The notes below the pieces were generated by a model. The model had not been told where the DNA came from, did not search any database, and saw only the letters and a program-made list of their open reading frames with translations. Source: Candidatus Hydrogenedens sp. (lineage in GTDB: Bacteria; Hydrogenedentota; Hydrogenedentia; Hydrogenedentales; Hydrogenedentaceae). From it: a stretch of DNA of 64,000 nt. How positions within the stretch are numbered: position 1 is the stretch's first letter; the number at the start of each line of letters is the position of its first letter. The stretch is taken from NCBI GenBank assembly GCA_049968235.1, contig JBMFRC010000003.1, forward strand, positions 64,001 to 128,000, written 5' to 3'. This document shows, in pieces, positions 1 through 64,000 of this stretch. The position numbers and the translations under genes are program-made.

Positions 1-204
1 TAATCCGATAATAAAGCCCAGAATATAGTTTGTGGCACGTGTCGGGTCATCCAGTTGATTTATTCCCTTTTCGATTGCGGGCTGGCTATAAAAAAAACCA
101 GCAATGAGTATCATGAGCATCCCATAGCCAATAATCAGTCCTGTTAATGTACGGAACCAGTAGCGTCGGGTGATAATCCATCCACGTATTATCTCTGCTT
201 TCAT
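1..204 (-). CDS. ABC-2 family transporter permease, N-terminal part (gene runs off window start)
   Basis: ATG at 204 on minus strand; translation MKAEIIRGWIITRRYWFRTLTGLIIGYGMLMILIAGFFYSQP... is hydrophobic; immediately downstream of ABC ATPase in same orientation; weak SD. Confidence 0.4.
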   Translation of the reverse strand, partial: MKAEIIRGWIITRRYWFRTLTGLIIGYGMLMILIAGFFYSQPAIEKGINQLDDPTRATNYILGFIIGL

Positions 205-229
205 AATGAGTAGAAAACCAAGCATGATA

Positions 230-1309
230 TTATTCCTGTTCTTGTGAATTTATCGCATCAAATACGGGTTTTTCACCTGTAAGTTGTAAAAAGACATATT
301 CCAGATTTACCTGTTTTTGTTGTATGGAGCGTAATTGATATTTTTTCCTACGAAGTGTTTCAAATAGAAGATATAATGCTTCTGACCGTTCTTCATACGG
401 TTCCGGTACCTGCACCGTAATTGTAGGACCATCCGCCGTCAGGTCTGATTGGAGAAAAATAATCTGCGGACCAAGAGCATCGAGGTCCCCATCTGCCAGG
501 TTACGGTCTAATCGCAGGGAAAAGATTTGTTTTGAAAATAGTTCCAGCAGTTCAGAAGTAGGTTTGCAGGTAATAAGTTTTCCCTTGTTAATAATTCCAA
601 TACGATCACAGAGTTCTTGAGCCACATGCATATCATGAGTAGTAACCAGCACAGAACGACCATATTTTCGGGTCAGTTCCAGAATTTTGTCTTTAATGGA
701 GCGACTGCTTTGCACATCCAGACCCGTAGTAGGTTCATCTAACAGAATAATTTTGGGGTCAGCAATCAGAGCGATGCATATCGCTAATTTTTGCTTCTGT
801 CCTCGTGATAGTTTGCGAACTTCTATGTCTTTTTTGTCATTCAACCCGATAAAATCAAGTAGTTGATGGGCTCTTTCTTTGAGGATTTTTCCGCGAATAT
901 TTCGCAAATTTCCATAATAATAAAGATTTTCAAGAGGTGTCAGGGGCCAGATACTGGTTCGTGTTCCTTCAAGCACAACGCCGATTTGTGAAAGGACCTG
1001 TTTCCGTTTCTTTTCTACATTCATCCCATCCACATAAACTGTTCCACTATCCGGTTTTACTAGTCCTGAAATCATTTTTACCGTGGTTGTTTTTCCAGCA
1101 CCATTGGGACCCAATAATCCCATAATTTCACCGGGCATAATACCAAAAGTAATTTTATCTGCTGCACATGCTTCTTTCTTTTTTATTAAACTCCTCTTAC
1201 CTGTTTCCTCGTCTTTATAAAGAAAGTGAGATGTGTGAAAGGTCTTTGATACCGCATCAAGATAAACCGTATATTTTTTTATATTTGTATTCAATTCATT
1301 TTTATACAT
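230..1309 (-). CDS. ABC transporter ATP-binding protein with C-terminal extension
   Basis: Walker A GPNGAGKTT, ABC signature LSRGQKQKL, Walker B ILLDEPTTGLD; start overlaps stop of upstream CPBP gene (TAATG). Confidence 0.9.
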   Translation of the reverse strand: MYKNELNTNIKKYTVYLDAVSKTFHTSHFLYKDEETGKRSLIKKKEACAADKITFGIMPGEIMGLLGPNGAGKTTTVKMISGLVKPDSGTVYVDGMNVEKKRKQVLSQIGVVLEGTRTSIWPLTPLENLYYYGNLRNIRGKILKERAHQLLDFIGLNDKKDIEVRKLSRGQKQKLAICIALIADPKIILLDEPTTGLDVQSSRSIKDKILELTRKYGRSVLVTTHDMHVAQELCDRIGIINKGKLITCKPTSELLELFSKQIFSLRLDRNLADGDLDALGPQIIFLQSDLTADGPTITVQVPEPYEERSEALYLLFETLRRKKYQLRSIQQKQVNLEYVFLQLTGEKPVFDAINSQEQE

Positions 1310-2007
1310 TATGAAACTCCACCTCCTTCAAATAATGTCCTTTCTAATTCGTCCATACATTTATCGGGGTCATTTATCTCCTGCAACTTGTCTAAATACT
1401 CAAGGTAATTGCTTTCCATATTACGAATGAAATGTAGAATTGTTACAAAACCCAGGTCATTTGTAACATGGTAAAGAATGCTTATGATAATAGAGAATAT
1501 CAAAAATTCGATGTTCTGGCGTAGTTGATTTTGAAAAATATGTTCATGCACCAATGTAAAAGTGAGGGATACGATAAGAATCGCAATAGCGGGACTTCCC
1601 ATTATCCCTATCAGAATAGGTTGGATTGTAGCCCGATAAATAATCTCCTCTGTAAGTGCAACTGTAAAAGTCTTTCCTAATAACACCGGCGAAAGAAATG
1701 AGAAACGGAACACCTGTAAAAAGGATAGAAATTGATTTTTTACAATAGAATTAAAGCCTACTGTAATAAGAAATCCGATGGTATATAAAATATGTCCCAA
1801 TACTAATCCCACTATCCAATTAGGCACGAAAAATAAATTTCTGGGGAGTATTTGCTGGATAAATAGATAAAAAATCGCACAAATAAGTAAAAGGGATTGA
1901 ATAATTTTTACAATTGTAGTTAATTTCTGAATCTGGAAAAAATTGCGACATAATTCCAGCAGGAAATTCAAGGAGAAGAGGACTACAAGAATTATTTTGA
2001 TATTCAC
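1309..2007 (-). CDS. CPBP (CAAX/Abi) family intramembrane metalloprotease
   Basis: Multi-TM protein with EExxxR motif (TEEIIYR) and His motifs (LVHEHIF) typical of CPBP; 4-nt ATGA overlap with upstream GNAT. Confidence 0.7.
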   Translation of the reverse strand: MNIKIILVVLFSLNFLLELCRNFFQIQKLTTIVKIIQSLLLICAIFYLFIQQILPRNLFFVPNWIVGLVLGHILYTIGFLITVGFNSIVKNQFLSFLQVFRFSFLSPVLLGKTFTVALTEEIIYRATIQPILIGIMGSPAIAILIVSLTFTLVHEHIFQNQLRQNIEFLIFSIIISILYHVTNDLGFVTILHFIRNMESNYLEYLDKLQEINDPDKCMDELERTLFEGGGVS

Positions 2008-2624
2008 GAAGACTTCTCCAGATAATTCTTTATGCTTTCAGCCATTTTTTGTAGTGTAATTTCCCTTGTATGTTCGGTATTTTTTTCACGCCAGATTTGA
2101 AACTCCTGTTTTAATAATCCGTAAACATAAACATCATGCCAGACCCCGTTTCGTGTAATGTGTTCCTTTAGTGTGAGTTCTCGTTGGGCACCGAGAAATT
2201 CCAATAATTTCCATGATGGTTTATTGAAAGCATAAATAATAGCGGTAATGCGGTGTAAATTGAGTTCATCAAACGCATATTCCAATGCACGAAAAACATT
2301 AATTCCTGTCGTCAAATGATTCCGATGTTCCGGTGCTATATATACATCCAGATTGCAGGAACGATTCCGCCAGCTGATATTTTGTAGTGAAATCATTCCT
2401 AAAGGACCCTCCGGTGAATCAACGATGAAATATACACCAGCAGGGATAGGACTACCTGTATTTTTACTTAAAAACCCGATAATCTGTTCGCGAATAGTTC
2501 TTGGAGAACGGGCAGGGTCACCATACAGGAAGTATTGAAAATCTTCATCTTCCATCCAGCGGATAAGTGTGTCGAGGTCATCGCGGTCTGCTCTGCGGAT
2601 AAAAGATTTTGTAATAATACTCAC
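2004..2624 (-). CDS. GNAT family N-acetyltransferase (RimJ/RimL-like)
   Basis: RimL-like pattern ...ITAIIYAFNKPSWKLLEFLGAQRELTLKEHITRNGVWHDVYVYGLL; co-oriented in operon. Confidence 0.7.
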   Translation of the reverse strand: MSIITKSFIRRADRDDLDTLIRWMEDEDFQYFLYGDPARSPRTIREQIIGFLSKNTGSPIPAGVYFIVDSPEGPLGMISLQNISWRNRSCNLDVYIAPEHRNHLTTGINVFRALEYAFDELNLHRITAIIYAFNKPSWKLLEFLGAQRELTLKEHITRNGVWHDVYVYGLLKQEFQIWREKNTEHTREITLQKMAESIKNYLEKSS

Positions 2625-2637
2625 GAAAAACCCCTTC

Positions 2638-3183
2638 TTATTTCAATTCGACCGACAAAGTATTACTATTTTGAAATTTTGCCCATGTCTCAAGATTATG
2701 CCATTTCCCACAGGTGAATAGCACCTCTCGCATACATCCTTCACATTGATATGAATGATTTAATAGAAAGTTTCGCAGTCTTTCTTCCACATCCAGACAG
2801 GTTGTCATTAATTTTCTTAAATGGAGTTGTTGAAATGCCCGCACCTCAATAAATTCTAATGCTTCACCAATCAGAGCGGATTCATTATCGTAGGTCTCAT
2901 TTTCAAACAGGAGCATCATCTCCCCAAAAAGTGCCTCCGCATTTATCCCTTTTAGGATAACAAAGCCGGAAATATCTCCAATTTTATTTTCAACAGCATA
3001 AAAGGACTGAGCAGTATCTTTATGTTGAAGAAGTTCCTCCAACTCACTTAGATTGGGCATGAGCGGTTCTCGTTTCGTATCCAGCAGGGTGGCAAAGATG
3101 GGTTTGTGCAGGTAAAAACGGAGCAGTTCTTTTGCATCAAAACGGTCCGCATTGCGAATAGTCGCATAAGTCTTTTTTATCAT
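2638..3183 (-). CDS. GNAT-like N-acetyltransferase (divergent second copy)
   Basis: C-terminal half ...LRKLMTTCLDVEERLRNFLLNHSYQCEGCMREVLFTCGKWHNLETWA resembles RimL-type GNAT C-terminus; 13 nt from next GNAT. Confidence 0.5.
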   Translation of the reverse strand: MIKKTYATIRNADRFDAKELLRFYLHKPIFATLLDTKREPLMPNLSELEELLQHKDTAQSFYAVENKIGDISGFVILKGINAEALFGEMMLLFENETYDNESALIGEALEFIEVRAFQQLHLRKLMTTCLDVEERLRNFLLNHSYQCEGCMREVLFTCGKWHNLETWAKFQNSNTLSVELK

Positions 3184-3280
3184 ATAGAAAGGTTATATCC
3201 CGCAGTTAAAATTACACGCTTCCATGCCCTAAAATGGCATGAAGACAACTGAAAAAATCCCTGCTTATAATAACGAAAAG

Positions 3281-3400
3281 TTAAAAGCCAATTTCGTTTT
3301 TCTTTTCGTAGCGGAAATCCTGCCAGGCTCGCCACACCGCATTAAAAAAGTTTGTAAAGGCATCAGCTTTCCGTAATGTCAACTTTTGAATGTGCTTCAT
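3281..3400 (-). CDS. small peptide P1 (39 aa) MKHIQKLTLRKADAFTNFFNAVWRAWQDFRYEKKNEIGF; member of tandem paralogous peptide family
   Basis: Not in ORF track (<60 aa). Found by manual translation of minus strand; N-terminus MKHIQKLT matches the conserved motif of the three neighbouring small ORFs. Confidence 0.4.
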   Translation of the reverse strand: MKHIQKLTLRKADAFTNFFNAVWRAWQDFRYEKKNEIGF

Positions 3401-3451
3401 GTTCTTATTTCCCATATTACAAGTTTTAGGTGTTAATATATAAAAATTTAT

Positions 3452-3652
3452 TTAACTGCTTGAAGAGGTTGTTGTAGTAGTTGTTGTCCCGGTGCTCGGC
3501 AATGGAGACTCCGGGTCCTTATTCTTGAAAACAGGAATAAAAATTTTTATTATATCTTCAATAAATTTTATTATATTAACTGTGGTATAGGGGAAATCAC
3601 TCGCGGATAGGGGTTGAGTTATCTTCTGAATATGTATCTTATTACGCACCAT
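3452..3652 (-). CDS. small peptide P2 (66 aa from ATG 3652; track ORF uses GTG at 3661) ending ...STGTTTTTTTSSSS
   Basis: Contains KIHIQKIT near the N-terminus, which aligns with MKHIQKLT/MKHIRRLT/MKRIQCIT; hydrophobic middle; 11-residue Thr/Ser C-tail. Confidence 0.45.
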   Translation of the reverse strand: MVRNKIHIQKITQPLSASDFPYTTVNIIKFIEDIIKIFIPVFKNKDPESPLPSTGTTTTTTTSSSS

Positions 3653-3884
3653 ACTTCCCACTTCCGTCCAATGTTGAGGTATCTTCTGTATTTCTCGTTT
3701 CGAGTAAAGTTCGAACTGCTGTCAATATCTGAAGAAAAATTGTCAAAATAACATCAATCGTAACCGCTTGAACAGGTCTACTGTATGTCTGTCTTTTAAT
3801 ATGTTTCATAAAAATACCTTTAAACTATAAATCTATTATACTAAATATAAAGTATTTTACAAACTACAAAGATTCTGTATCTTA

Positions 3885-4070
3885 CTAACTGGTCGTAGTA
3901 TTTGTTGTTTCCTGAGGTTTTTTTACTTCCGCTAAAGGCAAGAAGAAATTTGTAAGCACAGAAAGCAAAAAACAAAGAAATGCCTGATAATCACTTGTGA
4001 TATTTGTGCAAAAGTTAGAACTTTGCTGTGCCCTTGATGGTTTAACAGTGATACATTGGATTCTCTTCAT
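3885..4070 (-). CDS. small peptide P3 (61 aa) MKRIQCITVKPSRAQ...FLCFLLSVLTNFFLPLAEVKKPQETTNTTTS
   Basis: SD GGAG 9 nt upstream; N-terminus is homologous to P4 (MKRIQCITVKPSRAQ vs MKHIRRLTATLHKAQ); Thr-rich C-tail. Confidence 0.45.
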   Translation of the reverse strand: MKRIQCITVKPSRAQQSSNFCTNITSDYQAFLCFLLSVLTNFFLPLAEVKKPQETTNTTTS

Positions 4071-4094
4071 TATTTCTATCTCCTTTTATTTAGA

Positions 4095-4250
4095 CTACGA
4101 AGAAGAGGAGGTGCCTCCTTCTTTAGCGACAAAAGCCTGAGCGACGACAGATAAAATATTCGCAATCAGGGTTAATATCTGTCCAATACTCAAAGTTGTC
4201 TCTATTTGTGCTTTGTGTAATGTGGCGGTTAATCTTCTTATATGTTTCAT
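4095..4250 (-). CDS. small peptide P4 (51 aa) MKHIRRLTATLHKAQIETTLSIGQILTLIANILSVVAQAFVAKEGGTSSSS
   Basis: Manual translation; lies out of frame inside track ORF 4123..4338; SD GGAG upstream; amphipathic/hydrophobic middle; SSSS tail; paralogous N-terminus. Confidence 0.45.
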   Translation of the reverse strand: MKHIRRLTATLHKAQIETTLSIGQILTLIANILSVVAQAFVAKEGGTSSSS

Positions 4251-4475
4251 TTTCCAACTCCCGTATATTGGTTATAATATTATCTAATATAGAATATTGT
4301 TTACATTCTATTTCATTACAGATTTCTTTTAATATCATATATTAATTTAATACCAAATTACATAAAAAAGTTTTCCCTTTCCACCTCATAATAACACGGA
4401 ATTATAAGATATATTTTACAAAATAAGAAGCAATATAGGAAATATTTAACAGAATTTAAGTATATCAATAACTTT

Positions 4476-7001
4476 TTATTTCTTTAATCGAGCACTGCTC
4501 ATCATAAATAACAATATACCGATAAATATAAAATCAAACAGATATTTCAATAAGGAATTGTTGTTTAAGGATTTGTTTATACAGCCACAAACATTTGTTG
4601 CTCCAGTTTCTTCCTTACTGATATTTCCATCACCATTCGTATCTATTTGATTAAATATTTCATGGGTTAACCATGGATACACAATACTTAACTCATCCCA
4701 ACTTAACATATTATCGCCGTTCGCATCAAACAATGAAAACCGTTTCTTGAGTATATTCTTTAATTCCTTTAATGTCATTGGACATGTACCCGCAGAAACC
4801 GTAATATTAACTACTGATTCCGGCTCTACCTGAGTTCCTGCGGGTGGATATTGAGTTATGACATTGCCTGTAGCTATGTCATTACTACACTCCTGGGTAA
4901 CATCCCCAACCTTCAGGTTTGCAGATTTTATAACATTTTTTGCAGAATCCTGGTTCATACCAACTACATCCGGAACCACATTTAATCCGACATACTGAGA
5001 CACTAATTGTGGATAAGATTTATTTTCTTTTATATACCATACTTTTTCAAAATCCCAACCATTAAAAGTGGCTTGCTGTTTCATTTTTGCCGTTGTTTTA
5101 CCCGTGCCACCTGCAGAATTTTTTTGTCCGGAAGTCTCTGTGTCCCAATATGAATTACTTACCGTACCGGAATGGTTATATCCCAAAAGCCCCCCAATAT
5201 ACGAAGCCCCGGAAGAATTGGACACAGAACCTGCTGAATAACAATAATTTATTGTGCCTCTATAATTTCCACCTACCAGTCCACCACTGTATAGAACTCC
5301 TGAAACAGACCCTATGGCATAACAGTTGCTAATTTCATTATTATTCTCACCTACCAGACCACCAACATTTATATGTCCCTGAGTTGTAACCTCCGCACAA
5401 CAACTACTTGCCTTACCCGAATTTGAACCTATTGCCCCACCAATAGAACTATATCCTGTTACAGACCCCTCTGCATGACAACCACTTACTGTACCATAAT
5501 TCTGACCTGCTAATATGCCTATAGAAGAAATATTCGTATCCCCGGAAACAGAACCTTTTGCATGGCAATTACTCACAGTACCATAATTTCGTCCTATTAA
5601 TATACCGACGGAAGTGGAAGTAACAGAAAGAGTATTTGTATGTCCTGATACGGAACCTTCTACATAACAATTACTTACTGTGCCATAATTTTGTCCTGCC
5701 AATATACCCACGAAAGAAGAACCCGCGACAATAGCATTTTCTATACTTAAATTTTTAACCACACCTTTCATATCAATATAGCCAAAGAAACCAACATAGT
5801 TTTCAGAAGGACGATTTATCGTTAGACCAACTATTTTATGCCCTTTACCATCAAAATTGCCTTTGAATGGATGCTCTTTATCTGCCCCTATAGGAGGCAA
5901 ATCTATTCCTGCAACATTAATATCATTAATTAATTCATAATCGCCATTCAAAGGATAAATGTCCCCTATCTTTTGCAATTCCCCGACATTATCTACAAGG
6001 ATAGTCCCCGGATTAATATTTCGCAGGAAAGGATATTGATATGGATAGGAATACACATCACTGCTGACATAGATTCTCCAAACTGTTTCAAAATCCCAGC
6101 CCACATAAGTGTTCTTTAATTTCATTTCTTCCGCTGTTTTCCCTGTTCCCCCATCAGAAGCACTCTGTCCGGATGCTATTATGTCCCAGTAACAATTACT
6201 AACATAGCCACTTTCTTTCTTTGCAATAAGCCCGCCTGTTATATGTTCTTCCGTTGAAGTCGCTGTTGACCGAACAGTTCCTCGACAATAACAATTAGTT
6301 ACACCATTTTCATTGCTGTTATTGTAGCCAATAAGTCCCGCAACATAATTCTTCCCTGTAATAGAACTTGAACTGTAACTATTATCAACAGAGCCTATAT
6401 TTTCACCTATCAATCCGCCAACACGATTTATTCCTGTTATAGATGCAAGATTATAACACTGACTTACTGTTCCCAAATTTTGACCCGTAATACCGCCAAC
6501 ATAATCCGTTCCTTTTACCGTTCCGCTGTTAACACAACTCTGTAATACTACACCGAAATTCCGACCGACAATCCCACCAACATTTGAATTACCTTTAATT
6601 GATATATTTTCTAAACGGAGATTATGGACTTTCCCACCAGCATCAACATATCCAAATAATCCAATATCATCCTCATCTCCCCGCGATATAACAAGACCTT
6701 TTATCTTATATCCTTTGCCATTAAAATCACCTGTAAAAGGACTATTAAATGTTCCTATGGGTTTAAACCCCGCTTTATCATTCCAGGTCGATGTGCTACT
6801 TGCGTCAATATCTTCTGTCAATTCATATTCCGCACTTAACGGGTAATTTGCATCATTACCTATTTTCTGTAATTCCTCAATACTGTTTATCTGGATTACA
6901 GTTGCACCATAACTGTTTCCGAAATAGAAACTCATGCAAAAAATAAAAAATAAACAAAAGGGGAAATATATGGTCTTTTTTGAAAAACTTCGATTATTCA
7001 T
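4476..7001 (-). CDS. large secreted surface protein: duplicated N-terminal module + GLUG-type (VGG[IL]xGxNxGx[IV]xNCY) repeats + PASTA domain + two dockerin/EF-hand-like Ca-binding loops + C-terminal TM anchor
   Basis: Signal peptide MNNRSFSKKTIYFPFCLFFIFCMSFYFGNSYG with strong SD (AAGGAG) before ATG at 7001; repeats GGIVGRNFGVV..C, VGGLIGENIGSV; PASTA-like VVPDVVGMNQDSAKNVIKSANLKVGDVTQE; DANGDNMLSWDEL and DTNGDGNISKEE; C-terminal FDFIFIGILLFMMSSARLKK. Confidence 0.7.
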   Translation of the reverse strand: MNNRSFSKKTIYFPFCLFFIFCMSFYFGNSYGATVIQINSIEELQKIGNDANYPLSAEYELTEDIDASSTSTWNDKAGFKPIGTFNSPFTGDFNGKGYKIKGLVISRGDEDDIGLFGYVDAGGKVHNLRLENISIKGNSNVGGIVGRNFGVVLQSCVNSGTVKGTDYVGGITGQNLGTVSQCYNLASITGINRVGGLIGENIGSVDNSYSSSSITGKNYVAGLIGYNNSNENGVTNCYCRGTVRSTATSTEEHITGGLIAKKESGYVSNCYWDIIASGQSASDGGTGKTAEEMKLKNTYVGWDFETVWRIYVSSDVYSYPYQYPFLRNINPGTILVDNVGELQKIGDIYPLNGDYELINDINVAGIDLPPIGADKEHPFKGNFDGKGHKIVGLTINRPSENYVGFFGYIDMKGVVKNLSIENAIVAGSSFVGILAGQNYGTVSNCYVEGSVSGHTNTLSVTSTSVGILIGRNYGTVSNCHAKGSVSGDTNISSIGILAGQNYGTVSGCHAEGSVTGYSSIGGAIGSNSGKASSCCAEVTTQGHINVGGLVGENNNEISNCYAIGSVSGVLYSGGLVGGNYRGTINYCYSAGSVSNSSGASYIGGLLGYNHSGTVSNSYWDTETSGQKNSAGGTGKTTAKMKQQATFNGWDFEKVWYIKENKSYPQLVSQYVGLNVVPDVVGMNQDSAKNVIKSANLKVGDVTQECSNDIATGNVITQYPPAGTQVEPESVVNITVSAGTCPMTLKELKNILKKRFSLFDANGDNMLSWDELSIVYPWLTHEIFNQIDTNGDGNISKEETGATNVCGCINKSLNNNSLLKYLFDFIFIGILLFMMSSARLKK

Positions 7002-7534
7002 CAAACAGCTCCTTGTTATTAATAAAATTACATGCAATAAACGCAATCAAATACATAGCTCTATTTCGCAATATATCTCTTTTAATTTATAAAATATCTT
7101 GTTGCCTCGGACTATCTTTGTATTTTAATAAGAAAGAGGCAATCCGCTTAAAATTTAAAGAAATACTATCATAGTATTATTGAATAATATAATTCTATTT
7201 TCAACATTTTAGAGTGATAATGAAATGTTAAAACAAACAAAATATTAACGGCATCTTTTGTGTCTCCGCTGACTGAATATAAAAAGATGAGCAAATAAGA
7301 AAAAGTTGTATTGTTTATAAGATAAAATCATTACGCATGTTATAAACGGTATTGTTATTTTATAATATAATTCCCGCTGTTCGTTGATAATACTATGATT
7401 ATTTCATACATGCTATTACCATACGGTCATTGGGAAAGATAGTTCAGGTTGCAATTTGATAATCACATAGAATTGAAATTACACTTATTACAGATTTTTT
7501 GTGTTCTGGAAAGTTAAATATAAGGAATGGGAAA

Positions 7535-8578
7535 ATGAAAAATGTATTGTTGCACATCTTCTTTATCTTGATTTTATCCTGTATTGCGACAGCACAAAAT
7601 ACGGATGTAGGAAATGCATCAGGCACAACACCTCCAGGGTCAGAAACGGAATTAAAAATAGGGTTAATAGGACTGGATACTTCCCATGTCATTGCTTTTA
7701 CGCGATTATTTAATGACCCTAATAATCCGAAACATATTCCCGGTGCCAGAGTAACATTGGGGTATCGTGGAGGCAGTCCGGATTTAGAAGCGAGTTATAC
7801 ACGTGTGGATGGCTTTACGGAACGATTAAAAAAAGAATATGGCGTAGAAATTGTAAATACTATTGAAGAACTCTGTTCTCGTGTGGATGCTGTTATGTTG
7901 ACCAGTGTTGACGGTAGGGTGCATTTAGAACAAGTAAAACCTGTGTTTCAAGCCAAAAAACGGGTATTCATTGATAAACCATTGGCAGGTTCTTTGATAG
8001 ATGTCATAAAAATTGCACGGTTAGCGAAAGAAAATGATATTCCATGGTTTTCCAGTTCCTCCTATCGCTATTATTCCAGTTTAACAAAGTTACGCCAGCA
8101 GGACGTGGGTCCCATTCATACAGTTATTTCGTATGGACCCTGCCATTTAGAACCTCATCACCCTGATTTGTTCTGGTATGGTATACACCCTGCTGAAGCA
8201 TTGTACACCGTCATGGGAAGAGGTTGTGAAACCGTATCCCGTGTTAGCACAGCCGATACCGATGTGGTTACAGGTGTGTGGAAAGATGGGCGTGTTGGTA
8301 TTCTCGTTGGACTGAGAAAAGGACCTTTACCTCATCAGGTTATTGCTTTCGGTGAGAATGGAACTGCCTATCAGGAAGAAGGGGGCGATTATGCGGAATT
8401 GGCACAGGAAGTAATTAAATTTTTTAAATCAGGGGTGCCTCCTATCACACCGAAAGAAACCATCGAAATTTTTGCTTTCCTGGAATCTGCAGATGAAAGT
8501 AAACGACAAGAAGGCAAACCAGTACGATTGGAAGAAGTTATTGCAAATGCGGAAAAACAAATCGCCGAAGGCAAATAA
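7535..8578 (+). CDS. Gfo/Idh/MocA family oxidoreductase, secreted
   Basis: Signal peptide MKNVLLHIFFILILSCIATAQ after SD AGGAA; Rossmann KIGLIGLDTSHVIAF; RVFIDKPLA motif. Confidence 0.8.
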   Translation: MKNVLLHIFFILILSCIATAQNTDVGNASGTTPPGSETELKIGLIGLDTSHVIAFTRLFNDPNNPKHIPGARVTLGYRGGSPDLEASYTRVDGFTERLKKEYGVEIVNTIEELCSRVDAVMLTSVDGRVHLEQVKPVFQAKKRVFIDKPLAGSLIDVIKIARLAKENDIPWFSSSSYRYYSSLTKLRQQDVGPIHTVISYGPCHLEPHHPDLFWYGIHPAEALYTVMGRGCETVSRVSTADTDVVTGVWKDGRVGILVGLRKGPLPHQVIAFGENGTAYQEEGGDYAELAQEVIKFFKSGVPPITPKETIEIFAFLESADESKRQEGKPVRLEEVIANAEKQIAEGK

Positions 8579-8620
8579 TACAAAAGAATACTTCTTTAGA
8601 TTTTAATAAATATTGTTAAA

Positions 8621-10987
8621 ATGTTTTTCCACCGTCATTGGGTAATTATCTGTGTAGGGTTTGTATGTGGTGCTTTCTTTGCCAAAATACAATGGATAAC
8701 ATGGGCGTTATTACCTGTTATTATCAGTATCATTGTCATTTTTCTTTTAATAAATTATCAGAAGAGAATACGATATGCAGAAAATATCGGGATTTTTCTG
8801 TTTTCCTTCATTATTGGTTCGTTATCTTATTTATTACACCCCTATCCTCAGGAAGGGGATGATTTTTTCGTATGGTTGAGACAGCAACAACCTAATATAT
8901 ATGTTGAAGTTGAAGGATATGTAACAGAAAATACGCTTTTTGACCCTATCAATAAACAAATTCGCTTTGTGATTAATATCTCAAAGGTAAAAGAAAAAAA
9001 TACATGGAAAAATATAAAGGGGAAAGCCCTTGTTTTATACAAAGATGCTCAATCTCCCATCTATACACATACCCGGCTTCGGTTATCCGGGAAAACTTCT
9101 CTATATTTAAGTCCAGTAAATGAAATATTAAGTGATTATGAAACCTATCTTCGTTCCCATAGAATTTATTCATTAATTTTTGTATATGCACCGCAAATAC
9201 AAACAATACATACTTACACATTTTCTCCATTTTATCACATATCCCGATTGCAACAATATTTTTATGAACGAATAATTCAATATACACCTACTTCCATCAG
9301 GGATATGACAAGAGCTATTTGGTTGGGAGACCGAAGTGGTCTGGATTATAAGGAAGAACAGAACTTTATGCTCACAGGAACCATACATATCATTGCTATT
9401 TCAGGACTGCATATCGGTCTGGTATTCTGGTTTACTCAGGTTGCGATACGGGCAATTTTCAAAACAAGGAGGCGATTGGCAGATATACCTGCCCTATTGT
9501 TATGTGTTTTTTATGCACTGATAAGTGGTGCTCATGGCTCTTCTTTGAGAGCAATCCTTATGCTGTTAATTTATGAGTTGTATGTGTTTAGTAGAAGAAA
9601 TGCGGATATTCTAACAACTCTTTCTATAACAGCAACACTACTTTTTCTCTGGAGCACAGATCTCATCTGGGATATAGGGACAGAAATGTCCATATTAGCA
9701 GTTGTTTCCATCATATTATTCAACGAACCCATCTCAAAACTATTACGCATCTTCCCATGGACAATCCGTTCCTATTTTTCGGCGATTATATCTGCACAGA
9801 TACTTTTACTGCCTTTACTTATTACAATAAACTCACAAATAAATGCTTTAAACCCTGTATATAATCTTTTTGTTGTTCCGTCAATTACACTTTATTTAAT
9901 GACCAGCATTTGTGGATTGGCTTTTATTTTTATTCCATTTTTACCGACTTTATTTTTCTACGCAAGTGGAGTATTTTTAATCTTCATTCAATCGTTATGT
10001 AAATGGGGTAGTTCTTTTTCCTATACTTTGTTTGCCATTCCCCATCTATCCTATTTCGGAATCTTCCTTTACTTTATCCTTTGCATGTTCCTTTATCGCT
10101 GGCTTATTAAACAAAAACGAAAAGAGTTTTTGATATTCATTGCAGGATGTGTCGTGTTATTCTTTTTCTGGAGGGGTATCCCGTTTTATAGAGAAACGAC
10201 TGTGCATATACTCGATGTAGGACATGGTGATGCTATACTTATCTCAACCGCAGAGAAAGAGAATATCCTTGTGGACGGGGGAACCCCATTTATGGGAGAA
10301 CGAGTTGTGCTTCCTTTTCTGTTTGCAAAAGGAATACGGACATTGGATTATGTCATCGCAACACATGCAGACGAAGACCATATAGGGGGGCTATTTAACG
10401 TTATAGACAAACTGCGTGTTCGACATTTTATTTATGGTGAAGGGTTTTTAAACACCGAACCCGGTAGTAAGATTATAAAAAAAGCCATGTCCCGCGGTAT
10501 TAACCTTATAAAAACTGAAAAAGGACAACAAATAAAATTGAGAAAGAGTTTTTTAAATGTTCTTTATGCGGGTAGAACTTACTACAATGAGACCAACGAA
10601 AATTCACTTGTCTTGAAATTTGTAAATTATCGTTTTTCCATATTGCTAACAGGGGATTTTCCTGCCCACTTGACAAATAAGGAACTTGCCTCTGCCGATT
10701 GTTCTACAACAATCATAAAAATAGCCCATCATGGTTTGAAGAATTCACTAAATCAGGATTTATTGGAGAAATCACACCCCGAGATTGCCGTTGTCTCTGT
10801 TAATGAATTCCAACGCAATTGGGGTGTGCGGAAGGAAATTAAAGACCTGCTACAACAATACCAAATTCCACTCTGGCGAACAGATTACTATGGAGGAATT
10901 ATTATACGAACGGATGGGAACAAAATAAATCTCTATGGGGCAAGACAGAAAAAAGGATACCTTCTCAGAAAAGAAACTTGTTTTTAA
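8621..10987 (+). CDS. comEC: DNA internalization competence protein ComEC/Rec2
   Basis: Multi-TM N-terminus; competence domain LTGTIHIIAISGLHIGLV; C-terminal metallo-beta-lactamase HILDVGHGDAILI...THADEDHIGG. Confidence 0.85.
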   Translation: MFFHRHWVIICVGFVCGAFFAKIQWITWALLPVIISIIVIFLLINYQKRIRYAENIGIFLFSFIIGSLSYLLHPYPQEGDDFFVWLRQQQPNIYVEVEGYVTENTLFDPINKQIRFVINISKVKEKNTWKNIKGKALVLYKDAQSPIYTHTRLRLSGKTSLYLSPVNEILSDYETYLRSHRIYSLIFVYAPQIQTIHTYTFSPFYHISRLQQYFYERIIQYTPTSIRDMTRAIWLGDRSGLDYKEEQNFMLTGTIHIIAISGLHIGLVFWFTQVAIRAIFKTRRRLADIPALLLCVFYALISGAHGSSLRAILMLLIYELYVFSRRNADILTTLSITATLLFLWSTDLIWDIGTEMSILAVVSIILFNEPISKLLRIFPWTIRSYFSAIISAQILLLPLLITINSQINALNPVYNLFVVPSITLYLMTSICGLAFIFIPFLPTLFFYASGVFLIFIQSLCKWGSSFSYTLFAIPHLSYFGIFLYFILCMFLYRWLIKQKRKEFLIFIAGCVVLFFFWRGIPFYRETTVHILDVGHGDAILISTAEKENILVDGGTPFMGERVVLPFLFAKGIRTLDYVIATHADEDHIGGLFNVIDKLRVRHFIYGEGFLNTEPGSKIIKKAMSRGINLIKTEKGQQIKLRKSFLNVLYAGRTYYNETNENSLVLKFVNYRFSILLTGDFPAHLTNKELASADCSTTIIKIAHHGLKNSLNQDLLEKSHPEIAVVSVNEFQRNWGVRKEIKDLLQQYQIPLWRTDYYGGIIIRTDGNKINLYGARQKKGYLLRKETCF

Positions 10988-11072
10988 TACACTTCGTATT
11001 CAAAAACTTATTATTCAAACATAACTCTTCTTTTTTCCCTACCTATTTCTTTATTACAAACTGTCCCATAGT

Positions 11073-11423
11073 CTAATCATTCTTTGCATCATATTTCTTT
11101 TCCAAAAATTTGTTTTTAAAATAAATCAAAGACAAAATGGGATGATACAAGAACATTCTGGGTCCGGAAAACCGCATTACTGTTTTAATACGCTCTTTAT
11201 GTTTCTTATCATAACAGTGGATATGGCAATTCTTGCAGGTAGGTTTATCTGGCATGAGAGGACATTTCTCAATACGTTTATAAGCATACTCTAAAAGTTC
11301 ATGGCACTCTCCACACACAGGATTTATATGATGAAACTTGCAATAAATTTCTATCATGCTTTTGATAGTTTTTTTCTCAAACTTTTCTCTACGAAGGTTC
11401 TTTCTATTTTCTTTTTTTCTCAT
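11073..11423 (-). CDS. nitrous oxide-stimulated promoter family protein (YgbA-like Cys-rich protein)
   Basis: Cys-rich pattern IEIYCKFHH..CGECHELLEYAYKRIEKCPLMPDKPTCKNCHIHCYDKKHKERIKTVMRFSGPRM matches this family's consensus as recalled. Confidence 0.55.
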   Translation of the reverse strand: MRKKENRKNLRREKFEKKTIKSMIEIYCKFHHINPVCGECHELLEYAYKRIEKCPLMPDKPTCKNCHIHCYDKKHKERIKTVMRFSGPRMFLYHPILSLIYFKNKFLEKKYDAKND

Positions 11424-11471
11424 TAGGGGTTAGTCCTTCCTTTTTATCGAGCCTGTCAGACCTGTCGGAGG

Positions 11472-12848
11472 CTACACCGTATAAACTGCTTTACAACGGG
11501 GACATATTACCTTCCTATTGTAACCCGGTGGGACTTTCAACGTTACTCCGCATTTACAGTTAAGGAAGGTATATTTCTGTGCCTTCATTATAGCATCACC
11601 ACTTAGACGTGCATTTTGAAGAGGTGTGGTAGAAACCTGCGACATGGTTGTCGTTGCGCTAGAAAGCGGATTTGCAGGAGGAGTAATAGCCCCTTTTGTC
11701 CATTTCTTCCCTTCGACTTCCTGCCATGCTTGTTCATAAGTAAGAAAAGGGCTTCTGGCAATATTTCGTAATATTTGTATCCGTCTTTGTAATGGTGGAT
11801 GTGTGCTAAAAATAGATGATGCATCGAGGTTCCGCGTCTCTAATGGATTTACGATATAAAGAGGGGCAATTATCTGGTTTACATCTGTAGCAGGTTGTTT
11901 TTGATAACGTTTTGCAATTGTTTCGAGAGCCGAAGCCAGTCCTTCCGGATTGCGTGTAAATACAACCGCTCCTGCATCGGCTAAGTATTCCCGCTGACGA
12001 GAACAGGCAAAATAAATAATTTGAGCAAGGAATGGTGCTATTAGTGATAGTAGTAGAGCAAAGATATAGACCAATATCAAAAATAGGATAATCCCACTTG
12101 TCTCCTTTCGATTGCGTCCACTATACCGTGCGGAACCATGAATCCCTGCTCCAACAATTTCACGCAGTCCCACAACCAGCAAAATAATAGTGCCGAGTGA
12201 TACCGCAAGCATGGTCATGTACAATGTGTCGCGGTGTGTAATATGACTAATTTCATGAGCAATAACACCCTGTATCTGGTCCCGGTTCATCGTGTTTAGC
12301 AATCCGCGGGTTACCGCAACAGCAGAATGTTCCGGCGACCGACCTGTTGCAAAGGCATTTATAGATGGGTCATCAATTACATATATCTCCGGCATCGCAG
12401 GAAGTCGCGAAGCAATTTTCATCTCCTCAACGATATTATATAACTGAGGATGGTCTACCTTTTCAATTTTAACAGCATTGCTGATGGATAAAAGCATATT
12501 TCCGCCGGAGTAGTAAGCAAACAACATTTGTATAAACCAGATTACAAATGCAACCAGAGCCCCGAGAGGTCCCCAATACAACCAGATAAAATACTGGACC
12601 TGCTCGTAAGTCAAATGATTTTCTTCAGACAGACGAGGAGAGTAATGATTGGGTGAGGAGTAAGGAGCGTATTGTTGGGTAGGATTATTTATTATCCTGT
12701 CATTGGCAAAGGCATAGGGTTCCGAGAAGTAATAGAAAACAAAAGCGAGAAACGAGCCAATAACATAGCCTATTAACAGCATGAAAATAAGCATAAGAAT
12801 GGCAAGTAAAATAGAACGGCGTTTGTTTTGACGGATAAGTTCAAACAT
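11472..12848 (-). CDS. M48 family metallopeptidase (HtpX-like) with C-terminal zinc-ribbon
   Basis: HExxH = AHEISHITHRD; third-ligand region SRQREYLADAGA; TM segments; C-terminal CKCGVTLKVPPGYNRKVICPRCKAVYTV. Confidence 0.8.
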   Translation of the reverse strand: MFELIRQNKRRSILLAILMLIFMLLIGYVIGSFLAFVFYYFSEPYAFANDRIINNPTQQYAPYSSPNHYSPRLSEENHLTYEQVQYFIWLYWGPLGALVAFVIWFIQMLFAYYSGGNMLLSISNAVKIEKVDHPQLYNIVEEMKIASRLPAMPEIYVIDDPSINAFATGRSPEHSAVAVTRGLLNTMNRDQIQGVIAHEISHITHRDTLYMTMLAVSLGTIILLVVGLREIVGAGIHGSARYSGRNRKETSGIILFLILVYIFALLLSLIAPFLAQIIYFACSRQREYLADAGAVVFTRNPEGLASALETIAKRYQKQPATDVNQIIAPLYIVNPLETRNLDASSIFSTHPPLQRRIQILRNIARSPFLTYEQAWQEVEGKKWTKGAITPPANPLSSATTTMSQVSTTPLQNARLSGDAIMKAQKYTFLNCKCGVTLKVPPGYNRKVICPRCKAVYTV

Positions 12849-12878
12849 CGTTGAATTTTATATCCTTGAGTGGTGTTA

Positions 12879-13439
12879 TTAAAACGATACTTTTGGCACA
12901 GCCCGTTCTGCAATATTCTCCAGTTCAAAGAAACTTTGTTCTTTAAATCCGAACATAGTACCCACAATATTTGTCGGGAACATCTGCATCACATTATTAA
13001 AATTCATTACCGTATCATTATATGCCTGACGGGCAAAAGAGATTCGGTTCTCTGTAGAAGTAAGTTCTTCCTGCAAGGCAAGGAAATTCTGGTTCGCTTT
13101 CAGGTCAGGATAATTTTCTACTACAACAAAGAAATTATGTAACGCCTGTGTTAGTTGTTGTTCCGCTTGAGCCCGCTCATTAACAGAACCCGGCTTCATT
13201 GCAAGATTGCGTGCCTGAGTTATGTTTTCCAGTGTTGCCCGTTCATGTTGCATATAACCTTTAACCGTTTCTACCAGATTGGGAATAAGGTCATGTCTGC
13301 GTTTTAACTGCACATCAATTTGTGACCATGCATTTTTCACCTCATTTAGCAATCGAACCAGTCGATTATATGTGCTGATGAAAAATAACACTAACAGTAC
13401 GATAAATACCAGAACAGCGATTAGTATTCCTATTGTCAT
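12879..13439 (-). CDS. lemA: LemA family protein
   Basis: N-terminal TM then LemA pattern STYNRLVRLLNEVKNAWSQIDVQLKRRHDLIPNLVETVKGY; typical pairing with HtpX-like peptidase. Confidence 0.85.
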   Translation of the reverse strand: MTIGILIAVLVFIVLLVLFFISTYNRLVRLLNEVKNAWSQIDVQLKRRHDLIPNLVETVKGYMQHERATLENITQARNLAMKPGSVNERAQAEQQLTQALHNFFVVVENYPDLKANQNFLALQEELTSTENRISFARQAYNDTVMNFNNVMQMFPTNIVGTMFGFKEQSFFELENIAERAVPKVSF

Positions 13440-13729
13440 AGTTCGTTTCTCCTATTTATGGTCTAAAATCTATAACAGACCGTTTTGTTAATAGTAACAT
13501 AGTTAACAACATAAGCAAAAAAATAGAGGTGTTCTGTCGGATTTGTCGGATTCGTCTGAGTTATTTAAATTTAAAAGAATAAAATAACTCTTACTCTTGT
13601 TCCTCTTTATGTATAAAAGAAATTTTCACCAATTCCTTCCGTGAGGGTTGGATAATTGATAGAAACGAAACAATATAAATATTATAATGGTAAAATAAGT
13701 AATGCAATAATATACAGGAGTATTTATCT

Positions 13730-15067
13730 ATGTTTAGTGATGCACTCATGTTAGCACGAATTCAATTTGCTTTAACCGCCATGTTTCATTACCTTTATCC
13801 GCCTTTAACAATAGGATTGGGCTGGATTATGGTTTATATGTCCTATCAACGTTTCAAAACCGAGGAAAAGATTTATGATAAAATGGCACGCTTTTGGACC
13901 AATATCTTCGCTATAACCTTTGCTATGGGTGTTACTACGGGCATAGTTATGGAATTTGAATTTGGGACAAACTGGTCCGAATATTCTCGATTTGTAGGTG
14001 ATGTTTTTGGTTCCCCATTAGCTGCAGAAGCATTAATCTCTTTCTTCCTTGAATCTACATTTTTAGGTATCCTCGTTTTTGGATGGAATCGCGTATCCAA
14101 AAAGGCTCACTTTTTTGCTACATTTTTGGTAGCTTTAGGAGCGACTCTATCCGCGTTGTGGATTATAGTAGCAAATTCATGGCAACATACCCCCGCAGGT
14201 TTTCATATTGTAGAAACGCATCTGGGACCGCGAGCAGAAATCATTAGTTTCTGGCAGATGTTTTTTAATCCTTCCACAGTGGGCAGATATTTCCATGTCA
14301 TTTTCAGTGCCATGTTAAATGCTTCCTTTTTTGTCATGAGCATTTCTGCACTTTATATCTTAAAGGGCAGGTATGAAGAATTTGCTCGTCGTTCCTTAAA
14401 AATTGCTCTGATATTTGGTGTTATCGGAGCTTATTTCACATTGCTTTTTGGACATCATCAGGCAATAGTGGTTGCACGACATCAACCTGCAAAATTAGCC
14501 GCCTTTGAAGGACATTTCAAGACAACAGAAGGGGGCACTCCTTACTATCTTTTCGGAATACCAAACGAGGAGAAGAAAAAAGTTGATTATGGTATTACTG
14601 TCCCCGGCTTTTTGAGTTTCCTGGTCTATTTTGACTTTAATAAGCCCGTAAAAGCCTTAGACCAGTTCCCACCTGAAGACCCGCCACCCGTAAAATTACC
14701 CTTTTTCACCTTCCATTTGATGGTAAGTTTAGGAATGTTCTTCATCGCTTTAACCACACTATCTTTATTTCTCTGGTGGAAAAATAAGTTGTTTGACTAT
14801 CGCTGGCTTTTATGGATATTTGTTTTTTCACTTCCGTTACCTTATATCGCCAACATGGCAGGCTGGATTGCTGCGGAAGTGGGTAGACAACCCTGGATTG
14901 TTCAAGATTTATTGCGAACCAAAGATGGTGTTTCTCCGGGTGTCTCAGCCAGTCAGGTTTTCTCTTCTACTGTAATGTTCACCATGATTTACTCCCTTTT
15001 ATTCATTCTATATGTGTTTATTCTTGTTAAGAAAGTAAAAAAAGGTCCTGAACTCATAAACCATTAA
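13730..15067 (+). CDS. cydA: cytochrome bd ubiquinol oxidase subunit I (short Q-loop type)
   Basis: N-terminus MFSDALMLARIQFALTAMFHYLYPPLTIGLG characteristic of CydA; 445 aa. Confidence 0.9.
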   Translation: MFSDALMLARIQFALTAMFHYLYPPLTIGLGWIMVYMSYQRFKTEEKIYDKMARFWTNIFAITFAMGVTTGIVMEFEFGTNWSEYSRFVGDVFGSPLAAEALISFFLESTFLGILVFGWNRVSKKAHFFATFLVALGATLSALWIIVANSWQHTPAGFHIVETHLGPRAEIISFWQMFFNPSTVGRYFHVIFSAMLNASFFVMSISALYILKGRYEEFARRSLKIALIFGVIGAYFTLLFGHHQAIVVARHQPAKLAAFEGHFKTTEGGTPYYLFGIPNEEKKKVDYGITVPGFLSFLVYFDFNKPVKALDQFPPEDPPPVKLPFFTFHLMVSLGMFFIALTTLSLFLWWKNKLFDYRWLLWIFVFSLPLPYIANMAGWIAAEVGRQPWIVQDLLRTKDGVSPGVSASQVFSSTVMFTMIYSLLFILYVFILVKKVKKGPELINH

Positions 15068-15092
15068 ACTTCAATAAGCAGAGGAGTTTTTT

Positions 15093-16097
15093 ATGTTACT
15101 TAATGTAATCTGGTTTGTTTTAATGACAGTCTTGCTCATGGTTTATGCCATTCTGGAAGGTTTTGATTTAGGTGTCGGAATTTTACATCTATTCACACGA
15201 AAAAATGAGCATCGGCGTATCTTGATGAATTCCATCGGTCCTGTTTGGGATGGAAATGAGGTCTGGTTGATTACCTTCGGAGGTGCCTTATTTGCCGCAT
15301 TCCCAACAGCATACGCTACCGTTTTTTCTGCTTTTTATACACCCTTTATGATATTGCTTACTACTTTAATATTCCGTGCCGCATCAATGGAATTTCGGAA
15401 CAAAGTGGAGTCGCCCGTGTGGCAGGATATCTGGGATGTCCTATTTTCTATCTCCAGTCTTATAGCAACACTTTTATTAGGTGTGGCAGGAGGAAACGCC
15501 CTACAAGGGATAACTATCAATGAAAAAGGAATTTTCCAGGGCAATTTCTTCTCTTTCCTCAATCCTTTGGGAGTAATCGCAGGTTTATTTGTTATATTCC
15601 TTTTCGCTTTACACGGTTCCTTATACCTTCAAATGAAAACAGAGGAAGAACTAAACTACCAGATAAAACAAACATCAAAGGTATTAAGTTTTTTTGTCCT
15701 CATCCTTTTTGCAGTGTTAACCTCTGTTAGTTTTTCCTCTGTCGCATGGGCAAAGCCTCGGCTTATCACATCTATTTTAGGCTTGATTGCGGTTGCTATG
15801 TTAGGACTAACTCTCTGGTTATCCTGGAAAGAGAAGGGTGGTATTGCCTTTTTAAGCAATACAGGCTTTATTGCTTCCATCATCCTGCTATTTTCATCTA
15901 ATATGTTTCCCTATCTTGTCCGCTCTTCCCTAAATCCTTCTTTCAGTCTTGATATATACAATTCCGCTTCCAGTCCTAAAACGCTGGCTATTATGTTAGG
16001 CATTGTTCTAGCCGTGTTACCCATAGTCCTTGTCTATACAGGGTATGTCTATTGGGTATTTCGCGGTCCTGTCAAATTAGATGAAAATTCCTACTGA
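15093..16097 (+). CDS. cydB: cytochrome bd ubiquinol oxidase subunit II
   Basis: Adjacent to cydA; polytopic membrane protein with a CydB-like N-terminus. Confidence 0.85.
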   Translation: MLLNVIWFVLMTVLLMVYAILEGFDLGVGILHLFTRKNEHRRILMNSIGPVWDGNEVWLITFGGALFAAFPTAYATVFSAFYTPFMILLTTLIFRAASMEFRNKVESPVWQDIWDVLFSISSLIATLLLGVAGGNALQGITINEKGIFQGNFFSFLNPLGVIAGLFVIFLFALHGSLYLQMKTEEELNYQIKQTSKVLSFFVLILFAVLTSVSFSSVAWAKPRLITSILGLIAVAMLGLTLWLSWKEKGGIAFLSNTGFIASIILLFSSNMFPYLVRSSLNPSFSLDIYNSASSPKTLAIMLGIVLAVLPIVLVYTGYVYWVFRGPVKLDENSY

Positions 16098-16190
16098 TGG
16101 CAATATTTCAGGTTTAAATTCATGATTTGAAAGAGGTAAGATAAGTAGAAACAACGAATTAATGACCTGAATAATAGGAGCGACAGGATT

Positions 16191-17882
16191 ATGAAGGATA
16201 CCTATGCCCTTGGACTGGATTATGGAACCAATTCGGTTCGTGCGTTGATTGTCAATGTTCATACGGGTGAAGAAATTGGGACCGCAGTTGTAAATTATAC
16301 CCACGGTGAACAGGGAATTATTCTAGCCTCGAAAGACCCTCATCTTGCCCGCCAGCATCCCAAAGATTACATTCAAGGGCTGGAACAGGTGGTAAAAGAT
16401 GCAATAGAAGATGCTAAAGCCAACAATCCCTATTTCAATGCAGAAAGTATAATCGGTATTGGTGTTGATACTACGGGTAGCACACCTTTACCTGTGGACC
16501 GCGAAGGCACACCGCTTGCTTTCCATGAAGAATTTGCCAACGACCCCAATGCAATGGCATGGCTCTGGAAAGACCATACCTCATATGCAGAAGCGGATGA
16601 AATCACACAGCAGGCAAAACAACAGAGACCCCATTTCCTTGCCAAATGTGGTGGGACATATTCCTCCGAATGGTTCTGGTCAAAATTACTTCACTGTCGG
16701 CGTATTGCCCCCAAAGTGTTCACATCCGCTTATACCTGGGTCGAATGTGCTGATTGGATACCTGCAGTGCTCACAGGAACGACCCATCCGGATAAAATTA
16801 AGCGATGTATTTGTGCCGGTGGGCATAAAGCTATGGCAAATCCCTCCTGGCATGGCTATCCCGATGAAACTTTTTTGGGCTTTCTTGACCCCGAATTAGC
16901 ACGAATTCGTCAGACCTTACCGGATATTTTATTCTGTGTAAAAGATAAAGCGGGAGATTTAACGCAGGAATGGGCAGAAAAATTATCTTTGCGTGCAGGT
17001 ATTCCTGTGGCAGTAGGTGCCTTTGATGCTCACTTAGGGGCAGTCGGTTGTGGAATAGCTCCCGGGGTGCTTACGAAAATTGTAGGCACATCCACCTGCG
17101 ATATGATGGTGGCACCTATGGACCAACCCCTGCCTGACATTCCCGGACTTTGCGGAATTGTTCCTGAATCTATTTTACCCGGCATGTTCGGATTGGAAGC
17201 GGGACAATCTGCCTTTGGGGATATTTATAACTGGTTTGTACAGTATATTCAACCCGGTGGTCCTGTCGAAGGGTCCCATGAAAAACTTACCGAAGAAGCA
17301 GAAAAATTAAAGCCCGGTGAAAGCGGATTGTTGGCATTGGACTGGCATAATGGGAACCGAACTATTCTTGTGGACCCGCAATTAACAGGAGCGGTCATCG
17401 GTTTAACACTTCTTACCAAACCTGCAGAAATATATCGTGCATGGATTGAAGCCACAGCCTTCGGGGCTCGTGTTATTATGGAACGTTTTGAAGAGTATGG
17501 CGTTAAAGCGGAACGCGTTATCAATTGTGGTGGTATCGCTATGAAGAATCCATTGGTAATGCAAATCCTTGCAGATGTTATGGGTAAAACAATGGAACTT
17601 TCTCGAAGTCAACAGACCTGTGCACTTGGCTCTGCTATATGTGGGTCTGTTGTTGCAGGTTCCGCAAACGGGGGACATACCGATTTTGCCTCCGCTATTA
17701 AAGCAATGACAGGTGTTCAATCCACAAAATATATACCCAATCCGAAAAATCAACAAATATATAACCAACTATACAAACTATACCGTCAGTTACATGATGC
17801 TTTTGGGACTAAAGAATATCAGGGCAACCTTGCCAATGTCATGAAAGAACTTCTGACCATTCGACGCAATATCAGCCAGTAA
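16191..17882 (+). CDS. araB: L-ribulokinase (FGGY family)
   Basis: Near-collinear similarity to E. coli AraB as recalled: LGLDYGTNSVRAL, GIGVDTTGSTPLP, ANDPNAMAWLWKDHT, YSSEWFWSKLLH, GLEAGQSAFGDIYNWF. Confidence 0.85.
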   Translation: MKDTYALGLDYGTNSVRALIVNVHTGEEIGTAVVNYTHGEQGIILASKDPHLARQHPKDYIQGLEQVVKDAIEDAKANNPYFNAESIIGIGVDTTGSTPLPVDREGTPLAFHEEFANDPNAMAWLWKDHTSYAEADEITQQAKQQRPHFLAKCGGTYSSEWFWSKLLHCRRIAPKVFTSAYTWVECADWIPAVLTGTTHPDKIKRCICAGGHKAMANPSWHGYPDETFLGFLDPELARIRQTLPDILFCVKDKAGDLTQEWAEKLSLRAGIPVAVGAFDAHLGAVGCGIAPGVLTKIVGTSTCDMMVAPMDQPLPDIPGLCGIVPESILPGMFGLEAGQSAFGDIYNWFVQYIQPGGPVEGSHEKLTEEAEKLKPGESGLLALDWHNGNRTILVDPQLTGAVIGLTLLTKPAEIYRAWIEATAFGARVIMERFEEYGVKAERVINCGGIAMKNPLVMQILADVMGKTMELSRSQQTCALGSAICGSVVAGSANGGHTDFASAIKAMTGVQSTKYIPNPKNQQIYNQLYKLYRQLHDAFGTKEYQGNLANVMKELLTIRRNISQ

Positions 17883-17940
17883 GGTTATAAAAATATGATA
17901 ATATAATATATATAAGCAAGAATCTTTTTAAGGGTAGAGT

Positions 17941-19821
17941 ATGAGTCAAAATATCGAGGGCAATTTAAGTTCGCCAATGGGACAGGCTCTGGTAGACGAA
18001 GGTGTTATCACCGAGGAACAGTTAAGACGGGCTCTACGTATCCAGAGTTTACTGGAACAACCCAGACATCTTAGTGATGTTTTAATTGAATTAGGCTATG
18101 CTACCCGTCAGACAATTAATCAGGCGATTACAAAGCATGGGGGGAATCTTCGTTTAGGGGATTTGTTAATAGAACAAGGAATTATTACACCAGAGGTATT
18201 AAATTCCGCACTGGCTCTTCAAAAGGAACGCGGTATTCGACTTGGGGAGGCTCTTATTGAATTAGGGGCTATTAACGAACGCACATTACTTCGAAATTTG
18301 GCACATCAGATGAGTGTGCCTTTCATTGAACCGGAATTCCCTATGATTGACCCCCGTCTTTTGCAGGGCGTATCTCCGGCATATTTGCGAAAGTATAATT
18401 TTATCCCTTTCTCGAAGGAGGAAGATGGGAGTATTACCGTTGTAGTAAGCGATATTAACAATGACCAGGTTCGGCAGGCTATTCAAGATGTTTTTCAGGG
18501 ACAATTTAATGTGGCGTTAGGACCACAAGATGCTATTCAGGAGTCCATCCAGGCGTTTGAAGAATACCGACGACAGATAACACAGGCCCCTGGTACAGCA
18601 CATGCAGGAGAAGATAATATTATTCAATTGGTAGACCATCTTCTTATAACTGCCATTGAACGCCGTGCTAGTGATATTCATATTGAACCTATGGCGGACA
18701 AAATTAGAATACGCTATCGAATTGACGGCGTATTGGTATATCATACCGACCTACCCCTGACAATGCTACCGCGTCTTATATCCCGTATCAAAATTATGGC
18801 AGGCTGTAATATCACAGAACATCAACGACATCAAGGGGAACGTATTCTTTTTCCATATAAGGGGAAAGATATTGATTTGCGATTATCCATTTATGTTACG
18901 GTATATGGCGAATCCGCAGTTATGCGTGTTTTGAACAGAGATTTGGCTTTGGTAACTCTGGATGAATTGGGGATGAACCGTAGCATGTTGGAGCGTTATC
19001 GCTATGATGTTCTGGACTTGCCCACAGGGGTAGTGCTGATTACCGGACCTACCGGTTCAGGAAAAACGACAACATTATATGCCAGTATTGCCTATTCAAA
19101 TGATGTATCACGAAAAATTATCACTGCGGAAGACCCTGTTGAATTCACTATTGATGGAGTTGTGCAATGTTCCGTTAACGACAAGGTCAATCGCACTTTC
19201 GACTCTACCCTGCGTGAAATTGTGCGTCAGGACCCGGATATAATTGTTATCGGAGAAATCCGGGACCGTGAAACAGCCCAGGTAGCCATTCAGGCTGCAT
19301 TAACCGGGCATAAAGTATATTCGACATTCCATACAGAAGACACCATCGGTGGACTTCTACGTTTGATTGATATGGATATAGAAACTTTCCTCATTTCCTC
19401 AACTGTTATCTCGGTACTGGCTCAACGATTACTCCGTCGCATCTGTCCCAAATGCATTGTCCCTTATATCCCTACTGCAAGAGAGGCACAATCATTGGGA
19501 TTAGACTATGCCGAGGTGCGAGAATATGAATATAAGCGAGGAAAGGGCTGTCAGTATTGTTCATACACGGGTTACCGGGGAAGAGTAGGGGCTTATGAAT
19601 TGCTGGTCCTTAATGAAGATGTGAAGGAAGCAATTCTTCAGAAAAAGACCGCTCACGAAATACGACGAATTAGCGTAGATTCCACAGGACTTATTAGTAT
19701 GCGAGAAGATGCCATTTCAAAAGTCATTCGTGGCACTACTACATACGAAGAAGTCGTTAAACATACACCGCGAACCTTTAATCTGCGTTCCATACGGCAA
19801 ATTATGACTTTATGTTCATAA
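17941..19821 (+). CDS. GspE/PilB family secretion/pilus assembly ATPase with N-terminal tandem MshEN-type (c-di-GMP-binding-like) motifs
   Basis: Walker A GPTGSGKTT; tetra-Cys CPKC...CQYC; N-terminal repeats RLGDLLIEQGIITPEVLNSALALQ and RLGEALIELGAINERTLLRNLAHQ. Confidence 0.85.
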   Translation: MSQNIEGNLSSPMGQALVDEGVITEEQLRRALRIQSLLEQPRHLSDVLIELGYATRQTINQAITKHGGNLRLGDLLIEQGIITPEVLNSALALQKERGIRLGEALIELGAINERTLLRNLAHQMSVPFIEPEFPMIDPRLLQGVSPAYLRKYNFIPFSKEEDGSITVVVSDINNDQVRQAIQDVFQGQFNVALGPQDAIQESIQAFEEYRRQITQAPGTAHAGEDNIIQLVDHLLITAIERRASDIHIEPMADKIRIRYRIDGVLVYHTDLPLTMLPRLISRIKIMAGCNITEHQRHQGERILFPYKGKDIDLRLSIYVTVYGESAVMRVLNRDLALVTLDELGMNRSMLERYRYDVLDLPTGVVLITGPTGSGKTTTLYASIAYSNDVSRKIITAEDPVEFTIDGVVQCSVNDKVNRTFDSTLREIVRQDPDIIVIGEIRDRETAQVAIQAALTGHKVYSTFHTEDTIGGLLRLIDMDIETFLISSTVISVLAQRLLRRICPKCIVPYIPTAREAQSLGLDYAEVREYEYKRGKGCQYCSYTGYRGRVGAYELLVLNEDVKEAILQKKTAHEIRRISVDSTGLISMREDAISKVIRGTTTYEEVVKHTPRTFNLRSIRQIMTLCS

Positions 19822-19843
19822 TCAGTAAAAAAGGGCTTAATTT

Positions 19844-20872
19844 ATGAATCTTACATGTCCATTTTGTCAGGCAGTTATATCTCCTCCCCAAAAAATGCGA
19901 AAGTGGTTTTTGTGGATTTGCAAAGAATGTAATAATCCTTTATGGATACAGGCACAAGGAACGAAAAACCTTGTTCAACCGTTTAGCAATTACACCGATG
20001 TTCGGTCGGTGCTACAACCCAACTCCATTGGAGCAAAAATTTTTGAACATCTGCCCGGGTATATCGAAAAGATACCTGTCATTCCTCGTATCGGACAGCG
20101 ATTGCTAAATACTATTCAAAAACCGGATGTCTCTTTTTCAGAATTGGTTTCCATTGTCCAGGAAGACCCTTCTTTATCCATGTCCATATTAAAAATGGCA
20201 AATAGTGCTTATTATGCAGGTTTGCAGGAAGTTAAAGATTTATTAACTGCCTGCTCACGCCTGGGCTTACAAACTTTAACGAACTTGGCACAGGTTTATG
20301 CAAGCCAGAAAGTATTTCAATCTTCAGACCCAAAATTAAATGCAGAGTTTCAGAAATTATGGAAACATTCCATTGCAACCGCTCATGCTTCGTATGAACT
20401 GGCGATTATTGTTGCAGAACCCCATCCGGAAGTTATGTTTCTCGCAGGTTTGCTTCATGATGTAGGGCATATTGTTCTACTTCAAATATTAAATGAGGTA
20501 AAATCATCTGCTTTTTCACAACTTATCGCCAGTCCTCAATTAACACAAGAGGTATTGATGCAATTTCATCCATTGGTGAGCCTTTTCGTCTTACAAAAAT
20601 GGGATATACCCGATGAATTTGCCGTTTTATCTTTTTCCCATCACGACCCATCACTTACACCTATGGAAGATTTACGAACACAAACACACATTCTCTGTCT
20701 ATCCAATTTAATTGTTTCAAGAGAAGGTTATAATTTCTTCCCCTTGACCGAAAATATTGTTTTCCTACAACATCCTTCCACACAATATTTAAATCTGAAT
20801 GATTTGAAAATTGCGACATTACGTGTGGACCTTGCAGACAAACTGGATGCTTATTTCTCCTCTATCGGGTAG
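19844..20872 (+). CDS. HDOD domain signalling protein with N-terminal zinc ribbon
   Basis: N-terminal CPFC...CKEC; HDOD signature GLLHDVGHIVLL; 22 nt after the GspE gene. Confidence 0.7.
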   Translation: MNLTCPFCQAVISPPQKMRKWFLWICKECNNPLWIQAQGTKNLVQPFSNYTDVRSVLQPNSIGAKIFEHLPGYIEKIPVIPRIGQRLLNTIQKPDVSFSELVSIVQEDPSLSMSILKMANSAYYAGLQEVKDLLTACSRLGLQTLTNLAQVYASQKVFQSSDPKLNAEFQKLWKHSIATAHASYELAIIVAEPHPEVMFLAGLLHDVGHIVLLQILNEVKSSAFSQLIASPQLTQEVLMQFHPLVSLFVLQKWDIPDEFAVLSFSHHDPSLTPMEDLRTQTHILCLSNLIVSREGYNFFPLTENIVFLQHPSTQYLNLNDLKIATLRVDLADKLDAYFSSIG

Positions 20873-20923
20873 CTGAACCTAAATACCGTCAAACGGGTCA
20901 GACTTATCGGATTTGTCGGACCT

Positions 20924-22345
20924 TCAAAACACATGGATCCTTGGCTTTACCCGAATATGTGGAATTACCCTTTCATGTGTATCCATATACCACGCTAACA
21001 GTGCACATCGGTCTGCATCAATAATATGGTCATTCCCTTTCGAATACACATATTGCCCTTGAGCATTTAATACATAGGTGTGATTTGCATATTGTTGCTC
21101 CCGCTCTGCGCTTTTCGGAAATATAATTGTATGCTCCGCTAAACGCCGTTGTAGCAATTCCGTCATCCATTCTTTGGTTCGCCGTTTCTGAAGCACCCCA
21201 TTTGATAACTGCCCCGTTTCTATCATTCCTCCAAATTCGAACGCACAAACTCGATGTTCCCAATCCTTACCTGATGCCATTAATTGATGTGCCACCGCTC
21301 TACCACTATTCCCACAGTCAATCCCTATCTTACAAAAATGATAATGATTATCCAACTCTTGTATCGTCATCTGTTGCTGAACATAGTTTACATTCTCCAG
21401 ATGCATACGCAGTACACAAATCAAATACGGTGGTTCATTTTTAAAAACGATGAATTCAGAAGGGTCTCGCGAAAAGCCTAAATCACAGCCTAAATAATAC
21501 ATCCCCTTTTTTACAGGTTCCGGCAATTCCCATTTTATCTCTGACCCTTTAAGTCGAATCTCATTTGCCGGCAAACTATCATCAACGCAAAGGAGATAAT
21601 CGTCCAGATTAAACACCGCATTCATCGGTTCTCCATGCAATCCCAATACCCGATGTACATATCCTGGACTATCTCTCCCTCCGTACAACAAAGCCAGTTC
21701 AGCATCTTTCTCAGGGATAAAATCCGGATTAAGATAACTGGGCCAGTGATATTGTTCCGCCTCCGGTAAAAAAGTCATACGGTAAAATGTATTCCGAAGC
21801 CCATTCGGTACACCATAAACCCATCGTTTACCCCCACCTTTCAGGGATTGATACAATTCCCCCCAACTTGTTTCTGTCATTTCCTGTGCCTCATCTACAA
21901 TCTGCCAGTCCACATGCATCCCCTGAAAATTTATTCCACGCGGTCCTGCAATCCGACCCCATAGAGTAAATCCATTCACAAATCGTATGAAGTAGGAAGG
22001 GGAACGACGCAATTCTGCAATACCTCCTGCGAATTCCGTCGTTGTTTCAAAACGACGCACCAGTCGATTCATTACCGGGAACAAATGATTTTCACATTGT
22101 GTAGCAATTAACATGGATTTTCCCGGACAATTAACCATAGCCCAGCAGGCTATAATTTCTATTTCCGTCGTTTTCCCTACATCTCTTCCATCACAATGCA
22201 CCTTGCGTAATGCCTGTGATTCCAGAGAATTGCGTTGATAATTGCGAACTCGCCAATGCGTACCATCAACATTATGAAAGAAACGATATGCAAACAATTC
22301 CCGCCGTTGAAGTAACTGAATTAAAGTCTGTTTCAGAACGGACAC
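20924..22345 (-). CDS. phage terminase large subunit-like protein (ATPase + RNaseH-like nuclease)
   Basis: Walker A-like GRDVGKT, Walker B VDWQIVDEAQ, C-terminal acidic nuclease motifs GIDCGNSG and HIIDADRCAL. Confidence 0.6.
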   Translation of the reverse strand: MSVLKQTLIQLLQRRELFAYRFFHNVDGTHWRVRNYQRNSLESQALRKVHCDGRDVGKTTEIEIIACWAMVNCPGKSMLIATQCENHLFPVMNRLVRRFETTTEFAGGIAELRRSPSYFIRFVNGFTLWGRIAGPRGINFQGMHVDWQIVDEAQEMTETSWGELYQSLKGGGKRWVYGVPNGLRNTFYRMTFLPEAEQYHWPSYLNPDFIPEKDAELALLYGGRDSPGYVHRVLGLHGEPMNAVFNLDDYLLCVDDSLPANEIRLKGSEIKWELPEPVKKGMYYLGCDLGFSRDPSEFIVFKNEPPYLICVLRMHLENVNYVQQQMTIQELDNHYHFCKIGIDCGNSGRAVAHQLMASGKDWEHRVCAFEFGGMIETGQLSNGVLQKRRTKEWMTELLQRRLAEHTIIFPKSAEREQQYANHTYVLNAQGQYVYSKGNDHIIDADRCALLAWYMDTHERVIPHIRVKPRIHVF

Positions 22346-22392
22346 ACTACACTCCCCTGAATAAATAAAAATCAGAAATTAAAAAGACGCGA

Positions 22393-22896
22393 TTATTTTC
22401 CCGGTGGATACCACACCTTCACCTTTTTAGTTTGTCTTCCCCAACGCATTGCTTCTTTGTGTTTCTTAAAAAACAGGTCTATACTATTCCCTTTTACAGA
22501 ACCACCACGGTCTTCCACTCTGCCATAACCATAGCCCGGAATATACATAACCGTCCCAAAAGGGAAGCGACTTATATCGGCTGAAATGGTTCCCTTCTTT
22601 GCTTTAACACCACTGGCAGTCACACCTACTTTCTTGGGTTTCCCTTTATTAGGACCATGGGCAACTACCGGACGGAAATACCAATTCCTTTTCCAATTAC
22701 AGCATTTACCACATGGACAATACCCACGCGTTTCTAAAGTTAATATCTCGGAACGAGAACCCGCCTGAGGCTTAAATCGAGATGAAGTTGTAGCACAGCC
22801 CGCAGAAAAAAACAAGAATACTGTTAGCGTTAGTATCAAATATCGTCGAAGCATCTTTTCAATGTTCCTTATCCATTGTTTATTTACTTTAATCAT
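22393..22896 (-). CDS. 3D domain-containing lipoprotein (MltA-like cell-wall binding/hydrolase domain)
   Basis: Lipobox LFFSAGC; 3D-domain pattern ADISRFPFGTVMYIPGYGYGRVEDRGGSVKGNSIDLFF. Confidence 0.65.
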   Translation of the reverse strand: MIKVNKQWIRNIEKMLRRYLILTLTVFLFFSAGCATTSSRFKPQAGSRSEILTLETRGYCPCGKCCNWKRNWYFRPVVAHGPNKGKPKKVGVTASGVKAKKGTISADISRFPFGTVMYIPGYGYGRVEDRGGSVKGNSIDLFFKKHKEAMRWGRQTKKVKVWYPPGK

Positions 22897-22929
22897 ATCC
22901 TTTACTATTCTATCAAATTTGTTGAATGA

Positions 22930-23433
22930 TTAATTATCTTGATTCACAAGAATTTCTTCTTTACTTCCCACGACTAAATTCTTTTGCATCGTTCCATTGC
23001 CTTTCTCCAATTCGTGCATACAACACACCAAATCCTGAACAAGTTCCGCAATACTCATAGAAGATGTTTTTGCTTCCACTGGCTTGATATTTTCAAATTC
23101 CTGCACCAACTTGCGTTGCCGTTCCATATATTTACATAAAATCTCATAATATTGTAAAGAATGGTTTGTCTTTTCTGTTTTTTTGGAAGATTCTATACAC
23201 ACATCTTCCTTTTTAGACATCAGTGGAGATAATAGGAATTCCTGTTCCAGCCTCTGGATAAAAAAAGTGAGTATAAGCAATTCTCGCAAACGCACTTGTA
23301 GCCAAGGTGATATTTCAATTCCATTATTCTGAAACCACACTTGCAGTGCTCTATATTTTTCTCGCCATTGCCGTTTTTCATATGGCGTTAGCCATGCTTC
23401 ACCTTTTTCAATAGAATAAAATATCGAGTCCAT
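22930..23433 (-). CDS. hypothetical protein (position upstream of terminase large subunit; small-terminase-like by position only)
   Basis: Co-oriented with the 3D-domain and terminase genes; no recognisable motif. Confidence 0.35.
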   Translation of the reverse strand: MDSIFYSIEKGEAWLTPYEKRQWREKYRALQVWFQNNGIEISPWLQVRLRELLILTFFIQRLEQEFLLSPLMSKKEDVCIESSKKTEKTNHSLQYYEILCKYMERQRKLVQEFENIKPVEAKTSSMSIAELVQDLVCCMHELEKGNGTMQKNLVVGSKEEILVNQDN

Positions 23434-23792
23434 AAAAATCTCCTATTATCTTTTATTGATATCTCTAAAAATATAGGAAAAAATTTTGCCCTGAAAAGCA
23501 GATAAACCTTTGACATATTTGAAGGAACACTTCCTTGCGATAAGTTATATATGATTTGCAGAAAAAGAATATAAGTCCAACACAATGATATTGAAATTCT
23601 ATTTATTTAGCATGCCAGCGGGATTATGAAACACGATATTTTAACATATATTAATATTATAATGTAATGTAATTGTATGCATACAAATATCACTCATTTA
23701 TAAAAAATAAATATCATATAATAAAGATAGAATAATTTGAATAACTTTACTTTTAATATGTATTTATTATTTAAATAATTATTAAAATTTAC

Positions 23793-23821
23793 TTGACAAA
23801 TAAAAATATATTTATTATAAT
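23793..23821 (+). promoter_or_regulatory. consensus sigma70 promoter TTGACA-17 bp-TATAAT with AT-rich UP-like region upstream
   Basis: TTGACA at 23793-23798, 17-nt spacer, TATAAT at 23816-23821; about 100-nt leader before the pilin-like gene (SD AGGAG). Confidence 0.6.
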
Positions 23822-23929
23822 TATCCCGTAACTACAATTTAATATTTTCGTTATATTCATGTGCCCTGCATGAATAAGGATTAAATCAATCAAAGGGTTT
23901 TCAGGGCAAACCCAAGAAGGAGTTCTAAT

Positions 23930-24940
23930 ATGAGTAAAAAAGGATTCACACTCATCGAATTGCTGGTAGTCATAGCGATTATTGGCATTCTTGCGGCAAT
24001 TCTGTTGCCGGCACTTGCTCGTGCGAGGGAAGCAGCGCGTAGAAGTAGTTGTCAGAACAACCTTAAACAATGGGGACTGGTCTTCAAGATGTATTCCAAT
24101 GAATCGAAAGGAGAACGGTTCCCGCCGATATGTCTTACAGCAGACCAACGAATGAATTGTAATGTCTATCCGTTTACACTGGAAGGTTCCTATGGAATTA
24201 TTGCAGCTGGACCCAATCCGAAAGTCCTTTATCCGGAATATTTAACCGATTTAAATATTATATTCTGTCCTTCGGATTCGGCAGAGAAACCCGGACTTCA
24301 ATTTAATCCTGCAGCACAAGCGGCAGGTGTTGAACTGACAGATGTAAATATCCCGTGTAATGATGCAGTTCGTGGTATGTCTATAATAGATTCCAGTTAT
24401 AACTATGTGGGTTATGTTCTTGACCTCTGTAATGCGGATGGCACAGACCCGTTGACAGATATATCAGGATTGGCAACACTGGTAGGTGCTACAGGAGTTA
24501 CAGGAATGGGACCTGCGCAGTTGGTTGCAGCAATGCTGGTTGTATTACAGGCATACATTAACAACCCTGTAACTGGCGCCCAAAGGGCAGACGAGGACCT
24601 GGATGTAAGTTCATATGCAAATTTAGGAACACCTCCCGGACCTGTAGGTAATGGCAGACAAAATACGATATATCGGCTTCGTGAAGGTATTGAACGTTTC
24701 TTAATTACTGATATTAACAATCCTGCTGCTTCTGCCAAAGCCCAGAGTGAGACATGGATTATGGCGGATACAATCGCAACAGAAGTTGGACATTACAACC
24801 ATATTCCGGGTGGTTCAAATGTCCTCTACATGGATGGTCATGTTGAATTTATGCGTTATCAGGAAACAGGGGAACAGCCGGTTAATGGCGCGGTTGCTCG
24901 TGTCGTAGGACTGATACTAAATTCAGAGAATTTAATATAG
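23930..24940 (+). CDS. DUF1559 / H-X9-DG family prepilin-type N-terminal cleavage/methylation domain protein (type II pseudopilin-like)
   Basis: N-terminus [47 protein letters not shown]; C-terminal [17 protein letters not shown]. Confidence 0.85.
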
Positions 24941-24980
24941 TACTCCCTTCCTTTCGCTTCTGTTCAAAACCCTCGCAAAT

Positions 24981-25015
24981 CCCCGATTACTACGGTAATC
25001 GGGGATATTTATTTA
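24981..25015. terminator. bidirectional rho-independent terminator between convergent genes
   Basis: Hairpin CCCCGATTAC-TACG-GTAATCGGGG followed by ATATTTATTTAT; T/A-rich on both sides. Confidence 0.6.
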
Positions 25016-25063
25016 TAGAACAAATAAATTAAAGGGGACTTTTTATTCAGAATATTCTCTGAC

Positions 25064-26959
25064 TTAACTTGCGAGTTGTTTTATTTTTTCGAGGATATGT
25101 TCAGGGTCCAATCCTTGATAGGTAATATGTTCGGACAGTCCGCCTTTTCCGGGCTTGCTAACGCCCATGTAATCGAATTTAGGCATAAACCTTCTTTGAA
25201 GTAGCCAGGTACCAAAACGAATGCCTAAACCTGTTTTAATATTTTGTGCCTCAACCACCAAAACGAATGGGGATTGTCCTAAAGTATTCATTATTTCTTC
25301 ATCTACGACATTAAGTGTCGGTTTATTGATAAGGCCTACATCTAATCCCTGTTCTCGTGCTTGTTCCACAGCATCCAGTGCACGGTGTAGCATTTCTCCG
25401 TAAGACACTACATATCCCGCAGAGCCTTTTCGGATAATTTCATCTTTTCCAGGAACGAACTGATAATTACCCTCATAGAACTTTGTCCCATCTTCTTTGC
25501 ATATGTATGGAACTTTACTGCGGGTAGTAAAAATAAACCGAATACCTTCATCTTTCCAGATACGATGAACCACTGCTTTAAGTTGTAATGCATCTGCTGG
25601 GAAATAAAGCCTTGTATTATCACCTTCCGGAAGTCCATTATCCGCAAAGAAAATGTTAATTCCATAGTGGCATGTATTGTCTGCAATATCATCAACACCT
25701 GCATGGGAAAAATGACAGATTGCATTGGCTTTATTTAACCGTGCCATCGTTAATTCAGAAAGAATCATCTCTAAAAATGCAGAAAAGGTGCTGAAGATTC
25801 CCTGTCTACCTTTTTCAAAACCGAAGCCTGCTGAAGCGGAGAAATTACCGCGTTCCTGAACACCTCCATTTATAAATACATCCGGATGTGCCACACGAAT
25901 GGCTTTTAACCCTGTAGAACCTTCAAGGTCAGAATCAATAACTAATATTTTTCGTTCACTCTTTTCTTCCGGATGTGCCGTTAAATAATCCTTAACAATA
26001 TTTCCAAATTCCGTGCGATTACTACCTTGTTCTTTCGAACAACCCCGATATGTTCTGCTCCCGGATATTTTTTCCACTTTATTTAATGCTTCAATAACTT
26101 CAGGCATCCCTCGTTTTTCAAAGTAAGCAATGGCATTATCTTTTCCAATAACATCATGTCCCGAATGATTCCCTTCTATTCCGGGGACACCCGGTGCCAT
26201 TACCCGCTTATTAATCAGAGCAACAGGACCTTCTGTACGAACTGCATTAATCATGCGTTTTGTTAGACTTTCTAAATTCTCGCCTTTGCCCACATCCACA
26301 TTCAATCCGTGTCCGGAAAGTGTTTTGCCAATATCATATCCGGGTAGATATTGGGACGGATGACCTGAAATCGTTACATTGTTGTCATCAATACATAATT
26401 TAACATTTATCTTCTGAGCGACCGCAAGTCGTGCTGACTCTGCGTCATCTCCCTCCTGCTGAGAACCATCAGAGCCCAACATAAATACAACCTTATCCGG
26501 ATTCGCTAATGCCACGCCATTAACAAATGACCATAAATGTCCTAACCGACCGGAAGCAAACTTTATTCCCAATTCATGTTCAATTTCAGGATGTCCATAT
26601 AATCCATAATTTGCCTCGCGATAATGTAATAAATAATCAAAGGGAATAATTCCATTGAAAGCAGACATGGCATACTGAATAGCTACACGATGACCCGCTT
26701 CATCAAAATATACGGGATATACTTTTTCCGAACCCTTTATAAAACTGTCCAGAACCAATACTTCAGGAACGATACTATACGCTCCACCCGTATGTCCACC
26801 TAACCCACGTATTCCTGCAACAGCGGTATAAAAAATGATAGTATCACGAACAATTTGAATATTTGTTTTTAACTGTTCTAATTGTTCCTTAGTAAACTCC
26901 TGAGTGAATGGGTCAATAGCAACAGGTCTATACTTCTCTACATTAATTGGGAAACTCAT
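25064..26959 (-). CDS. transketolase family protein (divergent)
   Basis: TPP-binding GDG...EG...DDN..ISG (GSDGSQQEGDDAESARLAVAQKINVKLCIDDNNVTISG); Pyr-domain DSDLEGSTGL; HAGVDDIADNTCHYG; 631 aa. Confidence 0.6.
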   Translation of the reverse strand: MSFPINVEKYRPVAIDPFTQEFTKEQLEQLKTNIQIVRDTIIFYTAVAGIRGLGGHTGGAYSIVPEVLVLDSFIKGSEKVYPVYFDEAGHRVAIQYAMSAFNGIIPFDYLLHYREANYGLYGHPEIEHELGIKFASGRLGHLWSFVNGVALANPDKVVFMLGSDGSQQEGDDAESARLAVAQKINVKLCIDDNNVTISGHPSQYLPGYDIGKTLSGHGLNVDVGKGENLESLTKRMINAVRTEGPVALINKRVMAPGVPGIEGNHSGHDVIGKDNAIAYFEKRGMPEVIEALNKVEKISGSRTYRGCSKEQGSNRTEFGNIVKDYLTAHPEEKSERKILVIDSDLEGSTGLKAIRVAHPDVFINGGVQERGNFSASAGFGFEKGRQGIFSTFSAFLEMILSELTMARLNKANAICHFSHAGVDDIADNTCHYGINIFFADNGLPEGDNTRLYFPADALQLKAVVHRIWKDEGIRFIFTTRSKVPYICKEDGTKFYEGNYQFVPGKDEIIRKGSAGYVVSYGEMLHRALDAVEQAREQGLDVGLINKPTLNVVDEEIMNTLGQSPFVLVVEAQNIKTGLGIRFGTWLLQRRFMPKFDYMGVSKPGKGGLSEHITYQGLDPEHILEKIKQLAS

Positions 26960-27092
26960 GTATATATCTCCTTTGTTATTAAATTCAATTTTTAGAAATG
27001 TAATATATCAAAAATCGGAGAGAATTATCTATCTGGTGAACTTTCCCCATTGTACTTGTGCCGGATATTTGTTGTTATATGCATCATCAAGT

Positions 27093-27121
27093 TTGAATTA
27101 GTATTCGTTTTTTGGTAAAAT
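27093..27121 (+). promoter_or_regulatory. putative tRNA operon promoter TTGAAT-17-TGgTAAAAT (extended -10)
   Basis: -35 TTGAAT at 27093-27098, -10 TAAAAT at 27116-27121 preceded by TGG; 16 nt before tRNA-Gly. Confidence 0.5.
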
Positions 27122-27137
27122 CATTAGTGCAAAAAGT

Positions 27138-27213
<76 letters not shown>

Positions 27214-27223
27214 ATTTTTTTAT

Positions 27224-27299
27224 AGGGCCGTTAGCTTAGCTGGTAGAGCAGGGGACTCTTAATCCCAAGGTCGCAGGTTCGATTCCTGCACGGCCCACC
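27224..27299 (+). tRNA. tRNA-Lys (anticodon CTT)
   Basis: Near-identical backbone to E. coli tRNA-Lys as recalled (GGGTCGTTAGCTCAGTTGGTAGAGCAG...GGTCGCAGGTTCGAATCCTGC...CCACCA); anticodon loop CTCTTAA. Confidence 0.85.
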
Positions 27300-27636
27300 A
27301 GTTTGTGAAATCTACACGGTGAATATACCGTTCCCACCTTTTAGCATGTGTAGTAATACCTCCCTTATTTTTCAGTGTAATTATCTTAACAAAAGCAGAA
27401 AATTTTTGGGGAAATAGAAATATATAACATAGACAGGTATGTAGATATTACATTTTTGTTCGCTTTATTTGTAGATGAAAAATAAATAAATGTAAAATAA
27501 ACAGGGGTACAAATACCCCTCTGTAAATACAATGCAAACGAAACTGTTGCAACTTATCTCTTTACAAAAGGATAATATTAATATAGTTTAATGAACTACC
27601 TATTTTCACAAATAGCATAAAAAAGGAAATTGTTGC

Positions 27637-28371
27637 ATGTTCAAAGGGAAAATCTTTTTTTTGTTAGTTGCTGGCATTTTTTGTATCACTCTGTTTTCAT
27701 ATGCACAAAGTAGTCCTGATATGACGAATGTTCTACCTGTTCAGCAAAATCTTACATTATGGGACATGATAAAAGCAGGTGGGGTAATACTCTGGATAAT
27801 TGGAGGTTTGGGCTTTATTGGATTGGTATGGGCATTTTATCTTCTGTTGACATTAACTCCGCGGAGGGAACTTCCTTCAACCCTTATCCGTAGATTGTTC
27901 CATTTATTACAAGCCAATGATTACAAAGGGGTGTTGGAACTTTGTGAAGGGCGAGATGAACTTATTGCCAAGATGATATTTGCTGGAGTAAAACTGGTAG
28001 GTCATGACCGCTATGTTATTCAGGACGCTATGGAAAGTGAAGGGGAACGAGGAGCGAGTATTTTATGGCAACGCATATCTTATTTGAATAATATTGCGGT
28101 CTTAGCTCCATTATTAGGTCTTTTAGGAACTGTATGGGGTATGATGCAGGCTTTTGGGGCTATCGCATTTAATGATGCTCAGGTGAAAGGGCTTACAATG
28201 GCATACAGTGTTGCCACAGCAATGGTAACTACTGCAGGTGGATTGGTCGTTGCAATTCCTGCTATGGCAATTTATTTTTATCTGCGGGGTAGAGTAAACC
28301 GAATTATTGCAGAGGTAGAAGCCATTGCCAGTGAAATGGTAGAGCTTATTTTGAGAGGAACACGTCCATGA
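27637..28371 (+). CDS. MotA/TolQ/ExbB proton channel family protein
   Basis: Three TM helices; C-terminal TolQ/ExbB signature region VATAMVTTAGGLVVAIPAMAIYFYL; 4-nt overlap with the downstream ExbD gene. Confidence 0.8.
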   Translation: MFKGKIFFLLVAGIFCITLFSYAQSSPDMTNVLPVQQNLTLWDMIKAGGVILWIIGGLGFIGLVWAFYLLLTLTPRRELPSTLIRRLFHLLQANDYKGVLELCEGRDELIAKMIFAGVKLVGHDRYVIQDAMESEGERGASILWQRISYLNNIAVLAPLLGLLGTVWGMMQAFGAIAFNDAQVKGLTMAYSVATAMVTTAGGLVVAIPAMAIYFYLRGRVNRIIAEVEAIASEMVELILRGTRP

Positions 28372-28862
28372 GAATCCGTCGTAATTATGAAAATGAGCCC
28401 GAACCCATTCAAATGGCTCCATTAATTGATATTGTATTTTTGACCCTTGTTTTTTTTATGGCAACAACTGTATATGGCGTTCTGGAGTCGGAAATTGACA
28501 TTACTTTACCGACCGCAGAAACTTCGGTTCCAACAACGCGTAGTCAGGGAGAAATTTATATTAATCTAAAAGCAGATGGGTCCATTGTTGTTAATAATCG
28601 TTCTGTGTCCCTATCGGAATTGCAGGAGGTATTGAACAAGGTGTCCCAATTTTTCCCCGGCAGTTCAGTTATTATCCGGGGCGACCAGAGTGCCATGTTG
28701 GGCAATGCCATACGGGTTCTGGATTGTTGCAGGAAAGCCAATATACAAAATGTAGCGTTCTCCGCAATTAATGAAAAACAAACAACCGATTCAGAACATT
28801 CCGTAAACGCAAATACTTCTCCAGATGCAGTTTCTCCAGCCACAGAGCCCACAAAACAATAA
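28368..28862 (+). CDS. ExbD/TolR biopolymer transport protein
   Basis: PLIDIVFLTLVFFMATT TM segment followed by a periplasmic domain; typical ExbD size. Confidence 0.8.
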   Translation: MRIRRNYENEPEPIQMAPLIDIVFLTLVFFMATTVYGVLESEIDITLPTAETSVPTTRSQGEIYINLKADGSIVVNNRSVSLSELQEVLNKVSQFFPGSSVIIRGDQSAMLGNAIRVLDCCRKANIQNVAFSAINEKQTTDSEHSVNANTSPDAVSPATEPTKQ

Positions 28863-28875
28863 ACAGGATTCACAT

Positions 28876-31263
28876 ATGATATTTACGAAGCATTTATATA
28901 AATTATCCATGATTTATTTCTTAATGGTATGTAGTTTCGCCTGGACACAATCCTCTGAATCTCTTTCGGGAGAAAACACACAACTTGATTTTGCTAATGG
29001 TCTCTACAGCAGACAGTTCTTTAAAGAAGCCATTGATGAGTATAAAAAGTTTATTGCTCAATATCCGGATTCTCCTAAAATTGCTGAGGTTTATCTTCGT
29101 TTGGGAAAATCTGCTCTTGTTGAAAAACAATATGAAACCGCTATGGGTGCCTTTGACCAGGTGATTAACAAAGCAACAGATGCCAATCAACGAACAGAAG
29201 CCATTCTTCGTAAAGGTGAATGCTTTTATTATCTAAAACGTTGGGCAGAATGTAGTGAGACATTAAAACCCTTAATTGAGGAGACCACACCAAAGGATTA
29301 TCGTCCCCGTGCTATGTATTTTTATGCCCGTGCACTTGTACAAACGCAGAATTTTGAAACTGCAATACCTGTATTACAAAACATGGTAAAAACTTTTCCG
29401 GAATATCCCCTGGTACCTTTTGCAAAGTATGTTTTAGGGAACATTTACACTCGTCTTAATCAATTAGAAAATGCTGTATCCATTTTATCTGACGTGGCAT
29501 CTAACGAAAAGATAGACCCACAATTACGAATGGAGTGCAATTTCCGTGTCGCAGAGATATACTCCCAGTTAGGTTGGTATGAAGGGGCGATGAATGCATA
29601 TCAAACACTCAAAACACAGTTCAAAGAAGGTCCCTATAAAGAAAAATCGGATTTTGGATATTTATGGACATTATATCAGGCAAAGAAATTTCCAGAAGCA
29701 GTAAATGAAGGGAAAAACTTTATTCAGAATTATCCGCAATCTGAGAAGAAGCCTTTTGCCATGTATATCCTTGCCAATTCATTGCTGGAACAAAATATGC
29801 TGGATGAAGCCCTGTCTTTTTATAACTCCTTACGCCAACAATATGCCGATACTTCTTACGCTACCGAATCGCTATATAAAATTGCATGGGCACACTATTT
29901 AAAGAACGACCTGAACATTGCAAAAACGAATGTAACCGAGTTTCTGGACAAAGCCGGGGAGTCTCCATTTCGAGCGGATGCTTACTTTTTGCTGGGTTCA
30001 TTATATACTGCCGAAGGAAATTATGAGGATGCTATGGAAGAGTTTCAGATGGTATATGAAAAATACCCAACCTCCAAATTTGCACCTGAGGCATTATACA
30101 AATCGGCGGAATGTGCAGAATTATTAGGCATCATCAAACCTGCTATGCAATTATACAATCGTTTTATCCAGACCTATCCCCAGCATACATTAATTGTTTC
30201 TGCCTATCTCCACTATGGGGATTTACAGGGTAAAGATGGGAATTGGGAAGAAGCACTGAAAACTTATCTCAAAGCAAAAGAAATCTCAGAGAATAATCCT
30301 CTACAAGAACAAGTATTCCTACGATTAGCACATTGTTATGAACAGTTACATAAAGGAGAAGACGCCTTTCAAATTTATCAGGATTTCATCAGTAGGTTCC
30401 CACAATCTCAATATGTTCAAGATATGAAGTTAAAATTGGGAACCTATTATCTAAAAGAAAAGAAGGACTCTATAAAATCAATCGATTCCTTGCAAAATTT
30501 ATTAGCCCAGAATCCTGCTCCGACCATTGCAGGTCAAGCCTGGCTGGCAATCAGCATCGCCTATTATGAAGTAAAAGATTATGAAAAATCTGCGGAAGCG
30601 TTATTGAAAACCATTGTGGACTACCCCCAGGTTACAGTAGGAGAAGAACAGTTCGCATGGTTAGCCCAATACTATCTTGATGCGCAAAAATGGGAGCAGG
30701 CACGTCAGGTGTTAAAACGAATGCAGGAGGTATTAAAAGATTACCCTGCTCCTCAAAGATTGCAATTCCGATATGCAGAATGTATTCATAATTTAGGGAA
30801 ACTGGATGAAGCCATAAAAGAATACCAGAAAGTTGTGGATATGTCCCCTTCTTCCACATCCGCTACAGAATCTTTGTATCGCATAGCTCAAATATATGAA
30901 CAAAAAAATCAGGTATCTCAAGCCTTAGAATTTTATGAACGCTGTGCAAATAATGGTGGAAGTGAAACAAGTGCCCGTGCTCAATTTCGAATTTCAGAAA
31001 TTTATGAGAACCAGAACGAATTTGAAAAAGCAGGAAAAAATTATCTAAAAGTGGCTATTCTTTATCTCCATCCGGAACTTTCTCCTGAAGCATTATGGCG
31101 TTCCGGAAATTGCTATTTAAAAATCAATGAAAAGGGAAACGCACAGAGAGCATTTAAAGAATTATTAGATGATTTTCCTTCGCATCCTCTGGCAGAAAAA
31201 GTAAAAGGCATTCTGTCCAGTGAAAAAGAAAATACACCTGCATTATCAATAGAACTGAGGTAG
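28876..31263 (+). CDS. secreted tetratricopeptide-repeat protein (about 795 aa, many TPRs)
   Basis: Signal peptide MIFTKHLYKLSMIYFLMVCSFAWTQS from ATG 28876 (the track's 28825 start overlaps exbD); repeated A..Y..G......A...Y TPR periodicity throughout. Confidence 0.8.
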   Translation: MIFTKHLYKLSMIYFLMVCSFAWTQSSESLSGENTQLDFANGLYSRQFFKEAIDEYKKFIAQYPDSPKIAEVYLRLGKSALVEKQYETAMGAFDQVINKATDANQRTEAILRKGECFYYLKRWAECSETLKPLIEETTPKDYRPRAMYFYARALVQTQNFETAIPVLQNMVKTFPEYPLVPFAKYVLGNIYTRLNQLENAVSILSDVASNEKIDPQLRMECNFRVAEIYSQLGWYEGAMNAYQTLKTQFKEGPYKEKSDFGYLWTLYQAKKFPEAVNEGKNFIQNYPQSEKKPFAMYILANSLLEQNMLDEALSFYNSLRQQYADTSYATESLYKIAWAHYLKNDLNIAKTNVTEFLDKAGESPFRADAYFLLGSLYTAEGNYEDAMEEFQMVYEKYPTSKFAPEALYKSAECAELLGIIKPAMQLYNRFIQTYPQHTLIVSAYLHYGDLQGKDGNWEEALKTYLKAKEISENNPLQEQVFLRLAHCYEQLHKGEDAFQIYQDFISRFPQSQYVQDMKLKLGTYYLKEKKDSIKSIDSLQNLLAQNPAPTIAGQAWLAISIAYYEVKDYEKSAEALLKTIVDYPQVTVGEEQFAWLAQYYLDAQKWEQARQVLKRMQEVLKDYPAPQRLQFRYAECIHNLGKLDEAIKEYQKVVDMSPSSTSATESLYRIAQIYEQKNQVSQALEFYERCANNGGSETSARAQFRISEIYENQNEFEKAGKNYLKVAILYLHPELSPEALWRSGNCYLKINEKGNAQRAFKELLDDFPSHPLAEKVKGILSSEKENTPALSIELR

Positions 31264-31267
31264 ATGT

Positions 31268-33082
31268 ATGTCCCGGGCGAACACATTAAATAATCGTTCT
31301 ATCTCCTCAGGAACACTCGAATTCCTGTGGAGTAAACGAATTCGCTTTGGGATTAGTGTTATCCTGAGTATCCTTTTATATTTCTCGTTAATTTACACTT
31401 CGCAATACATACCTCTTTTCACAACCGGACCGAATAGAATTCCTTTAAACATTCGTGTTAAGTTGCTTGATGAAAAAATAACTGTTTCCCAGCAAATAGA
31501 AGAACCTGTCAGCACATCTTTATCTACTCGTCCCATTTCTTTCCAGAATTTTATTGAAGAACTACTTCCCGCTACAGAAATACCTGAAACTCCTCATAGT
31601 CCATCCTTACAAAAGGAAGCATTAGCAAAACAGGCAGTAACAGAACCCATTGACCGACCCACAGAACCGCTTACGCCGGACGAAATGATACAGCAAATAG
31701 AAGAACAAATCCTCATGATTGAAAAGGAATCCGAAAAAGACACCGTAGATGTTGCCCGACGATTATTGCCTCCCCCCGAAGAAAACATATTGAAACCCGG
31801 TGAAACACCTGCTTTTTCATTGGATAATACAACTCTTCCCTCACAGGGAACGCAAATTTCTTCTTCTGCCATACCGCGTATCGTTGGCACATCACCTTCT
31901 ACAGAACAAACGGGTTCTGATACCGGAGAAACAAATCCAGTCCCTGTAGTATTAGAACCCATAGAACCTCCTATTCCGTTAGAGCAAGTTTTAGAACAGG
32001 AAATTATTGAACAACCTATTATTGAGGAAGCACAAAAAGAAAAGGAAAACCGTCCTTATGAATTCTGGGATGACCTGTTCGAGTTACAGTTAAAAACTTA
32101 CTTTGAACAGGATAAAACGCAGGGATTCTTTCAATTAGTTATCTCTCCTAAAAAAGATGCCAAAATTATCCCATTACCCAAACAGGTTGCCTTCATTATT
32201 GACAGTTCCGCAAGTATCGGACAACGAAAATTGGACCGAACGGTGCAGGGAGTTTGCGAGGCTTTACAACAACTTCGTGATGATGACCTCTTTAATATTA
32301 TTTTGTTCCGTGAACGGGCTACCTTCTTTGCAGAGGGATATATAAAAGCAACACCTGAAAATAAAAATTCTGCTCGGAAATATTTGAAACAGATACCTTC
32401 CATCGGACAAACGGATGTCTTTAATTCCGTTCGCCAAATTATACAACTTCCCACAACCCCAGGATTGCCTAATATCCTTTGGTTATACTCCGATGGGAAA
32501 CCGACCATCGGGCTTCGTGATACCCGTGCTATTATTGCCAATCTCACGTTAGAAAATCAGGGAAGATACGAAATATTTACAACAGGCGGAGGAAACACTG
32601 TTGACCGATACTTGCTTGAATTACTGGCTTATTTGAATCGGGGATTTTGTGTAATTCGAAATAACATAGAGCAGATTTCAACAATGATACCGCAGGCATT
32701 TCAGAAGATACAAAACCCCATACTTATTGATGTATCTATGGACTTTGGTGCTATACCTCGCGAGGAGATATATCCCTTTATTTTCCCCAATTTCTATCAG
32801 GGCGTTCCTGTGTCTATTTTTGGAAAGTTTAATCCCCAGACTCAGAAAAATTTTGTTTTCCGTCTCCAGGGTAATTCTGCTGGGAAACGAAAAGAAATTA
32901 TTTTCCGTACAGATTTATCTCATTCCGATTCGGGTGATTTTGAGATTGCACAAAGGTGGGCTTTTCATAAAGCTTTTTATATAATAGGTAGAATTGTTCG
33001 TGAGGGCGAAAAACCAGAACTATTACAAATATTAAAAGAACTAAAAGAAAAATATAATGTAAAAACAACTTATACACCATGA
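31268..33082 (+). CDS. TonB-like architecture protein: N-terminal TM anchor + Pro/Glu-rich linker + C-terminal vWA domain (MIDAS DSSAS)
   Basis: TM FGISVILSILLYFSLIYTS; P/E/T-rich region about 100-250; vWA VAFIIDSSASIGQRKLDRTV...LFNIILFRERAT; 4-nt ATGA overlap with downstream kinase. Confidence 0.75.
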   Translation: MSRANTLNNRSISSGTLEFLWSKRIRFGISVILSILLYFSLIYTSQYIPLFTTGPNRIPLNIRVKLLDEKITVSQQIEEPVSTSLSTRPISFQNFIEELLPATEIPETPHSPSLQKEALAKQAVTEPIDRPTEPLTPDEMIQQIEEQILMIEKESEKDTVDVARRLLPPPEENILKPGETPAFSLDNTTLPSQGTQISSSAIPRIVGTSPSTEQTGSDTGETNPVPVVLEPIEPPIPLEQVLEQEIIEQPIIEEAQKEKENRPYEFWDDLFELQLKTYFEQDKTQGFFQLVISPKKDAKIIPLPKQVAFIIDSSASIGQRKLDRTVQGVCEALQQLRDDDLFNIILFRERATFFAEGYIKATPENKNSARKYLKQIPSIGQTDVFNSVRQIIQLPTTPGLPNILWLYSDGKPTIGLRDTRAIIANLTLENQGRYEIFTTGGGNTVDRYLLELLAYLNRGFCVIRNNIEQISTMIPQAFQKIQNPILIDVSMDFGAIPREEIYPFIFPNFYQGVPVSIFGKFNPQTQKNFVFRLQGNSAGKRKEIIFRTDLSHSDSGDFEIAQRWAFHKAFYIIGRIVREGEKPELLQILKELKEKYNVKTTYTP

Positions 33083-34740
33083 TGATACTTGCAAGTAAAT
33101 GGATTGAATTTCTTCTCTGTCATTCTGCGGAACAAAAAAGGTTTCTTAATGAGACCTATGGTAATGCAGGGCAAGAGCGAATGAAATTAATCATTCAAAC
33201 CTTACAGAAATTTGTTGATACATTTGGAGATAAACATGTCTTCATTACAAGATGCCCCGGTAGAATAAACCTTCGTGGAATGCACATAGATACACACGGT
33301 GGTTTTTTAAATCTAATGACCATCGAACAAGAAGTTATTCTGGTAGGACATCCCCGTGATGATGATACTTTTTGTATATACAATTTAGAATCCAAACATA
33401 AACCCTTTCTCTCTTCTTTCCAGACTTTGCAGAACGAGTACTCCTTAGAATCTTCCTGGAAAAATATTTGTCATCACGCTCAAAATCGCACAGATACTTC
33501 CCGTCATTGGCACCAATATATTACGGGCATACTTCTTCGTTTTGCTCAACAAACAAAAAGACCTCTTACCACAGGTATGGAAATTGTTATAGGCGGGGAT
33601 ATTCCCGAAGGTTCTGCATTGAGTTCCTCACACGCTTTGTGTATTGTCCTGCTTCAATCTCTTATGTATAACAACCATTATGATTTTGACATAACCACTC
33701 AGTTGAAAATGGTTCAGGATGCGGAATGGTTCACGGGTGCAAGAAGTGGACTTAGCGACCAGACAGCAGAGTTGTTAGGGAAAAAAAACACTTTATTAGG
33801 TATTCGTCTCAATCCTGAAACGGCAGAAATACTGGAAAAGGACTATTATCCTTTCCCGAAAGATGTTTCTGTGATTATTACCAATTCCAGAACACAACGT
33901 GATATAAGTTCAACTCATGCCGTTTCATATATCAAAAATCGTTTTGCCTACTCTGTAGCATTAACCATATTAAAGGAAATTATGAAAAATCAAGGAGTAG
34001 AAAAAGAGATATTAGAAAGTTTCCAAACCCTATCTGATTTTTCACCGGAGCGACTGGGAGGTATCCGAAACCTTTATACTCTATTTCGTGCCATTCCTCA
34101 TGCCTTACCGGTTCAAACATTGTTCGAAGATTTTGATATTCCCGGGATTCATGAGATATTTGAGCGATATTATGGACATCTCCAACGAGAAGAACATCCG
34201 CAAGTAGTCCCTATACGGGGACCTTTAGTTTTTGGAATTTGCGAATCCATTCGTGCCCGCCACTTCTTTGAAGCCATCCAGCAGGGGGATGTATTGATGG
34301 CAGGTTATTTAATGACGTTAGGACATAATGGTGACCGTATCCTTGATAGTGCAGGAAATCCATTCCGTCGTGAAGTAACTGATGACATGTTATTTGTATA
34401 CGAGGACCTTCAAATCGCTCCCTATTCGCTTACAGGCGATTTTGGTGCAAGCACTCCTGTCCTAGATAAATTGGTGGACATAGCAAACCAAAACGGTGCT
34501 TTGGGTTCTTCCCTTACAGGGGCTGGATTAGGTGGGGTCGTGATAAGTCTCTGTAGAGAGCATGATGTCCATGCAATTAAAAAGGCATTACAAAACTGGC
34601 TTTGTTCTCATGAATATGCACAACTGTTAAATCGCACATCTCCGTTATCACCTGAGGAAGCAGAAAAGTCTGTGTTTATCCATAACTCTACGCAAGGGGC
34701 AAATATAATGCCTGCTCCGAACCTATCTTTTGTTCATTAA
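33079..34740 (+). CDS. GHMP family sugar kinase (galactokinase-like, extended)
   Basis: RCPGRINLRGMHIDTHGG (galactokinase signature-like), GHMP motif GGDIPEGSALSSSHALC, GARSGLSDQTAELLGK, C-terminal GAGLGGVVISL. Confidence 0.75.
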   Translation: MMILASKWIEFLLCHSAEQKRFLNETYGNAGQERMKLIIQTLQKFVDTFGDKHVFITRCPGRINLRGMHIDTHGGFLNLMTIEQEVILVGHPRDDDTFCIYNLESKHKPFLSSFQTLQNEYSLESSWKNICHHAQNRTDTSRHWHQYITGILLRFAQQTKRPLTTGMEIVIGGDIPEGSALSSSHALCIVLLQSLMYNNHYDFDITTQLKMVQDAEWFTGARSGLSDQTAELLGKKNTLLGIRLNPETAEILEKDYYPFPKDVSVIITNSRTQRDISSTHAVSYIKNRFAYSVALTILKEIMKNQGVEKEILESFQTLSDFSPERLGGIRNLYTLFRAIPHALPVQTLFEDFDIPGIHEIFERYYGHLQREEHPQVVPIRGPLVFGICESIRARHFFEAIQQGDVLMAGYLMTLGHNGDRILDSAGNPFRREVTDDMLFVYEDLQIAPYSLTGDFGASTPVLDKLVDIANQNGALGSSLTGAGLGGVVISLCREHDVHAIKKALQNWLCSHEYAQLLNRTSPLSPEEAEKSVFIHNSTQGANIMPAPNLSFVH

Positions 34741-35835
34741 AAACGATTTAATCCCTTCCACAACATACTCTACCTCCTCAGAGGTCATTTCGGGATAGAT
34801 AGGTAATGCCAATACTTCCTGCGATGCTTTTTCTGCCTCTGGATATTTCTCCTTTGAGGAAACAAACTTACGAAAACAGGGTTGTTGATGAATAGGAATA
34901 GGATAGAACACTGCGGTAGAAATACCGCGTTCCTGAAGAAACTGCCGTGCTTTATCGCGGTCAGGTATCCGAATAACATATTGATGATATATAGCATAAC
35001 TACCTTGCCGTTCCACAGGAAGTTGTAATTCCGATAATTCTTTCAAATGTTCTGTGTAATATCGAGCTATTTCCCGTCGTTTCTCATTCCATTTTTTCAA
35101 ATAACGAAGTTTTACACTTAATATACCTGCTTGCAAAGTATGTAGATGGCTGTTATACCCAATGCATTCATGTTCGTAAGTCTTTTTTGAGCCATGATTA
35201 CGCAATGTTAAAATTTTTTCTGCTATTTGTTCATTATTTGTCGTGATTAATCCCCCTTCTCCCATGGCTCCTAAATTTTTTGTTGGGTAAAAACTAAAGG
35301 CACCCACATCACCCCAACTACCCGCATTTTTTCCATATAAACGAGCTCCAATGGCTTGAGCAGAATCCTCAAGAATATAGAGAGAATAGCGTTCTGCCAG
35401 GGAAACAAACGCTTGCATATCCACACATTGACCGTATAAATGTACCGGTAGTAGAACCTTTGTTCGTTCAGAAATTTTCTGCTCCACTTTCACCGGATTT
35501 AAATGATAGGTATCAGACTCAATATCTGCAAACACAGGTATACCCCCTGCCAGCACAATGCTACTGGCAGTAGCAATAAAAGAAAATGGGGTTGTGATTA
35601 CTTCATCACCCGATTGCAAACCTAAAGCCCTTAATGCAATTACCAGTGCATCTGTTCCTGAACCAACACCTATAGCATAAGAACATCGAATAAATGCTTT
35701 TATTTCTTCCTCAAACCGTATGAGCACATCCCCTCCCCGGAATTGCTGGGTTTCCAGAACTTCTTCTATTGCCTTTAATATCTCTTCTTTGATTTGTTTA
35801 TATTGAGCTTTTAAATTTAGCATGGGGATTTTCAT
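34723..35835 (-). CDS. DegT/DnrJ/EryC1/StrS family PLP-dependent sugar aminotransferase
   Basis: GSGTDALVIALRALGL..GDEVITTPFSFIATA...; family-typical length 370 aa. Confidence 0.85.
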   Translation of the reverse strand: MKIPMLNLKAQYKQIKEEILKAIEEVLETQQFRGGDVLIRFEEEIKAFIRCSYAIGVGSGTDALVIALRALGLQSGDEVITTPFSFIATASSIVLAGGIPVFADIESDTYHLNPVKVEQKISERTKVLLPVHLYGQCVDMQAFVSLAERYSLYILEDSAQAIGARLYGKNAGSWGDVGAFSFYPTKNLGAMGEGGLITTNNEQIAEKILTLRNHGSKKTYEHECIGYNSHLHTLQAGILSVKLRYLKKWNEKRREIARYYTEHLKELSELQLPVERQGSYAIYHQYVIRIPDRDKARQFLQERGISTAVFYPIPIHQQPCFRKFVSSKEKYPEAEKASQEVLALPIYPEMTSEEVEYVVEGIKSFLMNKR

Positions 35836-35998
35836 AAAACAGAGTTCATCCTTATTTATTCAATAATATAATTCATAGGCGAGGTATTTCTAAAACAAAT
35901 TACATAGAGCAAACTAATATTAATCCGCTCCCTCTTTCTTGCTAAAGGGACACTTTGAGTAAGAATAACTTTTAATAAATAAGAGGGAATAGGAATGA

Positions 35999-37480
35999 TT
36001 ACATTTTTTGCATGCTATTAAGGAAATCGGCGTTACTCTTTGTTTTCTTCAACTTTTCAATAAGTAGTTCTGTCGCTTCTACGGTGTCCAAAGGACTTAA
36101 AACACGCAATAATAACCAGATTTTTTCAAGGTCTTCTTTGGCGATAAGTAGTTCTTCTTTCCGGGTCCGCGAAAGCATTACATTAATGGCAGGGAATATC
36201 CGTTTTTCCATCAGACGACGGTCTAAATGAATTTCCATATTTCCTGTGCCTTTGAATTCTTCAAAGATAACATCGTCCATACGACTGCCGGTATCAATTA
36301 ACGCTGTGGAAAGGATTGTCAAACTTCCTCCTTCTTCTACCTTCCGTGCTGCGCCAAAAAATCGTTTCGGTTTCTGTAACGCATTGGCTTCGATACCGCC
36401 GGAAAGGACCTTACCACTGGATGGCACAAGAACATTATAAGCACGGGCAAGTCGGGTCATTGAGTCCAATAAAATGACCACATCTTTTTTATGTTCTACG
36501 AGACGTTTTGCCTTGTTGAGAACCATCTCTGCCACTTGAACATGCCTATCCGGAGGTTCATCGAAAGTAGACGCAATAACTTCTGCGGCGACAGAACGCC
36601 TCATATCCGTTACTTCTTCAGGTCTTTCGTCAATCAGCAATACAATAATAGTAACCTCAGGATGATTTTTGGTAATACTGTTGGCGATTTTCTGTAACAA
36701 AACGGTTTTTCCTGTGAAGGGTGCTGCAACAATAAGCCCGCGTTGTCCTTTACCAATAGGAGAAATAAGGTCCATAATCCGCATGGCAATTTCATCCGAA
36801 GTTGTTTCAAGGTAGAAGCGTTCATTGGGGTGAAGAGGAGTTAAACTATCAAAAAGGAGTCGCTGATGTGCAATTTCAGGTGAGTCTCCATTTACGGATT
36901 CTACTTTCAACAGGGCAAAGTATCGTTCCCCTTCTTTCGGTGGACGAACATGCCCGCGGATAGTATCTCCTGTACGCAATCCGAATTTCCGTATTTGAGA
37001 TGGGGACACATATATATCATCCGGTCCCGGAAGATAGGAAGCATCCGGTGAACGCAAAAATCCATAATTATCAGGCAGTATTTCCAATGTTCCTTCTCCA
37101 ACAACAGAACCCGAGTGTTCAAAACTTTTTTGCAAAATTTTGAAGATAAGGTCCTGTTTTTTAAGTGAACCGGGGTCATCAATAGAAAGGTTTCCCGCTA
37201 TTTCACTTAACTGGGGGACGGACATCTTTTTCAAATCCGCAATTGAGATTTCAGGTCCATCTGTCCGAATTTCATCAAATTCCTCTTCTGCCACATCCAG
37301 CACAGGAGGTTTTTTAGATAGATTTTGGTGGTTGTTCCGATTATTCCGACTGTTTCGGACGTTTCGGTTGGAATTTTGATGAGAGTTTGAACGATGTGAG
37401 TAAGTCTTTTTGTTTCCCATAGTTCTAAACTTCCGTTGTTCCTGGTGTTTGTTGTTTACTGTTGTTCGGTAATCATTCAT
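35999..37480 (-). CDS. rho: transcription termination factor Rho (with Asn/Arg-rich N-terminal insertion)
   Basis: Walker [19 protein letters not shown]-binding and Q/R loops; low-complexity [22 protein letters not shown]; likely start MNDYRTT at 37480. Confidence 0.9.
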
Positions 37481-37544
37481 AAAAATTTCCTTATTTTGTA
37501 ATAGCGAAAGGAGCATCCGCTATTATTTGCAAATCTTACATATA

Positions 37545-40256
37545 CTAATGAGCCTCCGCCCAATTATTACCCAAACCGATATCCACTTTCAGAGGGACCC
37601 GCAGAGAAACAACTTTCTCCATAATGGATTTTACCTGTTGAGCAATCTCTTCTGCTGATTTTTTGGGGACTTCTATAAGCAATTCGTCGTGGACTTGAAG
37701 TAAAAGCCATGCACCTACCTCTTTCAAATATGAGTCCACTTCTATCATTGCTTTCTTGATTATATCTGCTGCACTCCCCTGCACTGGCGTGTTTACTGCC
37801 ATCCGTTCCGCTGATTTTCGGATAATTTGGTTGGAACTATCCAGACCGGACAAATATCTCCGCCGATTAAACAAAGTCGTTGTATATCCCCTATTTTTTG
37901 CTTCTTCTATTATCTTATCTAACCATTCCTTAACTCGTGCAAAACGGTTAAAATAGGAGTCAATAAATTTACTTGCTTCGGATGTGCTAAAACCAACCGC
38001 TTTTGATAAACCGTATGGAGTCATTCCATATATAACACCGAAATTAATCGCTTTGGCTTGTCTTCGCTGTTCTTCCGTAACTTTTTCAAAAGGAATGCCA
38101 AATACTTTCGATGCTGTTTCCCGGTGAATATCCAGGTCATTATAAAATGCCTCACAAAGGATAGGGTCCTCCGAGAGATGTGCCAATATACGTAGTTCAA
38201 TTTGAGAATAGTCCGCCGATAGTAATGTCCAGTTTGTATCCGTAGCAACAAAACCTTCGCGTATCCGTTTACCGTATTCCGTGCGGATAGGGATATTCTG
38301 TAAATTGGGGTCGCTACTGGAAAGTCTACCCGTTGCTACAACCGTTTGATTAAAATTGGTATGGATACGACCTGTTTCCGGATTTACCAGTTTGGGTAAT
38401 GCCTCTATATATGTATTGAGTAACTTCTGAAGAGTGCGATATTCGATAATGATGGCAGGTAGAGGATGGAGCATCGCTAATTCTTCTAACACTTCCGTAT
38501 CTGTAGAGGAGCCTGTTTTCGTCTTACGAATCGGCTTTAATCCTAACTTATCGAATAGGACCACCTGTAATTGCTTCGGGGAATTAATATTAAATTCCAT
38601 TCCCGCCTGCTTATAGATTTCCTGCTCTAAATATGCAATTCGTGATCGTAGTTCTTTTTCCAATTCTTTAAATACTTCAAGATTGATAGCAATACCACGT
38701 TCTTCCATTCGGGCTAAGACAGAAATAAGGGGGTGTTCTATTTCTTGATATAAGGTCTCTAATGAATGCTTTTTTAATTTCTCTCGAAATATAGGATATA
38801 AAAGTTGTATCATTTCTGCTCTTCGACAAACTTTTCCAATATCAATTTCAGACATTCCTTCTCCCACAGAAGCATCGGATTTTTCAAGGGACAAAACATA
38901 ATCGCTTAAAAATCGTTCCGCAATCTTTTCAAGCGAATGATGGGTAAAATCTGTATCTGTGAGGTAAGAGGCAACCTTTATATCCATTTCTGCCCCTTGT
39001 AAGTTAATATTATTCTTATGAAGTATTTGGATGGATTTTTTCAAATCAAACCCCAGTTTTTTTAAATTGTTATTTTCAAATATTCCTTTGACTGCCCTCT
39101 GCAGTTCATTAAAATCAAATTCATTAAATTCTTTTATTAAATTTTTGAAGGGAATAAAATAATTTTCTTTTTCTTTGAGGGAAATTACAATACCTACTAA
39201 CTGCTCTTTTAGTATACCATTATTTAGAGTAGCGAGGTCAAATGAAAAATAACCTGCTTTTTCAATTTTTTCGAATATGTTATTTAATAACTCTGTTTCC
39301 TTAACAATAGTATAACATAATTTTATTTCTTTTGCCGTTTTTTCCTCTACTTTATTTAAATTTAATTCCCGCACTAAAGATAGAAAAGAAAGGTTTAATA
39401 GTTCGTCTCTGAGTATTTCGTTATCTATAGGTTTTCGTTGTAACACATCCAGGCTTATATTCAACGGTACATCTTTCCGTAAAGTTAGTAAATCTCTACA
39501 GGCGAAGACTTGCTCTTTTTTTTCAATTAATGAATTTTTTATTTTACCGGAAAGCGTCTGTATATTTTCATACAGTTTTTCAAGGGAACCAAATTGTTCC
39601 ATCAATTTTTTTGCCGTTTTATCGCCGATACCTGGAACACCAGGAATATTATCTGCGGTATCACCGATAAGAGCAAGTGCATCGGGGACATGAATTGGGT
39701 CTGTTCCAAACCGTGCCTGAACTTCTGTCTCGGAATACCATTTGCCTTTTTCTCCATGCGTGGGGTCAAACATCTTCGTATGCGGACCTATTAATTGCAT
39801 AAGGTCTTTATCAGAAGAAACAATAACCACTTCCAAATCTTCCGATTGTGTATTTTTTGCTATCGTTGCAATAATGTCATCTGCTTCAAATCCCTCTACA
39901 AAGATTAGAGGAATATTCAAACACTCCGCTAAATGGATTGCCATCGGTATCTGGTATAAAAATTCCTGCGGGGGTTCCGGTCTATTGGCTTTATACTGAG
40001 GAAATTTCTCCTCTCGAAAGGTTTTTCCCGGTGCGTCGAAAGCAATAACTACATAATCCGGTTCATGTTCCCTCAAAACTTTTAATAGTGCACGTGTAAA
40101 ACCGTAAACAGCATTGGTAAACTTTCCGTCCTTACTCCTCAAAGGTACCTTAATAGCAAAAAAAGAACGGAACAGAAAAGCCATTCCATCAAAAAGATAT
40201 AGTTTTTTCTGTTTAGGGATTTGTTGCTGATATGAAAATAAATCTACTTCGGTCAT
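37545..40256 (-). CDS. polA: DNA polymerase I
   Basis: 5'-3' exonuclease N-terminus, 3'-5' exonuclease-like middle, polymerase motifs DYSQIELRILAH and QVHDELLIE. Confidence 0.9.
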   Translation of the reverse strand: MTEVDLFSYQQQIPKQKKLYLFDGMAFLFRSFFAIKVPLRSKDGKFTNAVYGFTRALLKVLREHEPDYVVIAFDAPGKTFREEKFPQYKANRPEPPQEFLYQIPMAIHLAECLNIPLIFVEGFEADDIIATIAKNTQSEDLEVVIVSSDKDLMQLIGPHTKMFDPTHGEKGKWYSETEVQARFGTDPIHVPDALALIGDTADNIPGVPGIGDKTAKKLMEQFGSLEKLYENIQTLSGKIKNSLIEKKEQVFACRDLLTLRKDVPLNISLDVLQRKPIDNEILRDELLNLSFLSLVRELNLNKVEEKTAKEIKLCYTIVKETELLNNIFEKIEKAGYFSFDLATLNNGILKEQLVGIVISLKEKENYFIPFKNLIKEFNEFDFNELQRAVKGIFENNNLKKLGFDLKKSIQILHKNNINLQGAEMDIKVASYLTDTDFTHHSLEKIAERFLSDYVLSLEKSDASVGEGMSEIDIGKVCRRAEMIQLLYPIFREKLKKHSLETLYQEIEHPLISVLARMEERGIAINLEVFKELEKELRSRIAYLEQEIYKQAGMEFNINSPKQLQVVLFDKLGLKPIRKTKTGSSTDTEVLEELAMLHPLPAIIIEYRTLQKLLNTYIEALPKLVNPETGRIHTNFNQTVVATGRLSSSDPNLQNIPIRTEYGKRIREGFVATDTNWTLLSADYSQIELRILAHLSEDPILCEAFYNDLDIHRETASKVFGIPFEKVTEEQRRQAKAINFGVIYGMTPYGLSKAVGFSTSEASKFIDSYFNRFARVKEWLDKIIEEAKNRGYTTTLFNRRRYLSGLDSSNQIIRKSAERMAVNTPVQGSAADIIKKAMIEVDSYLKEVGAWLLLQVHDELLIEVPKKSAEEIAQQVKSIMEKVVSLRVPLKVDIGLGNNWAEAH

Positions 40257-40341
40257 TAGAACGCCTTCTTCTCATTTGGCAATTTGGGTATTACTTCTTC
40301 ATTCATAAATTACTGAACAAAGTTTTTCCTTCAATTCACAA

Positions 40342-41460
40342 TTATTTTGAGGGACTTATGCCCAGAGTTCTTAAAATTTCAAAGGCTGTCTGTTTCCCTG
40401 CTCCGGGGGAACCTAATTTCTCCCTTAACTGTTTAAAATCATATATCATACTTCCCCTCAAAGTCGAATTTTGAACAAGTGAAACTAATCGGTTGTATAT
40501 ATGTAATGGAGTGGCATCGTTTTGTATAAGTTCCGGAACAACTTCTCGTCCCATTAATATATTAACAATACCAATATGTGAAATGTTTACCAGCAATCGT
40601 GCAATGTAATATGTTAATGGATGGGTGCGGTAAATAAGAACAAAAGGCATTCCAGAAAGTGCGGATTCCAATGTTGCCGTTCCCGAAGATACGATACCCG
40701 CATGAGATATTTGCAATACCTGCTCTATTCCTCCTTCATAAATTTCAATAGCAAAATCGCCAGATATGTCTCTAATAAGTTCTACACAACTCCTGTTGAA
40801 CGCAGGCACGACAAATTTTGTTTGGGGATATACAGATAGAAACTGTTTTGCTGTCTCAAGCATAACAGGAAAATTTCTTTTTATTTCTTGAGGTCTACTA
40901 CCCGGCAATAAACCGATTGTATAAGGGGGGGTATAATCCAGTTCTTTTCGCATCGTAGGTATTTTGTCTAATAGAGGATGCCCTACATAAACACATTCAA
41001 CACCTTCTTGTTCATATATCGGCACTTCAAATGGGAAAATAACCAGCACTTTTCGAACCCATCGGGCAATTTTTTTCACCCGATTTTTTTTCCATGCCCA
41101 TACCTGTGGGCTTATGTAATAAATAATAGGGATATTTAACTCTTTTATCATTGGGGCGATATGCAAATTAAAGCCAGGATAGTCCACCAGAACGACCCCG
41201 GTCGGATTATGCTCTTTAATCCAATTCAGTGTATTTTTCATTAATTGTCTTATATCCCCTAAATGTTTTACAACCTCCACAAAGCCCATAATCGCATTGG
41301 TACATAAATCATACAACAACACGAAACCTTCCTTCTCCATATTTTGTCCCCCTAAACCCACATGTTTGACCTCCGGTGCCAATTGCCGCAATTCGCGTAT
41401 GACATTGGCACAATGCAAATCGGCTGACGGGTCACCTACCACCCAGAAAATTGTGCTCAC
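40342..41460 (-). CDS. lpxB: lipid-A-disaccharide synthase
   Basis: N-terminus IFWVVGDPSADLHCANVIRELRQ typical of LpxB; 4-nt overlap with upstream gene. Confidence 0.85.
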   Translation of the reverse strand: MSTIFWVVGDPSADLHCANVIRELRQLAPEVKHVGLGGQNMEKEGFVLLYDLCTNAIMGFVEVVKHLGDIRQLMKNTLNWIKEHNPTGVVLVDYPGFNLHIAPMIKELNIPIIYYISPQVWAWKKNRVKKIARWVRKVLVIFPFEVPIYEQEGVECVYVGHPLLDKIPTMRKELDYTPPYTIGLLPGSRPQEIKRNFPVMLETAKQFLSVYPQTKFVVPAFNRSCVELIRDISGDFAIEIYEGGIEQVLQISHAGIVSSGTATLESALSGMPFVLIYRTHPLTYYIARLLVNISHIGIVNILMGREVVPELIQNDATPLHIYNRLVSLVQNSTLRGSMIYDFKQLREKLGSPGAGKQTAFEILRTLGISPSK

Positions 41461-42422
41461 TTGTAACTCCGTATTTGTTCAACAATTTGACAAGAAAGTT
41501 CCAATGCTCTTAAACCCTCTTCCCCGGATACTTCGGGAGGTGTTCCATCGCGAACCGCAGAGACAAATGCCTTTATCTCTGCCTGTAAAGGCTCTTCATT
41601 GGATACTTGAATTGGTGTTATCTCTATAAACTTCATCGGATTACTATTCGGTGGAATGTCTCCTCCCTTTTTACGATACACAAGTAAACTTTGCGAACTG
41701 TAATCGGTTGAAACATATTCACTATCCGAGAATATGCGTATTTTACGCATCCGGTCCATCGAGACACGACTTGCTGTTAAATTGGCAACACAACCCGACT
41801 GAAAACGAAGACGCACATTTGCAATGTCTTCAGAATCAGAAAAAACCGATACGCCCACAGCATCCATAGATATTACAGAACTACGGGTAAGAGTTAGAAT
41901 AATATCAATATCATGTATCATTAAATCGTGAACCACACTCACATCGGTACCCCTACCCGGGAAAGGGCTTAAACGATGGCACTCAATAAAACGCGAATTG
42001 TTTATTAAATTGAACAAAGCACGAACTGCACCATTAAATCTTTCCACATGCCCTACCTGCAAGATACGATTATTCTTTTGGGCAACAGATACCATCTTTT
42101 TCCCCTCTTCTACCGTTGCCGAAATGGGCTTTTCTACTAATACATGAACCCCTGCTTCCAGTAATGGTATCGCCACATTCGCATGAGTAGATGTCGGAGT
42201 TACTACTGAAACAAGGTCTAACGGTTCCTTCAAGATTTCATCTATGGATGAAAAAACCGAAACCTGAAAGTCCGTCTTTGCTTTCAACCTCCGCTCTTCA
42301 GAAATATCTACAACCCCAACCAATTCTACATCCGGAAGAGTCGAATAAATACGGACATGGTGAAATCCTAAATATCCAAATCCAATAACTCCCACTCGCA
42401 ATTTACGGTTCTTTTTACTCAT
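41457..42422 (-). CDS. Gfo/Idh/MocA family oxidoreductase located between lpxA and lpxB (GnnA-like position)
   Basis: Rossmann LRVGVIGFGYLGFHH; VLVEKPI motif; gene context within the lipid A cluster. Confidence 0.7.
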   Translation of the reverse strand: MSKKNRKLRVGVIGFGYLGFHHVRIYSTLPDVELVGVVDISEERRLKAKTDFQVSVFSSIDEILKEPLDLVSVVTPTSTHANVAIPLLEAGVHVLVEKPISATVEEGKKMVSVAQKNNRILQVGHVERFNGAVRALFNLINNSRFIECHRLSPFPGRGTDVSVVHDLMIHDIDIILTLTRSSVISMDAVGVSVFSDSEDIANVRLRFQSGCVANLTASRVSMDRMRKIRIFSDSEYVSTDYSSQSLLVYRKKGGDIPPNSNPMKFIEITPIQVSNEEPLQAEIKAFVSAVRDGTPPEVSGEEGLRALELSCQIVEQIRSYK

Positions 42423-42494
42423 TAATTTCTTTCCAGATTAAACTTAAAACTTTATCCTTTAACCCCAAGATATTCTATCACACCAAAACAGAAA

Positions 42495-43337
42495 TTACAC
42501 CAACTCATCACTGATAGGGTTAACCTGTGCTTCCTGAGGAGATAAAGGACCTTTAGATAAGCCTCGCTTTGAATTTTTAATAAAATCAAGGATAACCCTC
42601 CGTTCCGGGCTATCTTCGACTTGTTCCAGAATGGTTTTAACTGCCTGTTGTGTGTTTAGATTGGAACGGTAAAGAAGACGATACATCTGTCGTATCCGAC
42701 CGATAGATTCCGTACTAAAACCCGCTCGTTGTAAACCGATTACATTGGGTCCAAAACATTGGGCAGGGTAGCCTTCTGTAATCATATACGGTAAAACATC
42801 TTTTCCTACACGGGACATTGCTCCTACAAAAGAGTATTGTCCCACCGTACAGAACTGATGCACACCACTTAATCCACCAATGGACGCATAGTTCTCTACT
42901 GTAACATGCCCCGCAAGAGCAGAATTATTTGCCATAATTACACGATTCCCCACATGGCAATCATGGGCAACATGGGTGCAAGCCATAAAAAGACAATCAT
43001 TACCTATAACTGTTGCTTTTTCGTCTGTATCATCTGCATAGACCGTGCTGGAACTAATGGTTACAAATTCACGAAAAATGTTGTTATCTCCAATCAGTGT
43101 TTTCCCATACCGTCCCTTCACATGTTTTAGGTCTTGCGGGAGAATCCCTATTTGTGCACCTGCAAAGCAATGATTGTTTTTCCCCATTACTGTGCCAGAA
43201 CCAATGACACAATGGGGACCGATTACCGAGTTATCACCAATAACAACATGGGCTTCAATAATTGCATAAGGATGGATTTGAATATCCTTACCCAATTCAA
43301 CAGACGGATGTACAATTGCAGTCGGATGAATACTCAC
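42495..43337 (-). CDS. lpxA: acyl-ACP--UDP-N-acetylglucosamine O-acyltransferase
   Basis: N-terminus MSIHPTAIVHPSVELGKDIQIHPYAIIEAHVVIGDNSVIGPHCVIG hexapeptide repeats characteristic of LpxA. Confidence 0.85.
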   Translation of the reverse strand: MSIHPTAIVHPSVELGKDIQIHPYAIIEAHVVIGDNSVIGPHCVIGSGTVMGKNNHCFAGAQIGILPQDLKHVKGRYGKTLIGDNNIFREFVTISSSTVYADDTDEKATVIGNDCLFMACTHVAHDCHVGNRVIMANNSALAGHVTVENYASIGGLSGVHQFCTVGQYSFVGAMSRVGKDVLPYMITEGYPAQCFGPNVIGLQRAGFSTESIGRIRQMYRLLYRSNLNTQQAVKTILEQVEDSPERRVILDFIKNSKRGLSKGPLSPQEAQVNPISDELV

Positions 43338-43375
43338 GCTTTTCCCTTTCCGTTTTGATTGTATCTCATAATTAT

Positions 43376-44534
43376 CTATCGCACAGGGATACCTGTTTCA
43401 AATATACGATGGAATTCGTCAATATAAAAACGGGCAATTTCATGATTGTCAATAATTATAACATTTTCATCATTCCGTTTTTCCGCTGAATCTGTAAAAT
43501 TATAACTCCCTGTTAAAACTTTTTGTTCATCAAAAATCATAACTTTGTGATGCATGTTCTTGGGTTTGCTATCCCAGCGAACATTTATACCCGCATGTTT
43601 CAAATATTCGTCCTTAGAAGCAATATTCCCCGCATTCCTTTTTTCAAATACCCCCTGAATATCCACCCCTCTATCTTTTGCTCGAACGAAACTATTAGCA
43701 ATAGATTCTGAAGTAAACGAAAAAGCCATAAATCGAATCGACTTATTCGTATTTTGAACCTCTTCAATAATTCTTCTTTCTACTCCATCTTCCGGTGCGA
43801 ACATGTTTAGCAAAGTGGTGTCCTTATCAATATATATTCTTTGATACTTCGTATTTCGGGGAGATTTCATGCCGTAATGATGTTCAAAAAACATTTCATA
43901 GAATTCGTTAATATAATTTTCCGCAAGTTGCGGGGATTGAATTAAGACACTATTATTGTTATTTAAAAAAAGACCATTATAAGTCATGTTTGTCGAACCT
44001 GTCCATACATAAAAGTTGTCCACTATAAAAAACTTATTATGCATAAGTGCTGCGTTATTATCCTCAACCACAGAAATACCTACCGATTTGCATCTCAAAA
44101 TACCTTCCTGTTGGCTATTATCTCGCTCTATAACCAATCTCACATCAACCCCTTGCTGAAATTTTTGAATAATCAATTCCACAATGGGTTCATAATCAAG
44201 TTCATATATCGCACCATAAATACTTTTTTTTCGCCGAATTTAAAAATGAGATGAGTCCCGATACAATCTCTACCTCCTCCCCTTTTACTCCCGGTGATGT
44301 GAAGTAAACAGAAATAGAACGACCTTGCCACGCTAAATATGACTTTTGCCTCTCTTTTGTTTCAATAGAATTAGAAACAGGGAAAAAGACATGGTTTTGT
44401 TGTTCTAAAGCACAGAGAAATAAAATCGAGATAAAGGCACAAAATAAAAAACTGAAAAATAGAAATATAGAAAATCTTCTTTTCTCAGAAAAACTTTTCT
44501 TCAATCCGAATTTACTGTAATAAAAAAAAGACAT
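43376..44534 (-). pseudogene. phospholipase D / HKD nuclease family gene split into two ORFs by a frameshift in an A8 (T8 on + strand, 44224-44231) homopolymer
   Basis: Upstream ORF has signal/TM + SVYFTSPG; removing one A fuses ...SAKKSIYGAIYELDYEPIVELIIQKFQQGVDVRLVIERD (PLD consensus); two HKD motifs HNKFFIVD...GSTN and HHKVMIFD...GSYNFT. Confidence 0.6.
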
Positions 44535-45192
44535 TACAACTATTCTGTTTATGCTTTAATAATTAGATGAAAATTTAATATTGATGCTTAAATAATTTAT
44601 CCTATCTATCCTGCCTATTTCATTTTTCCAATCTACCCCCTATCACGAAATAATCCTTACCTGCCTACCACATTTCATTTCTATTCTTTTCGCCAGCGAA
44701 ACACTGATCATACTCCCCAAAACACAAGATAATTGCCAATAATAACCTCCATAACAACAAATCATTCACCCATTCAGATATTTTTATTTATTCCATCACG
44801 ACATTTTCTATACATGCAAAATAATGTATAGGCGAAATATTTTCTCCCCATTCTTGTAATTGTGATTTATTCATTGGCTTTGTGAGGGCATGTGTGTTTG
44901 GGGGATTACAATGATTGGATTCATTATTTGTATGTTCCGATTTTATACCGGACAGATACATACAGGCACATGTAAAACTGAGGATTTATTAGAGCAAATA
45001 ATTATAAGTCCCTCCCAAAAGACACATTTGCCATGCAGGCGGGGTTGGGATGCGACTATAAAAACCGCCCGTCTGGCAAGACTTTCAGTGGAGGTGATGT
45101 AAGGAGGTTGAAGTTTTTTGTTATCAGGTGTTTAAGTTAGGTGGAGGGCAAAGATTGTGCTTTATTTATAGAGGATATTTTTGTAAGAGGGT

Positions 45193-46464
45193 ATGGATAT
45201 GATACGAGGTATTTTTTCGGATTATCGTTGGCGGAACTGGTTTCGGATATTTTTTTCTTCGCGTGAGAATTCGAAGATGAGGTCGAGGTCGGTTTTGCGT
45301 CGTTCTCTTGTTTTCAACGCGCCGAATGGTTATTTACAGGGTTTTGTTCCGCTTCCGGATAATGTTCCCTTTCAGATGTTAGAGGTGTATCGTTATCTTC
45401 GGGATAATATTCCGGATTTGTCTGATGCGGTGTGGACATGGAAACGGTTATGCAATACGGGTTTTAGGCTTTCATGGTCGGAGAGAGTATCGGAATCGTT
45501 AAAACGGGATGGACAGGTAATTATTGAACAGTTGAATCGTCGCATGAATCATGGTGAAGGTGGTTTGACGCATCTGTTGGATATTTTGTATACATCCTTG
45601 TTTACATATGGTGCTTCTGCTATAGAAATTGTATTTTCGCCGCGAGGGAGTCAGATTTATGATGTGGTTCCGGTGGATGTATGGACGGTTCGTTTTCGTT
45701 GGGAGGATGGGGATTGGCAGGCGTATCAGGTGTATGCGGAAGAGGTGATACGGCTCCCTCGCGAACGGTTTGTGTATATTGCTCTGGACCGTGATGGAAC
45801 CAATCCGTATGGTCGTTCTTTATTTCGTTCTCTACCTTTTGTGGTACGGATACAACAGCGGTTAATGGAGGATATGTCTCGTGCTATGCATAATGCGGGT
45901 TGGGCTCGTATGCATGTGCAGTATAAGCCTGAACCGCGTGGGACGGATGAAACGGAGGAGGAGTATCAGAGTCGTTTGGATGCAAATTTAGAGCAGGTGC
46001 GGAATCAGATGAGTAATTTGGGGGTAGACCAGAATGTTGTTACTTTTGATAATATTGGCATATCGGTTGTTCAGGGGGCACAGCGTTTTTCGGCGTATTA
46101 TGAAACACAGCGTGCTATTGAGGAACAAATCATTACGGGTGCGCATATGATGCCTATTTTGTTGGGTCGGAATTATGGGACGACGGAGACTTACGGCACG
46201 GTGCAATATGAAATCATGAATCGACAGGTGGATACCATTAATCAATATTTAGCTCGTGTTCTGGAACGGATATATCGTCTGGAATTGTCGATGCATGGGA
46301 TAGAGGCGGAATTTACTGTGCAACCCCAATCGAATAGCACTGCGGATACGGTTAAAAAATCTTTAATAGAAACGAGACGAATTAATACGCTTCTTCAATT
46401 AGTACAATCGGGAATCATTTCTAAGGAAGATGTGCGTAAGGAAGTAGAAGAGATTTTACATTAG
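45193..46464 (+). CDS. putative phage portal-like protein (first gene of phage-head-like module)
   Basis: 423 aa, Arg-rich N-terminus; position at head of a tightly packed SD-rich operon with a capsid-like gene, M15 peptidase and holin-like gene; no definitive motif. Confidence 0.35.
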   Translation: MDMIRGIFSDYRWRNWFRIFFSSRENSKMRSRSVLRRSLVFNAPNGYLQGFVPLPDNVPFQMLEVYRYLRDNIPDLSDAVWTWKRLCNTGFRLSWSERVSESLKRDGQVIIEQLNRRMNHGEGGLTHLLDILYTSLFTYGASAIEIVFSPRGSQIYDVVPVDVWTVRFRWEDGDWQAYQVYAEEVIRLPRERFVYIALDRDGTNPYGRSLFRSLPFVVRIQQRLMEDMSRAMHNAGWARMHVQYKPEPRGTDETEEEYQSRLDANLEQVRNQMSNLGVDQNVVTFDNIGISVVQGAQRFSAYYETQRAIEEQIITGAHMMPILLGRNYGTTETYGTVQYEIMNRQVDTINQYLARVLERIYRLELSMHGIEAEFTVQPQSNSTADTVKKSLIETRRINTLLQLVQSGIISKEDVRKEVEEILH

Positions 46465-46508
46465 GATAAGGTTTTAAGTTTGATTTAACGAACAGAGGAG
46501 GCTTTTTT

Positions 46509-47225
46509 ATGGGTATGCTTGAAAGGCTGTGTTTTTGTGAGCGTTTGGGTGAAGTGGTAAACAACCATTCCGGATTTGCTTCTGAGGGATGGGATAGAGA
46601 AGCGGAGTTATCTGAGATTAATCGTTATACTTTGCGGTCGTTAACAGAGGATGAATATGTTGTTTTTACACTGGACCTTTGCCATAATCAGATTGACCGT
46701 CATTTCAGTTGTTTTCCGGAGAATGAACTGGAAGTGATAGATAAGAAGGTGCCGGGCAGACCTTTAATGGAACGGCACGATTTAAGGGGATCTCTACCGC
46801 GAGGGACTTTTTTCTATTCCCGTCTTCATCGGCAGGGAGATGTTCTATCGGTTCGACCTAAGGTTTATGTATTGAGATTGGAGGAGAATCGGAATTTCAT
46901 TGCCAATATTGAGGGAGGTATTTACAGGGAAACTTCCATTGGTTTTTCTTTTTTATTTCCGGAATGTTCCATTTGTGGTCGTGATATACGGCGCTGTGTG
47001 CATGTTCCTGGTGAGAAATATGAGGGTTCTCTGTGTTTTTATCGTATGCGGGGTGTTCAGGATGTATTGGAGGGGTCTGTGGTAGCGTGTGGTTCACAGG
47101 GCACTTCGTTTGTATCAGATGTGCGAGCACACATATTAGAGCAATTTGGTGAAAAGGGAGGGATTCTGCTTCAACGGAGTTATTTTGGTGGGATGGATAA
47201 AAATAAGGCATGGTGTAAGGAATAG
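46509..47225 (+). CDS. hypothetical Cys-rich protein (position of head maturation protease/scaffold)
   Basis: SD GAGGAGG; CFCERLGE and CSICGRDIRRCVH clusters; no clear catalytic motif. Confidence 0.3.
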   Translation: MGMLERLCFCERLGEVVNNHSGFASEGWDREAELSEINRYTLRSLTEDEYVVFTLDLCHNQIDRHFSCFPENELEVIDKKVPGRPLMERHDLRGSLPRGTFFYSRLHRQGDVLSVRPKVYVLRLEENRNFIANIEGGIYRETSIGFSFLFPECSICGRDIRRCVHVPGEKYEGSLCFYRMRGVQDVLEGSVVACGSQGTSFVSDVRAHILEQFGEKGGILLQRSYFGGMDKNKAWCKE

Positions 47226-47273
47226 GTTTTCAATGAATACAAAAGGCGATAGAACAAGAGAGGAGGTGATTTT

Positions 47274-47471
47274 ATGCTCAGACCATCCACGGTAGCCAGG
47301 CGGAGAAGTAAGTATGATGCGATAAATAATTTATGTGAAGATGTAAGCGAATTGCGGGAGCGTATTTTGCGGTTGGAGCAGTCGTTATTTCGTGGGCTAT
47401 GGCTTTTGATAGCCAATCTGCTTGGGGTTGTGTTTTCTTTAATACAACAGGGGATATTTTTAAACCATTGA
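47274..47471 (+). CDS. small protein with coiled-coil N-terminus and hydrophobic C-terminus
   Basis: SD GAGGAGG 6 nt upstream; ELRERILRLEQSLF then LWLLIANLLGVVFSLI. Confidence 0.3.
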   Translation: MLRPSTVARRRSKYDAINNLCEDVSELRERILRLEQSLFRGLWLLIANLLGVVFSLIQQGIFLNH

Positions 47472-47488
47472 AGAAAGGAGGTGGTTTT

Positions 47489-48214
47489 ATGTTTTGCAGG
47501 ATGATAGAGCATCAAGGAGAAATCCCTGTGGATGTTCCGCTTCATTCCGAAGGTCGTTTTGTGGTTCATGCGCATAAGGACCGGCAGGGTCATCATCTTG
47601 ACTTGCGGATAGAACAGAGGGGCTATCTTCTTGGCTGGCGAATTGATGATACCGAATTACGAAGTGAACTTTGGGGAACGGAGAAACTTCCTCATGACTT
47701 TTCGTGGCTGGATGAGGAAAGACCGGAGGGAACAGGAGTTACGGGTGATTATCGCTGGTTCAGTCAGGGTGATGGAAATGGTTATCTGAATTTGCGGATG
47801 AGTAATAATGAGCAACGCACATATCGTGTGGAGCGATGGGGCGGTTTTTCCATTCGTTTTCAGCGGGCATTGTGGCAAAGTATGCGGAAGTGGCAATTAT
47901 CGCCTTTACAGGTTCTTTCTGTTGTAGAAGATGGGATTAATGCCCGTGAATACGCAATTCGGCGGATATGTGGTTTAGGCAGGTTTCTTGAAGGGGAAAA
48001 TTTTGATGCATCCCAATGGGAAAAGGTTTTATTGCGGTGTTCGTTAAATGAAATCTATGCCCATTTAAGGAAATGGGAAAACCGTCTGGAAAGTCAAAAC
48101 CCACCCCAAAGAATTTCACAGCCGGAAAAGGTTGATGAAGTTTGTGTAGAAAAAGGGAATTTACGAACAAAGCCTGACCTGTTAAATTTAGTGCGTGGTC
48201 AGGGGAAAGTATAA
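47489..48214 (+). CDS. LigD 3'-phosphoesterase (PE) domain-like protein with C-terminal extension
   Basis: SD GGAGGTGG; RFVVHAHKDRQGHHLDLRIEQRGYLLGWRI and KLPHDFSWLDEE match the LigD-PE motifs HxH..H.D.R.E / DHP.DY as recalled. Confidence 0.4.
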   Translation: MFCRMIEHQGEIPVDVPLHSEGRFVVHAHKDRQGHHLDLRIEQRGYLLGWRIDDTELRSELWGTEKLPHDFSWLDEERPEGTGVTGDYRWFSQGDGNGYLNLRMSNNEQRTYRVERWGGFSIRFQRALWQSMRKWQLSPLQVLSVVEDGINAREYAIRRICGLGRFLEGENFDASQWEKVLLRCSLNEIYAHLRKWENRLESQNPPQRISQPEKVDEVCVEKGNLRTKPDLLNLVRGQGKV

Positions 48215-48242
48215 ATAACAGGAAGAAGAAAGGAGGCAAATT

Positions 48243-48623
48243 ATGGCATTTGGAGATATTGGTGGGACATATACCGAGTTGATTATTACATGTAGCACAC
48301 CAGAAACGGGACCTGTAAGTATCCGTCGTGGTGATGCACTGAAACTTATCGGAGGGTATGTGGTAACGAATACTTTTACCGGAGAGGATGTCATTTTCGG
48401 GCAGGCAATGAATGATTGTAATGTGAATGATACCGCTATCCCTGTAAAGGTGCGAGGTATATGCATTTTTGAGTATGAGGGAGTTCCGCCCACAGTAAAT
48501 GGAGTGCAAGGGATTGCGGGTTCGACTACTCCGGGTAAAGTGAAAGCACCTGCGTCCGGGAATGGTTCTGGCAGGGTAGTGAAAACAGAATCTTCTATAA
48601 ATCGGGTCCATGTATTGCTTTAA
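48243..48623 (+). CDS. small Gly/Val-rich protein (DUF2190 / head-decoration-like by size and composition)
   Basis: SD AAAGGAGG; 126 aa; GGYVVTNTF..GQA...VKVRGICIFEYEG..NGVQGIAG. Confidence 0.3.
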   Translation: MAFGDIGGTYTELIITCSTPETGPVSIRRGDALKLIGGYVVTNTFTGEDVIFGQAMNDCNVNDTAIPVKVRGICIFEYEGVPPTVNGVQGIAGSTTPGKVKAPASGNGSGRVVKTESSINRVHVLL

Positions 48624-48640
48624 CAGGAAAGGAGGTTATT

Positions 48641-49690
48641 ATGATGTTATCCATGCAGACAAAATTGACAGAACAGATGCAGTTTCTGTCACAGCCCAAA
48701 GAGAAATTATTATCCATACGCGGGAAGGAATTGTATGAGACATTAAATTCTTTAGGTCTAACCCATACTCAATTTTTCCGTGCTATTGGGACAGATATTG
48801 AGGAATATTGTGCTCGTGAGTTTGGTGTTGATTTATACCAGATTACGGTGGAGCGTTTTTTCCAGACAGACCCTAATGCGAAATGGCTTTTTCCGGACCT
48901 GGTTCGAGAGTCGGTTATTTCAGGGATGACGGGGAAGCCTGTATATTCACAATTGATAATTCGGGATGAGCGTATAGAGAGTGCGGTCTATGATGTGCCA
49001 TATGTTAAGGAGTCGGAGGAAGAGGAAGAACTACGGAATGTCGGCGAAGGAGCGGTTATTCCGGAATCGGAAATAAGGTACGGGAATCGAATTATCCAGT
49101 TACAAAAATTGGGGCGTGGCATTTTAGCGTCGTATGAGGTTATCCGCCGTATGTCTGTGGATATGTTGCGGGTTCATCTTCGTCGGATGGGTGAATGTCT
49201 TGGCAGAAATCTGGATAAACGGCTTGCGTATGTGCTGGCTTATGGGGATATGTCTGGGGAAACAAGTCCGGATGTGCTGAATACGGAGACTGCTAATATA
49301 TGGAAATATACAGACCTCGTCCGTGCTTTCTTGCATTTAACTACGAAGAATTTTTTTCATCCGACGCATCTGCTTGCGAACTCCGATACGATGGAAAAGA
49401 TAATGTCGTTGCCGGAGATTACCGATTCTGCATTGTTTGATTTTGCGAAATCGGGCAATTTGCCGACACCTTTGGGAGTAAAATTGGTGCCCATGTCTGA
49501 CCATCCGGAAAATTGTTTTACTTTACTGGATTCTCGCTATGCAGTCCAGAAGTTAACGGAACAAGATGTGCTTGTAGAAAGTGACCGCCTGATACATCAA
49601 CAATGGGACCGTAGTTATCTTACGGTGGTAACAGATTTCGCCATTATTTATCGAAAGGCGCGTGTGGTTATGCGTTGTGACTGGAGTTAA
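48641..49690 (+). CDS. putative major capsid-like protein
   Basis: SD AAGGAGG; 349 aa; follows the decoration-like gene in canonical head-gene order; no confirmable motif. Confidence 0.3.
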   Translation: MMLSMQTKLTEQMQFLSQPKEKLLSIRGKELYETLNSLGLTHTQFFRAIGTDIEEYCAREFGVDLYQITVERFFQTDPNAKWLFPDLVRESVISGMTGKPVYSQLIIRDERIESAVYDVPYVKESEEEEELRNVGEGAVIPESEIRYGNRIIQLQKLGRGILASYEVIRRMSVDMLRVHLRRMGECLGRNLDKRLAYVLAYGDMSGETSPDVLNTETANIWKYTDLVRAFLHLTTKNFFHPTHLLANSDTMEKIMSLPEITDSALFDFAKSGNLPTPLGVKLVPMSDHPENCFTLLDSRYAVQKLTEQDVLVESDRLIHQQWDRSYLTVVTDFAIIYRKARVVMRCDWS

Positions 49691-49766
49691 TCATACATTG
49701 GAAAAATAATCGGGAGAGGCTTGTAAGTTGTTTTTAACTTATAAGCCTCATCAGGAAAGGATAATT

Positions 49767-50237
49767 ATGAGGGATAGAAATAATGTGCATCTTGCTATTG
49801 AATTCGATGGAAGATGGCTAATAACCCACTTTAATTTGAAAGAGTTTGAGAATAAAAAGGGCTGGGTGATGATACACCGTTCGGTGATTATTTCTCTGAC
49901 AAAAATTCGCGAAGAACTGGGTCGATACTTTGGTGAAGAAGTGGAAATTGTAATAACTGATTCAACACGCACACCTGAGCAATTGCAAGTTTTAGGTGAA
50001 AAATTGGGCTGGATTGATGAAGGTGGTGTAGTTGCACGAAATTCAAAGCATCTGGAAGAATTTGGAGGGATTGCGGTGGATTTCTATGTGCGGTTTAAGC
50101 AAAGCAAGAAACGGATAGATTCATCGACTATTGAAACGATATGTAAAAAGTATTTTGATTATGTTAAATCGGATTATGCGGATGGGCATATTCATGCGGA
50201 TAATCGAGAACATATAACCAACACATGCAAGAAATAA
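49767..50237 (+). CDS. peptidase M15A-like (hedgehog/DD-peptidase fold; endolysin-like)
   Basis: SD AGGA then ATG (MRDRNN); motif ITDSTRTPEQLQVLGEKLG...NSKHLEEFGGIAVDF fits SxHxxGxAxD; later GHIHADNREH. Confidence 0.5.
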   Translation: MRDRNNVHLAIEFDGRWLITHFNLKEFENKKGWVMIHRSVIISLTKIREELGRYFGEEVEIVITDSTRTPEQLQVLGEKLGWIDEGGVVARNSKHLEEFGGIAVDFYVRFKQSKKRIDSSTIETICKKYFDYVKSDYADGHIHADNREHITNTCKK

Positions 50238-50252
50238 GGAGGCGGAAATAGG

Positions 50253-50630
50253 ATGATTCTCAGTATACCTATGTTAGACCAATTTCTTTTTTATTTGATA
50301 ACTGGTGTGTTCGGATGCATCTGGGCAGTTATGCGTGTTTATGAGATTTACCAGCAAATTAAAAATTCACGGTATCGCCTGGCACTAACAATAATTGAAA
50401 GTGCGGTGCAGAAGACTTATGATACCTATACACGGGAGATAAAGAAGGCACGCGAAGACGGAAAATTAACACCGGAAGAACGAAAAAAGGCGTTTGAATT
50501 GGCAATGCAAACCGCTTTAGAGATGGCACGAGGGGAAAATATAGAATTGTATAAGATTCTACGGAAGGAACTTCTACCTTACTTTATTCATAATGCATTG
50601 CAGAAATTGAAGTTGCGAAGAGCCAGGTAA
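50253..50630 (+). CDS. small membrane protein, holin-like
   Basis: SD AAGGAGG; single N-terminal TM FLFYLITGVFGCIWAVM then charged cytoplasmic tail; follows the peptidase gene. Confidence 0.35.
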   Translation: MILSIPMLDQFLFYLITGVFGCIWAVMRVYEIYQQIKNSRYRLALTIIESAVQKTYDTYTREIKKAREDGKLTPEERKKAFELAMQTALEMARGENIELYKILRKELLPYFIHNALQKLKLRRAR

Positions 50631-50667
50631 GGGTCAGAGTAATCAGACAGGTTAGATAGGGACACAA

Positions 50668-50699
50668 AGACAGGTTGCATAAGCAACCTGTCTTTTTAT
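50668..50699 (+). terminator. rho-independent terminator closing the phage-like operon
   Basis: AGACAGGTTGC-ATAA-GCAACCTGTCT followed by TTTTT. Confidence 0.75.
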
Positions 50700-50763
50700 G
50701 ATAATATATTTTCGGATTCTTTTATGGAATAAAGTGAACATGAAAAATAAGAAAGGAAAATTT

Positions 50764-52542
50764 ATGAAACTATGCCTTTTCATAATTATCGTAACTGTAT
50801 TGCTTTTCGCTGTATCTATAGAAGCAGAAGAAATACCCCGGCCTGAACACCCCCGACCGGATATGCAGAGGAATACCTGGCTGAACCTGAATGGTTATTG
50901 GGAATTTGTGGAAACGGATGATGATAATGCGACTTTTTTAGATACCGGTGCAAAGTTTCCGGACCGTATTCTGGTTCCGTTCTGTCGGGAAAGTGAATTG
51001 TCGGGACTGAACCGCAAACATTTCGTCCGCAATGTATGGTACCGTCGTTCCTTCTTTGTTCCCGCGGAATGGAAAGAAAACCGCATACTGCTCCATATTG
51101 GTGCTTGCGATTGGAAGACGCAGGTATGGGTAAATGGAAATTTATGTGGTGAACATTTTGGCGGAAGTGCCCCAATTACCTGCGATATAACTACCTCTAT
51201 AAAGGATGGTGAAAATACGATAGTTGTCCATTCGTATGATGATGTTCGCACGGGTATTCAAGCGGGTGGCAAACAGTCAACGAAACCAGAAAGTTATGGC
51301 TGTGTTTATACCCGAACAACAGGCATCTGGCAGACGGTCTGGTTAGAAAGTGTTGGGAAAACATACATTGAGCGATTCCGTTTATATCCGGATGTGGATA
51401 ACCGACAGGTCAAATTACACGCAGTATGTCGTGGCGATTTGCCTGCGGGATTAATGCTACAGGCGGATGCGCTTTTTAATGGTGCCATAGTTGGTTCTGC
51501 GTCTGTAGCCATAAAGGGAGATAGTGCAGACTTAACCATCCCGTTAAGTGTGCTTCAACTCTGGGAACCCGGACAGCCTAACTTATATGACCTTAAATTA
51601 TCGCTAAAGCAGGGAGATGTGGTAGTAGATAGTTTCATGTCGTATTTTGGTATGCGTAAAATAACATTAGAAGGGAGGAAATTCCTCATTAATGATAAAC
51701 CTATTTTCCATCGCGCAGTGTTAGACCAGGGATTTTACCCTACGGGTATCTGGACTGCTCCGAGCGATGATGAGTTGCGTGCAGATATTGAACGTTCTAT
51801 GAAAGCAGGATTTAATGGTGCGAGAATACATCAGAAAGTTTTTGAACCGCGTTTCTTATACTGGGCAGATAAGTTAGGCTATATTGTCTGGGGTGAATTT
51901 CCGGATTGGGGCTTTGACCATAAAAATCCAGCAGGACAGTTATATTATATTAATGAATGGCGGGAAATTGTAGAACGTGATTTCAATCACCCTGCAATTA
52001 TTGGCTGGTGTCCCTTTAATGAGACACCGAAGGAAGCAGTCCCTCTACAACGGGTTGTATTTGAACTAACGCGTGCCATCGACACAACCCGTCCTATTCT
52101 GGAAGCCAGTGGGTGGACACATGGCTATGCTTACCCTATGGTGATAGATGCACATGATTATGAGCAGGACCCAGTCAAGTTTCGGGCAAAATGGGATAAG
52201 GTCGGTGAAAACTCACCGAAGCCGGATGTTCCCTATGCGGATAGTCGTCCCGTTCCATTTTTCATTAGCGAATACGGAGGAATTGGCTGGAATGTGGAAA
52301 GCGGAGGTTGGGGCTATGGCAATAATCCAAAGACACTGGATGAATTTTATGAACGGTTAGAAGGATTAACCAAAGCCATCTTGGATAACCCCTATATTTT
52401 CGGCTTTTGTTATACACAATTGACGAACATCGAACAGGAGCAGAATGGTATTTATACCTATGACCGTAAACCGAAGTTTGACCTTGATCGAATCAAATCT
52501 ATTTTCTCTGCGGAATCTGCATACGAAAAGGCTGGGAAATAA
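50764..52542 (+). CDS. glycoside hydrolase family 2-like protein, secreted
   Basis: Signal peptide MKLCLFIIIVTVLLFAVSIEA; GH2 sugar-binding domain pattern NRKHFVRNVWYRRSFFVPAEWKENRILLHIGACDWKTQVWVNGNLCGEHFGGSAPITCDIT. Confidence 0.7.
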   Translation: MKLCLFIIIVTVLLFAVSIEAEEIPRPEHPRPDMQRNTWLNLNGYWEFVETDDDNATFLDTGAKFPDRILVPFCRESELSGLNRKHFVRNVWYRRSFFVPAEWKENRILLHIGACDWKTQVWVNGNLCGEHFGGSAPITCDITTSIKDGENTIVVHSYDDVRTGIQAGGKQSTKPESYGCVYTRTTGIWQTVWLESVGKTYIERFRLYPDVDNRQVKLHAVCRGDLPAGLMLQADALFNGAIVGSASVAIKGDSADLTIPLSVLQLWEPGQPNLYDLKLSLKQGDVVVDSFMSYFGMRKITLEGRKFLINDKPIFHRAVLDQGFYPTGIWTAPSDDELRADIERSMKAGFNGARIHQKVFEPRFLYWADKLGYIVWGEFPDWGFDHKNPAGQLYYINEWREIVERDFNHPAIIGWCPFNETPKEAVPLQRVVFELTRAIDTTRPILEASGWTHGYAYPMVIDAHDYEQDPVKFRAKWDKVGENSPKPDVPYADSRPVPFFISEYGGIGWNVESGGWGYGNNPKTLDEFYERLEGLTKAILDNPYIFGFCYTQLTNIEQEQNGIYTYDRKPKFDLDRIKSIFSAESAYEKAGK

Positions 52543-52581
52543 AATCCCCTTTTTAAGGTTGAAAACATATAGAGAGGTGAT

Positions 52582-53082
52582 ATGAGCGAAATAGCTATAA
52601 TTAAATATGAATTTGCACCATCGCCTGATGTAGAACAGGGTACAATCCTGCGGATGCCTTCATTCGTTAGTTTGGAATTGGAACAGCAAATCCGCAAGAA
52701 TGCCTTGCATGGGGCTTGTCTTCGTGGTGTAAATTTGACAGGTGTCTGGCTCGAAGGAATTGATTTTTCATCTGCAGACCTTACCGATGCATGTCTTGAA
52801 TTCGCAGTGTTGAGTTCGTGTAATTTTCAAAATTGTAATTTAGAAAAGGCTAATTTAAAGCGGGTAAATTTAATCGGTGCAAATCTAGACGGCGCAAATC
52901 TAAAAAATGCGGACTTGTATTATGCACGGCTTACCTGTGCAAGTTTAAAAAAGGCAGATTTAAGTGGTGCGAACTTAGAACGAACTATCCTCCGTTGTGC
53001 CGATTTGAGTGGTGCAAAATTAACCAATGCACGCGGAAATCCTGTGCTTGACCGAACAAGGATGGAGGGGATTATTTCATGA
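52582..53082 (+). CDS. pentapeptide repeat protein
   Basis: Tandem A(D/N)LxxA(N/D)L pentapeptides (ANLKRVNLIGANLDGANLKNADLYYARL...). Confidence 0.8.
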   Translation: MSEIAIIKYEFAPSPDVEQGTILRMPSFVSLELEQQIRKNALHGACLRGVNLTGVWLEGIDFSSADLTDACLEFAVLSSCNFQNCNLEKANLKRVNLIGANLDGANLKNADLYYARLTCASLKKADLSGANLERTILRCADLSGAKLTNARGNPVLDRTRMEGIIS

Positions 53083-53648
53083 TAATTTATCACTTCTGCA
53101 CACGGGTCAATGAAGCCAATGCATATTTGTTGATAGATACAGACACCAAGGAATGTTTACTCATAGATGTGCCTGCATGGACAGAACGAATGCAGAAAAT
53201 CCTTGATGAACATAAGGCACGACTTATTGGAGTATTCATAACCCATGAACATTATGACCACACTTCCGGTTTGAGTGAGTTATACAAGACATACCCTGAT
53301 ATAAAACGATACCCACAACAAGAGTTTTTTAATGATACTGATAATGAGCATTATAATAAAATTAGTGTAGGAAAATGGGAAGGAAAGATATTATACCTGC
53401 CGGGGCATACCCCGGAAAGTGTCGGGTTATATATAGGTAATGTAGTCTTCACCGGGGATGCTCTTTTTGCAGGTTCTGTCGGAGGCACTGTAAGTTTGCG
53501 GGAAGCAAAACAACAGGTGGAAGCCATAAAAAAGAGAATATTGGCTTTGCGGGAACATACCCTTGTATTGACAGGACATGGACCAGCTTCGTCTGTTGGA
53601 ATAGAAAAGAGGTTCAATCCCTTTCTGCAAGATAACAATTCCGTATAA
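53079..53648 (+). CDS. MBL-fold metallo-hydrolase
   Basis: HxHxDH motif ITHEHYDHTSG; 4-nt overlap with the pentapeptide repeat gene. Confidence 0.75.
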   Translation: MIIYHFCTRVNEANAYLLIDTDTKECLLIDVPAWTERMQKILDEHKARLIGVFITHEHYDHTSGLSELYKTYPDIKRYPQQEFFNDTDNEHYNKISVGKWEGKILYLPGHTPESVGLYIGNVVFTGDALFAGSVGGTVSLREAKQQVEAIKKRILALREHTLVLTGHGPASSVGIEKRFNPFLQDNNSV

Positions 53649-53832
53649 ACTGAAAAAATAGCATAATATTACAGGTACCCCGCATATAGATAAAAGGATA
53701 TTATACGCACATCACAGTAAAATTTTTATTGATGAAAATAGAAAGAAAAAAAACTGAGCACTCGGAACTATTTCTTTACATCCTATCCTTAGTCGTTTTT
53801 TCAAAATAAAATAATTTGTTTTACTGCATGTT

Positions 53833-54795
53833 TTATATTGTGTTTGTAGTCAGTTCGATATCAAATTTTAGTACCTGTGTTCGGAAAAACAATGTGCGAA
53901 TTGTCAGGGTTATTTTTGTAATATTGGGGAGATTTTGTTTAATACATTGAGTATCTATCCCGAACGTTTTTTCTGAACCGGGTGAGATTTCGATGCATGT
54001 TGAGGTTACCGGAGAAACAATTCCATCTTCGGTATAAAGGCAGGTCAGTGGAATTTGTATATTGTTTTTTTGTTTTGATGAGGTTGTTTCTGTGGAACAT
54101 TCAACGAAATAGATATACGGTGCTAATTCCCATTGGTGTTGGTTGTTTAAATAGATTTTTGCATTTAACATTCCTTTATTAAGGATACGTATAATGTGCT
54201 TGTTATCGTTAGGTATGGGGGTATGTTCAAATTGGGGTTGTTGGTTTCGGGTATTCCATGTCCATGTAAGATATACCGCAGTAATAAGGATAATAAAGCA
54301 AATTGTTATTTGTCCGATGTTGCTCAGGAATAGAATGCGTAAAAAGGATAGGAATAGTTCGTAAAAATATCGTTCTATCGGAATAACATTTTGAAAAGGG
54401 ACTTTATCTTCGAGAACTTCTCCAAATATCTTATTTTCGTCATCTGAACTGGAAATGAGATTATCTTCATCTGTTGGGTATTGAAGGAGTTTTCTATAAA
54501 ATTGTATTTGCCTATTTAATTCTTCACTATGTATATGAATTTGTTGATTAATATGGTTCGCTTCTTCGGGTGAGTATTCGCCGTTTTTAACTTTTTGTAT
54601 TAAAACCTCTTGCTGTTGTTGTAAAAGGCTTTTTTGTTTTACGAGGCTTTCAATTCGTTGATAGCATTTTCTCTGGAATTCTTTTTTCTGGTCTTCCCAG
54701 AATTGTAATTTTTTGGGGTCTCCTTCCTGCCATGCTTGTTCTGCGTTTTTACAAATCCATGCAATTGTTTCGTGTGTCGGTTCAATATCGTTCAT
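53833..54795 (-). CDS. hypothetical protein (N-terminal coiled coil, central TM, C-terminal beta-rich domain)
   Basis: 4-nt overlap with pyrG stop; TM ILFLSNIGQITICFIILITAVYLTWTW. Confidence 0.5.
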   Translation of the reverse strand: MNDIEPTHETIAWICKNAEQAWQEGDPKKLQFWEDQKKEFQRKCYQRIESLVKQKSLLQQQQEVLIQKVKNGEYSPEEANHINQQIHIHSEELNRQIQFYRKLLQYPTDEDNLISSSDDENKIFGEVLEDKVPFQNVIPIERYFYELFLSFLRILFLSNIGQITICFIILITAVYLTWTWNTRNQQPQFEHTPIPNDNKHIIRILNKGMLNAKIYLNNQHQWELAPYIYFVECSTETTSSKQKNNIQIPLTCLYTEDGIVSPVTSTCIEISPGSEKTFGIDTQCIKQNLPNITKITLTIRTLFFRTQVLKFDIELTTNTI

Positions 54796-56456
54796 TTTGT
54801 TCTTTTGTATTGCAGGGCGGACTTTATGAAGGCACAGAATAGTGGTTGTGGTTTTAGGGGTGTACTTTTAAATTCGGGATGGAACTGGCAGGCACAAAAC
54901 CACGGATGAATATCCGTTTTAAGTTCTATCATTTCTGTTAATTCTTCTTCCATATCCATAAATTTTCGGCGATGAATACCACTCACAAGCATACCCGCCT
55001 TCTCCTCAAAATCTTTACGATAGGCGTTATTAAACTCATAGCGATGTCGATGTCGTTCATAAATCAAAGTTTGCCCATAGGCTTTATACGCCAATGTATC
55101 CTGTTGCAATTCGCACGGATAAGCCCCTAGACGCATTGTTCCTCCTTTTGAGGACACACCTTTCTGTTCTGTAAGCAGAGAAATTACCGGGTGTGGTGTT
55201 TGAGGATTTACCTCTGTGGTATGGGCATCTTTCAAGCCTAAACAATTTCTGGCTATCTCGATGACGGCTACCTGCATTCCCAGACATATACCGAAATAAG
55301 GGATACGATTCTCGCGTGCAAATCGTGCTACATTAATTTTCCCTTCTATTCCGCGTGTTCCAAACCCGGGACCGATTAAAATTCCATGATACCCATGAAG
55401 GACATCTTCTGGCTTTTCCTTTCCGGGGTCGAATCGTTCTGAGTCAATCCATTCGTATTTTACTTTGCAATTGTTCGCAATACCTGCGTGGACAAAGGCT
55501 TCGTTAATACTCTTATAGGCGTCACCGTGTCCTGTATATTTCCCTACCGCGGCAATACGCACTTCTTCTTTAGCAGAGACAAGACGGTTCACAATGTTTA
55601 TCCATTCGCTTAAATCTCCTTCATGGATATCCAATCCCAACATTTTCAAAACGGTTATGTCTAAATTTTGCTCTTTGAAATTTAGTGGGATAGCGTAAAT
55701 AGGAGAAATATCCTGTGCGTTAATAATAGCATTTTCGGGCACATCGCAAAACAACGCTACTTTCTGTCGCTGTTCTTTTTCGAGTTTACTTATTCCTGTT
55801 CGACAGATAATAATATTTGGTTGGATACCAATATCGCGTAAAGCACGAACGCTATGTTGTGTTGGTTTCGTTTTCAATTCGTTTGCCGCTTCAATATACG
55901 GGACCAATGTAACATGGATAAAGCAACAATTTTCAGGTCCTACTTCCAGACGGAATTGTCGCAGTGCTTCAAGGAATGGCAAACTTTCAATATCGCCGAC
56001 AGTCCCTCCAATTTCTATAATAGCAATATCTACATCATCCTCATCAACTGTCAAAGCCCGAATACGGTTCTTTATCTCATCTGTTATATGGGGTATCACC
56101 TGGACTGTTTTTCCCAGGTAGGCACCATCGCGTTCTTTCTGAATTACCGTATTGTAAATAGCACCTGTAGTCGTATTACTTCTTCGGGATAATTTGGCAT
56201 GAGTAAAACGTTGATAGTGACCCAGGTCAAGGTCCGTTTCCGCACCATCATCCGTTACAAAAACTTCCCCATGCTCGAACGGATTCATTGTTCCCGGGTC
56301 AACATTAATGTAAGGGTCTATCTTCATAATTGCTATTTTATAACCGCGAGATTCTAAAAGTAACCCAAGACTTGCACAGGCAATCCCTTTACCTATTGAG
56401 GAAACTACTCCTCCTGTGGTAAAGACATATTTTAACGGTGGCTTTTTATCTGACAT
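54792..56456 (-). CDS. pyrG: CTP synthase
   Basis: N-terminus KYVFTTGGVVSSIGKGIACASLG; glutamine amidotransferase domain GICLGMQ. Confidence 0.95.
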   Translation of the reverse strand: MSDKKPPLKYVFTTGGVVSSIGKGIACASLGLLLESRGYKIAIMKIDPYINVDPGTMNPFEHGEVFVTDDGAETDLDLGHYQRFTHAKLSRRSNTTTGAIYNTVIQKERDGAYLGKTVQVIPHITDEIKNRIRALTVDEDDVDIAIIEIGGTVGDIESLPFLEALRQFRLEVGPENCCFIHVTLVPYIEAANELKTKPTQHSVRALRDIGIQPNIIICRTGISKLEKEQRQKVALFCDVPENAIINAQDISPIYAIPLNFKEQNLDITVLKMLGLDIHEGDLSEWINIVNRLVSAKEEVRIAAVGKYTGHGDAYKSINEAFVHAGIANNCKVKYEWIDSERFDPGKEKPEDVLHGYHGILIGPGFGTRGIEGKINVARFARENRIPYFGICLGMQVAVIEIARNCLGLKDAHTTEVNPQTPHPVISLLTEQKGVSSKGGTMRLGAYPCELQQDTLAYKAYGQTLIYERHRHRYEFNNAYRKDFEEKAGMLVSGIHRRKFMDMEEELTEMIELKTDIHPWFCACQFHPEFKSTPLKPQPLFCAFIKSALQYKRTK

Positions 56457-57245
56457 TTATACTTCCTTTTCTCTTGCTTTGAGAATTTTTTCTACATGTT
56501 CCAAATCTTCTGGTGTATCCACTCCCAATGCTTCATAATTCGTCGGAACAACCGCAATATCATAGCCGTTTTCAAGCACCCGTAATTGTTCCAACTTTTC
56601 TAACTTTTCCAGAGGTGTCTGAGGTAGTTTTGATATATGAAGCAAGAACTCCCGACGATAAACATACAAACCGATATGTTGCCAATATACGCCGACACTA
56701 TTTTTTCGTTGCTCTTCATCACGAATATAGGGAATCGGAGAACGGGAAAAATAGATAGCATGTCCTTTTATGTTTGTAATCACTTTCACTACATTCGGAT
56801 TTTGAATCCATGATGGGTCGGTAATATTCCGACATGCCGTTGACATTTGTAATTGAGCATCTTTCAACAATGGCTCTATTGTTACATCAATACATTCGGG
56901 TGGAAGTAAGGGTTCATCTCCCTGAACATTAACAATAATCTCTTCCGTTCTCTTTTCGGCTACTTCTGCGATACGGTCTGTTCCGCTGGCATGGTCTGCT
57001 CGTGTCATTACAACAGGGACACCCATTGGCTCCAATGCGGATTGGATGCGTTCATCATCCGTTGCTACCAGTACATCCCCTACATATTTCGCTTTTTTTG
57101 CCTGACGATACACATGATACACCAATGGGTAGCCACATAGATTTACAAGCATCTTTCCCGGGAAGCGAGTAGAAGCATAACGGGCAGGAATTACAACCAG
57201 AACGGATTTCTTTATTGCTTCTGAAATATTACCTCCTTGTATCAT
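56457..57245 (-). CDS. kdsB: 3-deoxy-manno-octulosonate cytidylyltransferase
   Basis: VVIPARYASTRFPGKML; QGDEPL motif. Confidence 0.9.
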   Translation of the reverse strand: MIQGGNISEAIKKSVLVVIPARYASTRFPGKMLVNLCGYPLVYHVYRQAKKAKYVGDVLVATDDERIQSALEPMGVPVVMTRADHASGTDRIAEVAEKRTEEIIVNVQGDEPLLPPECIDVTIEPLLKDAQLQMSTACRNITDPSWIQNPNVVKVITNIKGHAIYFSRSPIPYIRDEEQRKNSVGVYWQHIGLYVYRREFLLHISKLPQTPLEKLEKLEQLRVLENGYDIAVVPTNYEALGVDTPEDLEHVEKILKAREKEV

Positions 57246-57523
57246 CGTTTAGCCCTGAATATCGTTGGTTAGATTAAAAAAGTATCCCATACTTCCAAAC
57301 TCTATTCTGAGAAAATATTAGTTGCTATATAAAATTTTCCTTTGTTTAACTTATCATACTTTACCATATATGTTCAATACTGTACTCAATAACTTTCCGG
57401 ATAAACTTGTTGAAATGAAAAATTTTAAATATAGCAACAATAAATATAGCGGAATAAGAAACACCGCTCCTTTCCGAACACTATTTTTTGTTGGAAACAG
57501 AACTGTTTTATTCTTGGGACGAA

Positions 57524-57997
57524 TTATTGTTGTTCAGGATTGGGCTTAAATCCTGCTTGTCGTAACTGAGCCTCGTGATATTGCTGATTACGCACGAGAT
57601 AGATTTCTTGCAACTGGGCAATTGAATTATTAAGAATCCCTTCTTCCTGTGGAGAAAGATTTCCCTTGGTCTTTTCACGTAAAACCATCAGCAAATCAAT
57701 AAAGAACTGTGCCTGTTCTAAATCTATCGTAACCTGCTGAGTTCCTTGAGGGGCAATAACCCCCAATGCCACCATGGCATCGGTTGTCAGAATGCCTACA
57801 ATGGTTTCAAAAGAGGGAGTGATTGCTTCTTCCGGGGAGACTTCGCCTTCTTCAGGTTTTTTGGATTTTTCCTCTTCTAACTTTTTTTGAAGTTCCTCTT
57901 TCTCTTTCTGAACTTTCGATTTCCAATCTTCGTCAATGATGATTTTCTTTTCTTCGTCGCTCACATCCATTCTCCCTTGTAAATGTTTAATAACCAT
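57524..57997 (-). CDS. DUF1844-like acidic protein
   Basis: Glu/Lys-rich N-terminus then ILTTDAMVALGVIAPQ...QVTIDLEQAQFFIDLLMVLREKTKGNLSPQEE resembling DUF1844. Confidence 0.45.
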   Translation of the reverse strand: MVIKHLQGRMDVSDEEKKIIIDEDWKSKVQKEKEELQKKLEEEKSKKPEEGEVSPEEAITPSFETIVGILTTDAMVALGVIAPQGTQQVTIDLEQAQFFIDLLMVLREKTKGNLSPQEEGILNNSIAQLQEIYLVRNQQYHEAQLRQAGFKPNPEQQ

Positions 57998-58057
57998 TAA
58001 AACTACTACACCGGGAAAGGAATTATCCTTTCCCGGAGAGCGTTCTGGTTATTCAAA

Positions 58058-58150
58058 TTACTTCTTGTTCTTATGACGATTCAAGCGTCTTTTCTTCTTA
58101 CGCTTGTGCTTATTAATCTTGCGTTTACGAACTTTTCTTCCACCTGCCAC
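58058..58150 (-). CDS. 30-aa highly basic peptide, bS22-like small ribosomal protein candidate (GTG start)
   Basis: Not in track; SD AAGGAG 8 nt before GTG; translation MAGGRKVRKRKINKHKRKKKRRLNRHKNKK. Confidence 0.35.
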   Translation of the reverse strand: MAGGRKVRKRKINKHKRKKKRRLNRHKNKK

Positions 58151-58200
58151 GAATAATACTCCTTTTGTTAGATTTTGGATTTATTAAAAGTTACATCCCT

Positions 58201-58659
58201 TTACTTATTTGTTAGCCATTTTTCGTCTTCCGCCTTATATTCTAATATATCCTGAGGCGTAAAATAAAGTGATATTTCTCGCTCCGCAGATTCCGGACTA
58301 TCCGAAGCGTGGATAATGTTCATCTGCGTTATTAAGGCAAAATCTCCACGAATCGTTCCTGGTGCCGATTTCAGCGGGTTGGTATTTCCTACCATATTAC
58401 GAACCTGATTAATTGTATCTTCGCCTTCCCACACCATTTGAACTGTAGGACCGGAACAAATAAAACCTACAAGACTTTCAAAAAAGTCTTTTCCCTTATG
58501 TTCCTGATAATGTTCCTCCGCTTTTTCACGGGTCAATATCTGCATCTTTATGGCTATCAATTTCAGACCACGCTTTTCAAAACGGCTGATACATTCGCCT
58601 ATAAGACGGCGTGCAACACCATCCGGTTTAATCATAACGAAAGTACGCTCTATTGGCAT
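58201..58659 (-). CDS. ndk: nucleoside diphosphate kinase
   Basis: [12 protein letters not shown]; NIIHASD active-site His region. Confidence 0.95.
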
Positions 58660-58889
58660 TATGGGGGAACTCCTTGAAAAAAATAATGCAGATAATTATA
58701 TTACAAAAACGCAACTTCTTTCAAACCTGCTCATATCGTTATATCTGCCCACTCTTGTCTCTTCATATTTCCTCTTTCAGTTTTAGATACAACACCTCTG
58801 ATTTTTATTATTTAAAACTCTTCTGGCATAATGTTAGTCAAATCAAAAAGTTATCCATAAATAATATAATTGTGATAGGGATTTTTAGT

Positions 58890-59378
58890 ATGTCAAAACG
58901 AATTGCTTTGTATGCGGGTAGTTTTGACCCACCTACCTTAGGACATATCGATTTGGTGTATCGAGCCCGCCGTATTTTTGACCGCGTTATTGTTGCTGTT
59001 GCTGTCAATGAAGCAAAGACCTCTTTATTTACCGTTGAGGAACGAATACAGATGTTAGAGGAGGAATTAAACTGCACCCCGGATATTGAAGTTACAAGTT
59101 TTATTGGTTTATCTGTAGAGTTTGCTAAAAAATGCGGGGCACAAGCACTGATTCGTGGGTTGCGGGTTGTTTCCGATTTCGAATTTGAGTTAAGTCTGGC
59201 AATAAATAACCAAAAGTTGGACCCAAGTATTGATACCGTTTGCCTGATGCCCAGTGAACCGTATTTGTTTTTAAGTTCGCGTCAGGTTAAAGAAATTGTC
59301 CGTTTTGGTGGAAGTGTTTCGCATTATGTATCACCAAAAATAGAAAAGAAACTGCGAGAACGCCTGCTTAACCCGTGA
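58890..59378 (+). CDS. coaD: phosphopantetheine adenylyltransferase
   Basis: MSKRIALYAGSFDPPTLGHIDLV (T/HxGH motif); 162 aa; the track ORF's N-terminal extension is rejected. Confidence 0.9.
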   Translation: MSKRIALYAGSFDPPTLGHIDLVYRARRIFDRVIVAVAVNEAKTSLFTVEERIQMLEEELNCTPDIEVTSFIGLSVEFAKKCGAQALIRGLRVVSDFEFELSLAINNQKLDPSIDTVCLMPSEPYLFLSSRQVKEIVRFGGSVSHYVSPKIEKKLRERLLNP

Positions 59379-59392
59379 ATCAGTATTTTTTC

Positions 59393-62300
59393 TTACTTTA
59401 CTTTTAAATTCCTGTCAAGCCATGTAAAAACTTCTTCCTGCATTTCCTGATTAAATTCATGAGGGACATCCCAGATTTTTGTATGCAGGTTTTCGGACTT
59501 TCCTTGAGCCTGCCAAACTTTTCTCATAATTTTGTAGGCTTCTTCTACACCATCCAATGGGAATAAAGTATCTTTCATACCATTGAAAAATAACATGGGT
59601 CGCGGACATGCTAAACTGGCAATATCCGGAATATCCAGATACAAATACAGGTTCGGTGCTAACATTGAATAAGCGGATTGTCCGCGTGTCTGATTATTAT
59701 CAGGAACCATTAAAGACGGTGTTGTAGCCATCCAGCAGATAGCACAGCCTGCTCTAATATCATCCGATAAGGCACTGAGCATCCATGTACGATGTGCACC
59801 CATAGAAAGACCTACAGCACCAATATGCTCACCATCTACCTCCGGCAGACTTTTTAAATATTCCACAGAACGAATATCATCCCAGGTGATAATACCCAGC
59901 CATGATGTCCCCAAATGAAAAATATTCGACCCTAATTGCTGTTGATGGTCATATTGACTACCTTCACATTCCTGTCGGGCACCCCAGAACAAGGCATCAA
60001 TCGCCAGAACGACATATCCACGCTTTGCAAGTTCATCGCCAATAAACCTGCCCCCGTAATACTTATTTACCCAGTTCACGGCATCATCAACAACCGCATT
60101 ATTTTCCGCAATAGGTCGAACAACTTTCTCTTTCCCGATGCTGAAATGAGCCCCATGGTCATGCAAACACACAACCGCAGGGAAGGGAGGTGTCCCTTTA
60201 GGAATTAGTAGATACGCCGGGATTCGCTCCCATTCGGATATATTCAAAACCACTTTCCGTGCCACATAAGTATCCCTATCCTCCTCGATAATCCATTCCG
60301 GTCTAAAAAAAGTAAATGGCGGTGGAACCCCCAAACATTCAAAGATCTTTTTTCGACTTTCCTTCTTCCACTCTTCGAAGTTAGCAAACTTTTCCTGGTC
60401 ATAACGAAACGCAGGGACATAACTCTTTAGCCAGTCTGGGGTAAATTTAGGAAGTGTCTTCTCGATGGAACAGTTTTTACCTGTTTCAATATTCATTTCT
60501 GTTTCCGGTATTGCCAGTCGCATCAATACTGTCCGTAATTCAGGATGGGAAATAGTTAAAATGTGTTCTGCAGTTCTGTGTTTCAGATAGTAATCCAGAA
60601 CCGTTGCAAAGAAAACTACTCCTTCCGGAGGCAGGACATCTGAGCAGGAAATATTTCCTTCTGTGTAATCCCTTGAATAATCCCGCTCCTCAAAAGTTTT
60701 GTATATTTCTTCCAGACTCTTTCCGTATTCTACCTTACCTGTTGCATATTCCCAGGGATTTATACTATTTAACGCACATGGGTTATGTATTAAACTTGCA
60801 ACCCGTGCTTGTAAAACCGTTTCAATTCTATCCAAACATAAGTCAAAGTAGGGCGATTTCCCTTTCAATACTACACAAGCATTTGCCAGTTGCTGTGCAT
60901 GCTCAATTCCTTGTCCAATAAATGTGAGTGGTGACCGCGGATGAGGATAACGCCAACCCCCAACAGGGTCTCCACTTTCTGCAATAAACTTTGCAACTGA
61001 CTCTATTGTTTCGTATAAGCGGGGTTCGTCTGGAAATTCCTTATACAGTTCTGGCAACCCCTGTAAAGCATAGCCCAAAATATACGGTTTCGGGAAGGGG
61101 TATTTGTATCCTGTTTGGTCATTTTGAATAAATGGCACTTCATTTATTAATGGTTCGCCTCCCTGAGAGAATAAATGATTATCACATAACTTTTCCCGTA
61201 ATTCACGGAACAATCGTAAGGCATGTTGTGCATATTCCTGTTTTCCTAAAGCATGGTATAGAACCATAAAATCTTTTACTACTCCTACATTTCGACATTC
61301 CCCTGTATTGGCATGAACATTCTGTTTTGCATATTCAATTTGCCATTTCAAACCACACGCGTAAAAAGGGTCGCCTGTCTCTTCGTATGCAAAAAGTAAA
61401 TTATTAAAACCTTTTGTACAGAAAGTAACAGAGTCATTGGAACGCCACATAAAGGTATTATCATCCTCATGTATTTTGGGGTCTCTTCCTCGAATATTGT
61501 TATAACGCGTTCCTCCGAAATTCGATTTTTCTAACTCACCCCACCATATTGATAACTGCGTATAATTCTGACACCAAAGTAGGAATGTTTTTCGTATTTC
61601 CGGGTCTGCTGTTCGTAGGGCTTCGTAGAATATCTCCGTATTATGATTCAATCGGTTCATTCCAAAAACAGAGTTTACAGGCATGGTAGATAGATTTCCG
61701 AAATCATCTCCATAGAGCCTGGGTATTGCCATAGCGTTCCTGTGCCAGCGAACAATTTCTCTCAACACTTCATTCTCAGGTTCCGGACATTCTTCACAAT
61801 GATATGTAGATTTCCACAGCGAAAATGGGACATGGCATATTACAGGCGGTTCCAATAACTCGTTCCATACGGGCAAATCCGAAGGACCCATATACAAACA
61901 TGCAGTACGCCATGCCATCGGTTGGTGTGGAACTTTATCCGTTTCACGACTTCGTAAGTAAGTAATTTTCCAGCCATTGGAAGTAGGTTCGCCGTGAACA
62001 GCACCTTTTCGCCAGTTTATAGCATCTGGAAAGCATAATTTTTTACCTGTTTGCATCTGAAATGAAATGCTTTTCCCTTCCTTTAATTCATGTTCAAAGG
62101 AATTCTCCAGTTGTGTAATGCTATCCCCGATTATCTTTGATATATTCCCCGCACCTTCGATATCCAGGCCAAATTCCGGAGCATAGCCATCTTCCTTTGC
62201 ACATCGTTGTAAAAATAGGCGCACGGCAAATTGCCCCTCTGCATTTGCTCGCAATTCAACAATTTTAGGATACATCGCATCCCACTGTAGCCAGCGGACC

Positions 62301-62908
62301 CATAAATATTGATTTCCTTGCTCTATTATTTCCTGTTTCACTTCCCCATTATTTGTTATCGGCCAAATTAACATTATTTTTAATGACTTATCTTTATCAT
62401 TAGAAACGATGATTTGCTTTCCATCATATTGAAAGGAATTACCACCTATTTGTAGGGAATGAGTATTATCCTCTTCCTGTAAAACGGGTTTATCACAAAC
62501 AACAATGTATCGATTCTCTTTCCCTTCAAAATTATCTACAAATGTAAGCAATGCCCTGCGAACATAACCTTCTCCACCTCCATAGGTAGTGAGGACACGA
62601 CAATCCGCAAAAATATTTGTTCCTTGCGATTGTAATACTACCCTTTTACGCTCCTTCATCTTACCATACGGAAAAGGAACTGATACACGAACAAATTGAC
62701 GAGATGGATTATTTACCTTTATGGTAAATTTCACATCATCATTGCTCTTTTCACCTTGGGGGACTATTTCTCCTGAGGGCAAAGGCTCAAATAGAAATTT
62801 TTGGAACCACAATTCCTTTGTTTGTCCCATTTCATCTGCCATAGATAAAGAGGTATAGCCGATAAAAAATAGAAATACAACGCAAATAAACTGTTTTGCT
62901 GGAATCAT
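59393..62908 (-). CDS. large secreted multidomain protein with C-terminal alpha/beta-hydrolase (esterase/dienelactone hydrolase-like) domain
   Basis: Signal peptide MIPAKQFICVVFLFFIGYTSLSMA; GxSxG = GLSMGA with downstream Asp/His (DTLFP...HEFN). Confidence 0.7.
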   Translation of the reverse strand: MIPAKQFICVVFLFFIGYTSLSMADEMGQTKELWFQKFLFEPLPSGEIVPQGEKSNDDVKFTIKVNNPSRQFVRVSVPFPYGKMKERKRVVLQSQGTNIFADCRVLTTYGGGEGYVRRALLTFVDNFEGKENRYIVVCDKPVLQEEDNTHSLQIGGNSFQYDGKQIIVSNDKDKSLKIMLIWPITNNGEVKQEIIEQGNQYLWVRWLQWDAMYPKIVELRANAEGQFAVRLFLQRCAKEDGYAPEFGLDIEGAGNISKIIGDSITQLENSFEHELKEGKSISFQMQTGKKLCFPDAINWRKGAVHGEPTSNGWKITYLRSRETDKVPHQPMAWRTACLYMGPSDLPVWNELLEPPVICHVPFSLWKSTYHCEECPEPENEVLREIVRWHRNAMAIPRLYGDDFGNLSTMPVNSVFGMNRLNHNTEIFYEALRTADPEIRKTFLLWCQNYTQLSIWWGELEKSNFGGTRYNNIRGRDPKIHEDDNTFMWRSNDSVTFCTKGFNNLLFAYEETGDPFYACGLKWQIEYAKQNVHANTGECRNVGVVKDFMVLYHALGKQEYAQHALRLFRELREKLCDNHLFSQGGEPLINEVPFIQNDQTGYKYPFPKPYILGYALQGLPELYKEFPDEPRLYETIESVAKFIAESGDPVGGWRYPHPRSPLTFIGQGIEHAQQLANACVVLKGKSPYFDLCLDRIETVLQARVASLIHNPCALNSINPWEYATGKVEYGKSLEEIYKTFEERDYSRDYTEGNISCSDVLPPEGVVFFATVLDYYLKHRTAEHILTISHPELRTVLMRLAIPETEMNIETGKNCSIEKTLPKFTPDWLKSYVPAFRYDQEKFANFEEWKKESRKKIFECLGVPPPFTFFRPEWIIEEDRDTYVARKVVLNISEWERIPAYLLIPKGTPPFPAVVCLHDHGAHFSIGKEKVVRPIAENNAVVDDAVNWVNKYYGGRFIGDELAKRGYVVLAIDALFWGARQECEGSQYDHQQQLGSNIFHLGTSWLGIITWDDIRSVEYLKSLPEVDGEHIGAVGLSMGAHRTWMLSALSDDIRAGCAICWMATTPSLMVPDNNQTRGQSAYSMLAPNLYLYLDIPDIASLACPRPMLFFNGMKDTLFPLDGVEEAYKIMRKVWQAQGKSENLHTKIWDVPHEFNQEMQEEVFTWLDRNLKVK

Positions 62909-63059
62909 CGTATTAATTCCTTTCCTTGTCTTTTCTTTTTATACTATCACACTACCATCGGAGAAAAAGCAACCCTATAGGTCCTGTTTAACCTGTTGTC
63001 GTACTTGACAGATACTAAAACTTGTGCTATAATTACTTATTGTATTACTTTGTAATACT

Positions 63060-63395
63060 ATGTGGATACCCTATATGAACCTCGAAAAAATACGAAGATA
63101 CATACACCGAACTCTCAATTGTGCCTTTATTTTAATACTGTGTATCTCTGTTTTTGCACCGTTTCTTCTGCATCATCACCATATCTATTTCTGTTGCAAT
63201 GAACCTGAGTTAGGTTATTCGGAAGAATTCTGTCCTATTTGTTGGTTTGTTCTGCAACTCAATACCTTTGCATTTTGGGTTATAATTTTCACCTTTGTTT
63301 TATCAATTACAATTGTTGTTCGGATTGAAAAAAATCCCCTATTTTTCTCCTGTCTATCTTTATACCTTTCCCGGGCTCCCCCTTTAACTATCTAA
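63060..63395 (+). CDS. small hydrophobic membrane protein, hypothetical
   Basis: Two predicted TM segments; His-rich [11 protein letters not shown]; no homology recognised. Confidence 0.3.
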
Positions 63396-63505
63396 TTTTT
63401 TAATAGACACCTTTTTTATTTTTTCTTTTTATTCTCATTACTTTTTACGAATTACTAAGTTTTCATTGATTAATAAACTTGTCTTAATAAAAGGAGAATC
63501 TACCA

Positions 63506-64000
63506 TGAAAAAATCAGGTTTTACACTTATAGAATTGCTTGTAGTTATAGCCATTATTGGTATTCTTGCGGCAATATTATTGCCAGCATTAGCACGGGCA
63601 CGGGAATCAGCACGACGCTCATCTTGTGCGAATAACTTAAAACAGTTAGGTCTAGCTTTGAAAATGTATGCAAATGAAGCAAAAGGAGAACGCTTTCCAC
63701 CTATTAAATCCACGAATTGTGATGGAAGTCCAACCATAGGTCTCGCCACAATAGTGGATATGGAGACGATGTATCCGGAGTACTTGAATGATTTTCAAGT
63801 TCTGGTTTGTCCAAGTTCGCCATTTGCAGGTCCGGCTTTGCAGTTATGGGATGAAGGAAAAAATCCTGCAACTACTTATGAAGAAGCATTGGCGGAAGGG
63901 CACATGCGACTTAATGGTGTTTCTATCCATGGCAATGGGATTATTGAACCCTGTGAAGTGTATGAACATCCGTATGCATATTTTGGCTGGGCTATCAACC
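63506..64000 (+). CDS. second DUF1559/prepilin-type N-terminal domain protein (3' end beyond window)
   Basis: SD AAAGGAG; [47 protein letters not shown] is almost identical in protein to the N-terminus of the 23930 gene, but divergent at synonymous sites. Confidence 0.8.

Follow-up and report, generated by a model that had tools for sequence, protein, structure and literature searches.

A phylum-wide Hydrogenedentota operon of leader peptides, GNAT proteins, a CPBP protease and an ABC transporter as a possible RiPP-style maturation and export system

Described systems with comparable gene content

In Bacillus, the skf, subtilosin alb and yydFGHIJ-type operons combine a precursor peptide with an rSAM/SPASM protein, a membrane protease, and an ABC ATPase and permease, and SkfC is of the CPBP type. 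The SCIFF peptide of Clostridia and its maturase are conserved across a large taxon, and the conserved core of the peptide has implied a housekeeping role. The phenol-soluble modulins of staphylococci, in turn, are small amphipathic helical peptides that need the ABC-2-type exporter Pmt.

An operon of Candidatus Hydrogenedens sp., encoded at the edge of a stretch of 64,000 nucleotides (the window), has features of all of these. It follows the operon logic of skf, alb and yydFGHIJ, but with a catalytically dead rSAM protein, additional GNATs and as many as five different precursors, and it occurs phylum-wide and is not strain-specific. Like in the case of SCIFF, peptides with conserved cores are kept together with a maturase-like protein throughout a taxon, whereas SCIFF is a single Cys-rich peptide that is modified by an active rSAM enzyme and has no known GNAT, CPBP or ABC-2 partners. 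A set of amphipathic helical peptides with a dedicated ABC-2 exporter is reminiscent of the phenol-soluble modulins, for which however neither a leader nor a protease or tailoring enzymes are known.

The operon, its precursors and its distribution

Four complete genes at 230-3183, all on the minus strand, encode two GNATs, a CPBP protease and an ABC ATPase, and Pfam matches to all four agree with the identities given in the original prediction. The ABC-2 permease, which had been placed in the same interval, begins at 225 and runs past the window edge (Table 1). An overlapping contig that is 99.96% identical to window positions 1-2547 extends through the permease into a gene for a 613-aa protein, and the gene order is thus five peptides, GNAT1, GNAT2, CPBP, ABC ATPase, ABC-2 permease and the 613-aa protein. 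As had been proposed, the five small peptide genes lie directly 5' of GNAT1 in the same orientation, and the peptide genes and the downstream cassette are throughout separated by small gaps only or overlap with their start and stop codons. The CPBP/ATPase junction is TAATG, as predicted, with the ATPase start over the CPBP stop, whereas the GNAT2/CPBP overlap is not ATGA but GTGA, the GTG start of CPBP lying over the GNAT2 stop. Between pep5 and GNAT1, which are 97 nt apart, lies a hairpin region (MFE -21.7 kcal/mol, z = -1.8) without a U-tract; a role in mRNA processing or attenuation is conceivable but weakly supported. The chromosomal neighbours of the operon are housekeeping genes, and no signs of mobility were seen in this context. 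The GNAT, CPBP and ABC genes are real and part of a conserved operon with the peptides.

Table 1. Positions of the operon's features in the window, unless stated otherwise
Feature	Position	Strand	Description
pep1	4095..4250	-	ORF; 51-aa precursor
pep2	3885..4070	-	ORF; 61-aa precursor, leader MKRIQCIT
pep3	3642..3809	-	ORF; 55-aa precursor, leader MKHIKRQT
pep4	3452..3652	-	ORF; ~66-aa precursor, ATG at 3652
pep5	3281..3400	-	39-aa precursor from leader-consistent ATG at 3400
Hairpin	3221..3243	-	8-bp hairpin in pep5-GNAT1 gap
GNAT1	2638-3183	-	181 aa; SpeG-like GNAT fold
GNAT2	2004-2624	-	206 aa; SpeG-like GNAT
CPBP protease	1309-2007	-	232 aa, GTG start; Rce1-like, E 7e-11
ABC ATPase	230-1309	-	359 aa; Pfam ABC_tran, E 4.5e-31
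ABC-2 permease	1..225	-	279 aa in full, N-terminal 75 codons in window
613-aa fusion gene	3331-5172 of overlapping contig L001		past window edge; RRE/pseudo-rSAM/SPASM/GNAT

The precursors have a common plan: behind a short cationic leader come a helix, which is conserved and either transmembrane or amphipathic, then a Lys that is conserved as well, and finally a polar tail. The leader consensus, computed over 128 distinct peptides, is M-K-H-[IVL]-[RK]-x-[IVL]-[ST]-x-x-[PKR]-x-x-A, the helical cores comprise 25-45 aa and are hydrophobic or amphipathic, and Cys is absent from four of the five precursors. In pep1 (orthologues in 26 loci), the leader MKHIRRLTATLHKAQ precedes the transmembrane-grade helix ILTLIANILSVVAQAFVA with a Kyte-Doolittle 18-residue mean of 2.17, the conserved Lys and a Ser/Thr tail. 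In pep2 (24 loci), two Cys of the core are conserved (C..SDYQAxLCF), the helix is hydrophobic and the tail KKPQE-Thr-rich; pep3, which is seen in 11 loci, chiefly of the genus Hydrogenedens, has the hydrophobic helix VTIDVILTIFLQILTAV. The genes pep3 and pep4 share 11 nt, at the end of the former and the start of the latter; the pep4 precursor has a short N-terminal extension before the leader motif KIHIQKIT, and then a strongly amphipathic helix (helical hydrophobic moment 0.69), which is followed by NKDP and a tail rich in Thr and Ser. The most widespread of the peptides is pep5, with the core ADAFTNFFNAVWRAWQDFRYEKKNE and an alternative ATG at 3415. It is found in 48/48 peptide-bearing loci, GNAT1 follows it directly in 33 of 33 metagenome loci, and it carries residues that are invariant across the orthologues. 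Each of the peptide cores is kept as an orthologue family across the phylum.

About 80 species-level genomes, almost all labelled Hydrogenedentota, have the six genes in the same order, and the system is present in nearly every species genome sampled. Leader peptides (M-K-H-[IVL]-x-x-[IVL]-[ST]) are encoded just upstream in 48 of 56 testable loci, the other eight having no adjacent peptide, and a reverse search that started from the peptide found GNAT1-GNAT2 directly downstream in all 33 metagenome loci. As the order recurs phylum-wide and the link between peptides and GNATs holds in both directions, the linkage goes beyond chance, and these comparisons support that the peptides and the GNAT/CPBP/ABC genes are one conserved unit. 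A synteny of the GNATs without peptides, named beforehand as an argument against such a unit, is thus largely not what is observed. Also the suggestion that the unit stands outside the known classes is supported: the curated RiPP classes and family models in the scanned libraries gave no match to the operon, no specific family of NCBIfam, Pfam or PADLOC fits it, and a literature search found no such system.

The GNAT modules and the 613-aa protein

The operon encodes three GNAT modules, the third being the C-terminal domain of the 613-aa protein. The original prediction had described a tandem of RimL- or MccE-like acetyltransferases, but for all three modules the nearest relatives with a solved structure are amine acetyltransferases of the SpeG type, and their PDB matches do not include MccE. 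GNAT1 has a Pfam match to Acetyltransf_4 (28.9 bits, cut-off 24.3), and a comparison of its family profile with the PDB matched SpeG (E 9e-10); GNAT2 matches Acetyltransf_3 (E 4e-16) and, by Foldseek, 8fv1 (E 2.5e-16, target-normalised TM-score 0.85). Equivalog scores are far below the cut-offs for RimJ (GNAT2, 21.4 vs 190 bits), RimL (GNAT1, 14.6 vs 184 bits) and also SpeG (28.2 vs 218 bits). SpeG is a spermidine/diamine N-acetyltransferase that acetylates a primary aliphatic amine, chemically akin to the lysine side chain. Although it is the closest in fold and sequence, identity is only 24-25%, the pyrophosphate loop differs, and the modules belong to a peptide operon and not to polyamine metabolism.

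No other protein of the operon is as conserved as GNAT2, which shows at least 50% identity phylum-wide and 44 invariant positions in 46 sequences, among them an N-x-x-S segment as is typical of the RimJ/RimL-SpeG branch. The loop of GNAT2 is non-canonical, as only the Arg of R/Q-x-x-G-x-G/A is retained. In GNAT1 and the fused GNAT, the acetyl-CoA pyrophosphate-loop motif is absent, and GNAT1 has an acidic D-Y-x-x-P-L-A-x-E segment in its place. Because these two modules lack the loop, the supposed two acetyltransferases are probably one enzyme with non-catalytic partners: judged from the motifs, GNAT1 is probably such a partner, and GNAT2, the only module that looks catalytic, is the most likely acyltransferase. 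Some loci have gained an extra GNAT2-like gene. The GNAT fold is shared with microviridin MdnD, goadsporin GodH, the lasso-peptide acetyltransferases (such as PDB 9iy3, a structural neighbour of the fused GNAT) and the selidamide acyltransferases, all of which acylate ribosomal peptides at an amine, as is putatively the case here. A specific sequence relationship to these known RiPP tailoring GNATs was not found, and they differ from the three modules described here, two of which lack the CoA loop and one of which is fused to an RRE/SPASM scaffold.

It had been noted that the locus contains no rSAM maturase, which is correct for the window but an artefact of its edge, as the overlapping contig carries the gene of the rSAM/SPASM-derived 613-aa protein. 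The argument that had been built on the absence of a canonical maturase therefore fails, since a maturase-like protein ends the operon. In the AF2 model (pLDDT 77.7), the protein consists of an RRE-like unit with three strands and three helices, a beta/alpha barrel, SPASM and GNAT. Foldseek matched it to CteB (5wgg, E 3e-12 over 466 columns) and its C-terminus to SpeG/RimL, and NCBIfam matches of the SPASM region to SCIFF, PapB and QhpD maturases reach E 1e-14. An N-terminal recognition domain, a partial beta/alpha barrel and SPASM are thus in common with CteB (sactipeptides), ScfB (SCIFF), PapB (ranthipeptides) and QhpD, and like genes of such RRE-bearing maturases the gene shares an operon with short precursor peptides. 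Unlike these enzymes, every family member lacks the CxxxCxxC radical-SAM motif, whereas the nearest outgroups carry CNLRCxYC; only four of seven SPASM cysteines are invariant, two new invariant Cys occur in the RRE strand (FCFECD), a GNAT is fused to the C-terminus, and most of the precursors are Cys-free. Within the phylum the family diverges down to 25% identity. The N-terminal domain has no match to Pfam PqqD, and its modelled fold and secondary structure argue that it is RRE-like. Taken by motif and predicted fold, the protein is an RRE/SPASM maturase fold with a catalytically "dead" radical-SAM domain.

The CPBP protein retains the motifs EExxxR, FxxxH and HxxxN, which are conserved in the family, and is a predicted Rce1-like glutamic intramembrane protease. 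The CPBP protease MroQ of Staphylococcus aureus has been shown experimentally to remove the N-terminal leader of AgrD (PMC9388083), and the removal of a membrane-associated leader before export may be similar in Hydrogenedentota; the gene of MroQ, in contrast, lies outside the agr operon, AgrB cyclises AgrD, and no GNAT or SPASM partner is known there. The ABC ATPase is DrrA/NodI-like, with Walker A GPNGAGKT, signature LSRGQKQ and Walker B ILLDEPT, and hhalign assigns the permease to an ABC2_membrane_3 protein with 99.9% probability.

Possible function of the operon

There is about an even chance that the operon serves the maturation and export of peptides in the style of RiPPs and is a hallmark of Hydrogenedentota. 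The RRE-like domain of the 613-aa protein would bind the common leader, and the protein, as an Fe-S scaffold without radical chemistry, would present the peptides to the GNAT modules. GNAT2, perhaps paired with GNAT1, which is degenerate, and with the fused module, would transfer an acyl group, most simply acetyl, to an amine of the peptide. This amine would be either at the new N-terminus or on the conserved Lys that follows the helix; the Lys would agree with the action of SpeG-type enzymes on aliphatic amines. The CPBP protease would then cut off the cationic leader at the cytoplasmic face of the membrane, and the ABC-2 transporter would extract the hydrophobic products and export them. Counting against this explanation, conserved cores are atypical for RiPPs, peptides are missing at 8 of 56 loci, the loop has diverged in GNAT2 and is lost in GNAT1 and the fused GNAT, the RRE call lacks a PqqD match, and CPBP proteins of bacteriocin loci are often immunity factors and not leader peptidases.

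The latter would suit a multi-peptide bacteriocin or cytolysin, with membrane-active toxins aimed at competitors or prey, CPBP and ABC-2 mainly for self-immunity, and GNATs that detoxify or cap. Cores of this size and character resemble class II bacteriocins and phenol-soluble modulins, Abi/CPBP genes such as silX are classic immunity or regulatory genes of bacteriocin loci (PMC9298176), and the ABC ATPase also matches the lantibiotic-protection ABC family TIGR03740 (E 2e-38, under the cut-off). It is nevertheless unlikely, as the five cores are orthologous across the phylum despite the divergence of the maturase, which is the opposite of arms-race diversification and argues against a typical strain-variable bacteriocin; neither a double-glycine leader nor a C39 peptidase was found, and the housekeeping context, the lack of mobility signs and the presence in nearly every sampled species speak against it as well. 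Cores that are conserved in the manner of structural proteins, the lost radical-SAM cluster motif and the missing or non-canonical CoA loops would also be expected if there were no covalent tailoring at all and the GNAT modules and the pseudo-rSAM were non-catalytic chaperones or adaptors for leader cleavage and insertion or export of a fixed set of small membrane proteins; the many invariant positions of GNAT2, a pattern seen more often in enzymes than in adaptors, and the extra GNAT2-like genes make this rather improbable.

It is less probable still that the GNATs carry out another chemistry, such as long-chain acylation, for which the lipopeptides selidamides and goadvionins are models, or an aminoacyl-tRNA-dependent addition of residues as by Fem or L/F-transferase. 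The divergent CoA-loop motifs would agree with this, several GNAT-fold modules act together in N-myristoyltransferase and FemX-type enzymes, and membrane-helix peptides with a DrrA/NodI-like ABC-2 exporter, a relative of transporters for lipophilic molecules, would suit lipopeptides, but genes for acyl-ACP or acyl-CoA ligase and tRNA-related genes are absent from the cassette, and the nearest structural relatives are short-chain acetyltransferases. That the GNATs are generic housekeeping acetylases for ribosomal proteins or polyamines beside unrelated small ORFs is strongly disfavoured: generic Pfam GNAT matches and SpeG-like folds would allow it, but not the very low RimJ, RimL and SpeG equivalog scores, the strict synteny with leader peptides in both directions, the overlap or close adjacency of GNAT and CPBP/ABC genes, and the fusion of a third GNAT to an RRE-bearing maturase scaffold.

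For a RiPP-style maturation and export system of Hydrogenedentota, the conserved cores and the housekeeping context make a physiological or envelope role of the products more likely than strain-level antagonism.

Gene order and its continuation past the window edge

On the minus strand, window positions 1-4250 hold a tightly packed series of genes for five small leader-bearing precursor peptides (pep1 to pep5), two stand-alone acetyltransferase-like proteins (GNAT1 and GNAT2), a CPBP protease, an ABC ATPase and a permease. The spacer between pep5 and GNAT1 has 97 nt, and the one between GNAT1 and GNAT2 has 13 nt with GAAGGGG inside. The original prediction had proposed overlaps further downstream, and the TAATG at the CPBP/ABC junction, where the ATG of the ABC ATPase overlaps the CPBP stop, is as claimed; the supposed ATGA between GNAT2 and CPBP is in fact GTGA, with the CPBP start lying on the GNAT2 stop, and the ABC-2 permease begins outside the range 230-3183 in which it had been placed.

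Genes of the peptide array and of the cassette within the window
Feature	Coordinates	Strand	Product and start	Match or remark
pep1 ORF	4250-4095	minus		
pep2 ORF	4070-3885	minus		
pep3 ORF	3809-3642	minus		
pep4 ORF	3652-3452	minus		
pep5 ORF	3400-3281	minus		
GNAT1	3183-2638	minus	181 aa	Pfam Acetyltransf_4, E 1.4e-6, above gathering score
GNAT2	2624-2004	minus	206 aa, GTG start	Pfam Acetyltransf_3, E 4e-16
CPBP protease	2007-1309	minus	232 aa, GTG start	Pfam Rce1-like, E 7e-11
ABC ATPase	1309-230	minus	359 aa	Pfam ABC_tran, E 4.5e-31
permease ORF	start 225, runs past window edge	minus		4-nt gap after ABC ATPase

The ABC ATPase sequence is found identically on GenBank contig JBMFLO010000144.1, which agrees with window 1-2547 at 99.96% identity and extends past the window edge. 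There, the gene of a 279-aa membrane protein is followed by that of a 613-aa protein, overlapping by one base. That no rSAM-type maturase is present, as had been stated, is an artefact of the window edge, because this contig carries the 613-aa gene beyond it, although, judged by its sequence, the maturase appears to be radical-dead. Further on, after the operon, a multihaem c-type cytochrome gene follows (L001, the extended locus, 5590-6644), with matches to Cytochrome_C7 and to MtrC/MtrF-like and NapC/NirT-like proteins.

The genomic setting is an ordinary chromosomal context, in which the surrounding 60 kb encode ComEC, an M48 peptidase, LemA, cytochrome bd, PolA, transketolase-like proteins and two tRNAs, the latter adjacent at window 27139-27297 on the plus strand and the only Rfam matches in the window. 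Directly 5' of the peptide array, window 4476-7046 (minus strand) encodes an 856-aa protein with GLUG repeats, a PASTA domain, EF-hand motifs and hydrophobic termini, and at its position other Hydrogenedens loci have a PHP-like 295-aa gene together with a 73-aa gene. Neither this gene nor that pair is regarded as part of the system, because neither is conserved along with the cassette. A promoter scan gave 23 promoter-like sites where 17.3 were expected, which does not stand out from the shuffled background, and the same holds for terminators. A near-consensus sigma-70-like match in the pep2-pep3 gap (3835-3862, minus strand; TTGTAA, 16-nt spacer, TATAAT; 10 of 12 positions) could be an internal promoter of the peptide array, and an 8-bp hairpin in the pep5-GNAT1 spacer (3221-3243, minus strand; UUCAUGCC/GGCAUGGA), which has no U-tract and is marginal with z = -1.8, could determine how abundant precursor transcripts are relative to enzyme transcripts.

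Leader peptides and their linkage to the cassette

The five window peptides have only an N-terminal motif in common; its consensus, derived from 128 distinct peptides, reads M(92%) K(82%) H(90%) [IVL] [RK] x [IVL] [ST] x x [PKR] x x A(66%), with MKHIQKLTLRKA as an example. In pep4 of the Hydrogenedens genus, 2-7 residues precede the motif, which thus need not sit at the extreme N-terminus. Profile searches revealed that each of the five peptides has its own family, whose orthologues in other loci lie just 5' of GNAT1 throughout, on the same strand. [quoted passage not shown] Conserved core motifs are GQILTLIANILSVVAQA..AKE in pep1, C..SDYQAxLCF... in pep2 and ADAFTNFxNAxWRAWxDFRYxKKNE in pep5, and the best-conserved core residue of pep1 and pep4 is a Lys right after the helix. 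The helices of pep1-3 are of transmembrane grade (18-residue Kyte-Doolittle mean >2.0), those of pep4 and pep5 are strongly amphipathic (hydrophobic moment 0.64-0.69), and the leaders carry a net charge of +3 to +4 and outside the leader each peptide is close to neutral or acidic. When pep5 was queried against the protein database, only five clusters were matched, all of them unannotated, and therefore gene callers mostly miss these peptides. Elsewhere in the 64-kb window, no further leader peptides were found.

The linkage of peptides and enzymes could be assessed in 56 loci in which the first GNAT has 1.2 kb or more of upstream sequence. At least one leader peptide (one to five or more) precedes this GNAT in 48 of them, and all 48 include pep5. 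In the reciprocal direction, metagenome contigs anchored on pep5 have GNAT1 35-453 nt downstream in 33 of 33 testable loci, with GNAT2 next wherever the sequence is long enough. A conserved synteny of the GNATs without the peptides, which would have spoken against the predicted functional link, is thus largely not what these loci show. The eight loci in which adjacent peptides are missing belong to an mnmE-adjacent subclade and to some GC-rich genomes, and as their 613-aa proteins retain the FCFECD strand, their peptides may be encoded elsewhere in the genome. In the mnmE subclade (L003 5509-6172, L058 186-1637 and L073 2730-4196), the cassette begins right after mnmE in an rpmH-yidC-jag-mnmE neighbourhood near the origin of replication, and leader peptides were not found within the 17-22 kb examined.

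Annotations place the 613-aa protein in Candidatus Hydrogenedens. Scanning GTDB with a single genome for each species detected 191 relatives, the best 80 of which are nearly all labelled Hydrogenedentota or Hydrogenedentes; the others bear other or uninformative MAG names, presumably mislabels. Wherever a contig is long enough, the order GNAT1-GNAT2-CPBP-ABC-permease-SPASM/GNAT recurs. By crude longest-ORF calling, 35 loci have it in textbook form, and the remaining ones are cut short, are fused by over-long ORFs where the genome is GC-rich, or contain an extra GNAT2-like gene. This extra gene lies between GNAT1 and GNAT2 in seven loci (L017, L026, L027, L039, L053, L071 and L082, at about 3900-5400 in each), which have only pep5-type peptides, one or two apiece. 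In Ca. Hydrogenedens terephthalaticus (L006; AWNW01000047.1, 1-8000), the cassette consists of two convergent halves, with ABC-permease-SPASM/GNAT on one strand and pep1-5-GNAT1-GNAT2-CPBP on the other, which is either a true inversion at the CPBP/ABC junction or a mis-assembly.

Acetyltransferase-like modules, SPASM fusion protein, protease and exporter

The GNATs had been predicted to be RimL/MccE-like. In the PDB, however, SpeG-type spermidine/diamine acetyltransferases are nearest to GNAT1, GNAT2 and the C-terminal domain of the 613-aa protein (the fused GNAT) by single-sequence searches, profile searches and Foldseek, followed by YdaF, RimJ/RimL-family and AAC(6')-like proteins. Foldseek aligned GNAT2 with 8fv1 (E 2.5e-16, target-normalised TM-score 0.85, model pLDDT 85) and the fused GNAT with 4mj8 (E 2e-7), and the GNAT1 profile hit 4jjx (E 9e-10). 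GNAT2 belongs to Pfam Acetyltransf_3 (60.4 bits, cut-off 25.4), which 10 of 18 GNAT1 family members match as well. Scores against the equivalog models are an order of magnitude below the cut-offs, with 21.4 bits versus 190 for GNAT2 and RimJ (PRK10809), 14.6 versus 184 for GNAT1 and RimL (PRK10151), and 28.2 versus 218 for SpeG (PRK15130). MccE never appears among the PDB matches of the GNAT2 single sequence, the GNAT2 profile or the GNAT1 profile, and no locus contains an MccB-like gene that would indicate a microcin C context. On curated cut-offs, PDB searches and synteny, a reading of the GNATs as ribosomal-protein acetylases or as MccE is rejected.

The canonical acetyl-CoA pyrophosphate loop is R/Q-x-x-G-x-G/A. 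GNAT2 has R-x-x-h-x-[AGT] at this place (h, hydrophobic), keeping the Arg and the small residue but with the central Gly replaced, whereas GNAT1 has an acidic D-Y-x-x-P-L-A-x-E region without the canonical motif, and the fused GNAT, inspected by eye, has no loop motif either. GNAT2 is also the most conserved member of the cassette, with at least 50% identity among the 120 clusters listed of 323 and 44 invariant positions in 46 sequences. From the loop sequences, GNAT2 is probably an enzyme, and the other two GNAT-fold modules are probably non-catalytic partners.

The 613-aa protein matches with residues ~229-425 the SPASM regions of SCIFF, PapB and QhpD maturases (NCBIfam, E 1e-14 to 1e-10) and with residues 10-94 the N-terminal region of RumMC, but its scores stay far below the NCBIfam family cut-offs (54.6 bits versus 855 for not_ScfB, 52.5 versus 425 for the SCIFF maturase, and 40.3 versus 340 for PapB). 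The AlphaFold2 model, built on 20 homologues with a mean pLDDT of 77.7, has three strands (7-12, 15-20, 26-29) and then three helices within residues 7-73, which is the pattern of a RiPP recognition element (RRE), followed by a beta/alpha barrel (98-300), a SPASM region (317-418) and a C-terminal alpha/beta domain (441-612). In Foldseek searches, the first 430 residues aligned with the sactipeptide synthase CteB (5wgg, E 2.9e-12, 466 columns) and also with TigE, 5why (E 2.3e-11) and 8vpo (E 8e-9) were among the PDB entries matched, and the C-terminal domain matched SpeG, RimL and ArsN acetyltransferases. The overall fold of RRE, barrel and SPASM is therewith present. Pfam PqqD is not matched, and it is at the level of the modelled fold that the N-terminus may be regarded as an RRE-like leader-recognition domain.

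The radical-SAM motif CxxxCxxC is absent, as 20 family members share no conserved Cys from residue 95 to residue 310. Invariant are C26 and C29, which lie in the FCFECD of the third RRE strand, and C367, C370, C376 and C399, the only ones left of the seven-Cys SPASM motif; the first auxiliary cluster has lost its two Cys, and CX2CX5CX3C its fourth. When 1.84 billion representatives were searched, the nearest outgroups (P0187, P0188 and P0194) proved to be ordinary rSAM/SPASM enzymes of 450-490 aa that carry CNLRCxYC. A sister family (P0173, P0175, P0178) likewise is a GNAT fusion without the radical-SAM Cys, but has kept all seven SPASM Cys. In its loci (L086 2-4271 and L087 128-3247), the gene of the C-terminal GNAT fusion also comes after CPBP-ABC-ABC2; glycosyltransferases and methyltransferases are next in L087, and both contigs stop short of any peptide-gene region. 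The 656-aa protein P0193 is rSAM/SPASM-like without CxxxCxxC and has a C-terminal S24/S26-type peptidase motif (GDSMLP) in place of the GNAT. This peptidase fusion and the sister family suggest that dead rSAM scaffolds have been reused repeatedly to bring peptides to other catalytic domains.

The CPBP protein has the features of an Rce1-like glutamic intramembrane protease: it scores 42.7 bits in PF02517 (cut-off 22.4), has about six to seven hydrophobic segments, and contains EExxxR, FxxxH and HxxxN (TEEIIYR, FTLVHEH, HFIRN), which are conserved in 43 sequences. Walker A, Walker B and signature motifs are all intact in the ABC ATPase, whose best NCBIfam match is DrrA (240.7 bits, under the subfamily cut-off of 312). 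The 279-aa permease has about six hydrophobic segments and no direct Pfam match, and its family aligns with a protein carrying ABC2_membrane_3 at 99.9% probability (hhalign). The pair thereby fits the DrrAB/NodIJ-like ABC-2 exporters, which are characterized by a motif-bearing ATPase with a separate six-transmembrane permease.

Proposed maturation pathway and its significance

The system is best read as one that matures and exports peptides under the guidance of their leader. The 613-aa protein would bind the K-H-I-x-x-I-[ST] leader through its RRE-like domain, whereupon GNAT2, possibly in a complex with GNAT1 and the fused GNAT, would acylate a peptide amine. The acceptor could be the conserved Lys, which fits SpeG-like aliphatic-amine chemistry, or a new N-terminus after cleavage near the conserved Ala. 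On the cytoplasmic side of the membrane, the CPBP protease would then cut off the cationic leader, as MroQ does with AgrD (PMC9388083). Finally, the ABC-2 pump would extract the hydrophobic product, and the loss or neutralization of positive charges would plausibly free the helix for export.

Other explanations are less convincing. A cationic N-region, a hydrophobic region and a tiny mature tail would resemble Sec-type signal peptides, but this reading is rejected because the helices are the conserved and the tails the variable part. Class II bacteriocin loci combine a double-glycine leader with an ABC transporter that has a C39 peptidase; there is no GG/GA site among the leaders, and Pfam detects no such domain on the ABC ATPase. 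An anti-phage Abi/defence system was also considered and dismissed, as PADLOC gave nothing specific: the ABC protein had only generic ATPase matches, while CPBP, the GNATs, the permease and the 613-aa protein had none. A role of the products as membrane-active toxins is less likely than a conserved physiological one, which the housekeeping context and the orthology of each core throughout the phylum favour over strain-level antagonism.

The operon logic resembles that of skf, alb and yyd, which combine a precursor, an rSAM/SPASM protein, a membrane protease and an ABC pair. There are also similarities between the 613-aa scaffold and CteB or the SCIFF maturases, and between the proposed GNAT step and known N-acetyl/acyl transfer in RiPPs, and the taxon-wide conservation is reminiscent of SCIFF. 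By the defining tests of these families, the system belongs to none of them. No curated model, database name or paper was found that describes this combination of peptides, GNATs, CPBP, ABC and SPASM, and a literature search for Hydrogenedentota SPASM/RiPP or GNAT+CPBP+SPASM combinations gave nothing relevant.

Quite tentatively, and with more doubt than confidence, the system may be seen as a phylum-defining RiPP-type pathway, in which an rSAM maturase has turned into a dead leader-binding Fe-S scaffold fused to a GNAT; this scaffold and two SpeG-like GNATs would acylate an unvarying set of five membrane-helix peptides, which CPBP trims and the ABC-2 pump exports for the construction or upkeep of a conserved envelope or membrane structure of Hydrogenedentota. 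If this is true, the products are housekeeping modified peptides and not antibiotics. To our knowledge, Hydrogenedentota (formerly NKB19) are a widespread candidate phylum and uncultured. A compact, conserved eleven-gene operon in almost every genome sampled, all components of which are small, offers a handle on the cell biology of these bacteria. It is a clear natural example of an rSAM/SPASM maturase reused as a non-radical scaffold, ties SpeG-type GNATs to ribosomal peptides, and supplies one more candidate for a leader peptidase of the CPBP family. Should the peptides be acylated, they would constitute a new RiPP class with conserved instead of hypervariable products, which would bear on what "housekeeping" RiPPs such as SCIFF do.

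What the first reader, a model, noticed from the sequence alone, without database searches (positions are those of the whole stretch)
3281..4250. Tandem array of four paralogous small ORFs with a conserved N-terminal motif, hypervariable hydrophobic core and Ser/Thr homopolymer tails
Four consecutive minus-strand ORFs share the N-terminal motif M-K-[HR]-I-[QR]-x-[LI]-T (in P2 it is displaced: MVRNKIHIQKIT): P4 MKHIRRLTATLHKAQ..., P3 MKRIQCITVKPSRAQ..., P2 ..KIHIQKITQPLSAS..., P1 MKHIQKLTLRKADAF... The rest of each peptide is unrelated but hydrophobic or amphipathic. Three end in Thr/Ser runs (GGTSSSS, ETTNTTTS, TGTTTTTTTSSSS). DNA identity between copies is low while protein motifs are kept, so this is an old, selected family rather than a recent duplication. 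A conserved leader with a variable core is the hallmark of RiPP precursor or bacteriocin-like peptide families. P1 and P4 are absent from the supplied ORF track. I know of no described family with this signature.
Basis: seen in the sequence. Interest (0 to 1): 0.85.

Follow-up and report, generated by a model that had tools for sequence, protein, structure and literature searches.

The report
Conserved five-peptide RiPP-like operon
Five small neighbouring genes encode related peptides that share a short "address tag" at their start and sit next to genes for a tag-binding protein, a membrane protease and an exporter; the set is conserved in every named relative from the uncultured phylum Hydrogenedentota and looks like an undescribed family of processed, exported peptides.

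Summary
The array is real, but it holds five genes, not four. A 55-aa ORF at 3642-3809 (MKHIKRQTY...) was missed. All five are under strong purifying selection (pooled dN/dS about 0.08) and keep their order in about 45 related loci. Every named source is Hydrogenedentota, except one probably misbinned contig.

Each peptide has three parts:
- a basic leader of 12-17 aa, K-H-[ILV]-x-x-[ILV]-[ST]-x-x-P-x-[KR]-A;
- a helical hydrophobic or amphipathic core ending in a conserved Lys;
- a poorly conserved polar tail.

The cores differ between paralogues but are highly conserved between orthologues, so they are not hypervariable. The Ser/Thr tails are lineage-specific.

The operon continues with two GNAT-fold proteins, a CPBP intramembrane protease with intact catalytic motifs, and an ABC ATPase with its permease. 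Just beyond the window start lies a 613-aa protein. It is homologous to the SCIFF/sactipeptide maturase CteB, keeps that enzyme's N-terminal leader-binding RRE domain, lacks the radical-SAM CxxxCxxC cluster motif, and carries a third GNAT domain.

Best reading: an undescribed leader-dependent RiPP-like maturation and export system, probably descended from a SCIFF/ScfB system. The modification chemistry and the biological role remain unknown.

The parts
4251..4475 (-). AT-rich (about 24% GC) region between the upstream GLUG/PASTA gene and P4; presumed promoter region of the operon
   Evidence: Composition profile. Sigma-70-like matches are present, but the whole 1-7600 scan is only weakly above shuffles (39 found against 30.1 +/- 5.7). 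The promoter role is an inference.
4095..4250 (-). P4 precursor, 51 aa: leader MKHIRRLTATLHKA, core QIETTLSIGQILTLIANILSVVAQAFVAKE, tail GGTSSSS
   Evidence: 39 non-redundant P4-type sequences including this one. dN/dS 0.13-0.17 against L040/L013. GGGAG lies upstream of the ATG.
3885..4070 (-). P3 precursor, 61 aa: leader MKRIQCITVKPSRA, core with two invariant Cys (NFCTNI.SDYQAFLCF...PLAE.KKPQE), tail TTNTTTS
   Evidence: dN/dS 0.08. AlphaFold2 predicts a single helix at residues 27-49, with leader and tail unstructured. AGGAG lies upstream.
3642..3809 (-).
   Evidence: Called as a gene in NCBI assemblies. Orthologues P0014, P0018, P0020, P0022. dN/dS 0.15-0.19 against L040/L013/L005.
3452..3652 (-). 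P2 precursor, 66 aa: extended leader MVRNKIHIQKITQPLSA, core SDFPYTTVNIIKFIEDIIKIFIPVFKNKDPE, tail SPLPSTGTTTTTTTSSSS. Its start overlaps the P2b stop.
   Evidence: dN/dS 0.03-0.10. Highest hydrophobic moment of the five (0.69).
3281..3400 (-). P1 precursor, 39 aa: leader MKHIQKLTLRKA, aromatic amphipathic core DAFTNFFNAVWRAWQDFRYEKKNE, 3-aa tail IGF. It is always the last peptide gene, next to GNAT1, and is not annotated in GenBank.
   Evidence: dN/dS 0.01-0.06. 54 cluster representatives at 50% identity in 1.84 billion proteins, all 35-87 aa.
2638..3183 (-). GNAT1, 181 aa. GNAT fold, weakly conserved (31-55% identity to orthologues in L003, L004, L008 and L011), no recognisable acetyl-CoA loop.
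   Evidence: Pfam Acetyltransf_4 E=1.4e-6. Profile hits to RimJ (3igr) and SpeG in the PDB. Alignment. Distant paralogue of GNAT2.
2004..2624 (-). GNAT2, 206 aa. Acetyltransf_3 (RimJ/RimL/SpeG-like) and very well conserved. The Gly residues of the acetyl-CoA loop and the Tyr at the SpeG 'IYE' position are replaced.
   Evidence: At least 320 homologue clusters with E<1e-20; the 120 listed are 50-97% identical.
1309..2007 (-). CPBP (Rce1-like, glutamic-type) intramembrane protease, 232 aa, with EExxxR, FxxxH and HxxxN motifs
   Evidence: Pfam PF02517 E=6.9e-11. All three motifs present in 33 of 35 distinct orthologues.
230..1309 (-). ABC transporter ATPase, DrrA/ABC-2 type, 359 aa, with no C39 peptidase domain
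   Evidence: Pfam ABC_tran E=4.5e-31. TIGR01188 drrA E=2e-71, below cut-off.
1..225 (-). First 75 codons of the 279-aa membrane permease partner, cut by the window start. Beyond it lies the 613-aa RRE / dead-rSAM-SPASM / GNAT protein (P0169).
   Evidence: Translation matches the L040 permease. L059 overlaps window 1-2547 at 99.96% identity and continues into the permease and P0169. Weak ABC2_membrane_3 hit.

Best explanation
This is the precursor array of a leader-dependent, RiPP-like peptide maturation and export system.

Shown by sequence and comparison:
- Five paralogous genes encode peptides with three parts: a basic leader of 12-17 aa carrying K-H-Φ-x-x-Φ-(S/T)-x-x-P-x-(K/R)-A, a helical hydrophobic or amphipathic core of about 24-40 aa ending in a conserved Lys, and a variable polar tail.
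- They are co-transcriptionally arranged with GNAT1, GNAT2, a CPBP protease, an ABC-2-type ATPase and permease, and a 613-aa protein.
- That 613-aa protein is a SCIFF/sactipeptide-maturase homologue. It keeps the N-terminal RRE, has lost the radical-SAM cluster motif, and has gained a C-terminal GNAT domain.

Inferred mechanism:
1. The RRE of the 613-aa scaffold binds the shared K-H-I..I-T leader of all five precursors.
2. It presents the cores to the GNAT-fold domains: its own, plus GNAT1 and GNAT2, possibly as a complex.
3. These install an amine-directed modification. Candidate sites are the new N-terminus or the invariant Lys at the end of each helix. The donor is unknown, because the acetyl-CoA motifs are non-canonical.
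4. The membrane-embedded CPBP protease removes the leader near the conserved (K/R)-A junction, and possibly the polar tail.
5. The ABC-2 transporter exports or membrane-inserts the mature helical peptides.

The five core types are each strongly conserved and always occur together across the phylum. I therefore expect the products to act together in a conserved physiological role (membrane, envelope or signalling, as is suspected for SCIFF in Clostridia) rather than as a strain-specific antibiotic.
For: Real genes:
- Pooled dN/dS is 0.076-0.084 against three relatives at dS 0.67-1.5. P1 gives 0.01-0.06.

Family and synteny:
- 46 short homologues fall into five orthologous groups.
- The same order, [P4 x1-3]-P3-[P2b]-P2-P1-GNAT1-GNAT2-CPBP-ABC-permease-large protein, recurs in genome and metagenome loci where GNAT2 identity drops to about 51%.
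- Divergent lineages carry extra leader-bearing peptides with new cores. The best-populated arrays hold 6 leader-bearing ORFs, and at most 7.

The leader is a recognition element:
- It is shared by all paralogues.
- It is kept even when it is not N-terminal, as in the P2 extensions MKTNFNKHIRKIT.
- It is kept when 10-25 residues are inserted between it and the P1 core.
- In the window it occurs only in the array.

RRE and maturase ancestry:
- Residues 2-99 of the large protein match CteB residues 3-100, E=1.9e-16.
- The profile covers CteB residues 5-444, E=2.9e-26.
- The best NCBIfam hits are ScfB-related and SCIFF maturases, far below their cut-offs.
- The AlphaFold2 model has three strands then three helices at residues 7-73. 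Foldseek ranks CteB first (E=2e-12, target TM 0.63). SpeG-type GNATs match the C-terminal roughly 165 residues.
- None of 24 distinct full-length orthologues has CxxxCxxC.
- This organism's own copy (P0169) lies just past the window start.
- The nearest intact homologues are bona fide ScfB enzymes. Each is preceded by a SCIFF gene starting MKKHI(I/L)T(M/I)VKP.

The protease looks competent: CPBP motifs are intact in 33 of 35 orthologues.

Precedents:
- GNATs are frequent RiPP maturases that acylate Lys or Orn (PMC8784127).
- The CPBP/Abi peptidase MroQ controls the Staphylococcus aureus agr quorum-sensing (AgrD peptide) system (bioRxiv 10.1101/516906).
Against: - No modification, cleavage, transcription or translation has been observed.
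- GNAT2 lacks the Gly residues of the acetyl-CoA loop and the Tyr at the SpeG 'IYE' position. By my reading of the alignments, GNAT1 and the fused GNAT domain also lack a canonical loop. These proteins may be non-catalytic or use unknown chemistry.
- In one lineage (L011/L012) the permease and the RRE protein are not adjacent to the operon. The RRE protein is therefore not always encoded in cis.
- The resemblance to the SCIFF leader is weak: about 4 bits against a family median of 22.5, and 1 of 445 background N-termini scores higher.
- Conservation across the phylum and slowly evolving cores are unusual for secreted natural products.
- Promoter and terminator scans are not clearly above chance.
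Confidence: 0.6

Rival explanations
1. Unmodified multi-peptide (class II-like or PSM-like) membrane-active toxin locus. The peptides are simply exported by the ABC-2 transporter. The CPBP protein acts as an Abi-type immunity protein, and the GNATs are resistance or unrelated housekeeping genes.
For: The cores are amphipathic or hydrophobic helices. CPBP/Abi proteins serve as immunity proteins for two-peptide bacteriocins, and DrrA-type ABC-2 transporters export PSMs (my own knowledge). The GNAT motifs are non-canonical.
Against: There is no double-glycine leader and no C39 peptidase domain. Three GNAT domains and an RRE-bearing protein are strictly co-conserved with the peptides. Wide conservation and dN/dS near 0.08 on five fixed core types are not the pattern of diversifying bacteriocins.
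Confidence: 0.15
2. The five peptides are small integral-membrane or envelope subunits of a conserved hetero-oligomeric complex. They are not released products. The leader is a targeting or assembly tag, and the enzymes are assembly factors.
For: The five core types have a fixed stoichiometric set and order and are strongly conserved across lineages. P4, P3 and P2b contain 19-residue windows with Kyte-Doolittle hydrophobicity of 1.87-1.93. Every named source is Hydrogenedentota apart from one probably misbinned contig.
Against: P1 is not hydrophobic enough to span a membrane (maximum hydrophobicity -0.5). The number of P4-type copies and the extra core types vary between lineages. An RRE, a protease and an exporter form the standard RiPP logic.
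Confidence: 0.17
3. The ORFs are chance or non-coding features, or type I toxin-like ORFs, in an AT-rich intergenic region.
For: The ORFs are short and the GC content is low. P1 is not annotated in the GenBank record.
Against: Motif enrichment is 4 observed against 0.055 expected. Orthologues exist in about 45 loci, including GC-rich lineages. Purifying selection is strong. Rfam finds no RNA family in the region.
Confidence: 0.02

Closest known systems
SCIFF / ranthipeptide system (precursor TIGR03973 with radical-SAM/SPASM maturase ScfB or CteB, TIGR03974)
   Same: The operon's large protein is homologous to CteB/ScfB over the RRE, the barrel and the SPASM region. Both are short precursors with a K-H-I...P leader start. 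Both are broadly conserved within a whole lineage with unknown function; SCIFF in Clostridia is from PMC8172795 and my own knowledge.
   Different: The Cys-rich core is absent and TIGR03973 gives no hit. The CxxxCxxC motif is lost in all 24 orthologues, and the last SPASM Cys is often lost. A GNAT domain is fused. Two further GNATs, a CPBP protease and an ABC-2 exporter are added. There are five different helical cores instead of one.
GNAT-modified RiPPs: selidamides (KspN/PhaN), nostolysamides, lipolasso peptides, goadvionins, N-acetylated microviridins
   Same: GNAT-fold maturases are encoded next to leader-bearing precursors. In selidamides, Lys residues near the core termini are the acylation sites (PMC8784127). 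Here a conserved Lys ends every core helix.
   Different: The precursors have no NHLP or Nif11 leader (no NCBIfam hit). These GNATs are closest to SpeG/RimJ/RimL and lack the canonical acetyl-CoA loop. One of them is fused to a dead rSAM/RRE scaffold. No acylation has been shown.
CPBP/Abi proteases in peptide maturation or immunity: MroQ (agr/AgrD), SagE in streptolysin S with the SagGHI ABC-2 exporter, Abi immunity proteins of two-peptide bacteriocins
   Same: A glutamic-type intramembrane protease with intact motifs sits next to small peptide genes and an ABC-2-type transporter (10.1101/516906; the SagE and Abi points are my own knowledge).
   Different: No cyclodehydratase, AgrB or double-glycine machinery is present. 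Substrates and cleavage sites are unknown here.
Multi-peptide amphipathic families: phenol-soluble modulins with the Pmt exporter, aureocin A70, Streptomyces chaplins
   Same: Several paralogous short amphipathic or hydrophobic helical peptides are encoded together with a DrrA-type ABC exporter (my own knowledge).
   Different: Those families have no cleavable conserved leader of this type, no RRE protein and no GNATs. They are confined to a genus or a strain, not spread across a phylum.

Membership tests
RiPP (generic definition) | Ribosomal precursor with a conserved leader and a separate core | tested here: met
   The K-H-Φ-x-x-Φ-(S/T)..P.(K/R)-A leader is shared by all paralogues and lineages. 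The cores fall into five or more types. Insertions occur between leader and core in P1 variants.
RiPP (generic definition) | Leader-recognition element (RRE) in a co-encoded protein | tested here: met
   The N-terminus of the 596-683-aa protein matches the CteB RRE (E=1.9e-16). The model shows three strands then three helices. CteB is the top Foldseek hit. Binding itself was not tested.
RiPP (generic definition) | Post-translational modification installed by co-encoded enzymes | not testable with these tools
   Three GNAT-fold domains are co-conserved, but their cofactor motifs are non-canonical. This needs mass spectrometry.
RiPP (generic definition) | Dedicated protease and exporter | tested here: met
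   The CPBP protease has EExxxR, FxxxH and HxxxN motifs in 33 of 35 orthologues. An ABC ATPase and permease are present. Activity was not tested.
SCIFF / ranthipeptide | Six-Cys core matching TIGR03973 | tested here: not met
   The five peptides give no NCBIfam hit at E<=1. A true SCIFF scores 69 bits.
SCIFF / ranthipeptide | Active radical-SAM maturase (CxxxCxxC) scoring above the TIGR03974 cut-off | tested here: not met
   The motif is absent in 24 of 24 orthologues. TIGR03974 scores 55-60 bits against a cut-off of 425.
Selidamide-type GNAT lipopeptides | NHLP or Nif11-type leader on the precursor | tested here: not met
   No NCBIfam or Pfam hit for any of the peptides.
Selidamide-type GNAT lipopeptides | GNAT belongs to the RiPP-associated selidamide clade and acylates Lys or Orn | not tested
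   No phylogeny with KspN/PhaN was made. The nearest solved relatives are SpeG, RimJ and RimL.
Class II double-glycine bacteriocins | GG/GA leader cleavage motif and a C39-peptidase ABC transporter | tested here: not met
   The leaders end in (K/R)-A and have no GG. The ATPase is DrrA-type with no peptidase domain.
Sec or lipoprotein signal peptides | Hydrophobic h-region after a basic n-region; lipobox Cys | tested here: not met
   The leaders are 12-17 aa with net charge +3 to +4 and contain no hydrophobic stretch.
GNAT acetyltransferases (catalytic) | Q/R-x-x-G-x-G/A acetyl-CoA loop | tested here: not met
   GNAT2 has R-x-x-(L/M/V/W)-x-T where a SpeG-like enzyme has S-G-K-G-Y-A, and F or L where it has the Tyr of 'IYE'. 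By eye, GNAT1 and the fused domain also lack the loop. The fold itself is met.

The most novel reading that the evidence does not exclude
A lineage-wide system in Hydrogenedentota descends from SCIFF/ScfB. In it, a catalytically dead radical-SAM maturase has been kept as a leader-binding scaffold and fused to a GNAT fold. Together with two further non-canonical GNATs, it installs a so far unknown modification on five co-evolving helical peptides. After CPBP cleavage and ABC-2 export, these peptides assemble into a hetero-oligomeric membrane or envelope structure, or act as a signal, essential to the physiology of the phylum. This would be a new RiPP class with a housekeeping role.
Probability: 0.25. 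Interest if true: 0.85.

Novelty: new variant of a known kind. Interest (0 to 1): 0.65.

Why it matters
If correct, this defines a new RiPP-like family with three unusual traits.

1. A maturase pseudoenzyme (an rSAM enzyme without its cluster) is retained purely as an RRE scaffold and fused to a GNAT. This would be a clear case of how RiPP pathways evolve by swapping chemistry while keeping leader recognition.
2. One shared leader serves five or more different, individually conserved cores that always travel together.
3. The system is conserved across a whole uncultured phylum rather than scattered like typical antibiotic clusters. Like SCIFF in Clostridia, this points to a physiological role for RiPPs that is still not understood.

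It also gives annotators a concrete rule for finding small genes of about 39-70 aa that gene callers currently miss, such as P1. It offers a tractable heterologous-expression target: short peptides and four soluble or membrane proteins.

Tried and rejected
- Pfam and NCBIfam scans of the five peptides found nothing meaningful.
- A PDB sequence search with a leader-plus-core peptide gave no hit, so it did not recover any leader peptide in the CteB entries.
- Literature searches found no description of this system. The term sets were Hydrogenedentes with RiPP; CPBP, GNAT, precursor peptide and ABC transporter; RiPP, GNAT, RRE and SPASM; Hydrogenedentota cultivation; and the literal strings MKHIKT, MKHIKK and MKKHI.
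- The upstream 856-aa GLUG/PASTA/EF-hand gene was considered as part of the system. I rejected it because it is not homologous to the upstream genes in other lineages.
- The genome-contig scan with GNAT1 returned only 3 loci because the derived patterns were narrow. It says nothing about prevalence.
- The global nucleotide identities between paralogues (about 0.75) are inflated by lenient gap costs and were not used. The repeat scan and the ungapped leader comparison are the valid measures.
- Homology of the SCIFF leader was tested with a position-specific scoring matrix. It is only weakly supported, at about 4 bits, and is kept as a lead, not a finding.
- Promoter and terminator scans are not clearly above chance.
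- Two contigs carrying P0042 had no DNA available.
- A Sec signal peptide, a type IV pilin leader and a double-glycine leader were rejected on sequence grounds.
Full report
**1. Observation**

A fifth ORF was missed. P2b, 3642-3809, reads MKHIKRQTYSRPVQAVTIDVILTIFLQILTAVRTLLETRNTEDTSTLDGSGKYGA, and its stop overlaps the P2 start.

The motif K[HR]I[QRK].[LIQ]T occurs four times in the six-frame translation of all 64 kb. Every occurrence is in this array, against 0.055 expected. No other ORF in the window starts with the leader. At the DNA level the copies share only short repeats. The only one linking two gene starts is an 18-nt stretch over the P4 and P2b start codons, so this is not a recent duplication.

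**2. The ORFs are real, old genes**

The window is from a Candidatus Hydrogenedens sp. genome assembled from a metagenome (phylum Hydrogenedentota). Two NCBI assemblies carry the same region at 99.98-100% identity.

A profile search returned 46 short proteins of 39-70 aa. They fall into five orthologous groups matching P4, P3, P2b, P2 and P1. Against three relatives at dS 0.67-1.5, pooled dN/dS over the five ORFs is 0.076-0.084. P1, which GenBank does not annotate, gives 0.01-0.06.

Between window and orthologues the cores are the best-conserved part and the tails the worst:

| Peptide | Core identity | Tail identity |
|---|---|---|
| P1 | 70% | 34% |
| P3 | 61% | 36% |

Across all five peptides, tails average 17-36%. 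'Hypervariable core' is therefore true only between paralogues.

**3. Anatomy of the peptides**

Alignments of 13-41 non-redundant members per group, plus 54 cluster representatives of the P1 family from an exhaustive search, give a common plan.

- **Leader.** It is basic (net +3 to +4) and reads M-K-H-[ILV]-[KR]-x-[ILV]-[ST]-x-x-P-x-[KR]-A.
- **Core.** It is hydrophobic or amphipathic. AlphaFold2 models P3 as one helix at residues 27-49, with leader and tail unstructured. P2 and P1 have the highest hydrophobic moments, 0.69 and 0.61.
- **End of the helix.** It carries a conserved Lys followed by acidic or polar residues: AKE, KKPQE, KNKDPE, EKKNE. In P2b of this clade the Lys is Arg.
- **Tail.** It is a variable polar stretch. 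Ser/Thr runs occur only in the low-GC Hydrogenedens clade. Other clades have acidic or Gly-rich tails. P1 has a 2-3-residue tail in most members.

The K-H-I..I-T element survives when it is not N-terminal, as in the P2 extensions MKTNFNKHIRKIT. It also survives when 10-25 residues are inserted between it and the P1 core. That is the behaviour of a recognition element, not of a start-codon context.

**4. Neighbourhood and synteny**

Downstream on the same strand lie, in order:
- GNAT1 (2638-3183) and GNAT2 (2004-2624, Acetyltransf_3);
- a CPBP/Rce1-like protease (1309-2007);
- a DrrA-type ABC ATPase (230-1309);
- the first 75 codons of a 279-aa permease (1-225).

In about 45 loci from genomes and metagenomes, with GNAT2 identity down to about 51%, the order is [P4-type x1-3]-P3-[P2b]-P2-P1-GNAT1-GNAT2-CPBP-ABC-permease-large protein. 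Divergent lineages add leader-bearing peptides with new cores, for example ...SGFFKDLFGG. GNAT2 has at least 320 homologue clusters at E<1e-20. All named ones are Hydrogenedentes, apart from one probably misbinned 'Bathyarchaeia' contig. The upstream GLUG/PASTA/EF-hand gene is not part of the conserved set.

**5. The key gene lies just outside the window**

The last conserved gene encodes a protein of 596-683 aa with no Pfam hit.

- Its first 99 residues match the N-terminal RRE of the sactipeptide/SCIFF maturase CteB (PDB 5wgg), E=1.9e-16.
- A three-sequence profile aligns to CteB residues 5-444, E=2.9e-26.
- The best NCBIfam hits are ScfB-related and SCIFF maturases and the SPASM domain, far below their cut-offs.
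- All 24 distinct full-length orthologues lack the CxxxCxxC radical-SAM motif. They keep C-x2-C-W-A-x3-C-G-G-G, often without the fourth Cys.
- The C-terminal roughly 160 residues form a GNAT fold.

An AlphaFold2 model of this organism's own copy (P0169; mean pLDDT 71.8) shows three strands then three helices at residues 7-73. Foldseek ranks CteB first (E=2e-12, target TM 0.63), then TigE, then SpeG-type GNATs for the C-terminus. Contig L059 overlaps window 1-2547 at 99.96% identity and runs on into the permease and P0169. The gene therefore belongs to this operon in this organism.

**6. State of the enzymes**

- **CPBP protease.** The EExxxR, FxxxH and HxxxN motifs are intact in 33 of 35 orthologues.
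- **GNAT1 and GNAT2.** Among solved structures they are closest to SpeG/PaiA diamine and RimJ/RimL N-terminal acetyltransferases, all of which modify amines.
- **GNAT2 active site.** It has R-x-x-(L/M/V/W)-x-T where a SpeG-like enzyme has S-G-K-G-Y-A. It has F or L at the Tyr of the SpeG 'IYE' motif.
- **GNAT1 and the fused domain.** By my reading of the alignments they also lack a canonical acetyl-CoA loop.
- GNAT1 and GNAT2 are distant paralogues, 20% identical.

The protease looks active and the rSAM core is dead. The chemistry of the GNAT folds is open.

**7. Origin**

The nearest intact homologues of the large protein (P0180-P0182) are bona fide ScfB enzymes, scoring above the TIGR03974 cut-off. 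Each is preceded by a SCIFF gene (TIGR03973, 69 bits) that begins MKKHI(I/L)T(M/I)VKPNLKR. This shares K-H-I-x-x-Φ...P with the leader here. The score against the leader matrix is only about 4 bits, against a family median of 22.5, and 1 of 445 background N-termini scores higher. Descent of both the leader and its reader from a SCIFF/ScfB pair is plausible but not proven.

**8. Mechanism (inferred)**

1. The RRE scaffold binds the shared leader.
2. GNAT-fold domains modify an amine, either the new N-terminus or the conserved Lys. The donor is unknown.
3. The CPBP protease cleaves near (K/R)-A, and possibly removes the tail.
4. The ABC-2 transporter exports or inserts the helices.

Precedents:
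- GNAT maturases acylate Lys or Orn in selidamides (PMC8784127).
- The CPBP/Abi peptidase MroQ controls the S. aureus agr (AgrD) quorum-sensing system (10.1101/516906).
- SCIFF and ranthipeptides are reviewed in PMC8172795.
- SagE with SagGHI, and the PSM/Pmt exporter, are from my own knowledge.

**9. Rivals**

- An unmodified multi-peptide toxin locus in which the CPBP protein gives immunity (0.15).
- Membrane or envelope subunits that are not released (0.17). This overlaps the best explanation in mechanism and differs in the fate of the products.
- Chance ORFs (0.02, refuted).

**10. Novelty and verdict**

No peptide family, paper or curated model matches this system. It follows RiPP logic, so it is a known kind. 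It does so with an undescribed precursor family, a dead-rSAM RRE scaffold fused to a GNAT, three GNAT folds, and conservation of five co-occurring cores across a phylum. I rate it a new variant of a known kind, with interest 0.65.

Noticed in passing
window 3281-3400 (-): The P1 gene (39 aa) is not called in the NCBI assemblies of this organism or in several relatives. It is nevertheless the most conserved of the five peptides (dN/dS 0.01-0.06).
   Followed up: yes
window 4476-7046 (-): An 856-aa protein with GLUG repeats, a PASTA domain, EF-hand motifs and a hydrophobic C-terminal anchor ending in basic residues (LLFMMSSARLKK). It lies directly upstream of the array on the same strand. It is present in close relatives but is not homologous to the upstream genes in other lineages.
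   Followed up: partly
L026, L027, L030, L033, L041, L054 (about 100-200 nt upstream of the P1 gene): Some lineages carry an extra leader-bearing peptide type, MKHIKKVTVA(K/R)A..W(D/E)..SGFFKDLFGG. They also have P1 variants with a 10-25-aa spacer between the leader and the ADAKTDF core.
   Followed up: partly
L011/L012 (10100-10945, opposite strand): In this GC-rich lineage the operon ends after the ABC ATPase. A HAD hydrolase on the other strand follows instead of the permease and the RRE-GNAT protein. Whether those two genes lie elsewhere in that genome is unknown.
   Followed up: no
P0115 / L030 (contig Ga0307380_10000020, 304 kb): A contig carrying the complete system is labelled 'Candidatus Bathyarchaeia archaeon' in NCBI. 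This is probably a binning error, since all other named sources are Hydrogenedentota.
   Followed up: no
L003 6580-7697 and L004 6589-7700; L005 3911-4783: In several lineages a conserved pair sits directly upstream of the array on the same strand: a 78-aa protein and a roughly 290-aa protein with an HxH..SDG N-terminus that looks PHP-phosphoesterase-like by eye (no Pfam hit). Only the roughly 290-aa gene was seen in L005. The pair is absent from the window.
   Followed up: no
window 27139-27297 (+): Two adjacent tRNA genes. These are the only Rfam hits in the window.
   Followed up: no
window 8621-10987 (+): A ComEC/Rec2-type competence protein (Competence, DUF4131 and metallo-beta-lactamase domains), about 1.6 kb beyond the GLUG gene that precedes the array.
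   Followed up: no
L059 5590-6644: Immediately downstream of the RRE-GNAT gene in this organism is a gene with faint multihaem cytochrome hits (Cytochrome_C7, MtrC-like).
   Followed up: no

What the first reader, a model, noticed from the sequence alone, without database searches (positions are those of the whole stretch)
3452..3520. Ser/Thr homopolymer C-terminal tails (T7S4, TTNTTTS, TSSSS) on three peptides
The tails are encoded by mixed codons (ACA/ACT/ACC/TCT/TCA/AGC/AGT), so they are selected at the protein level rather than being simple slippage repeats. Such tails are candidate sites for O-glycosylation, phosphorylation or dehydration. Alternatively they may be flexible hydrophilic spacers for a membrane-active peptide. 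Tail length differs among paralogs (4 to 11 residues).
Basis: seen in the sequence. Interest (0 to 1): 0.5.

Follow-up and report, generated by a model that had tools for sequence, protein, structure and literature searches.

The report
Ser/Thr tails on SCIFF-leader peptides
The Ser/Thr tails are real, selected, disordered ends of three members of a conserved five-peptide family in Hydrogenedentota, which looks like an undescribed peptide-maturation system built around a SCIFF-maturase relative that has lost its radical-SAM centre and gained an acyltransferase domain.

Summary
Observation confirmed. Three minus-strand small ORFs end in TSSSS, TTNTTTS and T7S4, encoded by mixed codons. No other ORF of the 231 in the window ends this way.

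They belong to five tandem peptides (A-E). Each has an N-terminal MKHI[KR]x[ILV][ST] leader like that of the SCIFF precursor CteA, then a hydrophobic or amphipathic helix, a near-invariant Lys, and a hydrophilic tail.

Downstream are two GNAT-fold proteins, a CPBP/Rce1-like protease and an ABC-2 exporter. Just off the window is a 613-aa CteB homologue. It has an RRE, a barrel without the CX3CX2C motif, SPASM cysteines and a C-terminal GNAT domain.

This gene set occurs in 66 species-level Hydrogenedentota loci. Within the Hydrogenedens genus the tails stay Ser/Thr-rich, with synonymous changes only among the closest genomes. In other clades the same positions are acidic, Gly- or Pro-rich. What is shared is a short polar tail almost free of Lys/Arg.

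The conserved gene set contains no glycosyltransferase, kinase or dehydratase. The homopolymers are therefore best read as a genus-level version of a generic disordered polar tail, not a dedicated modification site. The D-peptide's ordered Thr-then-Ser block is still unexplained. The chemistry is inferred, not shown.

The parts
4095..4250 (-). Peptide A, 51 aa: leader MKHIRRLTATLHKA, helix LSIGQILTLIANILSVVAQAFVA, anchor Lys-Glu, tail GGTSSSS (TSSSS = 4112..4098).
   Evidence: ORF and codons. GGGAG 8 nt upstream. Called gene in source assemblies. Orthologues in 31 loci. Anchor Lys in 33/33 sequences.
3885..4070 (-). Peptide B, 61 aa: leader MKRIQCITVKPSRA, core SDYQAFLCFLLSVLTNFFLPLAEVKK, tail PQETTNTTTS (TTNTTTS = 3908..3888).
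   Evidence: AAGGAG RBS. Orthologues in 31 loci.
3642..3809 (-). Peptide C, 55 aa: same leader (MKHIKRQT), helix VTIDVILTIFLQILTAVRTLL, Arg/Lys anchor, polar acidic/Thr-rich tail with no homopolymer. Its 3' end overlaps the start of D by 11 nt.
3452..3652 (-). Peptide D, 66 aa from ATG 3652: leader-like (K)IHIQKIT, amphipathic helix (residues 21-43), NK-DPESPLPSTG linker, then T7S4 (3487..3455) and stop 3454..3452. This is the finding's interval.
   Evidence: Orthologues. AF2 helix 21-43 with tail pLDDT about 47-53. Hydrophobic moment 0.69.
3281..3400 (-). Peptide E, 39 aa from ATG 3400: MKHIQKLTLRKA-DAFTNFFNAVWRAWQDFRYEKKNEIGF. Trp/Phe-rich amphipathic helix, no Ser/Thr tail. It is the most conserved member and is not annotated in the source assemblies.
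   Evidence: Found in 55 loci. 23 representative clusters in 1.84 billion proteins. Not called.
2638..3183 (-). GNAT-fold protein 2 (181 aa), divergent. Its motif-A region is acidic and non-canonical.
   Evidence: Pfam Acetyltransf_4 E 1.4e-6. Orthologues at 63-88% identity with the same synteny. Motif region.
2004..2624 (-). GNAT-fold protein 1 (206 aa), RimJ/RimL/SpeG-like. Its 3' end overlaps the start of the CPBP gene by 4 nt.
   Evidence: Pfam Acetyltransf_3 E 4e-16. PDB SpeG E 1e-11, with the GKG loop replaced by RNHLTTG. Found in 52 loci.
1309..2007 (-). CPBP/Rce1-like glutamic intramembrane protease (232 aa) with an invariant EExxxR motif.
   Evidence: Pfam Rce1-like E 7e-11. Weak NCBIfam MrtJ/Mrt_core hits. 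Motif conserved in all orthologue rows shown (hits in 58 loci).
230..1309 (-). ABC transporter ATPase, DrrA/ABC-2 type (359 aa).
   Evidence: Pfam ABC_tran E 4.5e-31 and TIGR01188 drrA E 2e-71. Found in 65 loci.
1..225 (-). First 75 codons of the 279-aa multi-pass permease partner of the ABC ATPase. The gene runs off the window. The 613-aa CteB-like/GNAT gene (P0014) follows it off-window.
   Evidence: tblastn 100% over residues 1-75. Sequence. Synteny. NCBI locus tags ACP5UA_03005 (613 aa) to _03035 (peptide D) are consecutive.

Best explanation
The three Ser/Thr tails are the disordered, polar, Lys/Arg-free C-terminal ends of peptides A, B and D. These belong to a conserved five-member set of precursor-like peptides in a RiPP-type operon found across Hydrogenedentota.

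Each peptide has four parts:
1. A roughly 14-residue SCIFF-type leader, M-K-H-I-[KR]-x-[ILV]-[ST]-x-x-P-x-x-A.
2. A hydrophobic or amphipathic helix of about 20-25 residues.
3. A near-invariant Lys followed by Glu, Asp or Asn.
4. A variable tail of 4-27 residues rich in Ser, Thr, Gly, Pro, Glu, Asp, Asn and Gln.

Inferred mechanism:
- The leader docks as a beta-strand on the RRE of the 613-aa CteB homologue. That protein cannot do radical-SAM chemistry because it lacks CX3CX2C. It instead presents the peptide to GNAT-fold domains, its own C-terminal one plus GNAT1 and GNAT2.
- The most likely acceptor is the invariant Lys or the N-terminus exposed by leader removal.
- The CPBP protease trims the peptide (leader, tail or both), and the ABC-2 pump exports it.

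In this scheme the tail is selected for its composition, not its sequence. It keeps a very hydrophobic helix soluble. Because the leader is basic and the tail is not, it also sets the helix polarity for membrane insertion or export. The Ser/Thr homopolymers are the Hydrogenedens-genus version of this tail.

Shown: the anatomy, its conservation, the homologies and the loss of the radical-SAM motif. Inferred: leader-RRE binding, acyl transfer, cleavage sites, export and the role of the tail.
For: - Five tandem peptides share the leader.
- The CteA leader in PDB 5wgg_B is MKHIKILNGSTLKDSLKKGGC.
- The 613-aa protein P0014 hits CteB 5wgg_A at E 3e-12 over the RRE (6-94) and SPASM (264-409) regions. 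It also hits NCBIfam SCIFF-maturase models at E 1e-15.
- Its AF2 model (pLDDT 77.8) matches CteB over 459 columns at E 4e-13. Its C-terminal domain matches the GNATs SpeG, RimL, RimJ and IatT.
- None of 14 family members (down to 24% identity) has CX3CX2C, and none has a Radical_SAM Pfam hit.
- The scan found 66 species-level loci, nearly all titled Hydrogenedentota. Peptide HMMs find E in 55 loci and A-D in about 30. Of 71 loci scanned, 47 carry 1-6 leader-bearing small ORFs.
- The anchor Lys is present in 33/33 A and 19/19 D sequences.
- Tail composition: S+T 0.52-0.60 in the genus and 0.23-0.29 elsewhere, against a background of 0.115. K+R is 0.00-0.04.
- The D tail is predicted to be coil.
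- Only synonymous differences separate the D tails of the closest genomes.
- EExxxR is conserved in every CPBP orthologue row shown.
- Literature: CteA binds the CteB RRE as a beta-strand (PMC6231123). GNATs in RiPP pathways acylate Lys (bioRxiv 10.1101/2024.12.31.630886; PMC13647313). A CPBP/Abi-type membrane peptidase, MroQ, affects AgrD-derived peptide signalling (bioRxiv 10.1101/516906).
Against: - There is no biochemical or mass-spectrometric evidence. No product is known.
- GNAT1 and GNAT2 lack the canonical Q/R-x-x-G-x-G/A acetyl-CoA loop. Acyl transfer by them is therefore not assured.
- The peptides are more conserved than the enzymes. E is about 90% identical where the 613-aa protein is 37% identical. 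This is unusual for RiPP cores and could mean they are structural small proteins rather than exported products.
- The strict Gly, then Thr-block, then Ser-block order of the D tail in the genus is more order than a spacer needs.
- The anchor is Arg rather than Lys in peptide C of three genomes.
Confidence: 0.55

Rival explanations
1. The Ser/Thr runs are dedicated modification sites: mucin-like O-glycosylation, phosphorylation, or dehydration to Dha/Dhb. The enzymes would be encoded elsewhere in the genome.
For: - Selection keeps Ser/Thr across the genus.
- The D tail sits behind a Pro-rich linker (NKDPExPPP) and has an ordered Thr-then-Ser block. This resembles O-glycosylated linkers (resemblance from general knowledge).
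- S+T remains about 2-fold enriched in distant clades.
- A PHP-family metallohydrolase lies next to the peptides in 8 genus-clade loci. Some PHP enzymes are phosphoesterases (general knowledge).
Against: - The 66-locus conserved gene set has no glycosyltransferase, protein kinase or LanB/LanM/LanKC. None was found in the ORFs scanned between 0.2 and 49.7 kb of this window.
- Orthologous tails in other clades have few or no Ser/Thr, for example EAQEEED, EAAAN, a Gly-rich D tail and DDDDD.
- A, C, D and E have no Cys to partner dehydrated residues.
- The PHP gene is absent from this window although the tails are present.
Confidence: 0.17
2. The tail is a disposable follower, in a CAAX-like logic. 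A GNAT domain acylates the invariant Lys at the end of the helix. The Rce1-like CPBP protease then clips off everything C-terminal to it. The mature peptide ends at an acylated Lys and the Ser/Thr tail is discarded.
For: - An invariant Lys precedes a hypervariable tail in every family.
- An Rce1-family protease with an intact EExxxR motif is always present.
- Three GNAT-fold domains are present per operon.
- Lys acylation by RiPP GNATs has precedent.
- Rce1 removes residues downstream of a lipidated residue (established knowledge).
Against: - Tail length is 4-27 residues, not a fixed 3.
- Aligned positions of the genus tails differ only synonymously among the closest genomes. This argues the tail is not simply thrown away.
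- The C-peptide anchor is Arg in three genomes.
- The GNAT motif A is non-canonical.
- The CPBP protease could equally be the leader peptidase or an immunity protein.
Confidence: 0.15
3. The peptides are not secreted natural products. They are small single-pass or amphipathic membrane proteins that assemble with each other or with the ABC-2/CPBP proteins into a housekeeping envelope complex. The polar tails form the exposed, periplasm-facing ends.
For: - Each of the five paralogues has high, paralogue-specific conservation across the phylum. E is nearly invariant.
- The 19-residue hydropathy maxima of A, B and C are TM-like (1.87-1.93).
- The basic N-terminus and Lys/Arg-free tail fit an N-in/C-out topology.
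- The organism is diderm, with LpxA and LpxB in the window.
Against: - A SCIFF-type leader together with a homologous RRE protein points to enzymatic processing.
- D and E are amphipathic, not TM-like.
- The number of leader-bearing peptides varies from 1 to 6 per locus among the loci that have any.
Confidence: 0.1
4. Artefact: chance ORFs or slippage-generated low-complexity DNA with no function.
For: The ORFs are short and have no Pfam or NCBIfam hit. The tails are low-complexity.
Against: - Order, frames and sequences are conserved in dozens of species.
- The tails show synonymous-only divergence, and both Ser codon boxes are used.
- TRF finds no repeat in them.
- Ribosome-binding sites are present.
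- Expected chance count is 0.005 against 3 observed.
Confidence: 0.01

Closest known systems
SCIFF / ranthipeptide system (precursor CteA with radical SAM/SPASM maturase CteB; thermocellin)
   Same: - The leader starts MKHI[KR]x[ILV], as in CteA (MKHIKILN...).
- The partner protein is homologous to CteB in its RRE and SPASM regions and in overall fold.
- An ABC exporter lies in the cluster.

   Different: - No CX3CX2C radical-SAM motif in any family member.
- The cores are not Cys-rich: A, C, D and E have no core Cys.
- No hit to the SCIFF precursor model.
- A GNAT domain is fused to the maturase homologue, and two further GNATs and a CPBP protease are present.
- There are five distinct conserved helical cores with polar tails.

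GNAT-tailored RiPPs: selidamides (KspN-type Lys/Orn fatty acylation) and IatT-type lasso-peptide Lys acetylation
   Same: - GNAT-fold enzymes are encoded next to ribosomal precursor peptides.
- The cores carry a conserved Lys.
- The fused GNAT domain structurally matches IatT (9iy3) among other GNATs.

   Different: - The leader type differs, and there is no lanthionine or lasso machinery.
- The GNAT is delivered by a dead radical-SAM scaffold.
- The acetyl-CoA loop is non-canonical in GNAT1 and GNAT2.
- The acyl acceptor and donor are unknown.

CAAX processing (Rce1) and bacterial CPBP/Abi peptidases acting on small peptides (MroQ in staphylococcal AgrD/AIP signalling; Abi-type bacteriocin immunity proteins)
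   Same: - An Rce1-family intramembrane protease with EExxxR is encoded beside small peptides that carry a helix and a polar C-terminal extension.

   Different: - No Cys or prenylation signal, and tails of variable length.
- The substrate and cut site are unknown here.
- Whether the protease matures the peptides or confers immunity is untested.
Multi-peptide helical peptide systems exported by ABC-2 pumps (phenol-soluble modulins with Pmt; leaderless multi-peptide bacteriocins such as aureocin A70). Comparison drawn from general knowledge.
   Same: Several tandem genes encode 40-60-aa amphipathic or hydrophobic helical peptides next to a DrrA-type ABC exporter.
   Different: - Those peptides have no leader, no RRE partner and no polar Ser/Thr tail.
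- They evolve quickly and are confined to narrow lineages in Firmicutes.
- The peptides here are a conserved trait across a whole phylum.

Membership tests
SCIFF / ranthipeptide (precursor) | N-terminal leader of the MKHIK(T/I)L type, recognised by the maturase RRE. | tested here: met
   CteA in 5wgg_B is MKHIKILNGSTLKDSLKKGGC. Consensus over 143 peptides is M-K-H-I-[KR]-x-[ILV]-[TS]. Binding itself was not tested.
SCIFF / ranthipeptide (precursor) | Cys-rich core (six Cys in about 45 residues) matching the NCBIfam/TIGRFAM SCIFF precursor model. | tested here: not met
   No NCBIfam hit for any peptide at E<=1. A, C, D and E cores have no Cys; B has 2-3.
SCIFF / ranthipeptide (maturase ScfB/CteB) | Radical SAM core with a CX3CX2C [4Fe-4S] motif. 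| tested here: not met
   Absent in all 14 family members. No Radical_SAM Pfam hit. NCBIfam hits cover only the SPASM half and score far below cutoff (57 vs 425-855 bits).
SCIFF / ranthipeptide (maturase ScfB/CteB) | N-terminal RRE and C-terminal SPASM domain homologous to CteB. | tested here: met
   phmmer vs 5wgg_A gives E 3e-12 in two stretches. Foldseek gives E 4e-13 over 459 columns. CX2CX5C plus two further Cys are invariant, but the full 7-Cys SPASM set is incomplete in most members.
GNAT-acylated RiPPs (selidamide / IatT type) | GNAT-fold transferase encoded with the precursor. | tested here: met
   Pfam Acetyltransf_3/4 for GNAT1 and GNAT2. The fused C-terminal domain matches SpeG, RimL and IatT structures with target-normalised TM about 0.6-0.73.
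GNAT-acylated RiPPs (selidamide / IatT type) | Acylation of a Lys/Orn side chain in the core. | not testable with these tools
   A conserved Lys follows each helix, but no mass data exist. GNAT1 and GNAT2 lack the canonical Q/RxxGxG/A loop.
Lanthipeptides (Ser/Thr dehydration) | LanB/LanM/LanKC/LanL dehydratase in the cluster and Cys partners in the core. | tested here: not met
   No such domain in the conserved operon or in the window ORFs scanned. Four of the five cores have no Cys.
Glycocins / O-glycosylated peptides | Glycosyltransferase encoded with the peptide. | tested here: not met
   No protein-glycosylating glycosyltransferase in the operon in any of the loci compared, nor among the window ORFs scanned; the only glycosyltransferase seen is the lipid A enzyme LpxB. 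A general O-glycosylation system elsewhere in the genome was not tested.
Class II bacteriocins with double-glycine leader | GG/GA leader end and a C39-peptidase ABC exporter. | tested here: not met
   The leader ends in ...P-x-x-A, not GG. The ABC component is a DrrA-type ATPase with a separate permease and no C39 domain.
CAAX-type processing | Rce1-family protease with an EExxxR catalytic motif. | tested here: met
   Pfam Rce1-like E 7e-11. EExxxR is conserved in all orthologue rows shown, with hits in 58 loci.
CAAX-type processing | Lipidated residue immediately upstream of the removed C-terminal residues. | not testable with these tools
   Only the invariant Lys followed by a variable tail is seen.

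The most novel reading that the evidence does not exclude
Hydrogenedentota carry a phylum-wide, housekeeping-like peptide maturation pathway in which a SCIFF maturase was exapted. Its radical-SAM centre was lost, and its RRE now serves only to hand MKHI-leader peptides to GNAT-fold acyltransferase domains. These modify the invariant Lys at the end of each helix. An Rce1-like protease then removes the polar Ser/Thr tail. This would be a bacterial, Lys-based analogue of CAAX processing that yields C-terminally acylated helical peptides for the cell envelope.
Probability: 0.12. Interest if true: 0.85.

Novelty: new variant of a known kind. Interest (0 to 1): 0.55.

Why it matters
The tails themselves are a modest feature: a lineage-specific version of a polar, disordered peptide end. 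Following them exposed what appears to be an undescribed RiPP-like system conserved across an uncultured phylum.

- It has SCIFF-type leaders on non-Cys helical cores.
- Its CteB homologue has lost the radical-SAM cluster and gained a GNAT domain.
- An Rce1-like protease is always present.

If the inferred logic holds, this is a clear case of a radical-SAM maturase turned into a leader-binding scaffold for different chemistry. It would also supply five strongly conserved small peptides whose function in Hydrogenedentota could be tested directly. One of them, E, is missing from current annotation. The case also shows that RiPP genome mining keyed on radical-SAM motifs or known precursor models would miss this family.

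Tried and rejected
- Pfam and NCBIfam scans of the five peptides gave nothing meaningful.
- A PDB sequence search with peptide A gave only chance hits.
- Tandem Repeats Finder does not call the tails, so a simple slippage-array origin was rejected.
- No terminator or promoter pattern gave a convincing regulatory signal. The only 'terminator' inside the peptide block lies within the coding sequence of A.
- I looked for Ser/Thr-modifying enzymes in the conserved operon and in 40 window ORFs between 0.2 and 49.7 kb. No glycosyltransferase other than the lipid A enzyme LpxB, no protein kinase and no lanthipeptide dehydratase was found. Only sugar kinases (FGGY, GHMP) and LPS genes turned up.
- The 73-aa and PHP-hydrolase genes that precede the peptides in the genus are absent from this window. 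They are restricted to 8-9 loci, so they are not core parts.
- Literature searches (SCIFF+GNAT+RiPP; Hydrogenedentes+RiPP; SPASM+GNAT+precursor) found no description of the system.
- GNAT O-acylation of the tail Ser/Thr was considered. It was rejected as unlikely because distant tails lack Ser/Thr and RiPP GNAT precedents act on amines.
- A Flp-pilin-like reading (leader, hydrophobic helix, short tail, tandem paralogues) was considered. It was rejected because there is no G/xxxxEY site and no pilus machinery in the operon.
Full report
OBSERVATION

The interval 3452-3520 lies at the 3' end of a minus-strand small ORF, peptide D (3652..3452). It reads ...FKNKDPESPLPSTG-TTTTTTT-SSSS-stop.
- The T7S4 run occupies 3487..3455. 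It uses ACA/ACT/ACC for Thr and TCT/TCA/AGC/AGT for Ser, that is, both Ser codon boxes.
- Two further minus-strand ORFs end in TTNTTTS (peptide B, 4070..3885) and TSSSS (peptide A, 4250..4095).
- Among 231 ATG-started ORFs of >=40 aa in all six frames, only these three end this way. About 0.005 are expected at the window's S+T frequency of 0.115.
- Tandem Repeats Finder does not score the tails as repeats.

It is incomplete, however, because there are five paralogous peptides. C (3809..3642) and E (3400..3281) share the same N-terminus but have no homopolymer tail.

WHAT THE PEPTIDES ARE

All five begin with M-K-H-I-[KR]-x-[ILV]-[ST]. D has a few extra N-terminal residues.
- Each then has a hydrophobic helix (A, B, C; 19-residue Kyte-Doolittle maxima 1.87-1.93) or an amphipathic helix (D, E; hydrophobic moment 0.64-0.69).
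- Next comes a basic residue followed by an acidic or amide residue (AKE, KKPQE, TR/TK, NKDPE, KKNE), and then the tail.
- The genes are tightly packed, and most have Shine-Dalgarno-like sequences.
- They are followed on the same strand by GNAT2 (3183..2638), GNAT1 (2624..2004), a CPBP/Rce1-like protease (2007..1309) and a DrrA-type ABC ATPase (1309..230). The first 75 codons of its permease (225..1) come last.

The organism is Candidatus Hydrogenedens sp..

In relatives the operon continues with a 613-aa protein. The window genome's own copy is P0014. Its NCBI locus tag (ACP5UA_03005) is six consecutive tags from that of peptide D (ACP5UA_03035).

THE 613-AA PROTEIN

- It hits the NCBIfam SCIFF-maturase models at E about 1e-15, but only over the SPASM half and far below the curated cutoffs.
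- Its best PDB sequence match is CteB (5wgg_A, E 3e-12). The match is in two stretches: the N-terminal RRE (6-94) and the SPASM region (264-409).
- An AlphaFold model (14-sequence alignment, mean pLDDT 77.8) matches CteB over 459 columns (Foldseek E 4e-13). The C-terminal ~160 residues match the GNAT acetyltransferases SpeG, RimL, RimJ and the lasso-peptide acetyltransferase IatT, with target-normalised TM about 0.6-0.73.
- No family member, down to 24% identity, has a CX3CX2C motif. None hits Pfam Radical_SAM.
- CX2CX5C plus two further Cys of the SPASM region, and an FCFEC motif inside the RRE, are invariant.

The protein is therefore a CteB homologue without the radical-SAM cluster, fused to a GNAT domain.

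THE LEADER

The CteA fragment co-crystallised with CteB reads MKHIKILNGSTLKDSLKKGGC (5wgg_B). In that structure the leader extends the RRE beta-sheet (PMC6231123). Across 143 leader-bearing peptides collected here the consensus is M-K-H-I-[KR]-x-[ILV]-[TS]-x-x-P-x-x-A. A SCIFF-type leader paired with a homologous RRE makes leader-RRE recognition the most economical inference. It was not tested.

DISTRIBUTION

- A pattern scan of one genome per GTDB species found 66 loci encoding the 613-aa family. Almost all are titled Hydrogenedentota MAGs; several others carry automated Nitrospirales/Nitrospiraceae or 'uncultured bacterium' titles, and one each is titled FCB group and Bathyarchaeia.
- The conserved set is the peptides, GNAT2 (45 loci), GNAT1 (52), CPBP (58), ABC ATPase (65), permease (70) and the 613-aa protein.
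- HMMs built from the five peptide groups find E in 55 loci and A-D in about 30.
- A leader regex finds 1-6 leader-bearing small ORFs in 47 of 71 loci scanned, mostly 4-5 kb upstream of the 613-aa gene on the same strand, with a few stray matches elsewhere.
- E has only 23 representative clusters among 1.84 billion proteins.
- The 73-aa protein, the PHP/CehA-McbA-like hydrolase, the Cep192_D4-like protein and the TM7S3-like protein seen upstream in the genus occur in only 7-9 loci. They are absent from this window.

THE TAILS IN ORTHOLOGUES

Within the Hydrogenedens genus (613-aa protein >=50% identical):
- A ends in GGTSSSS, GDTTSAS, EGTSSS, EGNS, TASTTTT, TGSTTIS, EGSTTITSTK or TGTTTTTA.
- B ends in TTNTTTS, TTNTTSS, TTDSIRS, TTTTETTTS, TTTPETTTE and similar.
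- D always has Gly(1-3), then a Thr block, then a Ser block: T7S4, T8S3N, TTTTSTSSTSSS, TTTPPSSSSS, T7S5TS, T3STS14, T8S6.
- The D tails of the window, L003 and L019 are identical in protein but differ at five synonymous positions. Selection therefore acts on the protein.

In the next clade out (L016/L024, 37% identity) the D tail is TGGGGGGSGGGSSN.

In deeper clades the tails read:
- A: KEAQEEED, KEAAAN, KEANQVEDY, KESQEFPTIPTTGA.
- B: KTPTQTGA, KDPGDQPTE.
- D: NKNPQNPVVIPDDDDDSTS, NKDPQNPATPPADTEGEAE, NKDPQNPTPPSSSSTT.
- Many unclassified members end in ...VKNPSGT, ...AKEETSS or ...KKERTGT.

Pooled composition:
- S+T is 0.52-0.60 in the genus (A, B, D) and 0.23-0.29 elsewhere (A, C, D). The background is 0.115.
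- K+R is 0.00-0.04.
- The remainder is mostly Asp/Glu, Gly/Pro, Asn/Gln and Ala.

The Lys before the tail is present in 33/33 A and 19/19 D sequences. AlphaFold predicts a helix at D residues 21-43 and low-confidence coil from residue 44 to the end.

INTERPRETATION

The conserved property is a short, polar, non-basic, disordered C-terminal extension behind an invariant Lys. Ser/Thr as such is not conserved. The Ser/Thr homopolymers are the genus-level form of that extension.

My best explanation (confidence 0.55) is that the tail has two roles:
- It keeps the very hydrophobic helices soluble during cytoplasmic handling.
- Together with the basic leader, it sets helix polarity for membrane insertion or export by the ABC-2 pump.

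The operon's enzymes would act elsewhere on the peptide:
- The RRE scaffold binds the leader.
- GNAT-fold domains modify an amine, most plausibly the invariant Lys, by analogy with IatT and the selidamide acyltransferases.
- The EExxxR-intact CPBP protease trims the peptide (precedent MroQ).

Caveats:
- GNAT1 and GNAT2 lack the canonical Q/RxxGxG/A loop.
- The peptides are more conserved than the enzymes, which is atypical for RiPP cores.
- The ordered Thr-then-Ser block of D is not explained by a spacer role.
- All chemistry is inferred.

RIVALS

No glycosyltransferase, protein kinase or dehydratase is in the conserved set or in the window ORFs scanned up to 49.7 kb. Distant tails lack Ser/Thr. 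A general glycosylation system elsewhere cannot be excluded.

(b) CAAX-like logic, with Lys acylation followed by tail removal by the Rce1-like protease (0.15). This is attractive because an invariant Lys precedes a hypervariable tail. Against it are the sequence constraint on tails among close relatives and Arg at the anchor of C in three genomes.

(c) Structural small membrane proteins rather than secreted products (0.10).

(d) Artefact (0.01). The conservation data refute this.

COMPARISON WITH KNOWN SYSTEMS

The closest system is SCIFF/ranthipeptide (CteA/CteB). Leader type, RRE and SPASM homology are met. The radical-SAM motif, the Cys-rich core and the precursor model are tested and not met, so this is not a SCIFF system.

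It shares the presence of GNATs with selidamides and IatT-type lasso peptides, and an Rce1-family protease with CAAX and MroQ-type processing.

Full-text searches found no description of this combination. I rate it a new variant of a known kind (RiPP-like peptide maturation). Interest is 0.55: the tails alone are modest, but the system they belong to is unusual and testable.

Noticed in passing
window 3281-3400 (minus): Peptide E is the most conserved member of the family. It is near-invariant across the phylum and was found in 55 loci. The source assemblies do not call it as a gene, and the NCBI locus-tag series leaves no tag for it.
   Followed up: yes
off-window gene P0014; L003:9798-11639: The CteB-like protein has an invariant FCFEC(D) motif inside its RRE that CteB lacks. 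It keeps four to five SPASM-region Cys despite losing the radical-SAM cluster. It may bind a single metal or Fe-S centre of unknown role.
   Followed up: partly
window 2004-2624 and 2638-3183 (minus): Both stand-alone GNAT-fold proteins lack the canonical Q/R-x-x-G-x-G/A acetyl-CoA loop. GNAT1 has R-N-H-L-T-T-G where SpeG has S-G-K-G-Y-A, and the GNAT2 region is acidic. They may use another donor or be non-catalytic partners.
   Followed up: partly
window 3822-3871: A 19-bp AT-rich direct repeat (2.6 copies) lies in the spacer between peptides B and C. It overlaps minus-strand promoter-like hexamers (3862..3835) and may be an internal promoter or regulatory site.
   Followed up: no
window 4476-7046 (minus): An 856-aa protein with GLUG repeats, a PASTA domain and EF-hands sits directly upstream of the peptides in this genome and its closest relative examined (L003). 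In other genus members a 73-aa gene and a PHP-hydrolase gene occupy that side.
   Followed up: partly
L003:713-1832, L006:3617-4743 and equivalents (not in window): A 73-aa protein and a PHP-family CehA/McbA-like metallohydrolase (NF038032, E 1e-24) precede the peptide genes in 8-9 Hydrogenedens-clade loci. A Cep192_D4-like Ig protein and a TM7S3/TM198-like membrane protein lie upstream on the opposite strand. Any link to the peptides is unknown.
   Followed up: partly
window 45193-49690 (plus): Phage-type portal (Portal_Mu/Phage_portal) and capsid (Phage_capsid_4) genes indicate a prophage or phage-derived element in the window.
   Followed up: no
window 40342-43337 (minus): LpxB, a Gfo/Idh/MocA-type oxidoreductase gene between them, and LpxA-like genes indicate an LPS-containing outer membrane. 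Peptides exported by the ABC-2 pump would therefore first reach a periplasm.
   Followed up: no
window 3642-3652 (minus): The start of D (ATG at 3652) overlaps the last four codons of C by 11 nt, which suggests translational coupling. GNAT1/CPBP (4 nt) and CPBP/ABC (1 nt) also overlap.
   Followed up: partly
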